Positions 1-64,000 of a stretch of DNA of 64,000 nucleotides are shown in pieces. Source of the stretch: an uncultured Clostridia bacterium (GTDB taxonomy: Bacteria > Bacillota > Clostridia > TANB77 > CAG-508). A program made the position numbers and the translations under genes. The stretch spans positions 20,156 to 84,155 of the forward strand of contig CAKOTF010000006.1 of NCBI GenBank assembly GCA_934120045.1, given 5' to 3'. Every line of letters begins with the position of its first letter. Positions within the stretch are counted from its first letter, which is position 1. A model generated the notes under the pieces. That model saw only the letters and a list, made by a program, of their open reading frames with translations. It searched no databases and was not told the origin of the DNA.

Positions 1-100
1 CCGCAGCTACATATTTTTCTCTTCTGAATGTAATGGCTCCATCTCCACCATTACCTGATTTTATTATTATTTTTGCATAATCTGTAAACAATTTTTTCAT
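1..100 (-). CDS. obg: GTPase Obg, N-terminal 33 codons (gene continues past the window edge)
   Basis: Minus-strand translation from the ATG at 98-100 gives [33 protein letters not shown]. This matches the Obg N-terminal glycine-rich fold (xxGGxGxxSFRREKxV). An AGGAG RBS lies inside the trpS 3' end. Confidence 0.5.
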
Positions 101-107
101 CTCCTAT

Positions 108-1121
108 CTAATCTTGAAAATAATCAAGTTTCATTGCTTTTTTTACTTTTTTCATTGTTTCTTTTGCTGTTTCTCTTGCCTTTTCTGTTCCGTTTATTAA
201 TATTTCATCAACTATTTCAGGATGTTGTTCATAATATTTTCTTTTTTCTCTCATTGGTTCTAATGTATTATTTATATTTTGTGCTAATTGCTTTTTACAA
301 GCTACACAACCTCTTTTTCCAGCTCTACATTCTTCACAAATAGCTTTACATTCTTCTTCAGAACTAAATAATTTATGATAATATGAAACCATACATATAT
401 CTGGATTTCCTTTATCATCTTTTTTGATTCTATTTGGATCTGTTACTGCACTCATTACTTTTCTATTTACATCTTCAACTGTGTCTGATAAATAAATGGC
501 ATTTCCTAATGATTTTCCCATTTTTTCGTTTCCATCAAGACCTTTTATTCTTTTTTCTTTTGATAATACTGCTTCTGGTTCTTTTAATACATCTCCATAT
601 ATACTGTTGAATTTTCTTACAATTTCTCTACATTGTTCTATTAATGGTAATTGATCTTCTCCTACTGGAATGATAGTTCCGTCCATTACAGTTATATCTG
701 CTGCTTGACTTACTGGATATCCTAAAAATCCATATGTTACACTTTCACCAAACAAATCTCTTTTTTGTGCAATTTCTGTTTTTACTGTTGGATTTCTTTC
801 GAGTCTTGCAATTGTAACTAAGTTTGAATAAAAAACTGTTAATTCTGCTGTTTCAGGTATCATTGATTGTATATATATTGTTGTTTTTTCAGGGTTTATT
901 CCTACTGATAAATAATCCATTAAGACTTCTCTTACATTTTTTCTTACTTTTTCTGGATTGTTAAAATTATCTGTTAATGCTTGAACATCAGCAATTAATA
1001 TGTATTGATCATATTCTCCACTTTCTTGTAATTTTACTCTATTTTTTAATGATCCAAAATAATGTCCTATATGTAATCTCCCTGTTGGTCTGTCTCCTGT
1101 TACAATTCTTTTTTTATCCAT
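108..1121 (-). CDS. trpS: tryptophan--tRNA ligase
   Basis: 337 aa. TGDRPTGRLHIGHYFG (HIGH motif) and KMGKS (KMSKS motif). Full class I TrpRS length. Confidence 0.95.
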   Translation of the reverse strand: MDKKRIVTGDRPTGRLHIGHYFGSLKNRVKLQESGEYDQYILIADVQALTDNFNNPEKVRKNVREVLMDYLSVGINPEKTTIYIQSMIPETAELTVFYSNLVTIARLERNPTVKTEIAQKRDLFGESVTYGFLGYPVSQAADITVMDGTIIPVGEDQLPLIEQCREIVRKFNSIYGDVLKEPEAVLSKEKRIKGLDGNEKMGKSLGNAIYLSDTVEDVNRKVMSAVTDPNRIKKDDKGNPDICMVSYYHKLFSSEEECKAICEECRAGKRGCVACKKQLAQNINNTLEPMREKRKYYEQHPEIVDEILINGTEKARETAKETMKKVKKAMKLDYFQD

Positions 1122-1276
1122 ATATTATCATTCCTTTCATTAAAGTTACTAGCCTTAATACATTTTTATATACTAGGAATCTTTAATAACTTTCCTAGTA
1201 TATAAATTTAACTAGTAACTTCTATCAATTTTTTTCAACTTTTACCACATAATTTTATTACAAAACCTGCTTAATG

Positions 1277-2497
1277 TCAATATTTAAGCATTAAATCACC
1301 AAAAACAGCATATCCTACAGTAGGATTATTTACCAATACATGTGTTATTGCTCCAACAAATTTTCCGTTTTGTATTATTGGAGTTCCACTCATTCCTTGA
1401 ACAATTCCTCCTGTCTTTTCTATTAAATTTTCATCTGTTATATTTATTACCATACTTTTATTATCATAATAATTATTTTGATATATTTTGGTTATTTCTA
1501 ATTTATATTCTTTTATTTTTCCATCAATTCCACTCAAACATATTGCTTCACCTAATTTTATTTCATTTCTTGATGCTACTTTCATTTTCCTATTAAAATC
1601 TAATAACACATTTTGTGGATTTTTTATAACTCCAAATATTCCAAATTTTGTATTGTTGTAAATACTACCAATTGATATATCACTATTTATTACGCCTTCT
1701 ATCTTACCAGGTTCATCTTTTTGACCTTTTACTATTGATAATATTTGTGCATTATCTATCTCCCCTGACGATGTGCTTAAAATTTCACCTGTATCTATGT
1801 CTGTTATTGCATGGCCTAATGCTGCAAAACATTTTGTATCTTCATTATAAAAAGTTACTGTTCCAACACCTGCAGCACTATCTCTAACCCATATTCCAAG
1901 TTTATATTTATCATCTTTATTTTTTACTGGTTTTATTTTTCCTGTCTTTATTTCCTCTTTATGATTATATGTTAATTCAACCTCTTCACCCAAAGATTTA
2001 TTTATTTCTTCAACTAATCTATTAGTCGATGTAATTTCAACTCCATTAACATGTGTTATACAATCTCCTTCTTGAATACCTGTTTCTTGATATGGTTTAT
2101 ATATATTACCATTTTCTCCTTCAATTGATGCCATTCCAACTACCATAACACCATTTGTATACAATTTAATTCCAACAATTTCTCCAACTGGTATTACATC
2201 AACATCTTCTATAACATTAACATTTATTGTTTTTAACTTAATTTTATCAAATAAGCTTACATCTAGCTTTTCTTCTCCAATTTCATTAAATCTACTTGAA
2301 TATAATGTTGAAGATGTTTCTATCAAATCATCTTCATTTGATATTTTAATTCCCCATAATGTAGGAATACTTACCTCTTGCCCACGAAAGATTTGTATAG
2401 TTTGTGGAATATTATCAACAGAAACCACATATATAAATATAAAAAATAATACAAATAATAGAAATACTCTTTTTAAATGTTTCATTTTTTTCCTCAC
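1277..2497 (-). CDS. spoIVB: stage IV sporulation protein B, SpoIVB serine peptidase (S55)
   Basis: 406 aa. N-terminal signal/TM, a PDZ-like region, and the S55 peptidase core (GTVTFYNEDTKCFAALGHAITD ... MSGTPIIQNGKFVGAITHV). Confidence 0.9.
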   Translation of the reverse strand: MRKKMKHLKRVFLLFVLFFIFIYVVSVDNIPQTIQIFRGQEVSIPTLWGIKISNEDDLIETSSTLYSSRFNEIGEEKLDVSLFDKIKLKTINVNVIEDVDVIPVGEIVGIKLYTNGVMVVGMASIEGENGNIYKPYQETGIQEGDCITHVNGVEITSTNRLVEEINKSLGEEVELTYNHKEEIKTGKIKPVKNKDDKYKLGIWVRDSAAGVGTVTFYNEDTKCFAALGHAITDIDTGEILSTSSGEIDNAQILSIVKGQKDEPGKIEGVINSDISIGSIYNNTKFGIFGVIKNPQNVLLDFNRKMKVASRNEIKLGEAICLSGIDGKIKEYKLEITKIYQNNYYDNKSMVINITDENLIEKTGGIVQGMSGTPIIQNGKFVGAITHVLVNNPTVGYAVFGDLMLKY

Positions 2498-2539
2498 ATT
2501 CTTAAAAAGTTTTTTTTATTATTTGTATTATATATTTTT

Positions 2540-4342
2540 TTATTCAGCCAAATCTTGCTTTTCCAAAATCATACCAGCAGAATTTTGTATTAAAACTTTT
2601 AAATTATATCTTTTTATTTCATCTTGAACTTTATCATATTCTCCATCATAATCATTTTTCAATAAAACAAAATAATGATATTTTGTTTTTTCCATAAATT
2701 TTTCAATTGTTGTTACTGAATCATTTGTTAATGCATTTGTTAAATCATTTCCATTTTTAGTTATACTATAAATCCACCTATCTCTTCCATTATTTCCTTT
2801 TGTTTTACAAAATAATGTATCATCATTTTGCATTGTGTTTATATTATTATTATAATATTCAAATAAATATAATTCCTTATCTTTTATAAGTGCATAATCC
2901 TCCTTTATTTCCTCACCATTTGTTAAATATATATCAAATAAAAAATAATTTTTATCTAATACCATTGCAGAAAAAATTCCAAAAGAATAAATTATCAAAA
3001 ATATTGAAACTATAATTGTAACAATTTTATTTTTATCAATAAATATTTTTAATATTTCATAATTACTTACTATTAATACTAAAAATAACATATAATATAT
3101 TTTATAGTAATAATAATTTGATACTACTTCAAGTTTCATAAGCATAAAACTTATTAATGTAAATACTACAGTTAAATATAATAATTTATCTATAAAAACA
3201 TTTTTCTTTTTAAATGATATATATATCATATAAACTTCACTTAATAATAAATATGGTAGTATATTCATTATTAAATTTTTGTATATAAATCCATCTGTTG
3301 CTATTGCAGTTACATAATCAAATGCTTTATTATTTGCTTGCATTAATGGATATCCAATAAAATATATTACTCCTATCAATCCTGGAATAACAAGTGCAAT
3401 TATAATTTCAAAAATATTCTTTTTACTAAATATTTTTATACTTTGCTTTTTATTTGTTACTAAAATATACCAAAATTCTGATAAAAATAAAACTGGAGCA
3501 AAATAGTAATATGAAAACATTATTCCTAAGTTTAATAAAAATAAAGAGCTAATCTTATAGTTTGTTTTAATTTCACTTTTCATAGTAATTATTATACCAA
3601 TTATTATATCTAGTCCCATTCCCAAATATGAGAATCCTGCAAATAAACTATTTAATTGATATGCTAATATATAGAAAAATGTAAGTAATAATGCTAATAT
3701 TTGATGTTTCTTATTCTTGTGATCTATTGAAAGTACTGTATACATTAATAGTCCTGATAATACCCAAATAAATATATCAAATATAAAATATAATTTACAG
3801 AAAAATGCTTCATCAATAATTCCTTTAAAAAGTTTTAAGAATATTCCTGTATTTACATATGCTCCTGTCATTAAATATGGAGTATTCAACCATTTTATTG
3901 TGTCTGAACTTTCTCTTGAAAATAATGTTGAATATCTATAAAAATCATCTGATGCAAAATAATGTGTTGCTGCATCTGTAACTGCATGTTTTATTGCAAT
4001 ATTTGTTCCATAATTCATAATAGCAATTGATATAGAAGCTATTAGTATAATTATAACTGCTATAATATCTAATTTATCTATATAATATTTTTGTATATTT
4101 TTTGTTTTTATTTCTTTAGATATAAAAATAGCTGAAAAAGCTATATTAATAATTGCTAAATTTAATAGTGTTGACTTCAAATGTACAAAAAACATTAATT
4201 GTGTAATAAAAATATTATACGTTAAAAATAAAATAACACTTATAATTACACTATGTATTAAATTCTCTTTTTTTTCACTTTTATTTAATAACAAATATGA
4301 TATTATTAATATTAGTGAAGTTAAAATATATATAATGTTCAT
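2540..4342 (-). CDS. large polytopic membrane protein (12 or more predicted TM helices plus a ~140 aa C-terminal soluble domain); possible GT-C-like glycosyltransferase, function unknown
   Basis: 600 aa, very hydrophobic. No recognisable catalytic motif by eye. The WWDYG motif is absent. Confidence 0.5.
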   Translation of the reverse strand: MNIIYILTSLILIISYLLLNKSEKKENLIHSVIISVILFLTYNIFITQLMFFVHLKSTLLNLAIINIAFSAIFISKEIKTKNIQKYYIDKLDIIAVIIILIASISIAIMNYGTNIAIKHAVTDAATHYFASDDFYRYSTLFSRESSDTIKWLNTPYLMTGAYVNTGIFLKLFKGIIDEAFFCKLYFIFDIFIWVLSGLLMYTVLSIDHKNKKHQILALLLTFFYILAYQLNSLFAGFSYLGMGLDIIIGIIITMKSEIKTNYKISSLFLLNLGIMFSYYYFAPVLFLSEFWYILVTNKKQSIKIFSKKNIFEIIIALVIPGLIGVIYFIGYPLMQANNKAFDYVTAIATDGFIYKNLIMNILPYLLLSEVYMIYISFKKKNVFIDKLLYLTVVFTLISFMLMKLEVVSNYYYYKIYYMLFLVLIVSNYEILKIFIDKNKIVTIIVSIFLIIYSFGIFSAMVLDKNYFLFDIYLTNGEEIKEDYALIKDKELYLFEYYNNNINTMQNDDTLFCKTKGNNGRDRWIYSITKNGNDLTNALTNDSVTTIEKFMEKTKYHYFVLLKNDYDGEYDKVQDEIKRYNLKVLIQNSAGMILEKQDLAE

Positions 4343-4409
4343 AGTTGGTCTCCCTTTCTAATCCTTTTAATACTGAAAAAATAACACGATTAAAAAAATC
4401 CTGTTACTT

Positions 4410-4949
4410 TTATGTTGCTCCATTTATTGCAACTATTCCAGAAGCTGTTGCCACTATAATATGCTTCTCATCTCCAATTATTGTATAGTATACATTTTTT
4501 AATGCTTGTGATAATGTCAAATTATTATTTTTAGTTATTACTGAAACAATATCTCCTTCTTTTAAAACAACTTTTTTATTTGTTGCATTTCCATTAGAAT
4601 TTGATAATTTATCTTCAATTTGTGTTGTATATAATGAATAATACTGATTTACTCCTAATTCTCCAGTTTGATTAGTATATTCTTGTGAGTAATTTTTGTC
4701 TAATATTTTTACTTCTATACTAACATCATATGAATTTCCTGAACTATTTAATTGCATTATATAATTAGCATAATCTTCTGATGTTATTGCTCCTGTTTTT
4801 ATTATATTTTCTACAAATGATGATGTTTCATTATTTACAATAAGTTGTGATATATCATCATTCCTGTCTGCTAATAGAAACAATGGAACTAAAAACATCA
4901 ATGCTACAGCTGCAAAAATTCCTATTATATCTGACATAGATTCTTCCAT
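4410..4949 (-). CDS. Tad-locus small membrane-anchored protein (pilin-like or TadE-like; N-terminal TM helix)
   Basis: 179 aa. N-terminus MEESMSDIIGIFAAVALMFLVPLFLLA, then a hydrophilic domain. It is the last gene of the filament cluster. Confidence 0.4.
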   Translation of the reverse strand: MEESMSDIIGIFAAVALMFLVPLFLLADRNDDISQLIVNNETSSFVENIIKTGAITSEDYANYIMQLNSSGNSYDVSIEVKILDKNYSQEYTNQTGELGVNQYYSLYTTQIEDKLSNSNGNATNKKVVLKEGDIVSVITKNNNLTLSQALKNVYYTIIGDEKHIIVATASGIVAINGAT

Positions 4950-4970
4950 AAAGCGTAATGTCCTTTCTTA

Positions 4971-5678
4971 TTAGTAATTTTTCCAAATATATGTTATAAC
5001 TCTTTTTTTAGTTTTATTAATCTCAAGAGAATCCGTTTCTTTACCTGCACTTTTATCTTCTTGATAATATTCTCCAAGTTTTTCCTCAAATTTTTTGTCT
5101 TTTAAAAATTCATATAAACCTTCATTACCAATATCAATATTTCCTGATTTAGAACCAATTACCTCTTCATATAAAGGTTTTGTTTGTGCACTATTATATC
5201 TATTATAAGCTGTTATTTTTCTTGTATTATATGTTTGTAATTCATTTATAAAAAACTTATTATTTCCATTTGTTAATAATGTATTTAAATGGTCTATTGC
5301 AAAAAGTTCACCTGCAAAATTCTCTTCTTCAAGATCTATATAATTTATCTCATTCCATGGCTCACTTGATTCATGATTTTTTGTAGAATATAAAATAAGC
5401 TTATTTTCATTTCCACTAGCATCTCTAACATAAAATTCTACTCTATAGTTTTCTGAATATGCTTTATATAATGCTGGGATTATTGATTCAATTCCAACAT
5501 CTCTATTACTAGAAGATGCTGGTTTTATATAAACATATTCTTGTGTTTTATCTTTAGATGTTATTACACTATCAATAGCTTGTTTTGCATTTGAAAAAGT
5601 GGATATACTAATAGAAAGTGCAACAGTAAAAATTAGTATTCCAAAAGCAATTTTTAGCGAATCTACTGCATTTTCCAT
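4971..5678 (-). CDS. pilin-like protein (class III-like N-terminal signal, MENAVDSLK + hydrophobic helix)
   Basis: 235 aa. N-terminus MENAVDSLKIAFGILIFTVALSISIS. Paralogous N-terminus to ORFs 5697-6119, 6658-7158 and 7183-8070. Confidence 0.45.
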   Translation of the reverse strand: MENAVDSLKIAFGILIFTVALSISISTFSNAKQAIDSVITSKDKTQEYVYIKPASSSNRDVGIESIIPALYKAYSENYRVEFYVRDASGNENKLILYSTKNHESSEPWNEINYIDLEEENFAGELFAIDHLNTLLTNGNNKFFINELQTYNTRKITAYNRYNSAQTKPLYEEVIGSKSGNIDIGNEGLYEFLKDKKFEEKLGEYYQEDKSAGKETDSLEINKTKKRVITYIWKNY

Positions 5679-5696
5679 AATATATCCTCCTTTACT

Positions 5697-6119
5697 TTAG
5701 TTTCCATCTGTTAATTCATCTATTTGAATTTTTGTAATTAAGCCTGATTTTTTTTCTGGAACACATGTTACTTCATATCTTTTTCCTGTCTTTATTACTG
5801 GTTTTGTTGTTGCGTCTATAGCCATCAATACTTCTCCACCAGATTTAATTAATTGGATTTTTCTTGACTCATCTGTTTCTGTTAAATTATGATTATAAAC
5901 AGATTCTACTAATGCTTTAACTTTAGTTCCTGATACAGATGTTCCTTCATATGATTTATATGTAGCATTAAATGATTGAATTTCTACTTCATTTAAACCA
6001 GTTTCTGCACCTTTCATTTGGTTTTGTGCCAAAGTTACTACATAAACACCTAATGAAATGATTATTATTGCAACCAATACAGCTGCTGCAATTAAAAGAG
6101 CTTTTGTTGCATTCTCCAT
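5697..6119 (-). CDS. pilin-like protein (MENATKALL family N-terminus); candidate major subunit
   Basis: 140 aa. N-terminus MENATKALLIAAAVLVAIIIISLGVYVV. Short charged leader ending in K-A, then ~22 hydrophobic residues. It is the smallest paralog. Confidence 0.5.
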   Translation of the reverse strand: MENATKALLIAAAVLVAIIIISLGVYVVTLAQNQMKGAETGLNEVEIQSFNATYKSYEGTSVSGTKVKALVESVYNHNLTETDESRKIQLIKSGGEVLMAIDATTKPVIKTGKRYEVTCVPEKKSGLITKIQIDELTDGN

Positions 6120-6170
6120 ATATTTTCACCTTCTTTCGTTCAAATTTTATATATAATGTTAATAACAATA

Positions 6171-6596
6171 TTATATTTGTTCAAAAAGAATATATTTTAT
6201 TCTTTTTGTTTTTTCATGATACTCAACTTTTGAACTTTTAAATTTGTCATTCAAGAAAAATTGTACAAACTGTTCTACACCTTGTTTATAAATTTGTTCC
6301 ATTTTGTAAGTTGTATCATTATCTTTTATATGTATTTCTATTTCTATAGAATTTTGGTCATTTTGAATAAAATAACCATTTTCATCTTTCGAAATAGAAT
6401 TTTTTTCATTTAAATCTATTGACTTATTTATTAATGTTGCAATATCTATTCCATATATTTCCTTGTTCAGATATTGCTCAAACTCATTATTAGCACTAAT
6501 AATAGCCTTTTGCCTTCTTTGGTATGTATTGTATTGATATGCTATTATACAAACAATCACTACAACAATTGCCAAAAATACAAATATTTTTTTCAT
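6171..6596 (-). CDS. small membrane-anchored protein, Tad-locus associated
   Basis: 141 aa. N-terminus MKKIFVFLAIVVVIVCIIAY (one TM), then a hydrophilic domain. Confidence 0.4.
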   Translation of the reverse strand: MKKIFVFLAIVVVIVCIIAYQYNTYQRRQKAIISANNEFEQYLNKEIYGIDIATLINKSIDLNEKNSISKDENGYFIQNDQNSIEIEIHIKDNDTTYKMEQIYKQGVEQFVQFFLNDKFKSSKVEYHEKTKRIKYILFEQI

Positions 6597-6657
6597 ATCA
6601 ACCTCATTTTATCATTTACATATTTTTTTATCAATATAAAAACAAAATTTTAACTAT

Positions 6658-7158
6658 TTATTCATTTTTTCTAAATACAATTCGATTAACTCTTTTAGCT
6701 GAATTTAATGTTATTTCCTGTTCTTCACATGTATAATTTGTTGCATAATTAGCAGATAACCAATCTGATAAGTTCTTAGAATTTCCTACAATCTTCTCAA
6801 GGTGAACGTTAGAACTTTCAAATCTAGATCCTGGTTCCATAACTCCAAATACTAATACTTCAACATAATCTGTTCCAGCACTTGCTTTTTCTTCATTTAG
6901 TAATTCTTTTTGAGAATTATTTTCATATGCAACATTAGCAATAGAAACTACATCTTGAAAAGAAAACAATGTATTTTTTTCTGAAGTATAATTATAAAAT
7001 TGTATATTAAACTTTGCTAATGATTGATTATTAATCTCTTCTTGTGATGTTTTTACATAACCACCTATAGATAAATATAAATATACCCCTAATGCTAATA
7101 TCACAATTCCAATCAATACCCCTGCTGCCATAAGTAAAGCTTTTGTTGCATTTTCCAT
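6658..7158 (-). CDS. pilin-like protein (MENATKALL family N-terminus)
   Basis: 166 aa. N-terminus MENATKALLMAAGVLIGIVILALGVYLYL. Confidence 0.5.
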   Translation of the reverse strand: MENATKALLMAAGVLIGIVILALGVYLYLSIGGYVKTSQEEINNQSLAKFNIQFYNYTSEKNTLFSFQDVVSIANVAYENNSQKELLNEEKASAGTDYVEVLVFGVMEPGSRFESSNVHLEKIVGNSKNLSDWLSANYATNYTCEEQEITLNSAKRVNRIVFRKNE

Positions 7159-7182
7159 TATTTCTTCCTTTCAATTATTTTA

Positions 7183-8070
7183 TTAATTAAATTTAATAGT
7201 TCTATCTGTATTTAATACTATTTTGAAATCCATTTCTTTAACTTTTCCATTTTTTTCAATTAGTACTCCACTTGTGTCTTTTTCTGTTCCTTCACATATA
7301 AAATAAGCTCTTTTAAACTGAGTTAATTCATAATATTCAGCTGCAATTTTTTCTATCTTTACTATCTTATCTTTCTTGTTTTTCAAATTATTCTGTGTAT
7401 CAGTAGCATTGCTAGCTGTAAAATTTGTTTTTAATATCTTATCTAATAATTTAGCTGTTTTTACATTATTTTCATCATAATTTTCTTTTTGTCTTTCTGA
7501 CATATCTGCAGTATTTTGAGTTGATCTTGTGATCCAATCTCTTATTGTATGTACATTTGATGATAATAATTGCAAATTACTCTCTGATGCCACATTTGGT
7601 TGTGAAAACTCATTTTGCATTATACTAGAAAAACTATCAAGTAATTCATTCTTTTTAGAAGAAATTTTCTTCATATTTGAATTAGTTATTGGTGAACAAT
7701 CAGGAAATAAATAATTATATGTATTATTTTCTTCTATATGAAATGACTTCCATCTGTTATCAGTTTTTTCAATCCCAAATGTAATATTTAATTGTATTGG
7801 ATTATATCCTTCTCCTGAATTTTCATTCACCCAATTGTTATAATCTACAACTAAATTTATAACAGAAAGCATCTCATTTCCACGAATTGTCTTTCCATCA
7901 TAATTTGTAAATTTCTTATTTAATTCAACTATTTGGCTTAAAGTAAAATTATCACTTTGTTGTTGATAATAATTAGAAATTTGATTATATCCTAATGCCA
8001 ACATTGATAATATTATAATTGCTATTAAAAACCCTGCTGCTATTAATAATGCTTTTGTTGCATTTTCCAT
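7183..8070 (-). CDS. pilin-like protein (MENATKALL family N-terminus), large C-terminal domain; possible tip or minor pilin
   Basis: 295 aa. N-terminus MENATKALLIAAGFLIAIIILSMLALG. Confidence 0.45.
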   Translation of the reverse strand: MENATKALLIAAGFLIAIIILSMLALGYNQISNYYQQQSDNFTLSQIVELNKKFTNYDGKTIRGNEMLSVINLVVDYNNWVNENSGEGYNPIQLNITFGIEKTDNRWKSFHIEENNTYNYLFPDCSPITNSNMKKISSKKNELLDSFSSIMQNEFSQPNVASESNLQLLSSNVHTIRDWITRSTQNTADMSERQKENYDENNVKTAKLLDKILKTNFTASNATDTQNNLKNKKDKIVKIEKIAAEYYELTQFKRAYFICEGTEKDTSGVLIEKNGKVKEMDFKIVLNTDRTIKFN

Positions 8071-8091
8071 ATAATCAAACTCCTTTCATCA

Positions 8092-10158
8092 TTATTGTAA
8101 TCCAGAGAATGCACTACCCATACTTGATAATCCGATAAATACTAATGGTATTATCAAATATCCAACAAATAAACAAATCATTGGAGCAAATCCTACGAAT
8201 TTTCCTATTATTCCTTTTCTTGAAATAAATTGTTCATTTGTTGCTTTACGTTTTTCTCTATGATAATCTTTATCTGCATCTAATTCATCAAATGCCTCTC
8301 TAATTGGTATTTTTTCTACTGCTGACTGTAAACTTTCTACAATTCTAATCATATCATGATTACTAATTGATTGTTTTAATTCCTCAAGTGCTTCCCAAGC
8401 ACCAGCTTCATAGTTATTTACACATCTTGCTATTGGCTCTTTGAAAATATTTGAATAACGTTCTAGCCATTCAAGAATCATTTCAACACTTATTCTTTCT
8501 ATTTTCATAAGCATTAAAATAATTGTTTGAAATTGCATTACTTCTGTTTGCATTTCCATTTGTCTCATTTTCTTTTGGAATACCATTAACCAAACTGGAA
8601 ACATATATCCAACCACAGCTATAACCATTGCAATTAATTCTTCAAACCATTTCATTTGTTCTGAGTTAATGATTTTTAACTTTTTTAAAATTCTTTCAGA
8701 ATCTGTTTTTAAATTTTCATCATTTTCTGTATAATAATCTGATTTTATCATAGCTTTTTGAATATCTTGAACTGTAACATCTAATTTTCCTTTAAATTTA
8801 TTTAAGAAATAATTGTCTTGTTCTGTTAGATTTTCAGCTTTTACCTGATCTTTGTCAGATAATTTTCCTAAAACTGTAGTTCTAGTTGTTGGCTCATTAT
8901 ATACATATTCTATGGAAATTCTATGTAACTGAGTAGTAAGAACAATTGTCGAAATAAAGGCCACAATTGCTAACATAATTCTATTTACATATACCCATTC
9001 CATTTTTGATTTTGATGCAGAATCTTTTAAAAGATTTTGCATTTTTCTATAATCTTTTGTTCCTTTTTTAGGAATAAACAAATTAATTATTTTTTTTAAT
9101 ACTGGTATATTATACAATTTATCTTGCCAAGGATGTTCTTTATGAGAAACTTCTGATTGTATTCCACCATTATCTTTTAATTTTCTTGTTAATATATAAG
9201 AAACTACTGTTATAATAACTATTATTATTTGAGCTAATAGTCCTAATTTCCCATTATAAAATTGACCTGTAAATGAGAAATTTGAAAGACACCATTTTTT
9301 TAATGGTTCTAATAGCAATACTGGTAATATTGAGATTATTGATAAACTTTGAAATACATAATTTAATTTATCTCTTTTTAAAATTTCAATTTGCATTTCT
9401 TGTGTAATATTATCTACATTTTTCAAAAATAATGATGAACCATCTTTATCTTTTCTATCACCAAATTCTTTTGTTAAATATGATATACCAGCAAATTCTT
9501 TTAAATAACTATTTGGTGCTGTATCATAATATTTTTCTAGTTCTGTTTCTGGATCATCTGAAATTAATATTTCATAAATTTTTTCCCCTTGTTTTGAAAC
9601 ACTTTTTTCATCATCTAAAGAAACTTGATATATGGCCTCTTCAACCATATTAAACTCATGATAAGCATGTCTAATTTCTGCAAAAAAGTCTACTTGTTCT
9701 TTTAGTAAATTATTATCTATTTTATCAACCATTCCATCCATCATAGAATCTATAATAAATAATTCGAAAATTAATAAAATAGACATTAACAATATATTAT
9801 TTTTAGTAAGTAAAATTGTTATAATAACAATAGGTATCAATATTAATATTGCATTCATTAAAATTTTTGCTGTATCTCTTCTTGTACTATATTCATCGTC
9901 AATATTTAAAATTTCAAGCCTTCTACGAAGTTTAAATAAATATCTTTTGATGAAAGGTATTTTAATAAATGTTATATATAATTTTTGGTACAAAACATCC
10001 ATTGAAAAACCACTAGTTTTTGTACCTTGCTGTAATTTCTTTATTTTTGCATATTCAGATTTTCCCATCTTTTTGGTTAATATAAAATATGCAATTCCAG
10101 CAATTACCAATAGACCAATAGAACCAAATATTATATATTTTAGCATATTAGCATCCAT
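8092..10158 (-). CDS. putative fused TadB/TadC-like inner-membrane platform protein (T2SS-F-like)
   Basis: 688 aa. Multiple TM segments alternate with large cytoplasmic helical regions. It lies immediately downstream of the CpaF-like ATPase, as in Tad loci. Assigned by context and architecture only. Confidence 0.4.
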   Translation of the reverse strand: MDANMLKYIIFGSIGLLVIAGIAYFILTKKMGKSEYAKIKKLQQGTKTSGFSMDVLYQKLYITFIKIPFIKRYLFKLRRRLEILNIDDEYSTRRDTAKILMNAILILIPIVIITILLTKNNILLMSILLIFELFIIDSMMDGMVDKIDNNLLKEQVDFFAEIRHAYHEFNMVEEAIYQVSLDDEKSVSKQGEKIYEILISDDPETELEKYYDTAPNSYLKEFAGISYLTKEFGDRKDKDGSSLFLKNVDNITQEMQIEILKRDKLNYVFQSLSIISILPVLLLEPLKKWCLSNFSFTGQFYNGKLGLLAQIIIVIITVVSYILTRKLKDNGGIQSEVSHKEHPWQDKLYNIPVLKKIINLFIPKKGTKDYRKMQNLLKDSASKSKMEWVYVNRIMLAIVAFISTIVLTTQLHRISIEYVYNEPTTRTTVLGKLSDKDQVKAENLTEQDNYFLNKFKGKLDVTVQDIQKAMIKSDYYTENDENLKTDSERILKKLKIINSEQMKWFEELIAMVIAVVGYMFPVWLMVFQKKMRQMEMQTEVMQFQTIILMLMKIERISVEMILEWLERYSNIFKEPIARCVNNYEAGAWEALEELKQSISNHDMIRIVESLQSAVEKIPIREAFDELDADKDYHREKRKATNEQFISRKGIIGKFVGFAPMICLFVGYLIIPLVFIGLSSMGSAFSGLQ

Positions 10159-10188
10159 TTAATAACATCTTCTCCTTTCATCTATTTT

Positions 10189-12084
10189 TTATGCTTTTTT
10201 TTCCTTTGATTTTCCCCAATACTTTTGTATAAAGTTATCAAATTCTTTGGCATCTGCCTCATCCATATTTGCTCTCATAGCACTTATATTCTCATCTGTT
10301 ATTTTATTTGTTAATTGATATTCTCCATCAACATATTCTAAAACATTTTTATATGTATAAAGATTTTGTTCTGTTACTTTTGAAAAATATGTTGTTGCAT
10401 TTTCAAAGAATTTTGTTACTTTTGAATCCATATCTTTCTCTTTTTTATATTCAAAATCATATGTTTTTGAATCTTTAACAGGAATACACTCTGTTACTCT
10501 TTCAATATATCTTCTACCCCTAAAGTCTTTTTGTAAGTGTATATCAAAATTTAAAACTTGTACAACTTGCTCTTCAGCTGTTTTTTCATTTTTAAATACT
10601 CCTGCTCTTAACATTGAGTTTCTTAATGCTGTAACTAAATCTGGGAATGTTTTAGCATGGTGAGTAAATAATGTAAATTTAGAAGCAACCTGTGCTGATT
10701 GAATCATCCAAGATGCTACTGGGTCTGTTGCAACCTCACCGATAATATTAACAGAACCATCTGTCTTTTTCTGAACATCCAAACACTCTTGTCCAGAAAT
10801 TGTATCTGTTTCACGCATTGATAAAATATTTCTTGTTGGATAAACCTTTCTTAAATGTAACTCAAATGCCATTTCAGTAATACGTAAGTTCATTGTTTCA
10901 TATATATTTTCAATCAGTCCCATAAGTAATGTTGTTTTACCACAACCTTGCTCACCAGTTATTGATGTTATTCTTGCACCTTTTACAAGATATTTTAATA
11001 AATCAATTACTTTTTCTTTACCTGGCACATCTCCAGTCCATTGTTCAACAGTTGCACGCTTTACGTCAAACTTTCTTACGAAAAATGCCCACGTCTCTGA
11101 CATACTTGGTCTTACTACTACAACACGAGACCCATCTTTCATTTCATTTACTTTATAACCATTTGTATCAGATAATTGTCCTGGGTTATTATATTTATAA
11201 ATATTTTGACAAACTCTCTTTAATTCAGCTTCTGTTCCAAATGATAGAAATGCTAAACGAATTGATTTACCTTGAAAGAATATCCAAATACTATCACATG
11301 CCCTTGGAACTTTATGTTCAGATACTTGTTCAATATAATCTGTTGTTCCTGTTTGTGCAACTTGGCTTATAAAACTTTCTGGTAAACCAGATACACCACC
11401 AGATACACCATCTATATTCATATCTCTTATTTCATCAATTGAACTATATCCTTTATAATGTTGGTAAATTCTTTGAACTACAATTTCTAGTTTATCTTTA
11501 AATGATAATACTAATCTTTCTTTTTCATAAATATCTGATATTTCATCTTCTGTTATAACATAACATGGTTTTGATTCGCCTTGTAAATATTTTAATGTTG
11601 CAAGATTATATCTTTTTATTAGTTCTGTTAATGCTTCATATCCAAATTCTTTTTTATACATATATATTATAATATCAAATTTATCTTGTGCAGATAATAA
11701 TGATGGTACATCAAAAGGAATTGCTTTTGAAATATTTGTTTCATCAACGCCATATTCTTTTGATAATAAATCTGATATTAATTCTTTTACATATCTTTTA
11801 TCATTAATATCTCCATATGTACAACCTTTTAAAGCCTTTTTTAATGCATATTTTTTGCTTTTTCTTCTTTTTAACTCTTCTTCAGATAATCCTATATCAT
11901 AAAGATTTATTTTTGTTATTTCATCAAGCCTTTTTTTAACATAATCTCTCATTTTTTCAAGAGTATATGTTTTGTCATCTTTTTCAATTTCCTGCTCAAC
12001 CTCTTCGTTTTGCTTATTTTTCAACCAAAAGATTAATGCCATTCCACCAATAATTAAAACGACAATGCATAATAAAATTGTCAT
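10189..12084 (-). CDS. CpaF/TadA/VirB11-family secretion ATPase with N-terminal TM anchor and ~300 aa N-terminal extension
   Basis: 631 aa. Walker A ITGEQGCGKTTLLMGL. A downstream His-box-like FTHHAKTFPDLVTALRN resembles the T(I)HANS motif of CpaF/VirB11. N-terminus MTILLCIVVLIIGGMALIFWL is hydrophobic. Confidence 0.8.
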   Translation of the reverse strand: MTILLCIVVLIIGGMALIFWLKNKQNEEVEQEIEKDDKTYTLEKMRDYVKKRLDEITKINLYDIGLSEEELKRRKSKKYALKKALKGCTYGDINDKRYVKELISDLLSKEYGVDETNISKAIPFDVPSLLSAQDKFDIIIYMYKKEFGYEALTELIKRYNLATLKYLQGESKPCYVITEDEISDIYEKERLVLSFKDKLEIVVQRIYQHYKGYSSIDEIRDMNIDGVSGGVSGLPESFISQVAQTGTTDYIEQVSEHKVPRACDSIWIFFQGKSIRLAFLSFGTEAELKRVCQNIYKYNNPGQLSDTNGYKVNEMKDGSRVVVVRPSMSETWAFFVRKFDVKRATVEQWTGDVPGKEKVIDLLKYLVKGARITSITGEQGCGKTTLLMGLIENIYETMNLRITEMAFELHLRKVYPTRNILSMRETDTISGQECLDVQKKTDGSVNIIGEVATDPVASWMIQSAQVASKFTLFTHHAKTFPDLVTALRNSMLRAGVFKNEKTAEEQVVQVLNFDIHLQKDFRGRRYIERVTECIPVKDSKTYDFEYKKEKDMDSKVTKFFENATTYFSKVTEQNLYTYKNVLEYVDGEYQLTNKITDENISAMRANMDEADAKEFDNFIQKYWGKSKEKKA

Positions 12085-12091
12085 ATTATTT

Positions 12092-12952
12092 TCACCTCAT
12101 TCTCATTTGCAATTCTTGTATTTTATTAATAATTTTTTCTACAAGTTTATCCAGTTCTTTCATAAAGATGTAATTAGCATCTGTTGTATCTTTTATTCTG
12201 CTTAATCTATAGAATAAATCTACAACTTCAATCTCTTCAGCTGCTTCATATAATAAAATATTAAAAGGAATAACTGATAATTCTTTCTTTTCTTTTAAAT
12301 ATTTTTGTAAATTATTCTTATTGTATTTTGAATAATGGCTATATTTTCCTATTGCTATAATATTTTTAGGTTCTGCAATAACTGGATTATCAATTTTTAA
12401 TTTCATATAATAATCAAGGCTTCTTAACTTTTGACCTGCAACATAAACATTTATATCTGCAATTTTTAGTATTTCATTTCTTACATCTTCATTTAATTCT
12501 CTACTTAAGTCTACTAATACCATATCATAATATTGATTAGCTACACTTAATATTGCAGGATATACTTTTGCTATTGTTTGATAACTCTTTAAATTTTCTT
12601 CTTTTGTTTTGTTTTTATCTTCAATATATCCATCTAAAACTTCTAAAACATCTTTAAATATAACATGTGTATAATCTGTTATAGTATCAGGTGTTATCTT
12701 ATTACTTGAAAGTAATCTTGATAATCCTTCTACTCCATTTTCTATTGCGACGTTTGAACTATCTGCCATAATTTTTTTTCTTACAGCATTATCTTTCCAG
12801 AAACAATTTTTTATTGTTGAATCATTATATGCTGTTGAAACTATTAATACTTTTAAATTACGTTCAATTGCCATCTTCGTTGCAACAGCCACTGTTGATA
12901 TTGAAACTCCTGATTGTTCTCTATCTGCATTCCAAAATGTTACAATTGCCAT
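12092..12952 (-). CDS. TadZ/CpaE-like ParA/MinD-fold protein with degenerate Walker A
   Basis: 286 aa. The N-terminus FWNADREQSGVSISTVAVATKMAIERNLKVLIV aligns to the ParA deviant Walker A (KGGVGKTT). The lysine and glycines are replaced. Confidence 0.4.
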   Translation of the reverse strand: MAIVTFWNADREQSGVSISTVAVATKMAIERNLKVLIVSTAYNDSTIKNCFWKDNAVRKKIMADSSNVAIENGVEGLSRLLSSNKITPDTITDYTHVIFKDVLEVLDGYIEDKNKTKEENLKSYQTIAKVYPAILSVANQYYDMVLVDLSRELNEDVRNEILKIADINVYVAGQKLRSLDYYMKLKIDNPVIAEPKNIIAIGKYSHYSKYNKNNLQKYLKEKKELSVIPFNILLYEAAEEIEVVDLFYRLSRIKDTTDANYIFMKELDKLVEKIINKIQELQMRMR

Positions 12953-12967
12953 TTTTTCTCTCCTTTT

Positions 12968-13654
12968 TTATATTTCCTTGATCATTTTCTTAAGCATTTT
13001 TTCATCTAAGCCATTACACAATTCTTTTACTAAATATACAATATTTTCTCTATATTCATTACTTAAATTTTTCAATTTAATGCATTGTAATCTTTGATTT
13101 TCCATGTGTACTGATAAATCACCATTTTCTATTAGAAAATATAATTTATTATCAGTCCATTCTTCCTTAAGTTCCATTGTTAAATAATCGAAATATTCAT
13201 CTTCCTCTTTTAACATTTCTTTTGTAAAAAATAATCTTGTCATTTTTAATGGAAAATTTATCTCTTTTAAAAGTTCAATTCCTTTTTTTAAAGAATACAC
13301 GTCAAAAGATGTTACATAATATAATTTATTAAAATCTGTAATTTCAAAATTTCTTGCCCCATTAAAATTATCTATATCTATAAAAATATAATCATATTCA
13401 AGTTCGTTTTCTGTATCAACACCTAAATAATGTGCTATTTGCACCATATCTTCAAATCCAATAGCTACATCAATATCTTCGAATGTTGTTACATAAGAAA
13501 TTGTAGGTAATATATTAGGAACTCTATATTTAGATTTTTGTTCTTTAGTAGAATCTATAAATAGAATTTTTTTTCCACATCTAGTTAATATTTTTGAGAT
13601 GTCTAATATTAAATCAGTTTTATCATATACTCCTATAAATCCAACTTTCATCAT
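12968..13654 (-). CDS. second TadZ/CpaE-like ParA/MinD-fold protein with degenerate Walker A
   Basis: 228 aa. N-terminus MMKVGFIGVYDKTDLILDISKILTRCGKKILFIDSTKE has a ParA-like layout but no GKT. Confidence 0.4.
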   Translation of the reverse strand: MMKVGFIGVYDKTDLILDISKILTRCGKKILFIDSTKEQKSKYRVPNILPTISYVTTFEDIDVAIGFEDMVQIAHYLGVDTENELEYDYIFIDIDNFNGARNFEITDFNKLYYVTSFDVYSLKKGIELLKEINFPLKMTRLFFTKEMLKEEDEYFDYLTMELKEEWTDNKLYFLIENGDLSVHMENQRLQCIKLKNLSNEYRENIVYLVKELCNGLDEKMLKKMIKEI

Positions 13655-13722
13655 GTCATCTATTATCCTTTCTATACCTTATTCACATAGTAAGGGCATA
13701 TGTTAATGCCCTTACTGATTAA

Positions 13723-14826
13723 TTATTCTCCAAGTGAATCTAAATATTTTTTTCTTGCTTCTTGAGCATTAGAAATACTTTCATCAATTTCATTTTTTAC
13801 ATTTGAGTCATAGTCAGCACCAATTTGTTGTTCTAAATATCTTCTTGCATTTGTTGCTGTTGTTGTATATCTCTTCTTTAATTCGTCTATTGCACTTGAT
13901 ACTATATTTGGATTTGCTATGTTTCCATTTGAATCTGTTATTAAAGCTGTTACAGAATCATTTGGTCTATATGTTGGTACAGCTGCATCTTGTATTCCTG
14001 CTTCTTTATATTTTGTTGCATATAATTTAGCTCCATTAATTCCTGCTGCTTCAACTATAGCACTAGACATTGATAAAATCTCATCTTCTCTTAATGATAA
14101 TCTTATTGTATCTGCTAAATGTCCATCAGCTCCAACTGGTATCTCTACTATTTTTTTTGAAACGACTATGTAATTTTGTCCATTTGGAAGCATCAATCTA
14201 ATATCAACATAATCACCATCTGTTAAGTCAACTGGTAAAACTACAACATTATATTCTTCTACTCTTACATCATTGGTAATAATATTATCTGTTTGTTGAA
14301 CCATATTTGGTGTTACAACTGTATTTTTTTTCATATCTAATTTTGCAATTACAGGTGCAGAGTTTAATTCAATATATTGTTTTGAATTTGATGATGTTTT
14401 TGTATAGTAATTTTCAGTTGAATCTTCTTTATATACCCTTACTTTTGTTTCTGAACCATTTGAGTCTGTTTGTATATAATATAATCCTTCTTCATCTCTA
14501 TTTAACATAGTTCCATCTTTTGTTTGTAAATACCAACTTTCAATAACTGATATTACAGATGTTGCATTTGCTGGTATTGTAGTTTGATCTATTGCTTTCA
14601 ATTCAAACATATCTTCTGTTATTTCTTCTCCAGATTTAACATCTTGATTTAATACATAAACTTTCTTTTTGTTTGCATTTACTGTTGAAATCTCTGTGTT
14701 TAATTTATTTACATAAAATAATAATAAAGCTATTATAATTCCTGATATTAATAGTGTTATAACAACTCCTAATATAAATGATGTTCTTGCTTTTTTTTGC
14801 ATTGGATTCATTGGCATTTTTATCAT
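13723..14826 (-). CDS. CpaB/RcpC-like Flp pilus assembly protein (N-terminal TM, SAF domain, RcpC domain)
   Basis: 367 aa. TM at residues 17-40. SAF-like VYVLNQDVKSGEEITEDMFELKAI. RcpC-like DGDYVDIRLMLPNGQNYIVVSKKIVEI. Confidence 0.65.
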   Translation of the reverse strand: MIKMPMNPMQKKARTSFILGVVITLLISGIIIALLLFYVNKLNTEISTVNANKKKVYVLNQDVKSGEEITEDMFELKAIDQTTIPANATSVISVIESWYLQTKDGTMLNRDEEGLYYIQTDSNGSETKVRVYKEDSTENYYTKTSSNSKQYIELNSAPVIAKLDMKKNTVVTPNMVQQTDNIITNDVRVEEYNVVVLPVDLTDGDYVDIRLMLPNGQNYIVVSKKIVEIPVGADGHLADTIRLSLREDEILSMSSAIVEAAGINGAKLYATKYKEAGIQDAAVPTYRPNDSVTALITDSNGNIANPNIVSSAIDELKKRYTTTATNARRYLEQQIGADYDSNVKNEIDESISNAQEARKKYLDSLGE

Positions 14827-14859
14827 ATTCCTTCCTTTTTTTAATTTTAATTCTACTTT

Positions 14860-14888
14860 ATTTTACAATATTTTTAATGCAAAATCAA
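14860..14888 (-). promoter_or_regulatory. candidate sigma-A promoter for the filament locus: TTGATT, 17 nt spacer, TAAAAT on the minus strand
   Basis: Reverse complement reads ttgattttgcattaaaaatattgtaaaat. It lies about 35 nt upstream of the CpaB-like start, which has an AAGGAAGG RBS. Confidence 0.3.
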
Positions 14889-14961
14889 CAAATAAATTTA
14901 TTGTAATATAAAATTAATGTTTTTGTAATATTAATGTAATATTTGATTGTTTCCTATATTT

Positions 14962-15849
14962 TTAGGTATTTTCGTAATTCATTTCTAAGACTTTTTTTAG
15001 TGCATATGCAACTCCATCTTCCTCATTTGTCAATGTTATCATATCTGCAGATTGTTTTACATATGGTGCACTTTCTCCCATAGCAATTCCTAATCCTGCA
15101 TTTTTTATCATTTTCAAATCATTTGCATTATCTCCAATTGTTATTACTTCTTCTTTAGATATATTCATCAATTCAATTAATTTTTCTAATGCGTTCCATT
15201 TATCTACATCTTTAGCAGACACTTCTGTATAAAAATACTCTAATGCAATTTCTTCAGTTCCTTGTTTTATTATTTTTCTAGACATATGTGAGACTTCTAG
15301 AACCTCTATTTCAGAAAGCTCTTTTAATTTTCTTACAATAGAATTAAAAACTGATTTATGTTCATCACATATCATAATTTTTAATATTTTTTCATCTTTA
15401 TCATTAATATAATTATAAACATCTTCAACTATATTTATATGTGTTCTATTTTCATCTGGTTTTGTCAAATTATCTTTATAATAATATAATGTATTATAAT
15501 TTAGATTTTTAGCTATAATTCCATTTTCTGTATATACATTATAATAGATACTATTTTCTTCACAAATTTTTATTATTTTTAATGCTTTTTGTTTATCCAA
15601 AAGATTTTCGTATAAAATTTTATTATTTGTTATATCATATGTAATAGCTCCATTTCCAGAAATAAAATATTTATTACTATTTATTTCTTTTGAAAATCTT
15701 TTTACAGATGTGATTGCCCTTCCAGATGCAATTATTATTTCAATACCATTATTTTGGGCACATTTTATTACTTCTTTTGTTTTTTTGGTAATAATACCAT
15801 ATTGATTAAGCATAGTTCCATCAAGGTCTATTGCTACTAATTTATACAT
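14962..15849 (-). CDS. Cof-type HAD-IIB family hydrolase
   Basis: 295 aa. N-terminus MYKLVAIDLDGTMLN (DxDGT motif I) and C-terminal GDNANDLKMIKNAGLGIAMG (motif IV). Confidence 0.85.
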   Translation of the reverse strand: MYKLVAIDLDGTMLNQYGIITKKTKEVIKCAQNNGIEIIIASGRAITSVKRFSKEINSNKYFISGNGAITYDITNNKILYENLLDKQKALKIIKICEENSIYYNVYTENGIIAKNLNYNTLYYYKDNLTKPDENRTHINIVEDVYNYINDKDEKILKIMICDEHKSVFNSIVRKLKELSEIEVLEVSHMSRKIIKQGTEEIALEYFYTEVSAKDVDKWNALEKLIELMNISKEEVITIGDNANDLKMIKNAGLGIAMGESAPYVKQSADMITLTNEEDGVAYALKKVLEMNYENT

Positions 15850-16108
15850 TTTTCTCTCCTATCTCTAATCTTTTGATATTTTTTCACACAACATATTTTA
15901 AACAATTTATATTTTTTTTTCAATAGATTTTTTGAATTTAATTTTTTTTCCAAAAATTACTTGTTTATTTTCTTTTATTTTGCACATTCTATTCTTAGAA
16001 AAGGTTTTTACTTTTTCAAAAAAATTAAAACAGATTTTTAACTTAATATAAGTTCAATCAATATTTATATAAGATTAAAAGAAGTTATATATAACGGAGG
16101 TGAATACA

Positions 16109-16309
16109 ATGGCAAGTTCAAACAGCAATAAAAAATTAGTTCCAGAAGCAATGAATGCTTTAGACAAATTCAAGTATGAAGTAGCTTCTGAAATCGGTAT
16201 TACGCTTAAAGATGGTTACAATGGTGATATATCAGCAAAAGATGCTGGTAAAATAGGTGGAAACATGGTTAGAAAAATGATTCAACAAGTTGAAAATAAC
16301 ATGAAATAG
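16109..16309 (+). CDS. small acid-soluble spore protein, alpha/beta type
   Basis: MASSNSNKKLVPEAMNALDKFKYEVASEIGI...GGNMVRKMIQ carries the SASP alpha/beta signature. GGAGG sits 8 nt upstream of the ATG at 16109. The ORF track starts at a GTG at 16100, which is less likely. Confidence 0.9.
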   Translation: MASSNSNKKLVPEAMNALDKFKYEVASEIGITLKDGYNGDISAKDAGKIGGNMVRKMIQQVENNMK

Positions 16310-16422
16310 TTTTTTTCTAATTTATGTATTATAGATAAATATTTATTATATTAGTTTTAAATATTTAGTTGGCAGAAGTATTATTCTTGGTTTTAGATAT
16401 GTTTTAAGTTTAAGCATACATA

Positions 16423-16454
16423 AAGGCAGGAGTTGTGCTCCTGCCTTTATTTTA
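16423..16454. terminator. bidirectional rho-independent terminator (GGCAGGAGttgtgCTCCTGCC + T-run)
   Basis: Perfect 8-bp GC-rich stem followed by TTTATTTT. It lies between the convergent SASP (+) and cpsB-like (-) genes. Confidence 0.75.
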
Positions 16455-17160
16455 TAATTTCTTCATTATTTAATACTTTTTGAGGATTTGTTTCTGTAAA
16501 TTCTTCAAATTCTTCATCAGAAATTATTTTTTTTAATTTTTTTACTATTTTAGGTATTTTATTATAAACTTGTTCAGGTCTATGAACATCTGAACCAAAA
16601 AAGCTTATCAAATTATTTCTCAATAATATTTTTAATGTTCTTTTAGCTTTTAATCCATACATTCCTATTATGCTTCCATAATTAGCTTGGAAAAGTGCTC
16701 CCATATCTTCAAGTTCAAATAAATATTCTGGATTTTCTTGAATAAATGGATATCTTTCTGGATGTGCAATTATTGGTATATATCCATTTTCCACTAATCT
16801 ATAAATCACTTCTTTATCATTCATTGGTTTAGTAGTAATTAATGGAAACTCAAATAAAACATATCTTGTATTATTTATTGATGATGCTTTTCCATTTTTC
16901 AACAATTCAATTATATTATTAGTTATATAAATCTCATTTCCCAAATATAATTCAATGTCTTGAACTTCACCTTGCAATTGTTTTATTAATTGTTTTCTTT
17001 TTTCAACATCACATTCATAATAATTTTCCATATAATGTGATGTTGAAATTATTTTTGTGAATCCAACTTCTTTTGCTTCATTTATCATCGAAATTGATTG
17101 TTCTAAATTTCTTGAACCATCATCAATCTCTGGTAATATATGTGAATGAAAATCTATCAT
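16447..17160 (-). CDS. capsular polysaccharide tyrosine-protein phosphatase CpsB/YwqE (PHP family)
   Basis: 237 aa. N-terminus MIDFHSHILPEIDDGS (the metal-binding HxH start typical of CpsB). Confidence 0.85.
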   Translation of the reverse strand: MIDFHSHILPEIDDGSRNLEQSISMINEAKEVGFTKIISTSHYMENYYECDVEKRKQLIKQLQGEVQDIELYLGNEIYITNNIIELLKNGKASSINNTRYVLFEFPLITTKPMNDKEVIYRLVENGYIPIIAHPERYPFIQENPEYLFELEDMGALFQANYGSIIGMYGLKAKRTLKILLRNNLISFFGSDVHRPEQVYNKIPKIVKKLKKIISDEEFEEFTETNPQKVLNNEEIIK

Positions 17161-17187
17161 AAATATCTTCCTTTTCTATTAAGCATT

Positions 17188-18162
17188 TTATTCTTTTTCT
17201 TCATTTATAATTTTACGCCAATCATCTTTTTCATTATTTTTTAAAGCTTTTGGAATCTGTGAATTTTCCTCTTTATTAAAAACACCATTATCTGAAATAT
17301 TTCCATTATTCCTATTAGGTAGATTTCTATTTACATTATTATTTCTTACATTTCTAACATTTTGTTCGCTATGATTACCATATCTTTTGGAATTTTGAGA
17401 TAATGCATTTTGTGTTCTTTGTTGTAATTTTCTTCTTTCTGCATCATAATCTGGTTGGCTTTTTGTAGTTGTTACATTTGAAGAATAATAATATGTTTGA
17501 TTATATTTTTTAGCACTTACTGGTATTTTATTATAAACTACTCCAACAACATTTCCACCAACATTTTTTATATCTTTAATAACTCTTTCTAAATCATCTT
17601 TTCTTGTTTGATTATGAGCTGATACTATTATTGTAGAATCAACAATTCTTGATAATATAACAGAATCTGTTACAAGTTTAGATGGTGTACCATCAACTAT
17701 AACCAAATCAACTTGATTTTTTAATTGTTCTAATAAGTTTCGCATTTGACGTCTTACAAGTAATTCAGATGGATTTGGTGGAATATTTCCAGATGGCAAT
17801 AAATATAAATTATTTACATCTGTTTTTTTTAAATATTTATCTATATTTACAGATTCTTGATTTTCATAATATCCTGACAAATAATTTGATAGTCCTGGTC
17901 TTGGTTCAACTCCAAATATTGAATATAATCTTCCTTTTCTCATATCTGCATCTATTAATACTACTCTTTTTCCTGCTTGAGCAAATGTTACTGCTAAATT
18001 TGAAGCTACCCAGCTTTTGCCTTCTCCAGGCATTGTGGAAGTAACTAATAAGCTTCTTAGTTTTCTATTAGAACTCATAAATTGTATATTTGTTCTTAAT
18101 GTTCTAAATGTTTCAGAAACAGGTGATTTGGGATCTAGATGTGTAACTAATTCTTTTTTCAT
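17188..18162 (-). CDS. BY-kinase, tyrosine-protein kinase CpsD/Wze/YwqD cytoplasmic ATPase with long Asn-rich C-terminal tail
   Basis: Walker A MPGEGKSWVASNLAVTF; Walker A' VLIDADMRKG. A Tyr cluster QTYYYSS is followed by an N-rich low-complexity tail of roughly 80 aa. Confidence 0.85.
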   Translation of the reverse strand: MKKELVTHLDPKSPVSETFRTLRTNIQFMSSNRKLRSLLVTSTMPGEGKSWVASNLAVTFAQAGKRVVLIDADMRKGRLYSIFGVEPRPGLSNYLSGYYENQESVNIDKYLKKTDVNNLYLLPSGNIPPNPSELLVRRQMRNLLEQLKNQVDLVIVDGTPSKLVTDSVILSRIVDSTIIVSAHNQTRKDDLERVIKDIKNVGGNVVGVVYNKIPVSAKKYNQTYYYSSNVTTTKSQPDYDAERRKLQQRTQNALSQNSKRYGNHSEQNVRNVRNNNVNRNLPNRNNGNISDNGVFNKEENSQIPKALKNNEKDDWRKIINEEKE

Positions 18163-18872
18163 TATCTTTTTCCTCCTCTTTTTCCCTTATTTTCATTTAT
18201 ACCATATATTGGAATGCTTGCCAAAACTGTAACTCCTGAATTTTTTTCAATATCTTGAACTGATTTTATTGTTGTATCTAACATATTAGCAATTAATACA
18301 TATCCAAATGCAACAACTACACCAATAACAGCAAATATTAGTATATCTTTTTTATGGTTAATATTATATGGTTCGTTTTCAACTTCTGCTTCATCGTAAA
18401 CATATAAGTTTTCAATTTTATAATATTGTTTTACATTTTCAATAAATACTTTTGCTGTTTCATTAGCAATTTTTTGAGCTGTTACTGGATCATCATATTT
18501 TACTACAATATCTATCATATCAGCATTGTCTCTTGCCTGTATACTAATAGCTTTTCTTACTTCATCTTCTTGAAGGTCCATTCCTAGATTTTTTATTACT
18601 TCTCTAGGTATTTTATTTCCCTTAACCATATCACTATATGTAGAAACAAGTTTTGAATTTATATTAAGGTCATTTATTGTTATTCCATTTGTACTAGATT
18701 GGCTTGATGAGTTTGTAGCTAATAATAAACTTGTTTTAGATTGATATTTTGGTTTTACAAAGCCAACAGTATAAATTACTCCAATAACAATAAAAATTGC
18801 TGTTACTAGTATAATTTGTATTCTTTTTTCCCAGAATATTTGAATTAATTCTTTTAAATCTAATTCTTCCAT
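18162..18872 (-). CDS. Wzz/CpsC/YwqC chain-length determinant (BY-kinase transmembrane activator)
   Basis: 236 aa. N-terminus MEELDLKELIQIFWEKRIQIIL + TM, a periplasmic domain, and a C-terminal TM. It overlaps the kinase gene by 1 nt. Confidence 0.8.
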   Translation of the reverse strand: MEELDLKELIQIFWEKRIQIILVTAIFIVIGVIYTVGFVKPKYQSKTSLLLATNSSSQSSTNGITINDLNINSKLVSTYSDMVKGNKIPREVIKNLGMDLQEDEVRKAISIQARDNADMIDIVVKYDDPVTAQKIANETAKVFIENVKQYYKIENLYVYDEAEVENEPYNINHKKDILIFAVIGVVVAFGYVLIANMLDTTIKSVQDIEKNSGVTVLASIPIYGINENKGKRGGKR

Positions 18873-18884
18873 CTTCTTCCCTCT

Positions 18885-19724
18885 CTATTCTCTAACTCTT
18901 TTTTTTAGTGATCTATGATATACAATAATTTCATATATAACTGTAAATATTATTGAAATAAATAACATTACAATTCCAAGTATATTTATTTGATTTAATA
19001 TGTTTTTTATTATTGCTACTATTGTTTTTGAAAAAGCATCATTAAATGCTTTTATATTTGATATATCCACTTTTGTTTTTATTATAATAATAAAGACAAA
19101 TTGTAATAATGATGTTGCAAATGTTGTTTCTGCAAAATTAGCTAATATTTTTGATATATTTTTTATATTTAAAACAGCTAACAAAACAATGTCAATAATT
19201 GATATAATAATAACAATTTTATTTACTTTTTCTAAACCACCTAAAATTTTCTCATATAAATTATTTATTGTTTTGTCATATTTTGTATTTATAATTGAAT
19301 CTCTATATGATTCACATATATGATTAACAAATTCATCTATAGCATTACTATTTTTGCTTGTCCTAACATTTTGTTTATCTATATTTGAATTTAATTTTTC
19401 AGCAATCTCTGTTGTATCTATTTCCTCATTTGTTCCATCATATATATTTGATATTATTATATTAATATCTTTTTTTACTTTATCCTCTGTGCAAATATTT
19501 TCAAGTACTTCTTCATCTAAACCTGATTGACTTATATAATTTTCAAAATTTGATTCTACAATTTTATATGTTTCTGAATAAAAGTTAGTTTCATCTAATT
19601 TTTGAAGTATATATGTTTTGTTCAACATTGTTGATGTTACTACGTTTTTTATACCAACAAATAATAAACATACTGTAAGTATTACCATTATAATGAATTT
19701 TAGAATATTTATTATAATTTTCAT
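18885..19724 (-). CDS. hypothetical membrane protein (N-terminal TM plus C-terminal TM bundle)
   Basis: 279 aa. No recognisable motif. Confidence 0.4.
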   Translation of the reverse strand: MKIIINILKFIIMVILTVCLLFVGIKNVVTSTMLNKTYILQKLDETNFYSETYKIVESNFENYISQSGLDEEVLENICTEDKVKKDINIIISNIYDGTNEEIDTTEIAEKLNSNIDKQNVRTSKNSNAIDEFVNHICESYRDSIINTKYDKTINNLYEKILGGLEKVNKIVIIISIIDIVLLAVLNIKNISKILANFAETTFATSLLQFVFIIIIKTKVDISNIKAFNDAFSKTIVAIIKNILNQINILGIVMLFISIIFTVIYEIIVYHRSLKKRVRE

Positions 19725-19822
19725 TTTTTAGTTTATTCCTTTCTTAAATCATAAATCTAGGTTGGAAAAAAATTAAATCTTAGCATGGCCAAAATTATAA
19801 TTATTTTTCAACCTTATCTCTA

Positions 19823-20452
19823 TTATTTTTCTAGTTTAGCATATACTACATATCTTTGTGTTGCATATCCTATATTGTTAAATGGATAACATGTATATAC
19901 CATTAATATTTCTTCATCTCTTTGAATTGGTACTTTATCAGTATCTGTTTCATTTATTAATTGCATATCATAAATTTTGTAATTATATTCTCCATATGTT
20001 GTTGTTACTTTTATTTCATCACCAATTTGCAATTCTGAAAATCTTCTAAATACTTTTTTTGAGTTATGTCCCATGTATAAGATTGATCCACCTTCTCCTG
20101 GAAAATAACTTCCACTTGAATGTCCTACTCCTTTTTTCAAAATATCTAATGTATCTCCAAAATATACTGGCAAATTAGCTCCTATTCTTGGTATTTCTAT
20201 TGTTGCATATTGTGTTCCATATTCAGGATAGTTTTCTAATGAGTTTTTTTCTTCACTTATTGTTGTTTTTTGCTCTTGATTTGTTTTTTCATTTGTTGTT
20301 ATTGCTACTTTGTTTGCTAACATTAATGCTGTATCTATTTTTTCTCCCCACATTAGTTTGATTCCTAATATTATACAACACATAATTAATATTGATATTA
20401 TTAAAATTTGTATTGTTGTTTTACATATTTCTTTTATTTCTGTATTAGGCAT
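19823..20452 (-). CDS. sortase family transpeptidase
   Basis: 209 aa. N-terminal TM. Catalytic His in ILYMGHNS and Cys in the TLxTC-like LMVYTCYP. Confidence 0.75.
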   Translation of the reverse strand: MPNTEIKEICKTTIQILIISILIMCCIILGIKLMWGEKIDTALMLANKVAITTNEKTNQEQKTTISEEKNSLENYPEYGTQYATIEIPRIGANLPVYFGDTLDILKKGVGHSSGSYFPGEGGSILYMGHNSKKVFRRFSELQIGDEIKVTTTYGEYNYKIYDMQLINETDTDKVPIQRDEEILMVYTCYPFNNIGYATQRYVVYAKLEK

Positions 20453-20553
20453 TATAATATTCTCCTTTGAATTTATTCATTCAAAATTATAACATTTTCT
20501 GTTTTTTTATGCAAGTTTTTATTTGTATAAAATAAAAGTTTTTATTATATATA

Positions 20554-20585
20554 AAAAGACCTTCTGTTTTTAGAAGATCTTTTTA
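20554..20585 (-). terminator. rho-independent terminator downstream of the LAYTG protein gene
   Basis: On the minus strand the sequence reads aaaaagatcttctaaaaacagaaggtcttttt, followed by a T-run. Confidence 0.5.
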
Positions 20586-20596
20586 ATTTTATTTAA

Positions 20597-21118
20597 TTAA
20601 GCATTTACAAGTTTTTTTCTTGCTACAACTACTGCTACTGCAACTATTGACATTACAGATGCAACTAATGCAACATTTATTGTATTTCCTGTATAAGCTA
20701 ATTTTCCATTAGTATTTGAAACTGTTTCAACTAATTTTCCATCAGCATTATAAATTGCAACAGATTTTGTTTTGAAAACTAATTTTAAATCAACTTCTTT
20801 TGCTGCTTCTGTAGCTATTGATTTGATTTCATTTTTTTGAGCTTTTGTTAATTTATTGTAATCTGTTACACCAGCTTTGTCCATTACAGCTATTGCTTCA
20901 TCAGCTTTTGCTAATAATTTATCTGCTTGAGCATCTGTTACAGGATTTTCAGCTAAATATCTTTCGATTTTTACTTTGTCTGCTGATGTCATTCCGTATT
21001 TTGCTCCTTTTGAATATAATTCATTAGCCAATGTTGATGATGTTGCAGCATTTACTCCTGTTGCTAATGCCATCATAGCAATTATTACTAATAAGACAAT
21101 TGTTAATGTTTTTTTCAT
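20597..21118 (-). CDS. secreted cell-wall-anchored protein with variant sorting signal LAYTG
   Basis: 173 aa. Signal peptide MKKTLTIVLLVIIAMMALATGVNA. C-terminus LAYTG, then a hydrophobic segment and ARKK. Confidence 0.6.
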   Translation of the reverse strand: MKKTLTIVLLVIIAMMALATGVNAATSSTLANELYSKGAKYGMTSADKVKIERYLAENPVTDAQADKLLAKADEAIAVMDKAGVTDYNKLTKAQKNEIKSIATEAAKEVDLKLVFKTKSVAIYNADGKLVETVSNTNGKLAYTGNTINVALVASVMSIVAVAVVVARKKLVNA

Positions 21119-21206
21119 TTTTTATTCTCCCTTTCTTTTTAAATTTACATTCTTATTATAACATTATGTGTCTTTTTGTGCAATACTTTTTTGTTATTTT
21201 TTATTT

Positions 21207-22034
21207 CTATTTTATTTCAATATTTCTATATCTTACCAAGCTTAATATTCCTACTACTAATACAGCTAATATTATTAATGCAACTGTTGTTACTCCTGTT
21301 TTTGGTAGTGTTTGTTCTGATGATACTGTTGTATCTTTTGTAACATTGTCAGTTTTTGTTGTTTGTGTTTTCGTTGCTTCTGTTTTCGTTGTTTCTGTTA
21401 AAATTTCTAACTCACCTTTTTTATCATCTTCTTTTGTACTTTCTGTTTTATTGCTTTGATCTTCTTTAGTTGACTCTGTTTTTGTTGTTTCTGTTTTGGC
21501 ATCATTTGTATTTGATGTAATTGTTATATCTGTTTTTAATGTTGATTTTTCAAAGTCTGTTTTTGAATCTGTAAATTCTTCTAATTTTAATTCTATACTT
21601 GTTGTTACATCTTTTACATTTTCTTTTAATTTAAATGTTATTTCAACTGTATTTTCATTAGATTTTGGTGTTCTTGTAGCTTCAACTATAAGTCTTTTAT
21701 TTTCTGGATTATATACTGCTGTATAACCTGATTCAGCTTTAATATCATCTTGTGTTAATTCTTCAAAATATTCCTGGTTATATGTCATAATTCCTTGATA
21801 TGAAATTAATTCACCTTCACCTAATCCTTTGATTTCTCCATATCCTATTTTTACTTTTACTTCTTTGTTTTTTTCGTCAAGTTTTATTTCACTTTTCATT
21901 TTTAATGTTGCACTTACATTTTCTGTTGTTGATTGTGTTTGTGTTTCTGAACTTTCTGCTTCATCTGCAAATACACAAATTCCAACATTTATTAACATCA
22001 TTGCTATTAATAAGCTTGCTAATATTTTTTTCAT
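21207..22034 (-). CDS. LPXTG cell-wall-anchored repeat protein
   Basis: 275 aa. Signal peptide; internal T/E/K-rich repeats (TESTKED...). C-terminus LPKTG, then a hydrophobic segment and RYR. Confidence 0.8.
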   Translation of the reverse strand: MKKILASLLIAMMLINVGICVFADEAESSETQTQSTTENVSATLKMKSEIKLDEKNKEVKVKIGYGEIKGLGEGELISYQGIMTYNQEYFEELTQDDIKAESGYTAVYNPENKRLIVEATRTPKSNENTVEITFKLKENVKDVTTSIELKLEEFTDSKTDFEKSTLKTDITITSNTNDAKTETTKTESTKEDQSNKTESTKEDDKKGELEILTETTKTEATKTQTTKTDNVTKDTTVSSEQTLPKTGVTTVALIILAVLVVGILSLVRYRNIEIK

Positions 22035-22295
22035 TTTTTCTTTTGCCTCCTAAATTTTATTTTATCCATTAAATTTTAACATTTTTTGACTTATTCGACA
22101 ATATTTTTTTGTTTAAGTTTTTGTTACAATTTTATTACAAATGTATTACAAAGCATATATTTTCAGACATTAAATTTCTGTGATTCATTATAATATATTG
22201 CATGTTCATCATTAGGAAGCCCTTTACTTTTTTCATATATCTCTAATAATTGCTTTTCATCTTTTGTTAACTCTCTTGTTATACTTTTCAAAATA

Positions 22296-24752
22296 TTATC
22301 TATTTCTTCTATACTTGAAAATTCTTCTATTGTTGATTTTCTTATAACATATCCATATCCGCAAATTACTAATTGATTTTCCTAGTAATTCATCAAGAAA
22401 CCTAAAGATATTTTCTTGATTTAAAATAGTTTTTATGTATTTTTTTCTTTCTTCTATTCTTTCTTTTGTTATTCTCAAAATTTCAATTAAATTATTATTA
22501 AAATAAAAGTTCTTGTTTAAAATATCAATATTATTCGAAATTACATTTTCTGCCATTGTTGTTAGTATAGAATTCAATCTATCTTTTCTATATTTATTTT
22601 CTTCTTTAAAGCTATTTTTTCCATTCTCTATCCAATATATAATTTCTTTAATGGTCCACATTTTTGAATAATCTTTTTCTATCTTCTTCGTAAATTCATC
22701 AAATTCTTCTCTAGATATCTCTGTAATTAATTCTGCCATAATTATATGTATTCTTCGTAAAGCACTTAGTCCGAAAAATATAACTGTATCATCATATTGT
22801 TTTAAATGTTTATTTATTATTTTTAATAATAAATATTTAGGTTTTACTTCATTTAAATGCAATTGTAATGTTTCAAATGTAAATTTTTGCACCCAATTTG
22901 TATATATGTTTATTACTTCACCGAAAGCATTATTAATTATTTCTATATCTTTTTCATTATTAATTGTTTTTATAAATTCTTCAATTATTTTATTAATAAT
23001 TGTAAATTCATTGTTACATTGTGAAAAATATAATTCAAAATATCTTGCATTAAATATTCGCTTATTCTTTAAATTTGTTTGATAATCCTCTTTTCCATAA
23101 AAATACTGAGTATTTTCTGTTCTTACTTCTCTATCATTCAAGTAATTTTCAACATAAGGAAACATAAAGGCTAATATTTCTTTATATTCTTTATTTGTTT
23201 GCAATATAAATAATTTATCAAAATAGTTTTTTGCTTTTTTATTAAATTCTCTAGTATCATAATTATAGGATTTTCCAAAAATAGTTGTATCTTCTGATAT
23301 AAAATACTTTCTATTTCTCCATATTTCTTCATATAATTCTACATTCTGGCTTTTTATCAATTCTAATAACATTGTATCTTGAATATTTAAATTATTATTT
23401 AATAATTTGTTAAAGCTAATTACTGAATTCAAATAGATTTTTAATTCTCTCAAATCTTTAATTTTTTGAGCTAATAATTCTATTGTTTTCTCATTGTCTT
23501 TTTCATTAAAATTGATTTCATAAAGTTTCATTAAATTCTTTATACATCTGTCAACAACATCTTTCATAACATTTTCGTCTATTTTAGGTACTTTCACTTC
23601 TAATTGAATTATCTTTTTTAAATATTTATAATTACTATTAAAATCATTCTTAAATATTTCTTTCATTCTGTTGTCATCAAATGATAATAAATATATTACA
23701 TTGTCAAAATTAAATATATTATTTACAAGTTTAAACAATAAATTTATATTATCTTTATCAGCTCTTTCTATATTATCAATTATAAATAGTATTTTCTTAT
23801 TGTTATTTTTCAAGTATGTATTTATGATTAATTTCAATTTATTACTTTTATCTATATCTAAATAATATTTTTTTGCAATTTTATATTTATTTTCATATTT
23901 AGAGTTATTAAATATTGCATCAATGTAAAAATTTAAAAAGTTGCTTATATCTCTTATGCTAAAATTTATTCCTATTTTTTTCATAATGGAATCAAACATT
24001 CCCTTGAACATTGCTTGTTCATCTTCATATGACCAAGGATCAAAGTCATCTATAATAATTATGTTTGAATCATCTTTTATAAGCTTTTTGAAATTATTTA
24101 TTATAGTAGTTTTTCCGCTTCCCCACTCACCTTGTAATGATAATACAAATTTTTCACCATTATAACATTTTGTTACTACTTCATATAATTTATTAATTAT
24201 ATTTCCTCTTTCCAATAAGTCATAGTCTACTTCTTTTTCTTTTATTAATATTAAGCCATTATTTTTATTTTCTATTTTTCCGTCATATAATTCTTTTAAG
24301 TCATATACATTAGCTGGTTCTTCATTTTTTTCTATTTTATTTATTTTCCTTATTCGTATTAGTTCAAGTATTAATAATAAAAAAGATAAGCAAATAATAG
24401 TAATTGTTTTATAATATTGTTCTTTATTACAAATATCAATTTTTATACTGTATACAAATAATGCAATTATTGAACTTACTAAAAAAGAGTCTGTATAATT
24501 TACTGTTGTTAGTTTATATAGATTCCATGGCTTAAATCCTAAAATTTTTATTACTGCTAATATTAGTATTATTATGCCAATAAATATAAATTCTTTTCGT
24601 TCTGCTATTTTACTAAAAATGTTAAAATAATCTATTAGCCAGATTCCTATTGTTATTAACAATGATTTTGATAATATTTCTGGTATTGTATATAATTCTT
24701 CAAATGCTTTTTGGTATTTTGTATTAAATTTTTCATTTATTATTTTTTTCAT
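22296..24752 (-). CDS. KAP-family P-loop NTPase with N-terminal TM helices; 3' end apparently frameshifted, continuing in another frame to about 22163
   Basis: 818 aa. Walker A LQGEWGSGKTTIINNF. Four N-terminal TM helices. The last ~25 aa of the called frame look like non-coding translation, and the alternative frame encodes a clean 60-aa tail. Confidence 0.7.
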   Translation of the reverse strand: MKKIINEKFNTKYQKAFEELYTIPEILSKSLLITIGIWLIDYFNIFSKIAERKEFIFIGIIILILAVIKILGFKPWNLYKLTTVNYTDSFLVSSIIALFVYSIKIDICNKEQYYKTITIICLSFLLLILELIRIRKINKIEKNEEPANVYDLKELYDGKIENKNNGLILIKEKEVDYDLLERGNIINKLYEVVTKCYNGEKFVLSLQGEWGSGKTTIINNFKKLIKDDSNIIIIDDFDPWSYEDEQAMFKGMFDSIMKKIGINFSIRDISNFLNFYIDAIFNNSKYENKYKIAKKYYLDIDKSNKLKLIINTYLKNNNKKILFIIDNIERADKDNINLLFKLVNNIFNFDNVIYLLSFDDNRMKEIFKNDFNSNYKYLKKIIQLEVKVPKIDENVMKDVVDRCIKNLMKLYEINFNEKDNEKTIELLAQKIKDLRELKIYLNSVISFNKLLNNNLNIQDTMLLELIKSQNVELYEEIWRNRKYFISEDTTIFGKSYNYDTREFNKKAKNYFDKLFILQTNKEYKEILAFMFPYVENYLNDREVRTENTQYFYGKEDYQTNLKNKRIFNARYFELYFSQCNNEFTIINKIIEEFIKTINNEKDIEIINNAFGEVINIYTNWVQKFTFETLQLHLNEVKPKYLLLKIINKHLKQYDDTVIFFGLSALRRIHIIMAELITEISREEFDEFTKKIEKDYSKMWTIKEIIYWIENGKNSFKEENKYRKDRLNSILTTMAENVISNNIDILNKNFYFNNNLIEILRITKERIEERKKYIKTILNQENIFRFLDELLGKSISNLRIWICYKKINNRRIFKYRRNR

Positions 24753-24791
24753 TGTTTCAACTTCCTTTTATTTTCCATTCTATATCTTTTA

Positions 24792-25817
24792 TTAAATTTT
24801 CATCTTTTTTATTGTTTCTAATTCTTCTGGAGTTGTATTTGTATATTTCATTATATCTTCATCTTTTACATTATATTTTTGCATATTCTTTATAGTTTTT
24901 ATTAAAGCTTCTTTTATTCCTTCAAGCTTTCCTTCAAGTTTCCCTTCGATTTTTCCTTCAGCCTTGCTTTTTGCTCTTATTCTTCTTCTTTCTATTCTCT
25001 GATTTCTATTTATTCTTTCTATTAAATCATCCATTTCTCCATCTTTCTCACTTTCATATAATATTTTTAATATTTCTTTTATTTTTTCTTCACTTATGGT
25101 ATGTGCAAATACATATGTAACCAAATCGTTTATCCAAATTCTATCTTCTTTTTTCTTTGCTGTTTGTGCAAGATATTCTAGAATTTTTCCTATTTCCATA
25201 TTGTTTGTGCATTTTTCTATCATTAACATTTTTGAAATTTTGTTATTTATTTGTTTTAGTTCTTCTATTTTGTATTTGTTTATATCTATTAGCTTATAAA
25301 TTTGCTTTATTGAATACTCTGGAAATAAATTATCTCTTTCCTGAGTTTTAGAAAATTCTGTTGAAACATTCCATTTTTTATCACCAGTATATAACACTAT
25401 TGGAATTATTAATGGATTACATTTTTGAGTATTAGTATTTTTTAGTTCTCGCATTAATTCTACACAATATTCTAAAATTCTTATTGGCATATTTTTGTCC
25501 ACTTTAGACTGATGTTCAACAACATAAAATATGTTTTTATCTATTCTTTTATAAATTATGTCTGATTCTCTTCTATGATAGTCTTTTGTTACAAAACTGT
25601 TATTATAAATTTTTAAGTTTTCTTTTTTTATTTTTATTTTAGCAAATGTTTCTAAAAATTCTGACATTTCATTTGATTTTTTTAGAATTTCTTTAAATGT
25701 TTTATCATGTTTTTGATATACATTGTCTTTTGCTACTACTTTTTTATGTACAAAGTTTGTTCCAAAATAATCTTTATACAATTCATAATCTTTATTATCA
25801 AATCCTAATTTTTCCAC
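24792..25817 (-). CDS. Rpn/YhgA-like recombination-promoting nuclease (PD-(D/E)XK, transposase_31 family)
   Basis: 341 aa. IFYVVEHQSKVDKNMPIRILEY matches the Rpn core motif. C-terminal tandem EGKIEGKLEGKLEG repeats. Confidence 0.7.
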   Translation of the reverse strand: MEKLGFDNKDYELYKDYFGTNFVHKKVVAKDNVYQKHDKTFKEILKKSNEMSEFLETFAKIKIKKENLKIYNNSFVTKDYHRRESDIIYKRIDKNIFYVVEHQSKVDKNMPIRILEYCVELMRELKNTNTQKCNPLIIPIVLYTGDKKWNVSTEFSKTQERDNLFPEYSIKQIYKLIDINKYKIEELKQINNKISKMLMIEKCTNNMEIGKILEYLAQTAKKKEDRIWINDLVTYVFAHTISEEKIKEILKILYESEKDGEMDDLIERINRNQRIERRRIRAKSKAEGKIEGKLEGKLEGIKEALIKTIKNMQKYNVKDEDIMKYTNTTPEELETIKKMKI

Positions 25818-26052
25818 CTGTTCACCTTGCCCTTCTGCTATATTTTATTTGAGTTATATACTTAAGAATTAATTTTTTGATTTAATTTTTTTGAATTTTA
25901 TTTTACACTATAGATTTAGTGTGAATTAACTATGCATAAATACTATAACATATACTAGTCTATTTGACAATACTTTTAAACAAAGAAATTTAAATATATT
26001 ATACAAATTTCGACAAAAATTTTAAAAGATGCAACATTATTTTGTTGCATCT

Positions 26053-27207
26053 CTATTTAAATATTTTCTTATACATTCTCTTTATTTTATTCATAACTTT
26101 TCCAAAAAAGCTTGGCCTATATGTATATTTAGAAACTAATTTATCAAATGATATTGTGTCTAAATTTTCAAAAAACTTTTCTCTATTTATATCTGGTTTT
26201 GATGAAAAAACCATACTTGGATTGTGACTTATTGCATCATTAAAATCAACTTTTTGATATTCTATTTTTTCTTTAACAGATTCAAATATTTTCTTTCCTC
26301 TTTCTGAATTTACAATTACTAGTGATGTACCTCTATCATCATCCATTTCTGGTAATACAGATTCTATTCCCCAAAAATCTGCTAATGTTATGTCTGAAAT
26401 TCTATTTCTTTTTTTGAATTTACAATCATAACACGAATCTCTAAGAGATGTATTTTTCAAAAATGCTTGCATATATAAATCTGTGTTATGTGAATGCATA
26501 TATTCTGTATTATTAAATTTTATATGGAAATTGTAATCTTTCCACCCATTCTTTTTAGTTCTATGATTTATTTCCTCTATGTTCTCACCATTAACTTGTT
26601 TTCGAACAAATTCTATATATTTACTATGAACTTTTGGTGATGGAACTCCATGACAAATTATATCTTGTGTTAATAGATTTTCATAATCTTTTTGTAAAAA
26701 TGATTTTAAACCTTCTATTTGACATGGTGTTCCAGTAAACATTACTTTACGGCCTTCTAATAGGAATTTTTTTACTTGTGAATATGTATTTCCTATTGTG
26801 CTTTGCAAATATTTTGAACCTCTAATCTTTTTTAAATCTTCTACTTTTTCTACATATTCATGCTTAACTCTCCAATTTTCATCAAAAACAGCACCAAATA
26901 CAATTCCTCCATCTTGCAATATTTTTTCTGCAAGTAATGTAAATATTCCTCCTGATGAACTCTGTTTTCTTATTATCTCATTTTTATTTTTTACAGCATA
27001 TGCTTCAGGAGAATTATCTACTTTTTCACTTGGATTTAATATGGGACAAACTTTTTCGCATAGCCCACAATTTATACATTTTTCTTTAATAACTTTTGGA
27101 TATTTAAATCCCTTTTCATCTTCAACCATTTCTATTGCATTTACAGGACATATATTATAACATGCATGACATCCCATACAATCTTTTTTATTTGTTATTA
27201 CTATCAT
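26053..27207 (-). CDS. FrhB-like (coenzyme F420 hydrogenase beta-subunit homolog) ferredoxin-domain protein; common partner of polysaccharide pyruvyl transferases
   Basis: 384 aa. Two CxxCxxCxxxCP 4Fe-4S motifs at the N-terminus (CMGCHACYNICP and CINCGLCEKVCP) and an FrhB-type C-terminal domain. Confidence 0.6.
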   Translation of the reverse strand: MIVITNKKDCMGCHACYNICPVNAIEMVEDEKGFKYPKVIKEKCINCGLCEKVCPILNPSEKVDNSPEAYAVKNKNEIIRKQSSSGGIFTLLAEKILQDGGIVFGAVFDENWRVKHEYVEKVEDLKKIRGSKYLQSTIGNTYSQVKKFLLEGRKVMFTGTPCQIEGLKSFLQKDYENLLTQDIICHGVPSPKVHSKYIEFVRKQVNGENIEEINHRTKKNGWKDYNFHIKFNNTEYMHSHNTDLYMQAFLKNTSLRDSCYDCKFKKRNRISDITLADFWGIESVLPEMDDDRGTSLVIVNSERGKKIFESVKEKIEYQKVDFNDAISHNPSMVFSSKPDINREKFFENLDTISFDKLVSKYTYRPSFFGKVMNKIKRMYKKIFK

Positions 27208-27218
27208 TAGATTACCTC

Positions 27219-28745
27219 TTATTTTTTTATTTTTAAAATCTTAAATACTAATTGCTTAGTTTCTATAAATTCATTACTGTTCTTATATATTATTATAAAT
27301 AACAAATTAAATATTACTGTGCATATAATACCTTTTAATATTAATGTACTTATAGAAACACCTTTTACAAAATTTGTTAATATATAACATATTGCTATAA
27401 TTATAATGATAGCAATAGTATATTTTAATAATTTCAAAACATATCCTTTAAACTCACATTTAAAAACTTCAGAAAATAAATTATGTATTAACCATGGCAT
27501 TCCAATTATCAACATTGTTAATACTGTTGATAATAATACCCCATATAATCCAATAAAATTAACTAATATTACATTAAGTATTAAATTTGAAATAGCAACT
27601 ATTAATGGTCTAAACATATCAGCATGCCATATTCCTGCAGAGTCTTTATATAAGTTTAAAAGTGAATTAATTTCATATATATAATAATATACAACTAAAC
27701 ATACTACACATGAAAAATTTAGTAATAAGTCTTTTCCAACCCATATTTGCATAAATGTTTGATATAAACATATTAGGCATGCTGAACAAAATCCTGAAAT
27801 CCATACAATAATAAAAGTAAATTTCTTCAAGTCAGCATAATTCTTTTCTTTTGTTTCAATTATCAAGCTATTTCCAATTCCTGCAGTACATGCTGTAAAA
27901 ATAACTGATACAAAACCTATAATTGCTGTTATTATATAATAATAGTTTTGATAAACAGCTAATACTGTTAATCCTAAAAATGCTGAAATGACAATAGAAT
28001 CAGCAGAATTTATTATAACAGAACCTAACTTGGCCGTAAATAAGTCTTTTACTCTTTGATTTATTTCTTTGATTTCTGATTTAGCTAATTTTCCTTCTGC
28101 TCTAAAATGTGGATATAATTTATTTGATTTATATGCTGTATATATATTAATAACTATTTGAGCTAATAATAATAGTACTACATATAAATAATAGTTTCTG
28201 AATAGGCAAATTGCTATTATTTGCAATATATATTGAATGGTATTTACAGTTAATGTAACTTTACTGATAACATCTTGTCTTTGATGTGCTTGAAGTATGC
28301 TATTCTTATAAGCAAACAACCAATATGAAAATACAGTTGCTAATAAATTTAATAAATATAGCACATATACATTCATTCCAGCAGGTAATTCACCTTTTAT
28401 AAGATATGGTACAAATGGACATATTACTAAGCCTATTATTAAGACAATTAATCCTATTATTCTATAATATAATTTGTATAAATTCATTAATGCACAAATT
28501 TTTTCATTATCATCTATTGCAATTGGTTTATACATACTAAATACCATTGCACTTCCTATTCCAAGTTCTGCTAAATTAAGTACTTGTAATATTGATGTGA
28601 ATAAACTATTTAACCCTAAATATTCTATTCCTAAAAATTTTATCATTACTGTCCTAATAGCAAATGGTACTAATATTTGATATAATTTTAAAATTAATCC
28701 AAATATTATATTTTTTGTTGCATTTTTTGTTCTTTCAATTTTCAA
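27219..28745 (-). CDS. oligosaccharide flippase (Wzx/MOP superfamily)
   Basis: 508 aa, about 14 TM segments. Typical polysaccharide biosynthesis protein layout. Confidence 0.7.
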   Translation of the reverse strand: MKIERTKNATKNIIFGLILKLYQILVPFAIRTVMIKFLGIEYLGLNSLFTSILQVLNLAELGIGSAMVFSMYKPIAIDDNEKICALMNLYKLYYRIIGLIVLIIGLVICPFVPYLIKGELPAGMNVYVLYLLNLLATVFSYWLFAYKNSILQAHQRQDVISKVTLTVNTIQYILQIIAICLFRNYYLYVVLLLLAQIVINIYTAYKSNKLYPHFRAEGKLAKSEIKEINQRVKDLFTAKLGSVIINSADSIVISAFLGLTVLAVYQNYYYIITAIIGFVSVIFTACTAGIGNSLIIETKEKNYADLKKFTFIIVWISGFCSACLICLYQTFMQIWVGKDLLLNFSCVVCLVVYYYIYEINSLLNLYKDSAGIWHADMFRPLIVAISNLILNVILVNFIGLYGVLLSTVLTMLIIGMPWLIHNLFSEVFKCEFKGYVLKLLKYTIAIIIIIAICYILTNFVKGVSISTLILKGIICTVIFNLLFIIIYKNSNEFIETKQLVFKILKIKK

Positions 28746-28773
28746 TATAATTACTCCTTTATTTCTTAATTCA

Positions 28774-31632
28774 TTAAGCTTCTGGTTTTTGATTTAATAT
28801 CATTAGTCTTATTTTAACTAAATCTTTTAAGTTTATTTTTCCATCAGAATTACAATCAGCTGCTAGTCCTTCATTCGTTTCTAAATTACTATCATCTAAA
28901 ATAGATTTTCTTATTTTTATTAAGTCTTTTAAGTCAACTTTTCCATCTTTATTTATATCTCCTGCTACAATAAGTGTATACTTATCTCCTGCTGATGTTG
29001 TTAATATATCTCCTGTTGCAATACTATCTGTATTGGAAATTTCTTTTTCATTTCTTGCTATTTTATATGTTATTCCTAATTTTAATTTATTGTCAAAATC
29101 TGATTTTATAGTTTGTTCTGATATGTTTTTTATTATATTGTCTTGAATAATATAATTTTGATTATTGTTTTCCATTATTTGGAATAATGTTTGTGTTTCA
29201 TTTCCTGCTTTGTCTATTGCAGTTAATGTGTAAAAGCCTTCTTCTGTTAATGTTGTTCCTGATTTAAAGTTCTTTACTTCTTCGTCATTTAAAATTAATT
29301 TTATAGTGTCTATGTTTTCATCTGTTATTGTTGGTGTTATTTTGCTTGTGTATAGTTTTCCGTCTACTACTCCATTTATTATTGGTGATGTTTTGTCAAT
29401 GTTTGTTACTTTTGCTGTTATTTGTTTTGCTTGTCCTTTTATTGTGTATTCAAATGTAAAGCTTCCGTTTTGATCAAATACGTATTCTTTACTATTTGAG
29501 TTGTTTGTTATTTGTATTTCTGCATTTGTTTTTATTGTTGCTTTTACAGATTTGTTTGTTATGTTTGTTTCTGAATATTCTATTGTTACTGGATTTTGGG
29601 TAATATAATCCTTTATTTTTGTATTTAATATATTATCAGTCCAATTACTTAATGTAATCGCATATAAATAATCTGCATATGTTGTTGTTTCTTTATTAGA
29701 TATTTCATTTCCTATCTTTGATAATTCAACTAAATTGTCAATTTCTAAATCTTTATTACTATTTATATAATTTTGAGATTCTTGTATATTTTCTGCAATC
29801 TCATTTTTATCATACAAATTCGATATTTCTACTTTTGAATATATTATATCCATATTTTGTGCCAATTCATTAAGTTCATTTATTAGTTTTATCATTTCTG
29901 TAGTTGTAATATTTTTATTAACATTAGCTCCAATTATATTTGATTCTACTGAATATATAATATTTATAATTTCCTTTAAACTTGCTTCATTTGTTGTATC
30001 TAATGTCATATCTTCTATTCTTCCAATTATTGAATTTATATTATTGTTAATGTTATTTATTGGAGATAATAGTGTTTCATTTGATACTAAGAAATTGTTA
30101 TATTTTTCAATTATTTCTTGTTTTAATTCTGTATATTCAAATTCTTTTTCAAGTTCTTCATAATATGTTTTTATTTCATTATAGTCATTTGAATTTAATA
30201 TTTCAGGGTTTGATATTTGTTCTACTTGTGCATCTGTTAATAGTTTGAATGTTGAGTTCTGGTCTTGATTATATTCTTTATTTAAGTATTCTTTTATATT
30301 CTTTTTTCTTATATTGTTAACAATATACACTTGTTCATTATTTTCAAAATATGTATTATCATCAATTTCTATTTTTTGTTTAAATCTATCAGTTAAAGAA
30401 TATATTACATAAAATACTCTAGTTGAATTAAAATATATATTATTATTTATATTTATATCTATACTTGCATTTTCTTCAAAAGAATAAAAAACATACTCTG
30501 CACTATTATATGGATTAGGTCTTACTTGTTGTCCCCAACCATTTCCTTGATTAATACAAATATTATTATAAATTTTTATATTTTTCATTCCTTTGGTCTT
30601 CTGAGATGCCCATAATTCGAATGAATAGCAATTTGATATTAATATGTTATCTTTTACAATTACATTTTCGAACTCATTTTCATGTCCTTGAAAAGTAATA
30701 CCTGCATCATAAGAATTCTTTACTATATTCTTTTGAATTAATATATTTTGAGCTCCATTCCAAAATTCAATTGCATTTCCAAATCTCGAGAAAGTACTCA
30801 CAGAGCTAACAGCTCCACCAATATTCTGTACAATACAATCTTTTATATAAACATTAGAAATTGGATACGTCTTTTTTACAATTCCATGTCCACCTGTATT
30901 TTCAATTTTCAAGCCTTCTATTATTGTATTAGATGATACATTAATTAAGTTATAATTGCTAACAAAACTTAAATTTCTCTCATTTGGATTCTCCTTAGAT
31001 ACAAAATATAAATAATTATTTTCACAAAAAAAATCATTTTCATCCTTTAAACTTGTTTTCTCTTTTTTTCTACTACCATAAATATTATTTTTATCAAACA
31101 AAAATCCAATATTATAATACTCACTTGATAAATAACCAATACCTTTAAAATTTTCCAGGTTAGATAAATTTAGTTTATATAAATTTTTTTCTTCTTCTTC
31201 CCAAACATTATTTTTAATTATTATATTAGCTCCACTAATTATAGGCTTATCTCCTTCTCCATATGTTCCTATATAAAACATTTCTTTTTCTGAAGCTCTT
31301 ACATTAAACCTTATTGTTCCATAAAAAGTATCTCCACATTTAAAAAGCACTTTTTCATTTCCATAATATATTTTACTATTAGCTTCTTCTAATGACATTG
31401 GATCGTTTATATTTGTACCATCCTTTGATTTTCCATCAACAGCAACATAATATGTTTTTACTTCTTCACTTTCACTAACATTTGAAAATTCTTGTGCAGC
31501 TTTTTCCAACATAATAATTTTTTCATTATAATATATATTAGTTATGATAATTTTAATTATAAAAAAAAGTAATAACAATATAACTATTATAAATAAAAAT
31601 TTAAATTTAACTCTATTTTTCTTATACATCAT
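28774..31632 (-). CDS. membrane-anchored right-handed beta-helix protein with C-terminal type I dockerin
   Basis: 952 aa. N-terminal TM helix. Parallel beta-helix repeats (NIVKNSYDAGITF ... VKDNILISNCYSFELW). A C-terminal duplicated Ca-binding segment (DINKDGKVDLKDLIKIRKSIL and DCNSDGKINLKDLVKIRLMIL) forms a dockerin. Confidence 0.6.
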   Translation of the reverse strand: MMYKKNRVKFKFLFIIVILLLLFFIIKIIITNIYYNEKIIMLEKAAQEFSNVSESEEVKTYYVAVDGKSKDGTNINDPMSLEEANSKIYYGNEKVLFKCGDTFYGTIRFNVRASEKEMFYIGTYGEGDKPIISGANIIIKNNVWEEEEKNLYKLNLSNLENFKGIGYLSSEYYNIGFLFDKNNIYGSRKKEKTSLKDENDFFCENNYLYFVSKENPNERNLSFVSNYNLINVSSNTIIEGLKIENTGGHGIVKKTYPISNVYIKDCIVQNIGGAVSSVSTFSRFGNAIEFWNGAQNILIQKNIVKNSYDAGITFQGHENEFENVIVKDNILISNCYSFELWASQKTKGMKNIKIYNNICINQGNGWGQQVRPNPYNSAEYVFYSFEENASIDININNNIYFNSTRVFYVIYSLTDRFKQKIEIDDNTYFENNEQVYIVNNIRKKNIKEYLNKEYNQDQNSTFKLLTDAQVEQISNPEILNSNDYNEIKTYYEELEKEFEYTELKQEIIEKYNNFLVSNETLLSPINNINNNINSIIGRIEDMTLDTTNEASLKEIINIIYSVESNIIGANVNKNITTTEMIKLINELNELAQNMDIIYSKVEISNLYDKNEIAENIQESQNYINSNKDLEIDNLVELSKIGNEISNKETTTYADYLYAITLSNWTDNILNTKIKDYITQNPVTIEYSETNITNKSVKATIKTNAEIQITNNSNSKEYVFDQNGSFTFEYTIKGQAKQITAKVTNIDKTSPIINGVVDGKLYTSKITPTITDENIDTIKLILNDEEVKNFKSGTTLTEEGFYTLTAIDKAGNETQTLFQIMENNNQNYIIQDNIIKNISEQTIKSDFDNKLKLGITYKIARNEKEISNTDSIATGDILTTSAGDKYTLIVAGDINKDGKVDLKDLIKIRKSILDDSNLETNEGLAADCNSDGKINLKDLVKIRLMILNQKPEA

Positions 31633-31657
31633 TTTATCATTATTCCTTTCTTTTTTC

Positions 31658-33091
31658 TTATGTATTAACTTTCCTTTTTCTTATATACACTTTTATTTTT
31701 CCCATATATCCATTTATGTCTTTATAATATATTCCAATAATTATAAAAAATATAATAATTTCTGTAGCATATGTTATTTCACAATTATAATTTAACAAAA
31801 GTACTATTGTTTGTAATAATAATAATAAATATGAAAAAATATTTTTTATATAATTTATATTTATTCTTAATATTTTATTAGTATCTCTTAATCTGAAACT
31901 CCAAACTATAATATATGCAATTAATGTAGAAATAGCTGCACCAATAGCGCCAAATATATTTACTAATATTATATTAAATACTATATTTATTACAGCTCCA
32001 ATTATCGTAGTTTTAGCAATGACCTTTGTGTTTTTATTGGCTACAAATATTCCTTCTAATAATCCAGACAATGCTCCAAATATAACAGAAATCATTAAAA
32101 ATGGAGCATACTTCCAAGCACTATAAAAATTCTTAGCAAATAAAATTTTAGCAATAATTTTATCACATAAAATTAATATAGAACACATAATCACTAATCC
32201 TAAATTATATAATTTGTATATATTAGTATAAAACTCACTACTATTATTATCATATTCTTTTACAGCAGATAAAGTCCAAGCTTGATTAAATATTGTTTGA
32301 AAAATATTTAAAATAGATGGTATTTTATATGCAACAGAATAAATCCCATTAATAGCAACTCCACATATCCATGTAACTACATATCTATCTGAAACATTAG
32401 TTATCCACCAACCAATTGTATTAAATATCATAGGTTTACTATATTCAGCCATTTCTTTTTTTAACTTTTTGTCATTTTGTTTTATTGAAATATATTGCCA
32501 TATCTTTAATTTATATATTAAATATAATGTTGGAATAAAATATCCTAATATGTTAGCAATAAAATATCCCCTTAATCCTAATCTGAACCATAACAGAAAT
32601 ACTATATTAAATAATAAAATTGAAACTGAATTTATTATTGCCGCAATAGCTATTTGTTTTACTTTATCTATTCCTCTTCCAAAATTAGTTAATAAACTAT
32701 ACAATACTTCTCCACTATATAAAAAAATAAAATATATCCAAAATTTTTCAAGCACTCCAAAAATATGAAAAATATTATTTATTATTACAAAAATCAAAAG
32801 AAAAATAAATGATATTATTATCATTTCCATTCCTATTGAAAAAACATTCTTTTTATTCTTTTCCTTGTCAAGTGAATACCTTAAAACTGCATTTATAATA
32901 TTTAAAGTCAATATAGGAATCAACAATGATATTGTTGTTGAGTAAATATCATAAGTTCCATATTCTTCCGTTGTTAATAAATTTGTATATAATGGTATTA
33001 ATATAAAGCTAAGTATCTTTGAACCAAAATTACTTAATGATAACAATCCAACATTTTTTAACAAATATTTATATTTTCCTTCTTTTTTCAA
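31658..33091 (-). CDS. second oligosaccharide flippase (Wzx/MOP superfamily)
   Basis: 477 aa polytopic protein with a MOP flippase layout. Confidence 0.65.
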   Translation of the reverse strand: MKKEGKYKYLLKNVGLLSLSNFGSKILSFILIPLYTNLLTTEEYGTYDIYSTTISLLIPILTLNIINAVLRYSLDKEKNKKNVFSIGMEMIIISFIFLLIFVIINNIFHIFGVLEKFWIYFIFLYSGEVLYSLLTNFGRGIDKVKQIAIAAIINSVSILLFNIVFLLWFRLGLRGYFIANILGYFIPTLYLIYKLKIWQYISIKQNDKKLKKEMAEYSKPMIFNTIGWWITNVSDRYVVTWICGVAINGIYSVAYKIPSILNIFQTIFNQAWTLSAVKEYDNNSSEFYTNIYKLYNLGLVIMCSILILCDKIIAKILFAKNFYSAWKYAPFLMISVIFGALSGLLEGIFVANKNTKVIAKTTIIGAVINIVFNIILVNIFGAIGAAISTLIAYIIVWSFRLRDTNKILRININYIKNIFSYLLLLLQTIVLLLNYNCEITYATEIIIFFIIIGIYYKDINGYMGKIKVYIRKRKVNT

Positions 33092-33121
33092 TTTTATATT
33101 CCTTTCAAACTATATTTTTTT

Positions 33122-34027
33122 CTAATTTTTATAAATATATTCAAGATATGTTCCTTCAATTGATAATGATTTATCAAATTTATAATTTAATTTATAAATA
33201 AAAGATATATCTGATAATATTTTCCAATATTCTTCATCAAATTTTTTTAATAAATTTCTTCCTAAATAATGTGGTGTTTCATCTGTTAAGTAATAAATAT
33301 CTCTATAGTCTTCTGGATATTTTTCAAATGCCATTGTTGCAAAAAACTGCCATAAAAAATATTCCTTTAAATACTTCTCTTTTTTCCAATATTCAAACAA
33401 CAAATCTCTAATAATCTTCAAAGTCCTATTGTTAGGTTGAGAATATATAAACCAGTTATTACATTTTATTGTATTATCTTCAATACATTTATATGTAAAC
33501 ATAAATAATTTTTTTTCAAAAATATATTCAGGAATTTCTTTCATAATATAACATGTTGAATCAATCCATAATCCTCCATGTTCTATTAACAATTCCGTTC
33601 TCATTATATCTGCAAAATGTGTATTACTTATTATTCCTTTTTTCCAATTTTTAACGACAAAATCTGGTAATGAGACATATTCCATATAATTTTGTGCTGT
33701 TATTATATGTATATCATAATTCGATAAATACTTATATATATTCTGTACACACTTCTTTACAATTTTTGGAGCATCCTCTAATCCTTGTAACCATAAAATC
33801 CATACATTTAAATTTTTTTCTTTATATTCTTCACTAGAATACTCTTTTTTAATTTTATATTTTTTTCTTATATTTATAAATTTTTTATTTCTTAATTCTA
33901 AATCTTTTATTTTATCATTTGAAAAACCAATTAGTTGACTAAAACAAATATATGATTTATATATTAAATCTCTATTTTTTATAGCTTTAATAATTTTTTT
34001 TATTTTTTTCATTATAAAATTCTCCAT
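33122..34027 (-). CDS. capsular polysaccharide synthesis glycosyltransferase (Caps_synth/DXD-containing family)
   Basis: 301 aa. WIDSTCYIM region. Assigned by context and motif resemblance. Confidence 0.4.
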   Translation of the reverse strand: MENFIMKKIKKIIKAIKNRDLIYKSYICFSQLIGFSNDKIKDLELRNKKFINIRKKYKIKKEYSSEEYKEKNLNVWILWLQGLEDAPKIVKKCVQNIYKYLSNYDIHIITAQNYMEYVSLPDFVVKNWKKGIISNTHFADIMRTELLIEHGGLWIDSTCYIMKEIPEYIFEKKLFMFTYKCIEDNTIKCNNWFIYSQPNNRTLKIIRDLLFEYWKKEKYLKEYFLWQFFATMAFEKYPEDYRDIYYLTDETPHYLGRNLLKKFDEEYWKILSDISFIYKLNYKFDKSLSIEGTYLEYIYKN

Positions 34028-35228
34028 TTTTATTCAATGTTTTTAAACTCAATACTATTCCTAAACATAATATTATTGTCGTAGATGTTGTAAATATTGA
34101 AGCTCCAACAGAAGCAATAATCATATAAAAAATTATTGTAAACATTATTGTCTTTATATTTCTATTTATCAATGATTTTTGTACAACTTTAAAAAGAATA
34201 TATATCATATAAATAGTAAGCGGTGTTCCTATTATTCCGAATTGTCCTAATATCATTGGCCAATAATTATCATTTAAGAAAGATGTTTTGTCTGGTGACA
34301 TACCATATCTATTATAAAAACCATATTTCATGTACAGTAAAGAGTAATGTTTGGCTGCCATATCAGAGCCAAATGTTGCAAATCCAGAGCCAATTGGAAA
34401 ATATGTCATTGCAGTTTTCAGTCCGTATATATATAATACCGACCTTGGTGCTGTTGTATTTAATAAATATGTATTTATTTGATATCCTCCAAAGATAGCA
34501 ATTGCAATTCCAATAGGAATTATCATTCGTAATTTAATTTTTCCTTTTTTATATATATATATATATATAAGAAAAGAACATATACATGTCATTATAGATG
34601 TTCCTTTTGTTGTAAGAATTAATTGAATATCAACTAATATCCAATACAAGAAAAATATTTTATCTCTCTTTGCATTAAATGCTACAACTAGTAATGCAAA
34701 GAGTAAAAACATAGAATATATATGTGCCTGAGAAAAAATAAAATTAAAGCAATAAATTCCATATCTATATTCTCCTCTCATTCCTAAATTAAAGAAAAGT
34801 GAAAGAATTCCAAATATAATTCCCAAAATTATAAAGATTTTTGACATAACATTTAATTTTTTTAATATATCATTTGCAGTTTCTTTATTTAACATCATAT
34901 ACATTGCAACTGAAATAAACACAATTTTAAAATTTGATATAATATCAACTATAATAATAAATAAATTTGTTTGAATTTTAGCAGTAATGTTAGATATCAA
35001 TCCAATAATTATTAATACTATTACTACAAGAATTAGTTTTATAATATTAGTTGGGCATTTTTTTTTATATTGTGTTAAAGTTAATTTTAAAATTATATAT
35101 ATAATAGAAAAGATAGCAATAACTTCATCAGAATATCTTAAAATATTTATTTTTTCCATAAAAAGCTCTGAAATAATTAAAGAAATCAATATAAAGAATG
35201 GCAATATTTCTTTTTTTATAATTTTCAT
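33987..35228 (-). CDS. O-antigen/capsule polymerase Wzy (O-antigen ligase-like)
   Basis: 413 aa with 10 or more TM helices and a periplasmic loop. Confidence 0.55.
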   Translation of the reverse strand: MKIIKKEILPFFILISLIISELFMEKINILRYSDEVIAIFSIIYIILKLTLTQYKKKCPTNIIKLILVVIVLIIIGLISNITAKIQTNLFIIIVDIISNFKIVFISVAMYMMLNKETANDILKKLNVMSKIFIILGIIFGILSLFFNLGMRGEYRYGIYCFNFIFSQAHIYSMFLLFALLVVAFNAKRDKIFFLYWILVDIQLILTTKGTSIMTCICSFLIYIYIYKKGKIKLRMIIPIGIAIAIFGGYQINTYLLNTTAPRSVLYIYGLKTAMTYFPIGSGFATFGSDMAAKHYSLLYMKYGFYNRYGMSPDKTSFLNDNYWPMILGQFGIIGTPLTIYMIYILFKVVQKSLINRNIKTIMFTIIFYMIIASVGASIFTTSTTIILCLGIVLSLKTLNKNGEFYNEKNKKNY

Positions 35229-35260
35229 TTTTATTCCTTTCTTATACTAAATTATAAACT

Positions 35261-36253
35261 TTATCTCATAGTATCTCTTTTTAATGTTATTTTTCTTTTT
35301 ATAATAACTGCTTTGGTATATAATACTGGAAATATACCACACAATATGATTTTAACTTTTTCTTTAATATTTATATTACTTCTAAATAAAACACTTAACA
35401 TATTCTTATGAATATATCTTAAACATTCTCGATATTCCTTGATATTTTGTTTTTGAGATTTAGTTCCAAGTATTTGTAAAAGTAAGAACGTGTAATTCTT
35501 CCAAATATGCCAATTAACTGCATTATTAACAATCTTACTATTAATATGTAATTCTTTTTTTATTGTATATATATTTCTTAATGCATTTCTTCCATTATCA
35601 ACGTTATAATTAGTTAACCCACTATTTTGGTTATTTAATCTATAATTATATACTTTTCTATGGCCTACTCCAACATGATTTGCATATTGAGAAGCTGTTG
35701 AAGCAAAATACAAACCTTCTCCAAACCATGGAACTGAAAAATTTATACCATTTTCTTTTATTAGTTTTGAACTATAAATTTTATTCCAAGGACCTAATTT
35801 CATATAAGGATATATAATTGCTGCAGTTGCTTTTTCTGCTGACCATGTTTCAATTTTATCATTTATCTCTTGTACTTGATCTCTTGTTGTAAAAATTTTG
35901 TCTGAAAAAGCCATGTCTGAATGCGTATCAGAAATTAATTTCATCATATATTCAACGCAATCTAATGAAAGCCAATCATCACCATCAATAATCATCAAAT
36001 ATTCGCCAGATGCGATCTCTAATCCAACATTTCTTGCTTCACATGTTCCTCCATTTTTTTTATGTATAACCTTTATTCTGCTATCTTTCATAGCAAATAT
36101 ATCACAAATTTTCCCACTATTATCAGGAGAACCATCATCTACCAAAATAATTTCTAAATTATCATATGTTTGATTTATTATTGAATTTATTAATTTATCT
36201 AAAAACATTTCTGATTTGTATACTGCAACAATTAACGATACCTTTTTTTCCAT
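35261..36253 (-). CDS. family 2 glycosyltransferase
   Basis: VSLIVAVYKSEMFLDKLINSIINQTYDNLEIILVDDGSPDNS; DGDD motif. Confidence 0.85.
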   Translation of the reverse strand: MEKKVSLIVAVYKSEMFLDKLINSIINQTYDNLEIILVDDGSPDNSGKICDIFAMKDSRIKVIHKKNGGTCEARNVGLEIASGEYLMIIDGDDWLSLDCVEYMMKLISDTHSDMAFSDKIFTTRDQVQEINDKIETWSAEKATAAIIYPYMKLGPWNKIYSSKLIKENGINFSVPWFGEGLYFASTASQYANHVGVGHRKVYNYRLNNQNSGLTNYNVDNGRNALRNIYTIKKELHINSKIVNNAVNWHIWKNYTFLLLQILGTKSQKQNIKEYRECLRYIHKNMLSVLFRSNINIKEKVKIILCGIFPVLYTKAVIIKRKITLKRDTMR

Positions 36254-36268
36254 TTTACTTTCCTTTCT

Positions 36269-37378
36269 TTATATTATAGCATTTTTAAACATTTTAATAG
36301 ATTTTTTTCTTTCCATTTCAATTTGTTTATTGCAACTAGAAAAATCTATCTTTTTTGTTATAAATGAAAAATCATCATAATTTCTCAATATTCTCTCTTG
36401 CAACCCAACTAAATTTAATATACTTATAATTCTTGTACTTGTCACTCCAGGTAAAACATCAATAAATTTCTTATTAAAGATTATTGAAAAAACTGTAGCA
36501 TGAAAAGAATCTGTCAATACATATTCTGCATTTTTAAATAAAGCTAAAAACTCATATTGATTTGGTAAATAAATCATTTTTCCACTTCTTTTTATATGAT
36601 AAATAGAAGGACTAATTCTTAGCAATTTTAATCCTGTTTTTTTAGAAAATTCTTTAGCATATCTATCAAATTTTTTATTTTCATGTAACTGATATATTAA
36701 TATATATTTTTTATATTTATTTTTTCCTTTATTAGCCAATTCCTCCCATTGTTCCCTATTCAATAGTAATGTCGGATCAAGAACTTGTTCTACATTATTA
36801 AATCCATGCCTCTTCAAAATTTCTTTGGCTGTATCTTCTCTTACAAGAATTTGACTGTAATGTTTTAATAATTCGTGAAGCTTGTTTTCTAAATTTTTAT
36901 CTATTTTTTCTTTTCCAAAACTTGATGCATATGCAATACACTTCTTATTCTTATCATTTACAAACTTTAAAAAATAAGCTTCATCAAACTCAGATTTTCC
37001 TATTTTCCCCCATATTTGATCACTTCCAGAACAATATACATCAGCAATAGGAATATTTTCTTGTAATTCATTTAAATTTCCATATTCAATTTTACTCTCT
37101 TTCAAAAAATTTTTTCTATAGTCTTTAAATTTTCTATACATTATTGAATAATTGGGAATTTGAATTGCTTTGTAAATTAATCTTGTCATAAAATTCTCAT
37201 TCCATTTTTTCCCATTCAATAATGAATTAACTAAATTCTTATATCTTTCATCATATCTTGTATAATTAATTATTTCTGCTTCAAATCCCATATCTTCTAT
37301 AATTTTTTGAGTTGCATATGCTTGCAACAATGATCCATAATTGGGTACCGAATGTCTAGTAATTATATCAACTTTCAA
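36269..37378 (-). CDS. polysaccharide pyruvyl transferase family protein
   Basis: 369 aa. N-terminus MKVDIITRHSVPNYGSLLQAYATQ is typical of WcaK/CsaB-like pyruvyl transferases. Confidence 0.55.
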   Translation of the reverse strand: MKVDIITRHSVPNYGSLLQAYATQKIIEDMGFEAEIINYTRYDERYKNLVNSLLNGKKWNENFMTRLIYKAIQIPNYSIMYRKFKDYRKNFLKESKIEYGNLNELQENIPIADVYCSGSDQIWGKIGKSEFDEAYFLKFVNDKNKKCIAYASSFGKEKIDKNLENKLHELLKHYSQILVREDTAKEILKRHGFNNVEQVLDPTLLLNREQWEELANKGKNKYKKYILIYQLHENKKFDRYAKEFSKKTGLKLLRISPSIYHIKRSGKMIYLPNQYEFLALFKNAEYVLTDSFHATVFSIIFNKKFIDVLPGVTSTRIISILNLVGLQERILRNYDDFSFITKKIDFSSCNKQIEMERKKSIKMFKNAII

Positions 37379-37400
37379 TTTTCTCCTCCTAAAATAATAT

Positions 37401-38582
37401 TTAATTATCCTTATTTTTCATTTGCTTCTCAATATCATCATCAACGATCTCTTCACCAGATTTATGTTTCAATTGTTCTTTAGAAGCCTCTGATAAACCA
37501 TTATCGATAGTAGCATTCAAATCGCATGTAGAAAGTTTATCAAGATCTTTCTTAGATACCTTTCCGTCTCTATATTGTCTTACAATTGGTAATTCATACA
37601 TTGAATATTTTTTCTTTGTCCAGAATTTTACTTTATGTTTAATTACCCACCAAGCTGGTTTCCAAATATATTTATGCATAGCTGGTGAAACAGAACCTAT
37701 CATCCAACAATTTCTTGAGCAATGTCTTACTATATTTCTTACTTTTTCTGCTTTTTCAGAATTCCATAATTCATCCCAAGATTGTTCATTCAAATTTCCC
37801 ATTACTTCTTTACATTTTGTCCCATTACATGGCATTACATCTCCATATGGATCTATAAAAAATGTATCAAAAGCCATATCACATGGTAATAATCTTTTTT
37901 GACCATATATGTAATTAATTAAGCCATGGTTAAAATATGCTCTAAACCACTTTTTAGGTGATTTTGATTCTAAAAGTTTATTAATTAAATTCTCAAATTC
38001 TTGAGCAACCATTGGTCTATCATGAATAATATTTTTTGCTTCAACAAAATAAAAACTATTATGTAGTGATGCTGTTGCAAATTCCATTCCCATTTCATTA
38101 GATAAATCATATAATGCAACTAAATCTTTGGCATTTTTATCTTGAACTGTCATTCCAAAACCAACATCAGGATGTTTCATTTCAACTAATTTTTTTAATG
38201 TTGAATATCCTCTATTAAATCCATCATTTAGCCCTCTAATTTCATTATTTGTTTGCTCTAGACCTTCAATTGATATTCTTATTCCTACATTTGGAAATTC
38301 TTCACATAATTTTATTATTCTATCTGTAAAAAATCCATTTGTTGAAATAACAATTCTATCAGATTTTTTATATAATTCTCTTACAATTTCAGGTAAATCT
38401 TCTCTTATAAAAGGTTCACCACCAGTTATGTTTGTAAAATACATTTTAGGTAATTTTTTTATTGTTTCTATGCTTATTTCTTCATCTGGTCTTGATGGTG
38501 CTTTATATCTATTACACATTGTACATCTTGCGTTACATCTATATGTAACAATTACTGTACCATTTAATTTCTTTTCCTTCAT
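37401..38582 (-). CDS. radical SAM enzyme with SPASM/twitch-like C-terminal cysteines
   Basis: CNARCTMC (CxxxCxxC) at residues 16-23. C-terminal Cys-rich PCDMAF...PCNGTKC...HCSRNC. Confidence 0.75.
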   Translation of the reverse strand: MKEKKLNGTVIVTYRCNARCTMCNRYKAPSRPDEEISIETIKKLPKMYFTNITGGEPFIREDLPEIVRELYKKSDRIVISTNGFFTDRIIKLCEEFPNVGIRISIEGLEQTNNEIRGLNDGFNRGYSTLKKLVEMKHPDVGFGMTVQDKNAKDLVALYDLSNEMGMEFATASLHNSFYFVEAKNIIHDRPMVAQEFENLINKLLESKSPKKWFRAYFNHGLINYIYGQKRLLPCDMAFDTFFIDPYGDVMPCNGTKCKEVMGNLNEQSWDELWNSEKAEKVRNIVRHCSRNCWMIGSVSPAMHKYIWKPAWWVIKHKVKFWTKKKYSMYELPIVRQYRDGKVSKKDLDKLSTCDLNATIDNGLSEASKEQLKHKSGEEIVDDDIEKQMKNKDN

Positions 38583-39604
38583 ACTTTTATTTTCCTTTCT
38601 TTTATTTGTTGTATAGTTCTTGTTGGAAAAAATAAAATTTGTGTGTATTTTATTTTTTCACTAATCTTTGAAACAAAAACTGGTAAATATATACTTGCTA
38701 ATATTCCAACTATAAAATGTATAAAATAATTTTGAATTTTAAATTTCAATAATATTATTCTGATGCCAGCAGCAAAAATTGTATGTAATAAGAATATTTG
38801 AAAAGTATATGACTTAAAAGTACTTAACACCTTATTTTTTTCTACATTTTTAAATATTTCTATATATACAATTATTCCATAAATCGCCATACATAAAGTT
38901 ATAAACTGATATATATACTTATTAACATTATTTAAATCTTTAAATATTATTATTGCAATCACTAAATGTAATAAAATAAAAATAAACTGCACTCTTTTAC
39001 TTATTATTTTTTTATTACTAATAAAGCATCCTAAATAAAAATATATTCCATATGCACTTATTGATTTTATAAAATAAATATTTGGTTGATAAAACATTGA
39101 TATTATTTTTAAGATAGTATAAAAAACAAGCACTTTGTTTTTATTTTCTTTAAATATTTTTTCTAATACTGGTGTTATCAAAAATATAGCCATTAACGCA
39201 TATAAAAACCAATATGGTGACATTGGATTATTTAATATTCCCAAAAGTTCTTCTTTTCCTTTAGGAGTATTAACATCTTTAGCAAATAAGATATTAATTC
39301 CTAAATAAAGCAAATAAAATATAAAATATGGTATCATCAAGTCAATTAATTTTCTTTTTTCAAATTTTATATATCCACTTAAAGATGTTTCTCCTAATTT
39401 CTTTTTACTATATAAAAATCCACTTATACACATAAAAAGAGGCATATGAAATAAATAAATATAATATATAATAAAATTTGTTAATTGCAAATTTTGAGGT
39501 ATCCCAGCTTTTTGTAGCGATTGAAGTAAGTGACCTATAACAACTAACAAACATGTAAATGCTTTTAAATAGTCTACCCATACAATTCTTTTATTTTCAT
39601 TCAT
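38579..39604 (-). CDS. acyltransferase family 3 (membrane O-acyltransferase)
   Basis: 341 aa. N-terminus RIVWVDYLKAFTCLLVVIGH and about 10 TM segments. Confidence 0.75.
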   Translation of the reverse strand: MNENKRIVWVDYLKAFTCLLVVIGHLLQSLQKAGIPQNLQLTNFIIYYIYLFHMPLFMCISGFLYSKKKLGETSLSGYIKFEKRKLIDLMIPYFIFYLLYLGINILFAKDVNTPKGKEELLGILNNPMSPYWFLYALMAIFLITPVLEKIFKENKNKVLVFYTILKIISMFYQPNIYFIKSISAYGIYFYLGCFISNKKIISKRVQFIFILLHLVIAIIIFKDLNNVNKYIYQFITLCMAIYGIIVYIEIFKNVEKNKVLSTFKSYTFQIFLLHTIFAAGIRIILLKFKIQNYFIHFIVGILASIYLPVFVSKISEKIKYTQILFFPTRTIQQIKERKIKV

Positions 39605-40847
39605 TATTATCTATACTTTCCTTATAAATTTTTTCTATCTTTTCATAATATCCATTTGGACTATATTCATTTAAAGCAAATTCTTTTGCAGACTTTCCAA
39701 ATTTATCTGCTAACTCTTTGTTTTCAAATAATTCTTTCATTTTAGCTTCAAGCTCATTTATATCATCATATTTATATGTTAAACCATTTTTATTATTTAA
39801 CACCATTTCTGGAATTCCTCCAATATTAGCCCCTATTATAGCCTTTCCTATAGATTGTGTTTCAATAACTGAATATGGTCCATTTTCATACCAAATCGAT
39901 GGTATTACTAAAAATCTACATTTTCTAGTATATTCTCTCAAATCTTTTTGATTTAAATATCCCAAAAGAATAATTTTGTTTTCTAATTTATTAGATCTTA
40001 TTTTATTTTCTATATTTTCTCTTTCAGGTCCATCTCCTGCAATATAAAGTTTTATATTATCTAATTTATCATTATTTTTATTATTTTTTACTAAATTTGT
40101 AAAAGCTTCTACTAAATTCAATATTCCTTTTTCCTTCGCAAGTCTTCCAGAATATAATGCATATCCTTCATCTTCTACTTGTAAATTATAATCTTCTAAG
40201 TTAATAAAATTATGAATTGCATCAATTCTACTTTCATTAACTCCGTCCTCTATAAATTTATTTTTGTAAAATATTGATGGTGTTATTATATGTCCTATTT
40301 TTTTTGTATAAACTTTCTTATTTCTATAATATCTTCCCTCATATGCTCCAAGTAAACTTTTTAGTGTTGAGTTTTTTACACATTTTTTCTTAAAGCAATT
40401 CATGTATTTTCCACCCATACAATTTTCACAAATATTTTTTTCTCCATCCATCATACTAATTGCTGGACATATTGCTTGTACATCATGTGCTGTAAATACC
40501 ATTGGAATTTTATTTTTCCTACAACATTCAACTATTGATTCTGATAATTGTCTTTGAAAATTATTTAAATGTACTATATCTGGTTTAAAATCATCTATTG
40601 CTTCTTGCATTTTTTTATAATTTTCTTTTGAATATATTACATCTAATGCTTTTAGCTTACTTCCTGTATTTAAATCAATTTTTTCGACAAAATATTCTTT
40701 ATCTCCTGTTTTAATATTTCTGTCATCTTTCATCGAAAAATAAGCAACTTCATTTCCATATTTTTTTAATAATTTTCCTAATTCAAAATAATATTTTTCG
40801 CTTCCACCATTTAGATAGTGAAACTTATTTACTAGTAAAATTTTCAT
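39597..40847 (-). CDS. family 4 glycosyltransferase (GT1/GT4)
   Basis: 416 aa. C-terminal EX7E-like region YENGPYSVIETQSIGKAIIGANIGGIPE. Confidence 0.8.
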   Translation of the reverse strand: MKILLVNKFHYLNGGSEKYYFELGKLLKKYGNEVAYFSMKDDRNIKTGDKEYFVEKIDLNTGSKLKALDVIYSKENYKKMQEAIDDFKPDIVHLNNFQRQLSESIVECCRKNKIPMVFTAHDVQAICPAISMMDGEKNICENCMGGKYMNCFKKKCVKNSTLKSLLGAYEGRYYRNKKVYTKKIGHIITPSIFYKNKFIEDGVNESRIDAIHNFINLEDYNLQVEDEGYALYSGRLAKEKGILNLVEAFTNLVKNNKNNDKLDNIKLYIAGDGPERENIENKIRSNKLENKIILLGYLNQKDLREYTRKCRFLVIPSIWYENGPYSVIETQSIGKAIIGANIGGIPEMVLNNKNGLTYKYDDINELEAKMKELFENKELADKFGKSAKEFALNEYSPNGYYEKIEKIYKESIDNNE

Positions 40848-41863
40848 TTCTTTATTTCCTTATATATTTTCATTGTTCTTTCTACAACATCATTCCAAGA
40901 ATATTTATTTAAAATAAACTCTTGAATTTCTTTTGAATCATATCTATTTTTATCTTCTAGACATTCTTTTAATTTTTTTACTAAATCATCAACATTTCCC
41001 ATCTTGAATTTTGTTGCATATTGTTCAGCGACTTGTACATTTTCATCAATATCACTTATTAAAACATTGCATCCATAACTAAAAGCTTCTAATAATGATA
41101 TTGGCATTCCTTCAATATGACTTGGTAAACAATATAAATATGCATTACTATATAATTCATCTAATTCTTCACCTTGTACAAATCCTGTCATTATTATGTT
41201 TTTATTATCTTTTACTTTTTCTTTTATATGTTCTAAATATTCATTTGTGTGGCTTGCACCACCAGCTATTACTAATTTTTTATCTGTTTCAATTTGCATA
41301 TATGCATCTATTAAATCATCTAAACCTTTTTCTGGTACTATTCTTGCTAAAAACAAAATATAATCATTTTTATTTAAATTATATTTATTTTTTATAATAT
41401 TTGCTTGTCTAATTACTGGCTTATCTATTCCATTTGGAACAAAAATTGTTTCTCTATTATATGTTTCTTTAAAATATTTTTTTACATTTTCTGATAATAC
41501 AATTATTTCATCTGCATATTTTACTGCACATTTTTCTCCAAATTTTATATATTTTGTAGCAAATCCACCCCATTTTGATCTTTGCCAGTCTAATCCATGT
41601 ATTGTTACTACAATTTTTTTCTTAAATAAATGTGGAATCCAAAGCATTGCACATGACCCTTCTGCATGGTAATGTAAAACATCATAGTGTCCAAATAAAG
41701 CTCTTACACTTGCAAAAAAACTATATAAAAATGCATCAATTCCTTTTTTATTTATTGTTGGAATTGTAAGTATTTTTACACCTTTATATTCTTTTAACTT
41801 TTTCTTATCTTTGTCTGCATTTTTGTCTTGAACATTTTTTCCTTTTCTGTTATATGCGTCCAC
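40844..41863 (-). CDS. family 4 glycosyltransferase; true start probably ATG at 41969 with a frameshift at about 41948-41951
   Basis: 339 aa as called from a GTG. Just upstream the same frame reads FGHKRIPSREGGVEIVVEELSTRLVKLG, which is the GT4 N-terminal motif. An ATG giving MKIAMIRT* lies in the +1 frame 9 nt further upstream. Confidence 0.7.
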   Translation of the reverse strand: MDAYNRKGKNVQDKNADKDKKKLKEYKGVKILTIPTINKKGIDAFLYSFFASVRALFGHYDVLHYHAEGSCAMLWIPHLFKKKIVVTIHGLDWQRSKWGGFATKYIKFGEKCAVKYADEIIVLSENVKKYFKETYNRETIFVPNGIDKPVIRQANIIKNKYNLNKNDYILFLARIVPEKGLDDLIDAYMQIETDKKLVIAGGASHTNEYLEHIKEKVKDNKNIIMTGFVQGEELDELYSNAYLYCLPSHIEGMPISLLEAFSYGCNVLISDIDENVQVAEQYATKFKMGNVDDLVKKLKECLEDKNRYDSKEIQEFILNKYSWNDVVERTMKIYKEIKK

Positions 41864-41995
41864 TTGATTTCCTAGTTTTACTAATCTTGTTGATAATTCT
41901 TCAACAACGATTTCTACTCCACCTTCTCTACTAGGAATTCTTTTATGTCCGAATCATTGCAATCTTCATTTACTTTTGACTCCCTTTTTATTTTT

Positions 41996-42712
41996 CTACA
42001 AAGCTCCTTCTCTTTTAACCAACTTCATTGCAGTCTTAAACAATATTTTAATATCACCTTTCAAACTATGATTATAATAATATTGCATATCCAAATCAAT
42101 TCTAGTTGCAAAATCAACATCGCTTCTTCCACTTATTTGCCATAATCCTGTAAGACCTGGTTTACAAGTAGTTATGTATTTATAATAACCATTCATATCT
42201 TCTTTTTCTCTCTCAAGATAAGGTCTTGGTCCAACTAAGCTCATATCTCCTTTTAATACATTTATAAACTGTGGAAATTCATCTAAACTTGTTTTTCTTA
42301 TAAATTCACCAACTTTTGTTACTCTTGTATCATGTTTTAATTTTTTATATTTTTTATATTCTTTTCTAGCCTCTTCATTCTCTTCTAAATATTTTTTTAA
42401 TTTTTCATCTGCTCCTACAACCATTGAACGATATTTGTACATCTTAAATAACTTTCCGTTTTTTCCCATTCTATATTGACTATAAAATATTGGACCATTA
42501 TCTTTACAAATCAAATTTGCTATTGCTATTCCAATTGTTAATGGCATTAATACAATTGTTCCAACAATTCCCCCAAAAATATCTATTAATCTTTTTAAAA
42601 TTTTTTCAATTAATAAACTATCTGTTTTTTCTGGAATATATTGTTGTGGTTGTACTAATGCTGTTTCATTATTAGACGCTATTATTTCAGCCTCTTTTTC
42701 TTTTATATCCAT
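41996..42712 (-). CDS. bacterial sugar transferase (small priming phosphoglycosyl transferase, PF02397)
   Basis: DEFPQFINVLKGDMSLVGPRP. Confidence 0.85.
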   Translation of the reverse strand: MDIKEKEAEIIASNNETALVQPQQYIPEKTDSLLIEKILKRLIDIFGGIVGTIVLMPLTIGIAIANLICKDNGPIFYSQYRMGKNGKLFKMYKYRSMVVGADEKLKKYLEENEEARKEYKKYKKLKHDTRVTKVGEFIRKTSLDEFPQFINVLKGDMSLVGPRPYLEREKEDMNGYYKYITTCKPGLTGLWQISGRSDVDFATRIDLDMQYYYNHSLKGDIKILFKTAMKLVKREGAL

Positions 42713-42753
42713 TATTTATATTTCCCCCTTAAATATAAATTGTAATACTTTTG

Positions 42754-43287
42754 TTACATTCTATCAGATGTTACTTCTCTATTCTCTTTCTTTTTTCTCT
42801 CACTCACTTTTCTTGCAATCCATAATACAAAAATCACAATACATATACCAAGGCAAACACCTGCAGAGTCAATCATAACATCAAAAAATCTAGCAGACCT
42901 CCCAGGCACAAAATATTGATGTATTTCATCAGAACTTGCATACAATACACCAACTATTAAACTTGTCCATATTCTTTTATTTTGCTTTAACTTATATGTG
43001 CTCATAAGTGACATCATTAGTACTCCTACTACTGTATATATTGAAAAATGTGCTAATTTTCTTATTATTTTTTCTGTATGCTCTAAAAATAGCTCTTTTT
43101 CATTTTTAGGCATATTTTGTACTTTTTTGATATTACTTGTAACTATTTCTGTAACTTTTCTACTAACTCCACTTGACTGTGTTCCATTTTGGTTTGAAAA
43201 ACAGAATATTCGTACAAATGTTGCAAGTAATAATATTATTAATATTCCTCTTAATATGTTTATTTTGCTAATCTTATTTTTTCTCAT
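42754..43287 (-). CDS. VanZ-like family membrane protein
   Basis: 177 aa. HFSIYTVVGVLMMSL...SDEIHQYFVPGRSARFFDVMIDS. Confidence 0.7.
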   Translation of the reverse strand: MRKNKISKINILRGILIILLLATFVRIFCFSNQNGTQSSGVSRKVTEIVTSNIKKVQNMPKNEKELFLEHTEKIIRKLAHFSIYTVVGVLMMSLMSTYKLKQNKRIWTSLIVGVLYASSDEIHQYFVPGRSARFFDVMIDSAGVCLGICIVIFVLWIARKVSERKKKENREVTSDRM

Positions 43288-43545
43288 TTTTGTTCCTCTG
43301 TTCCTATCTATATAATTTTAATATTATATTAAGATTTTGTCAATATGCAACAGGCTATTTTTCATCCAAAAATGCCTCCATTTTTGGAGATTTTATACAA
43401 CTTTCTTAACAAAAAAGTCAGAACTCAAAGTCCGTTATCTCATTATCAAATCCATTTTAATTTAATAATAAGTAACAACTTCATTTTCTGACTTTCTTTA
43501 TAATTAAATTTTACTTTTTATTTTATATCATCTTTACCTATAATT

Positions 43546-44601
43546 CTATTCACCATAAATAGTATTTTTCATATTCTTACTAGCCTTTTGTAGATCACAA
43601 ACATAATAATATATACCATTTATATTATCACCTTTTCCACCATCATCTTCTGAAGGAATTTGTTTTGATGGTATATTGGTTAAATATTTATTTGTATTTC
43701 CTAATACATCTGAAGCAATTCCCATACATTCAGAAACATTCAAATTTGTTTTTACCTCTGATAATACACTATCACTCAAACTCCAAAGCTGTGTTATACT
43801 CATTGTAGATACTTTATTCATTGCCGCTGTAAGAACATCTCTTTGACGTTCCTCTCTCGTAAAATCATTCCCTACAGTTCTATTTCTTGAATGTGTCAAT
43901 GCTTGTTCACCTGTTAATTTTACTTTTCCATAACTTGATAACAATTGTGTAGGTTTTCCAGTTAATCCATATGATTCATTTACTTTTTCATTAATATAAT
44001 CCATTTCAGCCTTGCTAATTGTTAACTCTATACCACCAATTTTATTAATAACGTTTATTAATCCTTTAAAATTAATTGTTACATATTCAGATATATTTAA
44101 TCCAAAATTAGAGTTTATTGTTTTTAATGCTAATTGTTCTTTTCCATATGCATATGCATGGTTTATTTTTGTTTTTCCATGTCCTGCTACAGAAACATAT
44201 GTATCTCTTGGAATACTTATTAATTTTATTGTTTTATCTGCTTGATTTATTGATGCAATCATTATTGCATCACTTCTACCACCATCTATTCCAAATAGTG
44301 CTACATTTTTTATTTTATTAAATTCATCTTTGCTTACATTATCAGATACTTCAGTATAAAGAGCATCATTTACTCCTAAATCATCTGTATTTAAATCATT
44401 ATCAAAATTTATTTTTGATATTTTTCCTGCAACCATTCCTGCAGCAACTCCTAATAATATTACTAATATAATTAGGATTACAGCTATTGCTATTCCAATA
44501 ATTTTACCTGTTTTTCCTTTTTTATTTTGATATCTTTTCCCACCTTTTGTTTTTCTTGCTTGTCCATTTTCTTCATCAATCATTTGCCCATTCCTCCTCA
44601 T
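43546..44601 (-). CDS. LytR-CpsA-Psr (LCP) family protein
   Basis: 351 aa. N-terminal TM, then GIDGGRSDAIMIASINQADKTIKLISIPRDTYV. Confidence 0.85.
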   Translation of the reverse strand: MRRNGQMIDEENGQARKTKGGKRYQNKKGKTGKIIGIAIAVILIILVILLGVAAGMVAGKISKINFDNDLNTDDLGVNDALYTEVSDNVSKDEFNKIKNVALFGIDGGRSDAIMIASINQADKTIKLISIPRDTYVSVAGHGKTKINHAYAYGKEQLALKTINSNFGLNISEYVTINFKGLINVINKIGGIELTISKAEMDYINEKVNESYGLTGKPTQLLSSYGKVKLTGEQALTHSRNRTVGNDFTREERQRDVLTAAMNKVSTMSITQLWSLSDSVLSEVKTNLNVSECMGIASDVLGNTNKYLTNIPSKQIPSEDDGGKGDNINGIYYYVCDLQKASKNMKNTIYGE

Positions 44602-44608
44602 ATAAATT

Positions 44609-45847
44609 TTATTTTATAATAGTTGCAATCTCGTCTAATGTTTTTTTAACTATTTTTTGACAATTACTTACATTTTCTTTTATTTTTTTAGTTAAATCAT
44701 CATAATTTTTTTCTACATAATCAACTTTTTCATTAACGATATCAACTATTCCACTTTGCCACAATTCTTCGTTCTTTGCTTCTATAACTAAATTATTCAT
44801 TTTTAATCCTTCAGCAATAACACCTTTATATTTAGAGCTATATGATAGACATATTGCTGGCTTTCCCATTTGAAAACTTGATACTGCAGCATGCATTCTA
44901 CATGTTAATGTAAAATATGCATGTCCTAAAATAATTCGTGCTTCTACTGGCAATATTTGTTCTTTTATAACTGTAAGATTTTCATTAATATAATTATTGT
45001 ACTTTGAATTTATCATCTTTAACATCGTGTTATCTGATAATGCTGGCTCTGCTGTTGTTACATGTGATAGCCATACTATTTTTTTATTTGAATATTTTGT
45101 TTTTATATTATCTATTATTTTTATAAAGTTTGAGTAAAAGTTATTTTCATTATTACAATACCATTTTGCTAGTCCTGTTCCAACAACTACAATATAATCA
45201 TTATCACTTAATTCATATTTTTCTAATATATTTTTATAATTATTATTATATTTTTCTTGTAAATGTAAATCTAAAAATGCTAAATCTCTAGATATTATTG
45301 GTTTTACTCCTATTTCTTCTTCTAAATATTTTCCAGATACATCATCTCTTGTATATACATTAATTTTTTTAAATAACTTGCTTGCAAATTCTTTTCTTTT
45401 TCCAGTATATGGGCCTATTGTTTGTCCTAACATAATGACTTTAGATTTTTTATTTAAGCCATCTAACTGTTGTAAAGCTTTTAATGCATATTTTTTATTT
45501 GAATATGTTTCAGCAAAATCATCTCCACCTAATACTAAAATACAATCAAACTTCTTTGCTTTTCTAATAACTTTTGCTTGATATAATTCATATTTTACTT
45601 TTCTTTCTACTTTAGCAAAAATTCCACTTTTCAATAAAAACTTTTCTTTATATATATTTTCAGAATAAATTTTTTCATATTCTGTTGCTTTTTTTAATCT
45701 ATCTATATTATCAGAAGTTGCATTATCTATATAATATTCTGGTTCTTCAATTCTTTTATTCAATTCTTTTATTATGTTTTCACACATCATCATGCTTCCG
45801 TAATTGTATGTATTAGGTGCATTTCTAATTAAAATTTTCATATTCAA
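44609..45847 (-). CDS. polysaccharide pyruvyl transferase family protein (second copy)
   Basis: 412 aa. IRNAPNTYNYGSMMMCENII ... ILVLGGDDF. Confidence 0.45.
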   Translation of the reverse strand: MNMKILIRNAPNTYNYGSMMMCENIIKELNKRIEEPEYYIDNATSDNIDRLKKATEYEKIYSENIYKEKFLLKSGIFAKVERKVKYELYQAKVIRKAKKFDCILVLGGDDFAETYSNKKYALKALQQLDGLNKKSKVIMLGQTIGPYTGKRKEFASKLFKKINVYTRDDVSGKYLEEEIGVKPIISRDLAFLDLHLQEKYNNNYKNILEKYELSDNDYIVVVGTGLAKWYCNNENNFYSNFIKIIDNIKTKYSNKKIVWLSHVTTAEPALSDNTMLKMINSKYNNYINENLTVIKEQILPVEARIILGHAYFTLTCRMHAAVSSFQMGKPAICLSYSSKYKGVIAEGLKMNNLVIEAKNEELWQSGIVDIVNEKVDYVEKNYDDLTKKIKENVSNCQKIVKKTLDEIATIIK

Positions 45848-45856
45848 TTTTACTCC

Positions 45857-46858
45857 TTATCCCTTTAGTTTCTCTTTTAATACAGAAAAAACAATTATTA
45901 AGTTAACATTTTTTCTTATTATTAGTTTTCTTAATATTTTCAATTGTAATAAATCATATTTCATGTCTTTTAAATAATTTGCTTCTTTCAATGTTACAAG
46001 TTTTTGTATTTCTTCTTTTTTCTGTGAATTTGAAAGTGGACAACTTTTAATAAATAAATTTTGTATTGAATTAATTATACTATTACATTTATGTTCTCTA
46101 TACGCATTCTGATTTTCTTCATTAAATGCTTGGTTTTCTTCTAAAAGATTTCTTATTTTATTAAGTAAATAATTTTGGTTTTCGTAATAATTTTCTCTAT
46201 ATTTGTTAGTTACTGAACTTGGATTTATTCTATAATAATAGTAACTATCATCTAAAATTTTAATTTTATCACAATATTTAAAATATTCTAAATTAAATAG
46301 TAAATCCTCTCCTATTTTAAAATTTATATTAAATCTTATATTATTATCTTTTATTATTTTAGACCTGTACATTTTGTTCCAAGGTGGATTTATTATTAAA
46401 TTATTATAATAAACAAAAAATTTGTCTAGTAATTCTTTCTTAGATATACTTTTATCTGGAACATTACATTTGTTTTTCTCAATCTCATTATATACTTTTG
46501 AATAATTATATATTAAAAATTCATCCTCATGTTCTTCTTGAATTTTTATCAATTCTTCTATCATATTTTCTTTTATATAATCGTCTGAGTCAATAAAAAT
46601 AATATATTCTCCATTACTTTGTTCGATTCCTAAGTTTCTACTATAAGATACTCCATGATTTTCTATGTTTAAAACTTTTATATTTTCATATTTTTTTTCA
46701 TATTCTTCACATATATTTTTTGAATTATCTATTGATCCATCATTTACTAAAATAACTTCAAAATTATTATATGTTTGATTAACTATGCTATCTACACATT
46801 CTTTCAAATATTTTTCAGCATTATATACTGGTACTATTACACTTACTTTTTTTTCCAT
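45857..46858 (-). CDS. family 2 glycosyltransferase
   Basis: VSVIVPVYNAEKYLKECVDSIVNQTYNNFEVILVNDGSIDNS; DSDD. Confidence 0.85.
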   Translation of the reverse strand: MEKKVSVIVPVYNAEKYLKECVDSIVNQTYNNFEVILVNDGSIDNSKNICEEYEKKYENIKVLNIENHGVSYSRNLGIEQSNGEYIIFIDSDDYIKENMIEELIKIQEEHEDEFLIYNYSKVYNEIEKNKCNVPDKSISKKELLDKFFVYYNNLIINPPWNKMYRSKIIKDNNIRFNINFKIGEDLLFNLEYFKYCDKIKILDDSYYYYRINPSSVTNKYRENYYENQNYLLNKIRNLLEENQAFNEENQNAYREHKCNSIINSIQNLFIKSCPLSNSQKKEEIQKLVTLKEANYLKDMKYDLLQLKILRKLIIRKNVNLIIVFSVLKEKLKG

Positions 46859-46870
46859 ATATTCTCCATA

Positions 46871-47749
46871 TTAAATAAATATTAATAAAAAAATCATTTC
46901 ATTACTTAATGGTAATGTTATAGATGTTATTAATATAGCTATTTTTAAAATACTAAAATACTCACTGTCTTTTCTATCTTCAACTTGCATTCCTAATAGT
47001 TTATTTTCTCTAAAGTTCATAATAATATATGCTAGAATAATTATTGCTCCTATTACTCCAAAATTATATATAAAATCTATGTATGTATTATGTGAATATT
47101 TATCTTTTTTAAAATATTCTGAATAAATCATTTTAGTATCTGGACCATTACCTAATAATATATTTAAAATAGGTCTTTTAAAAGATGAATTAAGAAAATT
47201 TCTAGCTATAGGTAATCTCCCTGAAGATAAACTATCCCATTCTCCATTTTCAATTTTATATATTATCATTTCTATTCTACCTAATTCTTTATTATCAGAT
47301 TTTGTATTTACTTTGGCTATAATAACTCCTACTCCAATTATTCCAATTACTACTAATGATCCTAGTAATTTAAATTTTCTATTTTTTATTAAATAAATCA
47401 AAATTAAAATAGCAAATATTATAAAACCTGTTATACTTGACGTCATTAATAGCATTATTATAAAAAATGTAAATATACTATAATATAATACCTTTTTTTC
47501 TAAAAATTTTTCTTTTAAATAATATAATGTTATTAATCCAATATTTATATATAATGCCATAAAATTAGGCTCATAAGATCCTTTAAATCTAACAAATACA
47601 CTACTTCCTCTTACATCATTAAAAAATGCATTATTTACTAATCCCCATATTCCTGATAACAATACTGAAAATACTATCGTATATTTTATTTTTTCTATTA
47701 TATCTTCTCTATCTTCACTTGTAAATTTAGAAATATTATTAGAAAACAT
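46871..47749 (-). CDS. Wzy-type polymerase/O-antigen ligase-like, C-terminal portion of a gene frameshifted near 47946
   Basis: Wzy_C-like SSGRLPIARNF...GNGPDT...YSHNTYIDFIYNFGVIGAI. The upstream reading frame stays open to the 47877-48155 ORF after a 1-nt shift. Confidence 0.6.
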   Translation of the reverse strand: MFSNNISKFTSEDREDIIEKIKYTIVFSVLLSGIWGLVNNAFFNDVRGSSVFVRFKGSYEPNFMALYINIGLITLYYLKEKFLEKKVLYYSIFTFFIIMLLMTSSITGFIIFAILILIYLIKNRKFKLLGSLVVIGIIGVGVIIAKVNTKSDNKELGRIEMIIYKIENGEWDSLSSGRLPIARNFLNSSFKRPILNILLGNGPDTKMIYSEYFKKDKYSHNTYIDFIYNFGVIGAIIILAYIIMNFRENKLLGMQVEDRKDSEYFSILKIAILITSITLPLSNEMIFLLIFI

Positions 47750-47876
47750 AATAACTATTAATATATTGATAAATATAATTATATCATTACTATTAATTCC
47801 AAAAGATAATATTCCACATAATATTGAGATAGCAAAAAAAGCTAATATTATTATTGATTTTTTATTAATCGTATCT

Positions 47877-48155
47877 TTATTTTTTACTAAATATATTATA
47901 TTTTTTATTAAAATTAATGGTATTAATATCTTTGAAACAATACCACCGCATCACATCATTTTTAAAGGCTTCTTCAAAAAAAGATAAATAAATGTATGCT
48001 AGCAGCAATTCTTTTTGGTTACAAAAAACTAGAATTCCTGCAAGTGCAATTGTTAAAAATATATCAAAATATAAATTCTTTCCGAAAAAAACACTCAATA
48101 TTAATATACAAAGTACTATGATTTTTTTATTTTTTTTTATTTTTTCCTTTATCAT
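47877..48155 (-). CDS. N-terminal portion of the same frameshifted Wzy-type polymerase
   Basis: 92 aa. TM helices. The last ~25 aa look out of frame. Shifting by 1 nt at about 47946 gives MGGIVSKILIPLILIKNIIYLV..., contiguous with 46871-47749. Confidence 0.45.
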   Translation of the reverse strand: MIKEKIKKNKKIIVLCILILSVFFGKNLYFDIFLTIALAGILVFCNQKELLLAYIYLSFFEEAFKNDVMRWYCFKDINTINFNKKYNIFSKK

Positions 48156-49336
48156 ATGTTACAAATCTCCTTATAAATCCTCTCACAATTATTTTTATCT
48201 ACATATTTAAAGAACTCATTTACTCTATTTTGAAATATCTCTTCCATTTCAAAATTATTTTCATTCATTTTTATAATTTCATTAATACTCTCATCAATTG
48301 AAGTAGTTATTTTTCCAAATCCATCTTTTTCATATTTGAAATAACCTTCTGGATAATGTATCTTTCTATAATTTTCATCGTCAAATTGAAAATATTGTAA
48401 TGGCTTTTTCATATATGCAAAGTCAAAAGCAACACTTGAATAATCTGTAATCAGATATTTTGATTCTTTCATCAATGTTTGAATATCATATTTATTTTTG
48501 TTTGCCATTATTATATTTTTACTGTTTGGTATAAATAAATCGATATATATTTGCATATTATCATGTAAATATACTATAAATTCATAATTATTCTTTTCTA
48601 AAAAGTTTATTAATTTTTCATTATTGATATATTGGTTAATTGTTTTGTAATAATTAGATTCTAAAAAAATCTTTTCATATTTTTTATAATCTTCTTTATT
48701 GTCTGATACCAAATTGCTTCTCCAAGTAAGCATAAATAAAATTTGCTTTTTCTCTTTGTTGAATTCTAGTCCATCATATCTACAAAATCCAATATTTTTT
48801 ACCACTTCTTCTGGATAACCTAATTCTTTTATTACAAATTCTCGTTCTCTTGGACTAACACAACAAAACAAATCAATTTTATTTTTGTATGACTCTAACC
48901 ATTCTGGTTTTGCTTGTGTTATACCATGTTGTAAAAATATACTTTTAAATTTATAAATATTTTTCATTTGTAAAGTATAACAAATTCTATTTGGTAGTCC
49001 TCCTCCAACTTGTGAACTTATGTTTTTGTTACATGCCCATGTATAAATATGATGTTTTAGGCTTCCAAATTTTATTATGTTTTTATCAAATTGTGATATT
49101 TTATTATAATCATTTGATTTTTTATTAATTGCATAAAATACATCATCTTTTAATTTATTTTCTTCAATATATTTAAAAAGATAATAACCATTATCTTTTG
49201 CATCATTTTCACGTTCTGATATTATCCAAATATCTTTTTTTATTTTTTTTAGAAATATTCCTGGAATAAATGATATTATTATTTTTAGTAAATGTATATA
49301 ATCATTTTTCCTCATTTTTTTTATTTTTTCTAACAT
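48152..49336 (-). CDS. CDP-glycerol glycerophosphotransferase family protein (TagB/TagF-like)
   Basis: 394 aa. Size, context and overall similarity pattern. Assigned with limited certainty. Confidence 0.5.
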   Translation of the reverse strand: MLEKIKKMRKNDYIHLLKIIISFIPGIFLKKIKKDIWIISERENDAKDNGYYLFKYIEENKLKDDVFYAINKKSNDYNKISQFDKNIIKFGSLKHHIYTWACNKNISSQVGGGLPNRICYTLQMKNIYKFKSIFLQHGITQAKPEWLESYKNKIDLFCCVSPREREFVIKELGYPEEVVKNIGFCRYDGLEFNKEKKQILFMLTWRSNLVSDNKEDYKKYEKIFLESNYYKTINQYINNEKLINFLEKNNYEFIVYLHDNMQIYIDLFIPNSKNIIMANKNKYDIQTLMKESKYLITDYSSVAFDFAYMKKPLQYFQFDDENYRKIHYPEGYFKYEKDGFGKITTSIDESINEIIKMNENNFEMEEIFQNRVNEFFKYVDKNNCERIYKEICNI

Positions 49337-49346
49337 CTTTTCCTCT

Positions 49347-50312
49347 CTATCCTACAAATTTATCATGTATTACTGCAAATATTTTTGATAATATTAATGT
49401 TTTATAATTTAAAGTATATATAAATATTCTTTTAGCTTTATTAAAATTTTTCAAATACTTATTCTTCATAAAATTAGGATAAGATTTTTTAAATTTCTCT
49501 ATATGTTCAATTATTTTCTTTGAATCTGTTTTATTTTTTAACATTACAAGTGTTTTTCCATATAACAAATGTTCAATCGCTCTAAACTCTAATTCTTCTT
49601 TATATTTTTTTTCATCAATTTGTTGTTTAAATCTTTCAAATGATTTATCAAAATATGATAAATCATTTTCAATTTTATTAGATGCTGAATTTGCTCTTTG
49701 GTAATAATTGTATAAGACATCTTCTATTACTATTGGATTTTTTGCTTTATATGCTACTATTGGTATTACTTCTAATTCTTCACATCTTTTTAAATCTATT
49801 GGATATTTCACATTATTATCTATAAATAAATCTTTTTTTATTAACTTTGCCCATGAAGATAATGTCATATAACTTACTATTTCTTCTTTTGTGATTTTAT
49901 CTTTTGAAAAATATGAAGATATATCAACCTTTATTTTTTTATTTTCATAACTTACATAATGATTAGCAATAATAAAATCAGCTTTTCTTTGTTTTGCTAA
50001 TTTTACAAAAGTAGATATGGCATTTTCTTCATACCAATCATCAGCATCACTAAACATTATATACTCTCCTTTAGCCTTTTCAATTCCTACGTTTCTGGCA
50101 TTTGATACCCCTTGATTTTTTTCAAGTTCAATTACTTTAACACAATCATTTTGCTCTTGTAATTGTTTAGCTATTTCTCTAGATTTATCTGTTGAACAAT
50201 CATCTATTAATAAAATCTCTATATTTTCTTGTTGTTTTGTTAATGATTCTACACATCTTTTTAAATATTTATCTGCATTATATACTGGTATTATAATACT
50301 TACATCTATCAT
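49347..50312 (-). CDS. family 2 glycosyltransferase
   Basis: VSIIIPVYNADKYLKRCVESL...ILLIDDCSTDKS; DADD. Confidence 0.85.
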   Translation of the reverse strand: MIDVSIIIPVYNADKYLKRCVESLTKQQENIEILLIDDCSTDKSREIAKQLQEQNDCVKVIELEKNQGVSNARNVGIEKAKGEYIMFSDADDWYEENAISTFVKLAKQRKADFIIANHYVSYENKKIKVDISSYFSKDKITKEEIVSYMTLSSWAKLIKKDLFIDNNVKYPIDLKRCEELEVIPIVAYKAKNPIVIEDVLYNYYQRANSASNKIENDLSYFDKSFERFKQQIDEKKYKEELEFRAIEHLLYGKTLVMLKNKTDSKKIIEHIEKFKKSYPNFMKNKYLKNFNKAKRIFIYTLNYKTLILSKIFAVIHDKFVG

Positions 50313-51314
50313 CTATTTTTTCTTCCTTTTCATAAAAAATCCCTTTACTATTCCTACAATAGTACCAATTCCATAAGAACAATGTAATATAAAGAAAATA
50401 AACGGTAATAGTAAATAGCTAATGCTAAATCCATTTTTTATTATTATTAATACAATATTTAATATATTAAATAGTAAATATGCCCCTGTTAATAAATATG
50501 CAAATATTGGAACATTTGCAATTGCCATTATTATTGAAAATATTATTCCTAATACAAAAACTAATGGTGCAAAATGATATATTGAAAAACATTTTGGACA
50601 ATAATGTAATGTTACTCCAATCCATTTTCCATTACCATATTTTTGTTTTATCATTCCCTTTAATGTATTTCTCGCATGATGATATGAAACAACATTAGGA
50701 GAAAGTAGAAATTTATATCCTTTTTGTCTCATTCTATAATGCATTTCATTATCTTCTGTTCTTGCTAAATTTTCGTTATATGGTCCGACTTCGTCAAATA
50801 CTTTTTTCCTATACATAGCATGTGCTAATGTACTTACATATTTTCTTTCATCAATTCTTCTATATTTTGCAATTCCTGCTCCAAATAGTGATTGTTCTGC
50901 TATTAGCAATGTTTTTTGCCACATTGAATTATCACTACAAACACTTATTCTATGTCCACCTACAATATTTTCACCATTATTTAATTCGTTTACATTTTCT
51001 GTTATAAAGTTTTCAGGAAATGTTGAATGTGCATCTACTCTTACTATTGCTTCTCCTGTTGCTTCTTTTAGTGCAACATTCCATCCACATGGCAAAATCT
51101 TTTGTGGATTGTTTAACACTATTATTCTATTAAAGTCTTTTTGACTCTCATCTTTAAATTTATTCATTATTTTTTTCGTATTATCTGTTGATGCACTGTC
51201 TACCAATATTACTTCTATATCTTTATGTGGATAATCTTGTTTTTTTAATGATTCTAAACTTTTATCCAAAAACTCTTCTGCATTATATGCTATTATTATA
51301 AAAGATACTAACAT
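50313..51314 (-). CDS. family 2 glycosyltransferase with C-terminal TM helices
   Basis: VSFIIIAYNAEEFLDKSLESL...VILVDSASTDNT; C-terminal hydrophobic helices. Confidence 0.8.
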   Translation of the reverse strand: MLVSFIIIAYNAEEFLDKSLESLKKQDYPHKDIEVILVDSASTDNTKKIMNKFKDESQKDFNRIIVLNNPQKILPCGWNVALKEATGEAIVRVDAHSTFPENFITENVNELNNGENIVGGHRISVCSDNSMWQKTLLIAEQSLFGAGIAKYRRIDERKYVSTLAHAMYRKKVFDEVGPYNENLARTEDNEMHYRMRQKGYKFLLSPNVVSYHHARNTLKGMIKQKYGNGKWIGVTLHYCPKCFSIYHFAPLVFVLGIIFSIIMAIANVPIFAYLLTGAYLLFNILNIVLIIIKNGFSISYLLLPFIFFILHCSYGIGTIVGIVKGFFMKRKKK

Positions 51315-51323
51315 CTATTTCTC

Positions 51324-52022
51324 CTATCTTAATACTCCTATTACTGTATCTATACAAATTTTCAAATCATGTAAAACAGAAAACTGTTTTAAATATTCTA
51401 AATTATATTTCATTTTGCCTGGTAAAACATCTTCAACATATGCCACATCTGTGTCTTTACCAGCCTTTACTGCTTTATCTAATATTTCATCTTCATCTTT
51501 ATATTTTATACTTGCTATTGATGTAACACCAGCAGGCATAAGTAATGTCGCCATCATTTCATCTGTATATTTGTCTACATATTTTTTTACTTCTGGTCTT
51601 GTTCCTACAAATGTCATCTCACCTTTTAAAATATTTATTAATTGTGGTATTTCATCAAGTCTAACTTTTCTAATTACTTTTCCTACTCTTGTTATTCTAG
51701 CATCATTTCCAACTGTTACTAATGCTCCTATTTTGTCTGCATTTTGTACCATTGTTCTAAACTTAAATATTCTAAATATTTTTCCATTTGTTGTAACTCT
51801 TTCTTGTCTATAAAATACTGGACCTTTAGAGTCTATTTTTATTAATATTGCTAATATTAATAAAATTGGTGAAAGTATTATTAATAAGACTAATGAAAAG
51901 AATATGTCAAATATTCTTTTCACTACTAAACTAATTTTCTTTTTTGATATTATATCATAATATTCTTTCACTTTATCATTTTTCATTTTTTCTGGTAATT
52001 TTTCATAATCTTTTAATATCAT
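51324..52022 (-). CDS. bacterial sugar transferase (second small priming phosphoglycosyl transferase, PglC/WcaJ-like)
   Basis: DEIPQLINILKGEMTFVGTRP. Confidence 0.85.
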   Translation of the reverse strand: MILKDYEKLPEKMKNDKVKEYYDIISKKKISLVVKRIFDIFFSLVLLIILSPILLILAILIKIDSKGPVFYRQERVTTNGKIFRIFKFRTMVQNADKIGALVTVGNDARITRVGKVIRKVRLDEIPQLINILKGEMTFVGTRPEVKKYVDKYTDEMMATLLMPAGVTSIASIKYKDEDEILDKAVKAGKDTDVAYVEDVLPGKMKYNLEYLKQFSVLHDLKICIDTVIGVLR

Positions 52023-52037
52023 TTTAAATTTTCCTTT

Positions 52038-53261
52038 TTATTTACCATATTCTTTTAAAATATCAACAAAATTTGTTATTACATATTTTGCCTCTTCATC
52101 TGTTAATAATGAATATAATGGTAATGTTATTTCACATTTATAATAATCAAATGCATTTGGGTAATTTTTTATATCAAATCCTAAATTTTTATATGCTGTA
52201 AGCATTGGTAATGGCTTATAATGTACATTTGTTGCAATTCCTCTTTCTGCCATTTTTATTATTATTTCATTTCTTGTTTTTTCATCAATTCCTTCTACTC
52301 TTGTTATAAATAGATGTCCTGATGATTTTGAATTTGTTTTTTCATCTTCATGATTTAATGTTTTTACTTGATGCCCTTTTAATGCATCTTCATATATTTT
52401 TATTATTTCATGTCTTCTTTCTACTAATTGTGGATATCTTTTTATTTGTGCTAATCCTATTCCTGCCATTATATCTGTCATATTACATTTGTAAGCTGGT
52501 TCTACTATATCATATTCCCATGCTCCTAATTGATTTTTATGTAATGCGTCTTTTGTTTGACCATGTAATGATAATAATTGATATCTTTTATAAATTGCTT
52601 CATTATCAAATTTATCATTTTTCTTCCATGTAACAGCTCCACCTTCTGCTGTTGTTAAATTCTTTACTGCATGGAATGAGAAACATGTAAAGTCTGCATA
52701 TTCTCCTGCCATTTTACCATTTCTCATTGCTCCAATAGCATGTGAACTATCTGCCATTATTACAATTCTTCCTAATTTTTCTTGTAATTCTGATGATGGT
52801 TTAAATATGTTTGCTTTTTTCTCTACTATTTTTTGTATTCTGTCATAATCACACATTACTCCACCAATATCTACTGGTATAATTACTTTTGTTTTTTCTG
52901 TTATTGCTTGTTCTAATTTGTCATAATCCATTTCGAAATTATCTTTTTGAATGTCTACTAATACTGGTGTTGCTCCAACATGGCATATTACACTACATGA
53001 TGCTGTATATGTATATGCTGATGTTATTACTTCATCACCAGGTCCAACTCCTAATACTCTTAATGTCATTTCCATTGCTGCTGTTGATGAATTTAAACAT
53101 ACTGTTTTTTCTGTTTTGCATAATTCTGTTATTTTTTGCTCAAATAATTTTGTTTTTGGTCCTGTTGTAATCCATCCTGATTTTATTGCATCTATAACTT
53201 CCTCAATTTCTGCTTCACCTACATCTGGTGGTGAAAATCTAATGTTCATTTTATTTTCCAT
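52038..53261 (-). CDS. DegT/DnrJ/EryC1/StrS-family PLP-dependent sugar aminotransferase (PglE-like)
   Basis: 407 aa. Conserved Lys in SFHAVKNLTTAEGGAV. Confidence 0.85.
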   Translation of the reverse strand: MENKMNIRFSPPDVGEAEIEEVIDAIKSGWITTGPKTKLFEQKITELCKTEKTVCLNSSTAAMEMTLRVLGVGPGDEVITSAYTYTASCSVICHVGATPVLVDIQKDNFEMDYDKLEQAITEKTKVIIPVDIGGVMCDYDRIQKIVEKKANIFKPSSELQEKLGRIVIMADSSHAIGAMRNGKMAGEYADFTCFSFHAVKNLTTAEGGAVTWKKNDKFDNEAIYKRYQLLSLHGQTKDALHKNQLGAWEYDIVEPAYKCNMTDIMAGIGLAQIKRYPQLVERRHEIIKIYEDALKGHQVKTLNHEDEKTNSKSSGHLFITRVEGIDEKTRNEIIIKMAERGIATNVHYKPLPMLTAYKNLGFDIKNYPNAFDYYKCEITLPLYSLLTDEEAKYVITNFVDILKEYGK

Positions 53262-53353
53262 ATTTCAACATTCCTTCCTTCATTACAATTTCTTATTTAT
53301 AATGAATAAATTCTAATTATTGATTTAATTAGAATTTATTCAATTATTGGCAT

Positions 53354-55318
53354 TTAAGTATTTGCTGTTGCTTCTACTTTTTGATTGTTGTCATTTGTTG
53401 TCGTTTTTGATATTTCAACATTTTCTTTTTTCTCATTAACTATCTTATTGTTAACTTCATCAGGCTCTTTATATGTTGGAACAACTTGTTTCATTACTTG
53501 TTTTACTTCTTCTTCAAGATTCATATCATTATCTTTTATTTTGCTTAGTTTGTTTAATTTATCTTCTAATTCTTCCATTCCTAAGTTCATTGGTTGTGAT
53601 ACAAAGATTTTATTATGTTTTGTTGCTGTTAATCCTTCTTCTGCCATTAATAATTCTTCATATAATTTTTCTCCTTCTCTTAGTCCTGTAAATTGAATTG
53701 GAATATCTACTCCTGGCTCATATCCAGATAATTTTATTAGGCTTACTGCTAAATCATAAATTTTTACTGGTTTTCCCATATCTAATACAAATATTTCTCC
53801 ACCTTCTGCATATGTTATTGCTTGTAATATTAATCCAACTGCTTCTGGTATTGTCATAAAAAATCTTGTTATATCTTTATGTGTTACTGTTACAGGTCCA
53901 CCTTCTGCTATTTGTTTTTTGAATAATGGTATTACTGATCCATTGCTTCCTAATACATTTCCAAATCTTACTGCAACATAGTCTGTTTTACTTACTTTAT
54001 TTTTTGCTTGTATTATCATTTCACAAACTCTTTTTGATGCTCCCATTATATTTGTTGGGTTTACTGCTTTGTCTGTTGATATTAATACAAATCTTTCTAC
54101 TCCAAATTCATCTGCACAATTTGCTACATTATATGTTCCAAATATATTGTTTTTTATTGCTTCTAATGGGCTATTTTCCATTAATGGTACATGTTTATGT
54201 GCTGCTGCATGAAATACTAGTTTTGGTGAATATTTTTCAAAAACTTTTCTTAGTCTTTCTTTATCCCTTACACTTCCAACTATTGCTTCTATTTTTGTTT
54301 TTGGATAATGTGCATCTAATTCCATTTGAATGTCATATAAATTATTTTCATATATGTCAAATATTATTAATTTTGCTGGATTGTATTTCATTATTTGTCT
54401 ACAAAGTTCAGATCCTATTGATCCTCCTCCACCTGTGACTAATACATTTTTTCCTTTTATTAGGTCTGTGATGTTTTTGTTATCAAGTTTTATTGTATCT
54501 CTTCCAAGTAAGTCTTCTATTTCTACATCTCTTAAGTTGTTCATTACTCCGCCTTTTTTCATCATTTCTTCTGTACTTGGTAATACTCTTGTTCTTACTC
54601 CTGTCGTTTGACATATTTCTATTATATTTTTTCTTGATCTTTGTGTTATATTATCTATTGCTAAATAAATAATGTTTACATTTTTTTCTTTTACTATATC
54701 TGGAATGTCATATCTTGTTCCTAATACTGTTACACCTAATATGCTTTTATTTAATTTATTCTTGTTGTCATCAACCATTCCTACAATATTATACTTATCT
54801 TTCATTGTATTGTTAACTGCTAAAATTATTTCTTTAGCTCCCATTCCAGCTCCAATTATTAATAAGTTTTCTTTTTTATTTGGATCTTTTTCTTCATTTT
54901 TAGGTCTTTTTACATTTGACATTCTTGATAAAATTGATCTTCCTGCAATTCTATATAATACAAATATTCCTGATATGAATATTCCTGATAATATGTTTAT
55001 TCTTGCTCCAAAATATTCGAATTCTAGCATATTACTTATTACAATCATTAATATTGTTGATAAAAATCCACTTATGAGATATTTTATATAATCTTCTCCT
55101 ATTTCATATCTTATCATATCTCTATACATTTGAAAAACATTTAAAAACACTTCATACACTAATACTGCTATACACATTTCTTTGGTAAATTCTACCAAGT
55201 CTGTTATATGTGTATCTAAAAATAGTAATGATGTTACATAGCTTCCAATTACTATTATTACATCTATTAATACTAGTGCTAAATGTCTGTATTTTTTTGC
55301 TAAATTTACAAGTTTCAT
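53354..55318 (-). CDS. membrane-bound UDP-sugar 4,6-dehydratase CapD/PglF family
   Basis: 654 aa. Four N-terminal TM helices. Rossmann motif VLVTGGGGSIGSELCRQI. SDR catalytic region. Confidence 0.85.
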   Translation of the reverse strand: MKLVNLAKKYRHLALVLIDVIIVIGSYVTSLLFLDTHITDLVEFTKEMCIAVLVYEVFLNVFQMYRDMIRYEIGEDYIKYLISGFLSTILMIVISNMLEFEYFGARINILSGIFISGIFVLYRIAGRSILSRMSNVKRPKNEEKDPNKKENLLIIGAGMGAKEIILAVNNTMKDKYNIVGMVDDNKNKLNKSILGVTVLGTRYDIPDIVKEKNVNIIYLAIDNITQRSRKNIIEICQTTGVRTRVLPSTEEMMKKGGVMNNLRDVEIEDLLGRDTIKLDNKNITDLIKGKNVLVTGGGGSIGSELCRQIMKYNPAKLIIFDIYENNLYDIQMELDAHYPKTKIEAIVGSVRDKERLRKVFEKYSPKLVFHAAAHKHVPLMENSPLEAIKNNIFGTYNVANCADEFGVERFVLISTDKAVNPTNIMGASKRVCEMIIQAKNKVSKTDYVAVRFGNVLGSNGSVIPLFKKQIAEGGPVTVTHKDITRFFMTIPEAVGLILQAITYAEGGEIFVLDMGKPVKIYDLAVSLIKLSGYEPGVDIPIQFTGLREGEKLYEELLMAEEGLTATKHNKIFVSQPMNLGMEELEDKLNKLSKIKDNDMNLEEEVKQVMKQVVPTYKEPDEVNNKIVNEKKENVEISKTTTNDNNQKVEATANT

Positions 55319-55553
55319 AACTTCCCCCTATTCGACATTTTTTTATCTTTTCATACTATATCACTTATCGTTTTATTTGACAAGATTTTTCATGCATTTT
55401 TTTTTGGTAATTTATGCTTAGCCAATTTTTTTTAAATTGAATAACTTTATTTATAATATTTTTATGCTGTGGTAATCTTATCACAAGTTATTCATAATTT
55501 TTTTATACTGGGGTTGAATATTTTTATTTGTTACTGTATAATATATGTTATAT

Positions 55554-55903
55554 GGGGATGTAATGGTTTCGACATTATATCTGAAGCATGAATAGCGAGT
55601 AGTGGATTCTCGTTTGCCACTATAAAAACGGGAAATTAAATATAAACGCTGATAATACAGAATTAGCATACGCTGCTTAGTTGCAACGTCGCCTCTAAAA
55701 GTATCCCCACATATTTTTAGTTGGTGTCATTTAGTGGGAAACAAAGCTATTTTTTCTATGGAAATAGTGGGTATTTAATAGATATATTTTTTAATCGCTT
55801 GTTTGTTTGTGGTTATTAGATGAATATTAAAAATAAACTGCACTCGGAGAAGTTTGTGTGAATCTTATAGTGGACAGGGGTTCGACTCCCCTCATCTCCA
55901 CCA
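55554..55903 (+). ncRNA. ssrA: tmRNA (ssrA)
   Basis: 5' end GGGGATGTAATGGTTTCGAC; 3' end GGACAGGGGTTCGACTCCCCTCATCTCCACCA (tRNA-like T-arm + CCA). Internal tag reading frame 55648-55680 encodes approximately ADNTELAYAA-stop. Upstream are TTGAAT, 17 nt, TATAAT promoter-like elements. Confidence 0.9.
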
Positions 55904-55937
55904 AAAAATCAAATCGTCGCACTAGACGAAAACGAAG

Positions 55938-55967
55938 AAATCAACTGTAAAAAGTTGATTTTTTTCC
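55938..55967 (+). terminator. rho-independent terminator after ssrA
   Basis: aaATCAACtgtaaaaaGTTGATttttttt. Confidence 0.65.
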
Positions 55968-56086
55968 ATTTTGGCTATATTCATTATATTGTGCCATATT
56001 AAATATATTTAACAGATTTTCTGACATTTTATTGCAAATTCATCTAATTAATAGTATAATACTCAAAAAATAATAGGAGAAATATT

Positions 56087-56716
56087 ATGTTTATATTATA
56101 TTTAGATGAAAGTGGTAATACAGGAACAGATTATGATAATCCTACTCAAAAAATTTTTACACTAGCAGGACTAGCTTTAAACGATAAAGATTGGTATGAC
56201 TTAAATTATAAAATTCAAAGAGAAAAGGAAATGATAAGTCCAGACTTAGTAAATTATGAAATACACACTAATGATATTTTTCAATCCTCAAGGAATATTG
56301 CAAAAGGATATGATTTTAGAAAAAATACTATTGAATATAACTTGAATATGTTAGAAAAACTAGTAGATTTAGTTGTTGATTTAAATCTGCCTATTTTTTG
56401 TGTTGTTATTGATAAACAAAAATTCAAAAAATTCATAACAAAAGTTCATGGTTCATCAATAAAAATAGACCCATACTTATATGCTTTTTCATTTCTTTCT
56501 ATAGAATATAATAATTTTCTAATTCAAAATAACTCTAATGGAATGATTTTAGTGGATGAAAATAATAATATAGTTGATTCTCTTGAAAAAGTTTACTCAA
56601 AATTAATAGGTGATAATTTTGAGGGCGATACGAATAATATAATTGAAAATGTACTTTTTCTTGAATCAAAAAAAATAATTTTATTCAACTTGCTGATTTA
56701 TGTAATTTTTATATAA
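56087..56716 (+). CDS. DUF3800 domain protein; frame breaks at an A8 tract (56668-56675) and continues in another frame to about 56865
   Basis: N-terminus MFILYLDESGNTG is the DUF3800 signature. After the A8 run the alternative frame encodes FIQLADLCNFYINKYC..., the conserved DUF3800 C-terminal motif. Confidence 0.7.
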   Translation: MFILYLDESGNTGTDYDNPTQKIFTLAGLALNDKDWYDLNYKIQREKEMISPDLVNYEIHTNDIFQSSRNIAKGYDFRKNTIEYNLNMLEKLVDLVVDLNLPIFCVVIDKQKFKKFITKVHGSSIKIDPYLYAFSFLSIEYNNFLIQNNSNGMILVDENNNIVDSLEKVYSKLIGDNFEGDTNNIIENVLFLESKKIILFNLLIYVIFI

Positions 56717-57157
56717 ACAAATACTGTTCCATCAACTGGTTTGGAAATTTAAACAATGATATTAAAAATCAGCATTGCTTAAAAATGTTTGAAAAATTGA
56801 AACCATTAATAAAAAATTGTAAAAATTTTAATTTTATAGATAATATCAATAAATTTTGGATATAAAAAAGAGCAATCGGCGATTTTAAGGAGCTTAATAT
56901 AGATAAACTCACTGCCGACTGCTATATAAAAACTATAAAATAGCTTTATAAACATATTATATGTAATTATTATTATAATTATTAATAGAAATATTGTCAA
57001 CATTTGCAATCAAAATTTAATATTTCTGTTATAAAATTGTAACATTCTTCTTTACATTTGTCAATATTATAACATATTTTTTATGTGATTTCAAGTTTCA
57101 AAAATACTTAGTTTTTGTCAATATTCAACATCGTTTTCCGTTTATTCATTAAATCCC

Positions 57158-57186
57158 TTGCATTTTCTTGAAAACCATTATATAAT
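57158..57186 (+). promoter_or_regulatory. sigma-A-like promoter TTGCAT, 17 nt, TATAAT
   Basis: ttgcat tttcttgaaaaccatta tataat. It lies about 110 nt upstream of the small membrane protein gene. Confidence 0.4.
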
Positions 57187-57295
57187 ACTATGCATGTGAA
57201 CCAAGTTTTCACTAATTAGTAAGAGGTTTTCCTCTAACTTTTTAGTTTTACATATATAACCATTTACATCAATAAAAGTTATAAGGAGGAAAATT

Positions 57296-57562
57296 ATGTT
57301 TGAAGCTTTTGGTACCATGTTTACGTTCTTAACCGTATTCTCAATGATTGTCTTTGGAATTACACTTTTATGTCAAAGATTTTATCCAAAGTCAAACTGG
57401 AAAGCTGCTCGGCTACTTTCAAATGCTTTTTTGATTTTTAGTACAATAGTTTTCTTGGCAACTGACTATTTTTCTAACCAACCAGTTAAATCTATTACTT
57501 TAGATCTTCTTCTTTTGGTAAGTGGAATTATTATTTTTATATGTAGCTATTGGGCGCGATAA
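57296..57562 (+). CDS. small hypothetical membrane protein (3 TM)
   Basis: 88 aa. A strong RBS AAGGAGGA sits 7 nt upstream of the ATG. Confidence 0.6.
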   Translation: MFEAFGTMFTFLTVFSMIVFGITLLCQRFYPKSNWKAARLLSNAFLIFSTIVFLATDYFSNQPVKSITLDLLLLVSGIIIFICSYWAR

Positions 57563-57627
57563 GATAGGAGAAAATCAATAAAGAACAAGGCAATGTAATC
57601 ACACTTTGTTCTTGTATAATTTGAAAA

Positions 57628-57668
57628 AGAAAAGATGAAGTTGACAAATGTCAGCTTCATTTTTTTCT
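57628..57668. terminator. bidirectional rho-independent terminator (ATGAAGTTGACA..TGTCAGCTTCAT flanked by an A-run and a T-run)
   Basis: 12-bp stem with one G-U pair. T7 on the plus side and A/G-rich on the other side. It lies between convergent genes. Confidence 0.6.
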
Positions 57669-57670
57669 TT

Positions 57671-58132
57671 TTAATATATTGTTCCATTATTTTTACTATA
57701 TTCATTAAATGCTTCTATACATTCATCTCTATCCATTTGTTTTAAATTTATTAAATCTTTATTTTTTCCTTCAAGATATTTATAAATTATATCATCTCTA
57801 AATCCAATATTTCCAGCATCTTCTTTAGTACATCCATAATATACTTCTTTTATATTTGACCAGATTATTGCTGATAAACACATTGGACATGGTTCACATG
57901 ATGTATATAAAATATAATTTGATAAATCATATGTTTTTAATTTTTTACAAGCTTCTCTTATTGTTGTTACTTCAGCATGTGCTGTTGGGTCTAAATCACA
58001 TAAAACTCTATTATTTCCTTCTGCGATTACATTTCCTTCTTTATCTACTATTACTGCTCCAAATGGTCCACCTTCATGATTTCTGCATCCATTTATTGAT
58101 CTTTCTTTTGCTATTTTCATAAATTTATTCAT
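57671..58132 (-). CDS. tadA: tRNA-specific adenosine deaminase (cytidine/deoxycytidylate deaminase fold)
   Basis: HAEVTTIREAC and CEPCPMCLSAI zinc-binding motifs. The ORF track start at 58201 adds 23 aa without an RBS. The ATG at 58132 (MNKFMKIAKE) has AAAGGAAAG upstream, giving a typical ~152 aa TadA. Confidence 0.8.
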   Translation of the reverse strand: MNKFMKIAKERSINGCRNHEGGPFGAVIVDKEGNVIAEGNNRVLCDLDPTAHAEVTTIREACKKLKTYDLSNYILYTSCEPCPMCLSAIIWSNIKEVYYGCTKEDAGNIGFRDDIIYKYLEGKNKDLINLKQMDRDECIEAFNEYSKNNGTIY

Positions 58133-58252
58133 ATTTTTTCTTTCCTTTCTTTTGGTTGAAGTTTTCATTATTTTTATATCATATTTTTGCTTATTTGTCA
58201 CTAAATTTATTTGTATTCATATTATAAGTATATATATTAGAATGGGGGTTTT

Positions 58253-58819
58253 ATGAATTATTTTAGACAAGATTCTATTATTTCTACAAATGTTAATTAT
58301 AGTTACAATGTTTTTATTAAGGATTTGCACAAATTGACAAGTTTATATCCATTTATTTCTGTTGGCAGTATTGGAAAATCTATTATGGGAAAGGATATTC
58401 CTTTTATAAAAATCGGTAATGGTTCTAATGAAGTTTTTTATTCTGCTTCATATCATGCAAACGAATGGATCACAAGCATTGTTTTAATGAAGTTTCTAGC
58501 TGATTATTGTTATTGCTATTCTAATAATTTAACTATTTTTGGATATCCTGCTCGTTGGCTTTTTAATGTTTCTACTATTTATCTTGTTCCTATGGTTAAT
58601 CCTGATGGTGTTGATTTGGTTACAGGTACTCTTCCTACAAGTTCTCCATCATATACTCAAGCTTCAAAAATTGCTTATGGCTTTGCTACTATTCCTTTTC
58701 CAAATGGCTGGAAAGCAAACATTAGAGGTGTGGATTTAAACTTACAATTTCCAGCTGGTTGGCAACAAGCACGTGCAATAAAATATTTGCAAGGTTTTAC
58801 TCGGTCCAGCTCCTCGTGA
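58253..58819 (+). CDS. M14-family zinc carboxypeptidase (gamma-D-glutamyl-diamino acid peptidase-like), 5' portion; frameshifted at about 58803, gene continues to 59189
   Basis: Zinc ligands SYHANEWIT (HxxE). After a 1-nt shift the reading frame continues GFTGPAPRDFVGYGPLTEPESLAVYNF...AYHSQGEVIYWQF..., the conserved M14 core. Confidence 0.7.
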   Translation: MNYFRQDSIISTNVNYSYNVFIKDLHKLTSLYPFISVGSIGKSIMGKDIPFIKIGNGSNEVFYSASYHANEWITSIVLMKFLADYCYCYSNNLTIFGYPARWLFNVSTIYLVPMVNPDGVDLVTGTLPTSSPSYTQASKIAYGFATIPFPNGWKANIRGVDLNLQFPAGWQQARAIKYLQGFTRSSSS

Positions 58820-59302
58820 TTTCGTCGGATATGGTCCTCTTACAGAACCAGAATCACTTGCAGTTTATAATTTTACTCTTCAACATAATTTTAGGCTTAT
58901 TCTTGCATATCATTCTCAAGGTGAAGTAATTTATTGGCAATTTCAGAATTATACTCCTCCTTATAGTTTTGAAATTGGAACTCAATTTGCTAATGTTAGT
59001 GGGTATTCTTTAGAATCAACTCCTTATAATTCTAGCTTTGCTGGTTATAAAGATTGGTTTATTCAAAATTATAATAGACCTGGATATACTATTGAAGTTG
59101 GTCTTGGTACTAGTCCACTTCCTCTTTCTCAATTTGATAAAATCTATTCAGATAATTTGGGTATTTTAGTTTTAGGTTCAATTATATAAAAAAGCGAGTC
59201 TAAGATTTTCTATCAAATGAAAATTTTAAGAAAATCTAAGACTCGCCATATTTATCTAGTACAGAAAGTTCTCCTACAAGGAGAACTTTCCTACTATATA
59301 AA

Positions 59303-59325
59303 AAAGAGTATCAAATTGATACTCT
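59303..59325 (-). terminator. rho-independent terminator for the AIM24-family gene (AAGAGTATCAaattGATACTCTT with a T-run on the minus strand)
   Basis: Perfect 10-bp stem. On the minus strand it is followed by TTTTT. Confidence 0.6.
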
Positions 59326-59329
59326 TTCT

Positions 59330-60022
59330 CTAATTATTATTTGTTGTTCTTGGCATATATGGAATCAATCTTCCTGCAAAATCTTTAAAGTTTTGAGATT
59401 GTAAAATTACTTTACCAGGTCCTACTAATTTTGTTAAGAATAAACCTTCTCCTCCTAAGAAAATGTTTCCTAATCCACTTATTGTTTCAATACCATATGA
59501 TACACTTGGCTCAAATGCAACAACATTTCCTGTATTAACTTTTATAATTTCTCCTGGTGCTAAATCTTTTTGGATTATATCTCCATCAACTTCCAAAAAG
59601 ATTTTTCCATTTCCTGTAGCTTTTTGAAGCACAAATCCTTCTCCTCCAAATAATCCAGCTGAGAATTTTTTTGTAAATGCAACACTTGTTTCTACATTTG
59701 ATTCGGCACATAAAAATGCTCCTTTTTGAATCATCATTCCACCTGGCAATGTTGCTAAATCTAAATCAATAATTCCTCCTGGCACTGTTGATGCAAATGC
59801 TACCATTGCTCCATCTTTTTGTGCTGTATAATTTGCCATAAATATTGATTCGCCTGTAAACATTCTTCCTAAACTTTTCATTATTCCACCACGTGCATTT
59901 GTTGCCATTGATATTCCATCTGATTGGTATGCCATTCCCCCTGATTGTGTATATACTGTTTCTCCTGCTCTTAATTTCATTTCAACTACTGGTACTGTTT
60001 CTCCTATAATTTTATAATCCAT
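59330..60022 (-). CDS. AIM24/TIGR00266 family protein (DUF124)
   Basis: 230 aa. Gly-rich beta-strand repeats typical of the family (GGMAYQS...GEGFVLQKATGNGKIFLE...GEGLFLTKLVGPGKVILQS). Confidence 0.7.
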   Translation of the reverse strand: MDYKIIGETVPVVEMKLRAGETVYTQSGGMAYQSDGISMATNARGGIMKSLGRMFTGESIFMANYTAQKDGAMVAFASTVPGGIIDLDLATLPGGMMIQKGAFLCAESNVETSVAFTKKFSAGLFGGEGFVLQKATGNGKIFLEVDGDIIQKDLAPGEIIKVNTGNVVAFEPSVSYGIETISGLGNIFLGGEGLFLTKLVGPGKVILQSQNFKDFAGRLIPYMPRTTNNN

Positions 60023-60088
60023 TTTATCCTCCTTTATTTGGGTATTTCTCTTTTAATATATCATATGTATTTATAATTTTCTATATTT

Positions 60089-60649
60089 TTAAATATTTTT
60101 ATTTTTTATAAAATCTCCTGTAAATTCTTCTGCTAATATGTCCATACTTATACTATCATAATATTTTCCGTTAATAAATTTGCATTTTCTTCTTCTTCCA
60201 TTTTCTTGGAATCCACATTTTTTATAACATTTTAATGCTCTTTCATTAAATTCCATTAAATCTAGTTTTATATTATGTAGATTTAAATATCTAAATCCAT
60301 ATTCTAATATAAGTCTTATTGCTTCTGCTCCATATCCATTATCTCTATAATCTTTATCTCCTATAAATATTCCTAGTGTTGCATTCCTGTTTATATCATC
60401 TATTTGTTCTAATGATACTGTTCCTATCATTTTATTATCTTCTAATGTGACTATTACAAATGTTGCTATGTCTTTACTCACTCTTGATAAGTATTCTTTT
60501 TCTGTATCTAATGTTACACTTGCTCCACTTCTTCCGATATAATCTGTTGTGTTAAAGTCATTTAACCATTCTGTGAATTGTTCTACATCTTCACTATTTC
60601 TTGGTGATAGATATATTCTTTCTCCTACTAATTTCTTGAAATATTTCAT
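60089..60649 (-). CDS. GNAT family N-acetyltransferase
   Basis: 186 aa. Acetyl-CoA binding-like DNGYGAEAIRLILEYGF. Confidence 0.7.
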   Translation of the reverse strand: MKYFKKLVGERIYLSPRNSEDVEQFTEWLNDFNTTDYIGRSGASVTLDTEKEYLSRVSKDIATFVIVTLEDNKMIGTVSLEQIDDINRNATLGIFIGDKDYRDNGYGAEAIRLILEYGFRYLNLHNIKLDLMEFNERALKCYKKCGFQENGRRRKCKFINGKYYDSISMDILAEEFTGDFIKNKNI

Positions 60650-60736
60650 ATTGTGCCCTCCTATTTTACAATTTACTATATATTAACAAAAAAAGAGATA
60701 ATCATCAATCTTTTTTGATAATTATCTGCTTTTTCT

Positions 60737-61411
60737 TTATTTACAAAATCTATGTTTTCCTATTGTTACAGTCATTGGTCTTGACCAAATCCATTTATTT
60801 GTAGCTGTACTAGGATTAAAATAATATATTGCCCCATAAGATGGATCCCATCCATTTAAAGCATCTTGTGCTGCTTTTTTTGCAGTTGCATCTGGTGTCA
60901 TATTTATTTGTCCATCAGCTACTGCATCAAATGCTCCATTTTGATATACTACTCCTGATATTGTATTTGGGAATTTACTACTTTTAACTCTATTAAGAAC
61001 TACTGCGGCTACTGCAACTTGCCCTGTATATGGTTCGCCTCTTGCTTCTCCATAAACAACTCTTGCTAGTAAATTTACATTTGATGAATTATTTGAAGAA
61101 GATGATGATGATGAACTAGATGTTATTCCCATAGCTTTAAGTGTTTGTGTCCCTGCAATTCCATCAACAGTTAATCCATTTTTCTTCTGAAATTTTTTTA
61201 CAGCTGAAACTGTTTGACTTCCATATATTCCATCTACAGAACCACTATAATATCCCCATCTTTTTAATTTTTCTTGTATTGTTCTTACTTCTGTTCCTCT
61301 TGAACCATATTTAGATAATGCTTCAACTTCTGAATTCCAACTCATTAATACAACATCAAAAATTACTACTAAAACTAATAAAAGTATAATAAATATAGTT
61401 TTCTTTTTCAT
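60737..61411 (-). CDS. sleB: spore cortex-lytic enzyme SleB (PG-binding domain + hydrolase_2 domain)
   Basis: Signal peptide. PG_binding_1 GSRGTEVRTIQEKLKRWGYYSGSVDGIYG. Poly-Ser linker. Catalytic domain LLARVVYGEARGEPYTGQVAVAAVVLNRV. Confidence 0.85.
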   Translation of the reverse strand: MKKKTIFIILLLVLVVIFDVVLMSWNSEVEALSKYGSRGTEVRTIQEKLKRWGYYSGSVDGIYGSQTVSAVKKFQKKNGLTVDGIAGTQTLKAMGITSSSSSSSSSNNSSNVNLLARVVYGEARGEPYTGQVAVAAVVLNRVKSSKFPNTISGVVYQNGAFDAVADGQINMTPDATAKKAAQDALNGWDPSYGAIYYFNPSTATNKWIWSRPMTVTIGKHRFCK

Positions 61412-61475
61412 AACAATTTTCCTCTCTTAATGTTTTTGTTATTATTTCCAAAAATTAAATTTATTATACTTTCTT

Positions 61476-61913
61476 TTATAATGATTTTATCGCATTTCTT
61501 GCTAATTCATCACATCTATTATTATATTCATTATCAGCATGTCCTTTTACTTTTATAAATTCAACATTATGTTTTTGTGTTAAGCTATATAGTTCTTGCC
61601 ATAATTCTTTATTTTTTACAGGATCTCCACCTGCTGTTTTCCAGCCTTTTTTTATCCAGCCATATATCCATTTTTGATTAAACGCATTTACAGTATATGC
61701 ACTATCACTATATACTTGTACATCACTTTTTACTTTTAGGCATTTTAATGCTTCTATTACAGCTGTAACTTCCATTATATTATTTGTTGTATCTTTCTTT
61801 CCTCCAGATATTTCTTTTTTAGCACCTTTGTACATTAAAATCGCTCCCCATCCACCTGGTCCTGGATTTCCTGAACAAGCACCATCTGTATATATAATAA
61901 CTTTTTCTTCCAT
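61476..61913 (-). CDS. rnhA: ribonuclease HI
   Basis: [22 protein letters not shown] ... [16 protein letters not shown]. Confidence 0.9.
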
Positions 61914-62042
61914 TTGTTAATATCCTTTCATACCATTGTATAAATTTCTAAAATTTTCTTGTATATCTAACTTTTTTGTGATAAGATTATATCAATAATT
62001 TTTATAAATTACAAGAGAAATTTAGAGAAAGGAATTTTTATT

Positions 62043-63278
62043 ATGAGTAATGTACTAGGAATAATTTGCGAATATAATCCATTTCATAATGGTCACTTAT
62101 ATCATCTAAATGAAGCAAAAAGAATTACAAATTCAGATTATTCTGTTGCTATTATTTCAGGTAATTTTACTCAAAGAGGTGAACCTTCTATTGTTAGTAA
62201 ATGGGTAAAAACTGAAATGGCCTTAAAGTGTGGTATTGATTTAGTATTAGAGTTACCTACTATATATTCAATTTCTAGTGCTGAAAATTTTGCATATGGT
62301 GCAATAAAAATTCTAGACTCATTGAATATAGTTGATTATATAGCTTTTGGAAGTGAGTGTGGAGATATTTCTATTTTAGATGATATTGTTCAAGTTATTG
62401 TTGAAGAACCAAAAGCATATAGAACATTGCTTTCTCATGAATTATCTACTGGTGTTTCTTTTCCTAAAGCTAGAGAAAAAGCTTTAATGATGTATTTAGG
62501 AAATATGAGAAGATTTGCAAATATACTTTCTTCTCCAAATAATATTTTAGGAATTGAATATTTAAAGGCTTTAAAAAAGCAGAATTCTTACATTCAGCCA
62601 ATTACTATAAAAAGACAAGAAGCTGAGCATAATAATAATATGTTTTCTTCTTCTCGTTTTGCAAGTGGATCTGCAATTCGTTCTGCTTGTGTTTCTACTG
62701 ACATTGACCATTTACAAAAATATATGCCTGAAGATTCTTTTTATTTATTGGAAGATTGTTTGAAAAAAGGAAATTATGTTAAAGATTTATCCACTTTCGA
62801 TAAAGAGATTTTATATACATTACGACATATGACTATTGCTGATATTGCCAATTTACCAGATGTTTCTGAAGGTTTGGAATATGCAATTAAAGATGCCGCA
62901 AATTCATGTAATAGTGTTGTTGAATTATTAACTTTAATTAATACAAAAAGATATACTAGAACAAGACTTCAAAGAATTCTTTTATATGCAATTCTTGGTA
63001 TTACAAAAGATGATATGCAACTTTCCAAAAAGGTTACTCCATATATAAGAATTTTAGGTTTTAATGAAAATGGTAAGAAAATCATTAGTGAGGCTTCAAG
63101 AAGAAATCCAAAATTGAATTTAATTACTTCTCCTAAAAAGTTTATTGATGATTCTTCTAATAAAAATTTGAAACATTTACTTCAAAAAGATATTTGGGCT
63201 TCCAATGTCTATACTTTGGGATTTGAATATGAGTCTAAAGCTAATTTGGATTATACTCATAAGTTAATAATAATTTAA
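62043..63278 (+). CDS. tmcAL: tRNA(Met) cytidine acetate ligase TmcAL (YlbM/UPF0348, HIGH-type nucleotidyltransferase)
   Basis: 411 aa. N-terminus GIICEYNPFHNGHLYHL. Confidence 0.8.
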   Translation: MSNVLGIICEYNPFHNGHLYHLNEAKRITNSDYSVAIISGNFTQRGEPSIVSKWVKTEMALKCGIDLVLELPTIYSISSAENFAYGAIKILDSLNIVDYIAFGSECGDISILDDIVQVIVEEPKAYRTLLSHELSTGVSFPKAREKALMMYLGNMRRFANILSSPNNILGIEYLKALKKQNSYIQPITIKRQEAEHNNNMFSSSRFASGSAIRSACVSTDIDHLQKYMPEDSFYLLEDCLKKGNYVKDLSTFDKEILYTLRHMTIADIANLPDVSEGLEYAIKDAANSCNSVVELLTLINTKRYTRTRLQRILLYAILGITKDDMQLSKKVTPYIRILGFNENGKKIISEASRRNPKLNLITSPKKFIDDSSNKNLKHLLQKDIWASNVYTLGFEYESKANLDYTHKLIII

Positions 63279-63314
63279 AAGAGATGAATTTTTTCTAATT
63301 CACCTCTTCTTTTT

Positions 63315-64000
63315 TTATTTTTCAATCCATTTTATTAAGTCTAAATTTGCACTTTCTAATAACATTTCATGTTTTGGCATAACTCTAAATGAATATCCAT
63401 AATTTCCACCTGATATTAAATCTATTTTAGCTGAATAATAATATTTCTTATTTGCATCATCTTTTCCATCAAGTTTCATTGGTATAATTTTTACATCTTG
63501 AACAGATCCATCATCTAAAAATTTTCCATAATATACTTGTGCTTCAATATGTCTTACATCAATATTTGGTAATGTTACAACACATTTTACTTCTATTTGA
63601 TTTCCTGCATCTAATGTAACATCGTCTGCATTTCCTTCAATTTGTTCTATTTGAACGTCTTTCCAATTTGTTGTAATATCTTTCTTCCATACACTATATT
63701 CTGTAACTGATTCTAAGTTTGTATAATATTTATTTGTTAAATTGCATAATGGAATATATAATTGATTTGTATAATCTACTAACATTCTTGCTGTACTATA
63801 TTTTCCACCTGTTGACATGATTGAATTTTTCATGTATTGCATCCATTTTTTAGATATTCCATTTTCATCTTTTGCATAATATGCTGGTATTATTTTATTT
63901 TCTAATGTATAATACATACTTTGGCTATCTGCAATATCTTGTTCTTCATATGATGGATATTCTGCATTTGTTCCAATTGTCCAACCATTTTTTTGGTTAT
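63315..64000 (-). CDS. alpha-glucan phosphorylase family (GT35), C-terminal part; gene continues beyond the window end
   Basis: The frame is open from the window edge. YYAKDENGISKKWMQYMKNSIMSTGGKYSTARMLVDYTNQLY resembles the C-terminus of TIGR02094-type glucan phosphorylases, followed by a ~150 aa extension. Confidence 0.5.
   Translation of the reverse strand, partial: NQKNGWTIGTNAEYPSYEEQDIADSQSMYYTLENKIIPAYYAKDENGISKKWMQYMKNSIMSTGGKYSTARMLVDYTNQLYIPLCNLTNKYYTNLESVTEYSVWKKDITTNWKDVQIEQIEGNADDVTLDAGNQIEVKCVVTLPNIDVRHIEAQVYYGKFLDDGSVQDVKIIPMKLDGKDDANKKYYYSAKIDLISGGNYGYSFRVMPKHEMLLESANLDLIKWIEK

What the first reader, a model, noticed from the sequence alone, without database searches (positions are those of the whole stretch)
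4971..8070. Paralogous pilin-like family with conserved 'MENATKALL' class-III-like N-terminus and divergent C-terminal domains
Four proteins of 140, 166, 235 and 295 aa share a near-identical N-terminus: MENA[T/V]KALLIAAGVL, then ~20 hydrophobic residues. Their C-terminal domains are unrelated in size and sequence. This is the major-pilin plus minor/tip-pilin pattern of type IV filaments.

The putative processing site (K-A, then LL) would need an archaeal-type or TadV-like peptidase. None is encoded nearby.

The motif matches neither the Flp (G/XXXXEY) nor the type IVa (G/FTLxE) processing motif.
Basis: seen in the sequence. Interest (0 to 1): 0.6.

Follow-up and report, generated by a model that had tools for sequence, protein, structure and literature searches.

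The report
Subunit genes of a hidden Tad-like pilus
Four neighbouring genes that all start with MENA…AL followed by a membrane helix are real paralogues. They sit directly behind an unannotated, highly diverged Tad-type (type IV) pilus motor, so they are most likely its pilin-like subunits, in a system common in uncultured gut Clostridia and on Firmicute plasmids that standard annotation misses.

Summary
**Observation: confirmed.**
- Four minus-strand ORFs start at 8070, 7158, 6119 and 5678.
- Three begin MENATKALL and one begins MENAVDSLK. Each is followed by a helix of about 20 hydrophobic residues.
- The start pattern occurs 4 times in the window against 0.06 expected.

**Interpretation: partly supported.**
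- The genes lie in a 12-gene operon with almost no Pfam signal.
- Profile comparisons match its machinery gene for gene to a monoderm Tad locus:
  - a CpaB-like SAF protein;
  - two TadZ-like proteins;
  - a TadA/CpaF-like ATPase;
  - a 688-aa protein that is a TadB–TadC fusion.
- The cluster is syntenic in 80 uncultured gut Clostridia genomes and recurs on 35 Firmicute plasmids.
- A more distant C. botulinum relative has classic prepilin leaders (…KKGG/LS).

- The outer domains of the 295-, 166- and 140-aa proteins are homologous to each other. They are also homologous to a fifth gene (141 aa) that lacks the motif.
- Only the 235-aa protein differs.

**Left open.**
- A pilin fold was not confirmed by structure search.
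- No A24 peptidase was found nearby, and cleavage at K-A/L remains untested.

**Verdict:** a new variant of a known kind (Tad-type type IV filament). Interest is moderate to high.

The parts
13723..14826 (-). CpaB/RcpC-like protein (367 aa): N-terminal membrane helix plus SAF domain. First gene of the cluster.
   Evidence: Pfam SAF E 2.7e-4. hhalign of its family against a CpaB/SAF set from five Tad loci: probability 90%, E 1.4e-6, 232 columns; reversed control E 0.22. Membrane helix at 18-36.
12968..13654 (-). 228-aa cytoplasmic protein, weakly ParA/TadZ-like, without an evident Walker A motif.
   Evidence: hhalign against the TadZ/CpaE set: E 5e-4, probability 31%. Against the 286-aa family: E 4.5e-4. 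Conserved in 68 of 80 loci and on plasmids.
12092..12952 (-). TadZ/CpaE-like ParA-family protein (286 aa).
   Evidence: hhalign against the TadZ/CpaE set: probability 92%, E 5.3e-7, 249 columns; reversed control E 0.25. The plasmid orthologue is annotated ParA.
10189..12084 (-). TadA/CpaF-like secretion ATPase (631 aa) with an N-terminal membrane helix.
   Evidence: NCBIfam TadA-family TIGR03819 E 8.8e-10. The only significant PDB hits are CpaF, E 5e-7. Membrane helix at 3-21. 37-56% identical over 93-97% of its length to plasmid genes annotated TadA/CpaF.
8092..10158 (-). Polytopic membrane platform (688 aa): a fusion of a TadB-like half and a TadC-like half.
   Evidence: No Pfam or PDB hit by HMMER. 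The family profile hits the two consecutive post-ATPase genes of C. botulinum pRSJ2_3: 27 bits to positions 60-287 and 56 bits to positions 340-671; the best of 400 shuffles scored 2.9 bits. hhalign against 8 TadB/TadC sequences: N-half score 74 (96%), C-half score 48 (84%); best decoys 23 and 28.
7183..8070 (-). Pilin-like subunit, 295 aa (MENATKALL). Candidate minor or tip subunit.
   Evidence: The start of its outer domain is homologous to the 140-, 141- and 166-aa families. Orthologues are only 26-73% identical.
6658..7158 (-). Pilin-like subunit, 166 aa (MENATKALL).
   Evidence: Its outer domain aligns over about 100 columns with the 141- and 140-aa families.
6171..6596 (-). 141-aa paralogue with the same outer domain but a different N-terminal anchor (MKKIF…).
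   Evidence: hhalign against the 166-aa family: 98%, E 1.2e-12. Present in 78 of 80 loci.
5697..6119 (-). Pilin-like subunit, 140 aa (MENATKALL). Candidate major subunit (inferred).
   Evidence: About 1000 homologues, none with Pfam or a name. M1, N3-L8 and I10-A13 are invariant and E2 and L9 nearly so in 41 sequences. AlphaFold pLDDT 82.8: helix 2-40 plus an alpha/beta head. Best match to the single first small gene of the plasmid systems. Duplicated in locus L030.
4971..5678 (-). Pilin-like subunit, 235 aa (MENAVDSLK), with an outer domain unrelated to the others.
   Evidence: Its orthologues carry M-E-N-A-[AV]-[DE]-A-L-K.
4410..4949 (-). 179-aa protein with one N-terminal membrane helix (MEESMSDIIGIF…VP). 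Conserved partner also present in the plasmid systems.
   Evidence: Present in 76 of 80 loci. BLAST to the third small gene of the Butyrivibrio (E 2.6e-13) and Thermobacillus (E 2.5e-9) plasmid loci. Pro at position 22.
2540..4342 (-). 600-aa membrane protein with about 12 predicted helices, no known family. An accessory gene at the end of the cluster.
   Evidence: No Pfam or NCBIfam hit. Found in only 15 of 80 loci. Topology. Role unknown.

Best explanation
The four MENA… proteins are the filament or pseudopilus subunits of a highly diverged, monoderm Tad-type (type IVc-related) type IV filament machine. The 141-aa paralogue and the 179-aa protein probably belong to the same set. The machine is encoded immediately upstream in the same operon.

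**Proposed mechanism**
1. Each subunit inserts into the membrane with its short polar N-terminus (MENATK) in the cytoplasm and its variable head outside. *(Inferred.)*
2. The conserved N-terminal octapeptide and helix are what the machine recognises. The machine is the fused TadB-TadC platform, driven by the membrane-anchored TadA/CpaF-like ATPase and positioned by the TadZ-like proteins. *(Inferred.)*
3. The helices are extracted from the membrane and packed into a fibre that passes the wall through a CpaB-like collar. *(Inferred.)*
4. The 140-aa protein is the likely major subunit. The larger paralogues are minor or tip subunits that carry the adhesive or otherwise specific heads. *(Inferred.)*

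**Shown:** the paralogy, the motif and its protein-level selection, the single N-terminal helix, the homology of the machinery to Tad parts, and the synteny across 80 genomes and 35 plasmids.

**Inferred:** filament formation, which subunit is major, and the function (adhesion or aggregation).

**Open:** whether the N-terminus is cut after K6-A7 by an A24-type peptidase encoded elsewhere, or kept. I put these at roughly even odds.
For: **Machinery**
- ATPase: TadA-family E 8.8e-10. CpaF gives the only significant PDB hits, E 5e-7.
- The platform profile hits the split TadB- and TadC-position genes of C. botulinum pRSJ2_3 collinearly (27 and 56 bits, against at most 2.9 bits in 400 shuffles).
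- Each platform half matches a set of TadB/TadC-position proteins from four Tad-type loci (three of the eight are annotated T2SS F family) by hhalign (scores 74 and 48, best decoys 23 and 28).
- CpaB-like (90%) and TadZ-like (92%) matches with clean controls.
- Gene order (SAF, TadZ-like, ATPase, platform, small single-helix proteins) equals that of monoderm Tad-like loci in Streptomyces, B. thuringiensis, Alicyclobacillus and C. botulinum plasmids.
- In the C. botulinum relative the small proteins have textbook prepilin leaders, NKKGG/LSQLLSVVLLL.

**Subunits**
- Four starts with the same motif.
- In the 41 aligned homologues of the 140-aa protein, M1, N3-L8 and I10-A13 are invariant and E2 and L9 nearly invariant. 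Across all four paralogue families in the 80 genomes, M-E-N and A7-L8 are kept while positions 4-6 vary.
- Synonymous sites vary freely.
- The [K][A/G][L/I] junction is kept in distant plasmid homologues.
- AlphaFold gives a long N-terminal helix plus an alpha/beta head.
- Heads diverge much faster than the machine: 26-45% identity for the more distant orthologues, against 75-96% for the ATPase and 57-91% for the platform. This is as expected for exposed subunits.
- There are 1-6 motif-bearing genes per locus, most often 3 or 4, and the 140-aa gene is duplicated in L030.
Against: - Foldseek against the PDB found no pilin. The best hits are weak NTF2-like folds at E 0.28 or worse.
- No Pfam or NCBIfam pilin family (Flp, TadE, N_methyl, Class_IIIsignal) matches any member.
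- Residues 31-45, between the helix and the head, are poorly conserved and of low confidence. This looks more like a tethered outer domain than a classic continuous pilin alpha-1 helix.
- No prepilin peptidase was found in the window or in any related locus.
- There is Ala, not Gly, at the putative -1 position, and no Glu at +5.
- The 141-aa paralogue carries the same head on an ordinary MKK anchor.
- There is no direct evidence of a filament.
Confidence: 0.6

Rival explanations
1. The proteins are uncleaved, permanently membrane-anchored parts of the machine (an alignment or stator sub-complex in the manner of PilN/PilO or GspL/M), not fibre subunits. The conserved cytoplasmic MENATKAL peptide would be a docking tag for a cytoplasmic partner (the ATPase or the TadZ-like proteins), as PilN's conserved N-terminal peptide docks PilM. 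That comparison rests on established knowledge of PilM-PilN and was not tested here.
For: - Residues 1-5 are as conserved as the putative cleavage site, and the length before the helix is almost fixed.
- No peptidase is found nearby.
- The linker after the helix has low confidence.
- The same head occurs on a plain MKK anchor in the 141-aa paralogue.
- No pilin fold hit.
Against: - Heads evolve far faster than the machine, and gene copy number varies from 1 to 6. Both are typical of exposed subunits and unusual for a stator.
- The position in the locus is that of flp/tadE/tadF in monoderm Tad loci, and the C. botulinum relative has true prepilin leaders there.
- No similarity to PilN, PilO or GspM was found.
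Confidence: 0.2
2. The cluster is part of a Gram-positive conjugative type IV secretion apparatus. The ATPase would act as VirB11, the 688-aa protein as a VirB6-like channel, and the small proteins (one membrane helix plus an NTF2-like head) as VirB8-like scaffold components.
For: - Plasmid copies sit near coupling-protein, relaxase, NlpC/P60 and cell-wall hydrolase genes.
- The pAW63 relative was called VirB11 (PMC1196294).
- The top, non-significant Foldseek hits are NTF2-like.
Against: - The ATPase matches TadA/CpaF, not VirB11 structures.
- The membrane protein is homologous to TadB/TadC.
- CpaB-like and TadZ-like genes are Tad hallmarks.
- The chromosomal cluster in 80 genomes lies between hydrolase and spoIVB housekeeping genes, with no VirB4, relaxase or coupling protein inside it.
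- The Foldseek hits have probability 0.18 or less.
Confidence: 0.07
3. These are ordinary unrelated membrane proteins whose similar N-termini are just signal anchors. The resemblance to pilins is coincidental.
For: No known pilin family or fold was matched.
Against: - Four identical starts in tandem, against 0.06 expected.
- The motif is under purifying selection in 80 genomes.
- The outer domains are homologous.
- There is obligate synteny with a Tad-like motor in about 115 loci.
Confidence: 0.03

Closest known systems
Tad/Flp (type IVc) pilus, monoderm form (e.g. the Bifidobacterium breve tad locus; the Streptomyces and Bacillus plasmid loci seen here)
   Same: - Gene order: CpaB-like, TadZ-like, TadA, TadB, TadC, then small proteins with one N-terminal helix.
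- Homology of all five machinery parts.
- The peptidase is not encoded in the locus, as with tadV in B. breve (own knowledge) and in the plasmid loci.
   Different: - TadB and TadC are fused into one 688-aa protein.
- The ATPase is 631 aa with an N-terminal membrane helix.
- There are two TadZ-like genes.
- No Flp-size pilin is present.
- The subunits have 95-265-aa heads and an M-E-N-A-x-K-A-L start instead of G/XXXXEY.
- None of the parts except the ATPase and SAF domain is seen by Pfam or NCBIfam.
Archaeal type IV pilins and archaellins with class III signal peptides (PibD/FlaK substrates)
   Same: - A very short leader.
- [K/R] at -2 and G/A at -1, followed by L/I and a hydrophobic helix.
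- No Glu at +5.
- Heads of variable size.

K-A-L-L-I-A fits the published FlaFind-type pattern as I recall it (own knowledge, not run here).
   Different: - This is a bacterial Tad-derived machine.
- The leader residues M-E-N-A are conserved, acidic and of fixed length.
- No archaeal-type peptidase was identified.
- Pfam Class_IIIsignal does not match.
Tad-like sub-cluster of Bacillus cereus-group conjugative plasmids (pAW63/pXO2 type; 'VirB11' of PMC1196294) with DUF4320 proteins
   Same: - A Firmicute plasmid context: SAF, ATPase, two platform genes, then small proteins whose hydrophobic helix starts 3-6 residues after Met (MSEAIQYVLFF, MRDVIIVVLL).
- The function is likewise uncharacterised.
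   Different: - The ATPase is only about 22% identical, with partial coverage.
- The platform there is split.
- A match between the 179-aa family and DUF4320 was not significant (hhalign E 0.095 against 0.041 for the reversed control).
Plasmid-borne members of the same system (Thermobacillus pTHECO01, Lysinibacillus pBsph, Paenibacillus, Butyrivibrio pCY186/pCY360, C. botulinum, C. argentinense and C. beijerinckii plasmids)
   Same: - True orthologues: ATPase 37-56% and platform 24-37% identical over nearly full length.
- The same gene order.
- The first small protein shares the head motif F/Y-x-x-Y-[DE]-x-x-x-V-S-G and, in several, N-A-x-K-A-L.
   Different: - Plasmids carry one A-type gene plus three other small genes.
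- They are followed by SLH or cell-wall-binding proteins and a protein of about 1000-1200 aa (annotated DUF5704 on four of the plasmids). Two of the plasmid loci (Thermobacillus, C. argentinense) also carry GGDEF and HD genes.
- The gut-MAG lineage has expanded the A-type gene into 3-5 paralogues and lacks those accessory genes.

Membership tests
Tad/Flp (type IVc) pilus system | TadA/CpaF-family secretion ATPase | tested here: met
   - NCBIfam TIGR03819 E 8.8e-10 (below the family cut-off, so a distant relative).
- PDB CpaF E 5e-7 over residues 270-537.
- Pfam T2SSE only E 2.6e-3.
Tad/Flp (type IVc) pilus system | Two T2SSF-family platform proteins (TadB, TadC) | tested here: met
   - Not detected by Pfam or by PDB sequence search.
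- Met by profile tests: collinear hits of each half to the split C. botulinum genes, and hhalign to 8 TadB/TadC sequences with scores 74 and 48 against decoys of 28 or less.
- Here the two are fused into one gene.
Tad/Flp (type IVc) pilus system | TadZ/CpaE ParA-like localisation protein | tested here: met
   - 286-aa family against the TadZ/CpaE set: 92%, E 5.3e-7; control E 0.25.
- The second copy (228 aa) is only weakly similar (E 5e-4).
Tad/Flp (type IVc) pilus system | CpaB/RcpC SAF-domain protein | tested here: met
   - Pfam SAF E 2.7e-4.
- hhalign against the CpaB set: 90%, E 1.4e-6.
- The Pfam RcpC domain itself is not detected in the window protein. It is detected in the C. botulinum relative, but below Pfam's gathering cut-off (E 1.3e-5, 25.5 bits against 28.8).
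Tad/Flp (type IVc) pilus system | Flp-type major pilin (about 50-80 aa) with a G/XXXXEY processing motif | tested here: not met
   - No Flp_Fap or TadE Pfam hit.
- The N-terminus is M-E-N-A-T-K-A-L with no Gly and no E-Y.
- The smallest subunit is 140 aa with a folded head.
Tad/Flp (type IVc) pilus system | Dedicated A24 prepilin peptidase (TadV/CpaA) | tested here: inconclusive
   - No GxGD-motif ORF in the 64 kb window. In 80 loci with 10 kb flanks only three 533-565-aa ORFs carry the motif, too long for an A24 peptidase.
- None is annotated in 8 plasmid loci.
- A whole-genome search of the host lineage could not be run, and tadV is often encoded elsewhere.
Type IV pilin superfamily (class III signal peptide proteins) | Short charged leader ending in G/A, cleaved before a hydrophobic N-terminal helix of about 20 residues | tested here: inconclusive
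   - The sequence fits [K][A]/[L][L][I].
- The A/G position is kept in 9 of 10 distant homologues.
- Cleavage itself cannot be tested in silico, and the conserved M-E-N-A argues that the leader is more than a throw-away peptide.
Type IV pilin superfamily (class III signal peptide proteins) | Pilin fold: a long alpha-1 helix whose C-terminal half packs on an antiparallel beta-sheet | tested here: inconclusive
   - AlphaFold model pLDDT 82.8: helix 2-40, a break, helix 44-55, strand, helix 64-80, four strands.
- Foldseek against the PDB gives no significant hit.
- Model coordinates could not be inspected.
Gram-positive conjugative T4SS | VirB4-family ATPase, with a coupling protein and relaxase in the module | tested here: not met
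   - None lies among the 12 cluster genes in the window or in the syntenic loci.
- A coupling-protein gene lies about 6.6 kb beyond the last cluster gene (the 600-aa membrane protein) in close relatives.
- On some plasmids such genes lie nearby but outside the module.

The most novel reading that the evidence does not exclude
These are leaderless type IV filament subunits. The protein is used as translated, with Met1-Glu2 at the very N-terminus doing the job that the processed N-terminus and Glu5 do in classical pilins, so this filament lineage would need no prepilin peptidase at all.

That would break the rule that every type IV filament system requires four universal parts: pilin, peptidase, ATPase and platform.

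It is compatible with:
- the near-invariant M-E-N-A start of almost fixed length;
- Ala rather than Gly before the helix;
- the absence of any A24 gene in about 115 loci examined;
- Glu at position 2, which blocks Met removal (own knowledge of methionine aminopeptidase specificity).
Probability: 0.25. Interest if true: 0.8.

Novelty: new variant of a known kind. Interest (0 to 1): 0.6.

Why it matters
- **A hidden system.** A whole 12-gene surface-filament locus is invisible to standard annotation. There are no precomputed Pfam hits for any of the 12 genes, and all products but the ATPase, the SAF protein and one ParA-like protein are named 'hypothetical'.
- **It is widespread.** The platform family alone has 1,206 representatives at 50% identity and more than 6,600 at 90%.
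- **Where it occurs.** It is a conserved chromosomal feature of an uncultured, low-GC gut Clostridia lineage found in humans, rabbits and ruminants. It also rides on large plasmids of Paenibacillus, Lysinibacillus, Butyrivibrio and neurotoxigenic Clostridium.
- **Consequences if these are pili.**
  - They are prime candidates for host, mucus or fibre attachment, or for cell-cell contact in plasmid transfer.
  - Surveys of type IV filaments that rely on T2SSF and Flp models would under-count Tad-like systems in Firmicutes.
- **A testable question.** The unusual N-terminus makes the question of whether a type IV filament can do without a classical prepilin leader directly testable in cultivable plasmid hosts.

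Tried and rejected
1. **Family scans.** Pfam and NCBIfam scans of all cluster proteins, of 41 pilin-family members and of 51 platform-family members found no pilin or T2SSF family.
3. **Platform structure.** AlphaFold of the platform with a shallow alignment gave pLDDT 49.6, so it was not used for fold search.
A 34-aa profile was too short. The 42-aa profile found at least 1,023 proteins, all unnamed and without Pfam. The top hits were short fragments or frameshifted copies, not genuine Flp-sized pilins.
5. **PDB sequence searches** with the platform and pilin profiles found nothing.
6. **Internal repeat in the platform.** hhalign was weak (E 0.06 and 0.002). The duplication was shown instead through the TadB/TadC comparisons.
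7. **The 179-aa family as DUF4320.** It is suggestive by eye, but hhalign gave E 0.095 against 0.041 for the reversed control, so the idea was rejected as unproven.
8. **Promoter and terminator scan.** Uninformative in 25% GC DNA: fewer promoter-like sites than in shuffles.
9. **Looking for an A24 peptidase on the carrier plasmids.** tblastn with a Rhizobium CpaA found only rhizobial relatives, so it is uninformative.
10. **Literature searches** for the motif and for the plasmid loci found no description of this system.
11. **SpoIIIA-type sporulation channel.** Considered because of the spoIVB neighbour. Rejected because gene sizes and families do not fit and no SpoIIIA Pfam families were hit.

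Full report
**1. The observation**

The region holds a tight run of minus-strand ORFs. Four of them begin with MENA:

| Coordinates | Length | N-terminus |
|---|---|---|
| 7183-8070 | 295 aa | MENATKALLIAAGFL |
| 6658-7158 | 166 aa | MENATKALLMAAGVL |
| 5697-6119 | 140 aa | MENATKALLIAAAVL |
| 4971-5678 | 235 aa | MENAVDSLKIAFGIL |

- Each has one strongly hydrophobic segment starting at residue 7-10 and a purine-rich ribosome-binding site.
- ATGGARAATGCA occurs four times in the 64 kb window, only at these starts. The expectation is 0.06, and no shuffle reached four.
- The coordinates and the motif are therefore correct.

**2. The motif is conserved and selected at protein level**

- The 140-aa protein has about 1,000 homologues. 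None has a Pfam domain, and the only name given by any source is 'hypothetical protein'.
- In 41 of them, down to 41% identity, M1, N3-L8 and I10-A13 are invariant and E2 and L9 nearly so.
- A scan of species-representative genomes returned 80 loci. All are uncultured gut Clostridia MAGs from humans (Hadza, Nepal, Brazil), rabbit, goat, roe deer and chicken.
- Each locus has 1-6 genes with the motif, most often 3 or 4.
- Looked at without a motif filter, orthologues of the four genes start M-E-N-[A/V/I]-[T/S/A]-[K, or D/E in the 235-aa group]-A-L. The length is almost fixed; a few have one extra residue.
- Synonymous codons vary freely at the fixed residues. So this is purifying selection on the peptide, not recent gene conversion or an RNA element. 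Those sequences were collected with a pattern that fixes several of the residues; the unfiltered N-termini show the same motif.

**3. The outer domains are not all unrelated**

- I removed the first 32 residues and compared family alignments.
- The 295-, 166- and 140-aa families match each other and the 141-aa ORF 6171-6596, which starts MKKIF rather than MENA. hhalign gives 85-98% probability and E 1e-12 to 7e-6; the 166/141 and 166/140 pairs align over about 100 columns.
- The 235-aa and 179-aa families match nothing.
- So the locus holds an expanded paralogous family plus two different proteins that each have one N-terminal membrane helix.

**4. The surroundings: a hidden Tad-like machine**

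The genes are the distal part of a 12-gene cluster (2540-14826) that lies between a HAD hydrolase and spoIVB. Precomputed Pfam annotation shows nothing for any of the 12 genes. My own scans found only two signals: a SAF domain in the first gene (E 2.7e-4) and a distant TadA/CpaF signal in the 631-aa ATPase. That ATPase scores NCBIfam TadA-family E 8.8e-10, and CpaF gives its only significant PDB hits at E 5e-7.

*The 688-aa membrane protein.*
- It gave no T2SSF signal by HMMER, even with a 51-member profile.
- Its AlphaFold model was too poor to use (pLDDT 49.6).
- Its family is large: 1,206 representatives at 50% identity.

*Plasmid relatives.*
- tblastn against plasmids shows the same module on 35 Firmicute plasmids, including Thermobacillus, Paenibacillus, Cohnella, Lysinibacillus pBsph, Alkalihalophilus, Butyrivibrio pCY186/pCY360, and C. 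botulinum, C. argentinense and C. beijerinckii.
- The ATPase is 37-56% identical and the platform 24-37% identical, over nearly full length.
- The order is constant: SAF protein, one or two ParA-like proteins, ATPase, a membrane protein of about 680 aa, then small proteins with one N-terminal helix.

*The bridging locus.* A more distant relative on C. botulinum pRSJ2_3 (ATPase 25% identical, E 2e-17) links the system to Tad:
- Its first gene hits Pfam RcpC/CpaB, though below the family's gathering cut-off (E 1.3e-5).
- Its ATPase hits T2SSE.
- Two membrane genes (298 and 359 aa) follow at the TadB and TadC positions.
- Next come small proteins with textbook prepilin leaders: MKILNNKRGG/LSHQLSVVLILL and …NKKGG/LSQLLSVVLLL.

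*The platform is a TadB-TadC fusion.*
- The profile of the 688-aa family hits those two genes collinearly. The 298-aa protein matches positions 60-287 (27 bits) and the 359-aa protein matches positions 340-671 (56 bits). The best of 400 shuffled controls scored 2.9 bits.
- By hhalign, the N-half and C-half each match an alignment of eight TadB/TadC-position proteins from Rhizobium, Streptomyces, B. thuringiensis and Alicyclobacillus loci; three of the eight are annotated as T2SS F family. Scores are 74 (96%, E 1e-9) and 48 (84%, E 7e-6). Reversed and block-shuffled decoys reach at most 23 and 28.

*The other parts.*
- The SAF protein matches a CpaB set (90%, E 1.4e-6).
- The 286-aa protein matches a TadZ/CpaE set (92%, E 5.3e-7).
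- Reversed and cross controls are clean.
- The 228-aa protein is only weakly TadZ-like.

The machinery therefore corresponds to a monoderm Tad system gene for gene, with TadB and TadC fused and the ATPase anchored in the membrane.

**5. What the MENA proteins most likely are**

- In monoderm Tad-like loci, the genes after the platform are the pilin and pseudopilins (Streptomyces: a 75-aa protein plus TadE/TadG).
- In the plasmid versions of the present system, one 137-161-aa protein occupies that first position. It shares with the window's 140-aa protein the head motif F/Y-x-x-Y-[D/E]-x-x-x-V-S-G-x-x-V.

N-termini of these first-position proteins:

| Source | N-terminus |
|---|---|
| Thermobacillus | MSTNASKALYF |
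| C. botulinum (type E plasmid) | MGENARKALYM |
| C. beijerinckii | MGENGRKGLFM |
| Paenibacillus | MGNAQSALKM |
| Alkalihalophilus | MDSVTKAIIF |
| Lysinibacillus | MESPVVKAIIL |
| C. argentinense | MDSPVVKKIFL |
| Butyrivibrio | MGGSLSEGLRT |

- The AlphaFold model of the 140-aa protein (pLDDT 82.8) has helix 2-40, a short break, then a compact alpha/beta head.
- The heads diverge much faster (26-45% identity in the more distant orthologues) than the ATPase (75-96%) or the platform (57-91%), and copy number varies. Both are expected for exposed subunits.
- I therefore favour pilin-like subunits: the 140-aa protein as the probable major one, the larger ones as minor or tip subunits. Confidence is 0.6.

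**6. What is not shown**

- The stretch linking the helix to the head (residues 31-45) is variable and of low confidence.
- No A24 peptidase is present in the window (GxGD motif scan). In 80 loci with 10 kb flanks the motif occurs only in three 533-565-aa ORFs, too long for an A24 peptidase. None is annotated in the plasmid loci. A genome-wide test was not possible with the tools.
- The conservation of M-E-N-A upstream of the putative site, its fixed length and acidic character, and Ala at -1 leave two readings about equally likely:
  - cleavage by a tolerant A24 enzyme encoded elsewhere;
  - no cleavage at all.
- The second reading splits into 'leaderless pilin' (the novel case) and 'permanently anchored machine component with a cytoplasmic docking tag' (rival 1).

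**7. Function**

- This is inferred only.
- On plasmids the module is followed by SLH or cell-wall-binding proteins and a protein of about 1000-1200 aa, annotated DUF5704 on four of them. Two loci (Thermobacillus, C. argentinense) also have GGDEF and HD genes.
- On several plasmids peptidoglycan hydrolases lie upstream or within the module.
- On Thermobacillus a coupling protein and a relaxase lie upstream.
- A related Tad-like sub-cluster in pAW63-type plasmids was labelled VirB11 (PMC1196294).
- A role in adhesion, aggregation or mating contact is therefore plausible for the plasmid copies.
- In the gut MAG lineage the cluster is chromosomal, core and syntenic, which suggests attachment to host, mucus or particles.

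**8. Novelty**

- No paper in the searchable library mentions the motif or describes this module.
- The published survey of type IV filament systems relies on ATPase, platform and pilin profiles (PMC6668835). Since Pfam's T2SSF and pilin models miss this system, such profiles may miss it too; this was not tested.
- It is best described as a new, strongly diverged variant of the Tad lineage rather than a new kind of machine.

Noticed in passing
window 16447-55318: Most of the rest of the window is a long minus-strand block of capsule or surface-polysaccharide genes: CpsB/CapC phosphatase, a Wzz chain-length protein, a tyrosine-kinase-like ATPase, two Polysacc_synt flippases, Polysacc_synt_2, a glycerophosphotransferase and a pyruvyl transferase.
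   Followed up: partly
window 28774-31632 (-): A 952-aa protein with a C-terminal type I dockerin domain (E 9e-8) sits inside the polysaccharide gene block. This hints at cellulosome-like surface display in this low-GC gut Clostridium.
   Followed up: no
window 22296-25817 (-): A KAP-family P-loop NTPase (818 aa) lies next to a YhgA-like transposase (PF04754). This looks like a small mobile or defence-type insertion within the polysaccharide region.
   Followed up: no
window 16100-16309 (+) and 1277-2497 (-): An alpha/beta-type small acid-soluble spore protein gene and spoIVB flank the cluster, so the host is a spore-former. spoIVB is the downstream neighbour in 61 of 80 related loci.
   Followed up: partly
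L081-L083, locus coordinates 18327-20423 (just beyond window position 1): In near-identical contigs, a 772-aa TraG/VirD4-type coupling protein gene lies about 6.6 kb downstream of the last cluster gene (the 600-aa membrane protein), after spoIVB, an aminoacyl-tRNA synthetase gene, obg and an ArsP_2 permease. It may mark an integrated conjugative element. Any link to the cluster is unknown.
   Followed up: no
L084 20321-23911, L086 16826-19939, L085 19196-22084, L093, L094: On plasmids the module is regularly followed by an SLH or cell-wall-binding protein and a surface protein of about 1000-1200 aa (annotated DUF5704 on four of the plasmids, hypothetical in C. argentinense). On two of them, GGDEF and HD-domain genes follow, suggesting c-di-GMP control. 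These genes are absent from the window.
   Followed up: partly
window 5697-8070; L084 15936-16867: Positions 3-5 of the motif usually read N-x-S/T (NAT, NAS, NVT). This is formally an N-glycosylation sequon and is also present in two Thermobacillus homologues (MSTNASKAL, MRNVTSMI). It is probably a helix cap and sits on the predicted cytoplasmic side. It is not conserved in the 235-aa group.
   Followed up: no
window 4410-4949 (-) and its orthologues: The 179-aa family has a conserved Pro at position 22 of its N-terminal helix and an acidic residue at position 2 or 3. If the protein is not processed, this is the spacing seen in mature type IVa pilins (own knowledge). The motif ADRxDDISQL follows the helix.
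   Followed up: partly
P0121-P0240: Many database entries with the motif are 34-74 aa long, some on long contigs. Their sequences look like frameshifted or truncated copies of the longer genes rather than true short pilins, probably assembly errors in AT-rich homopolymer runs.
   Followed up: partly
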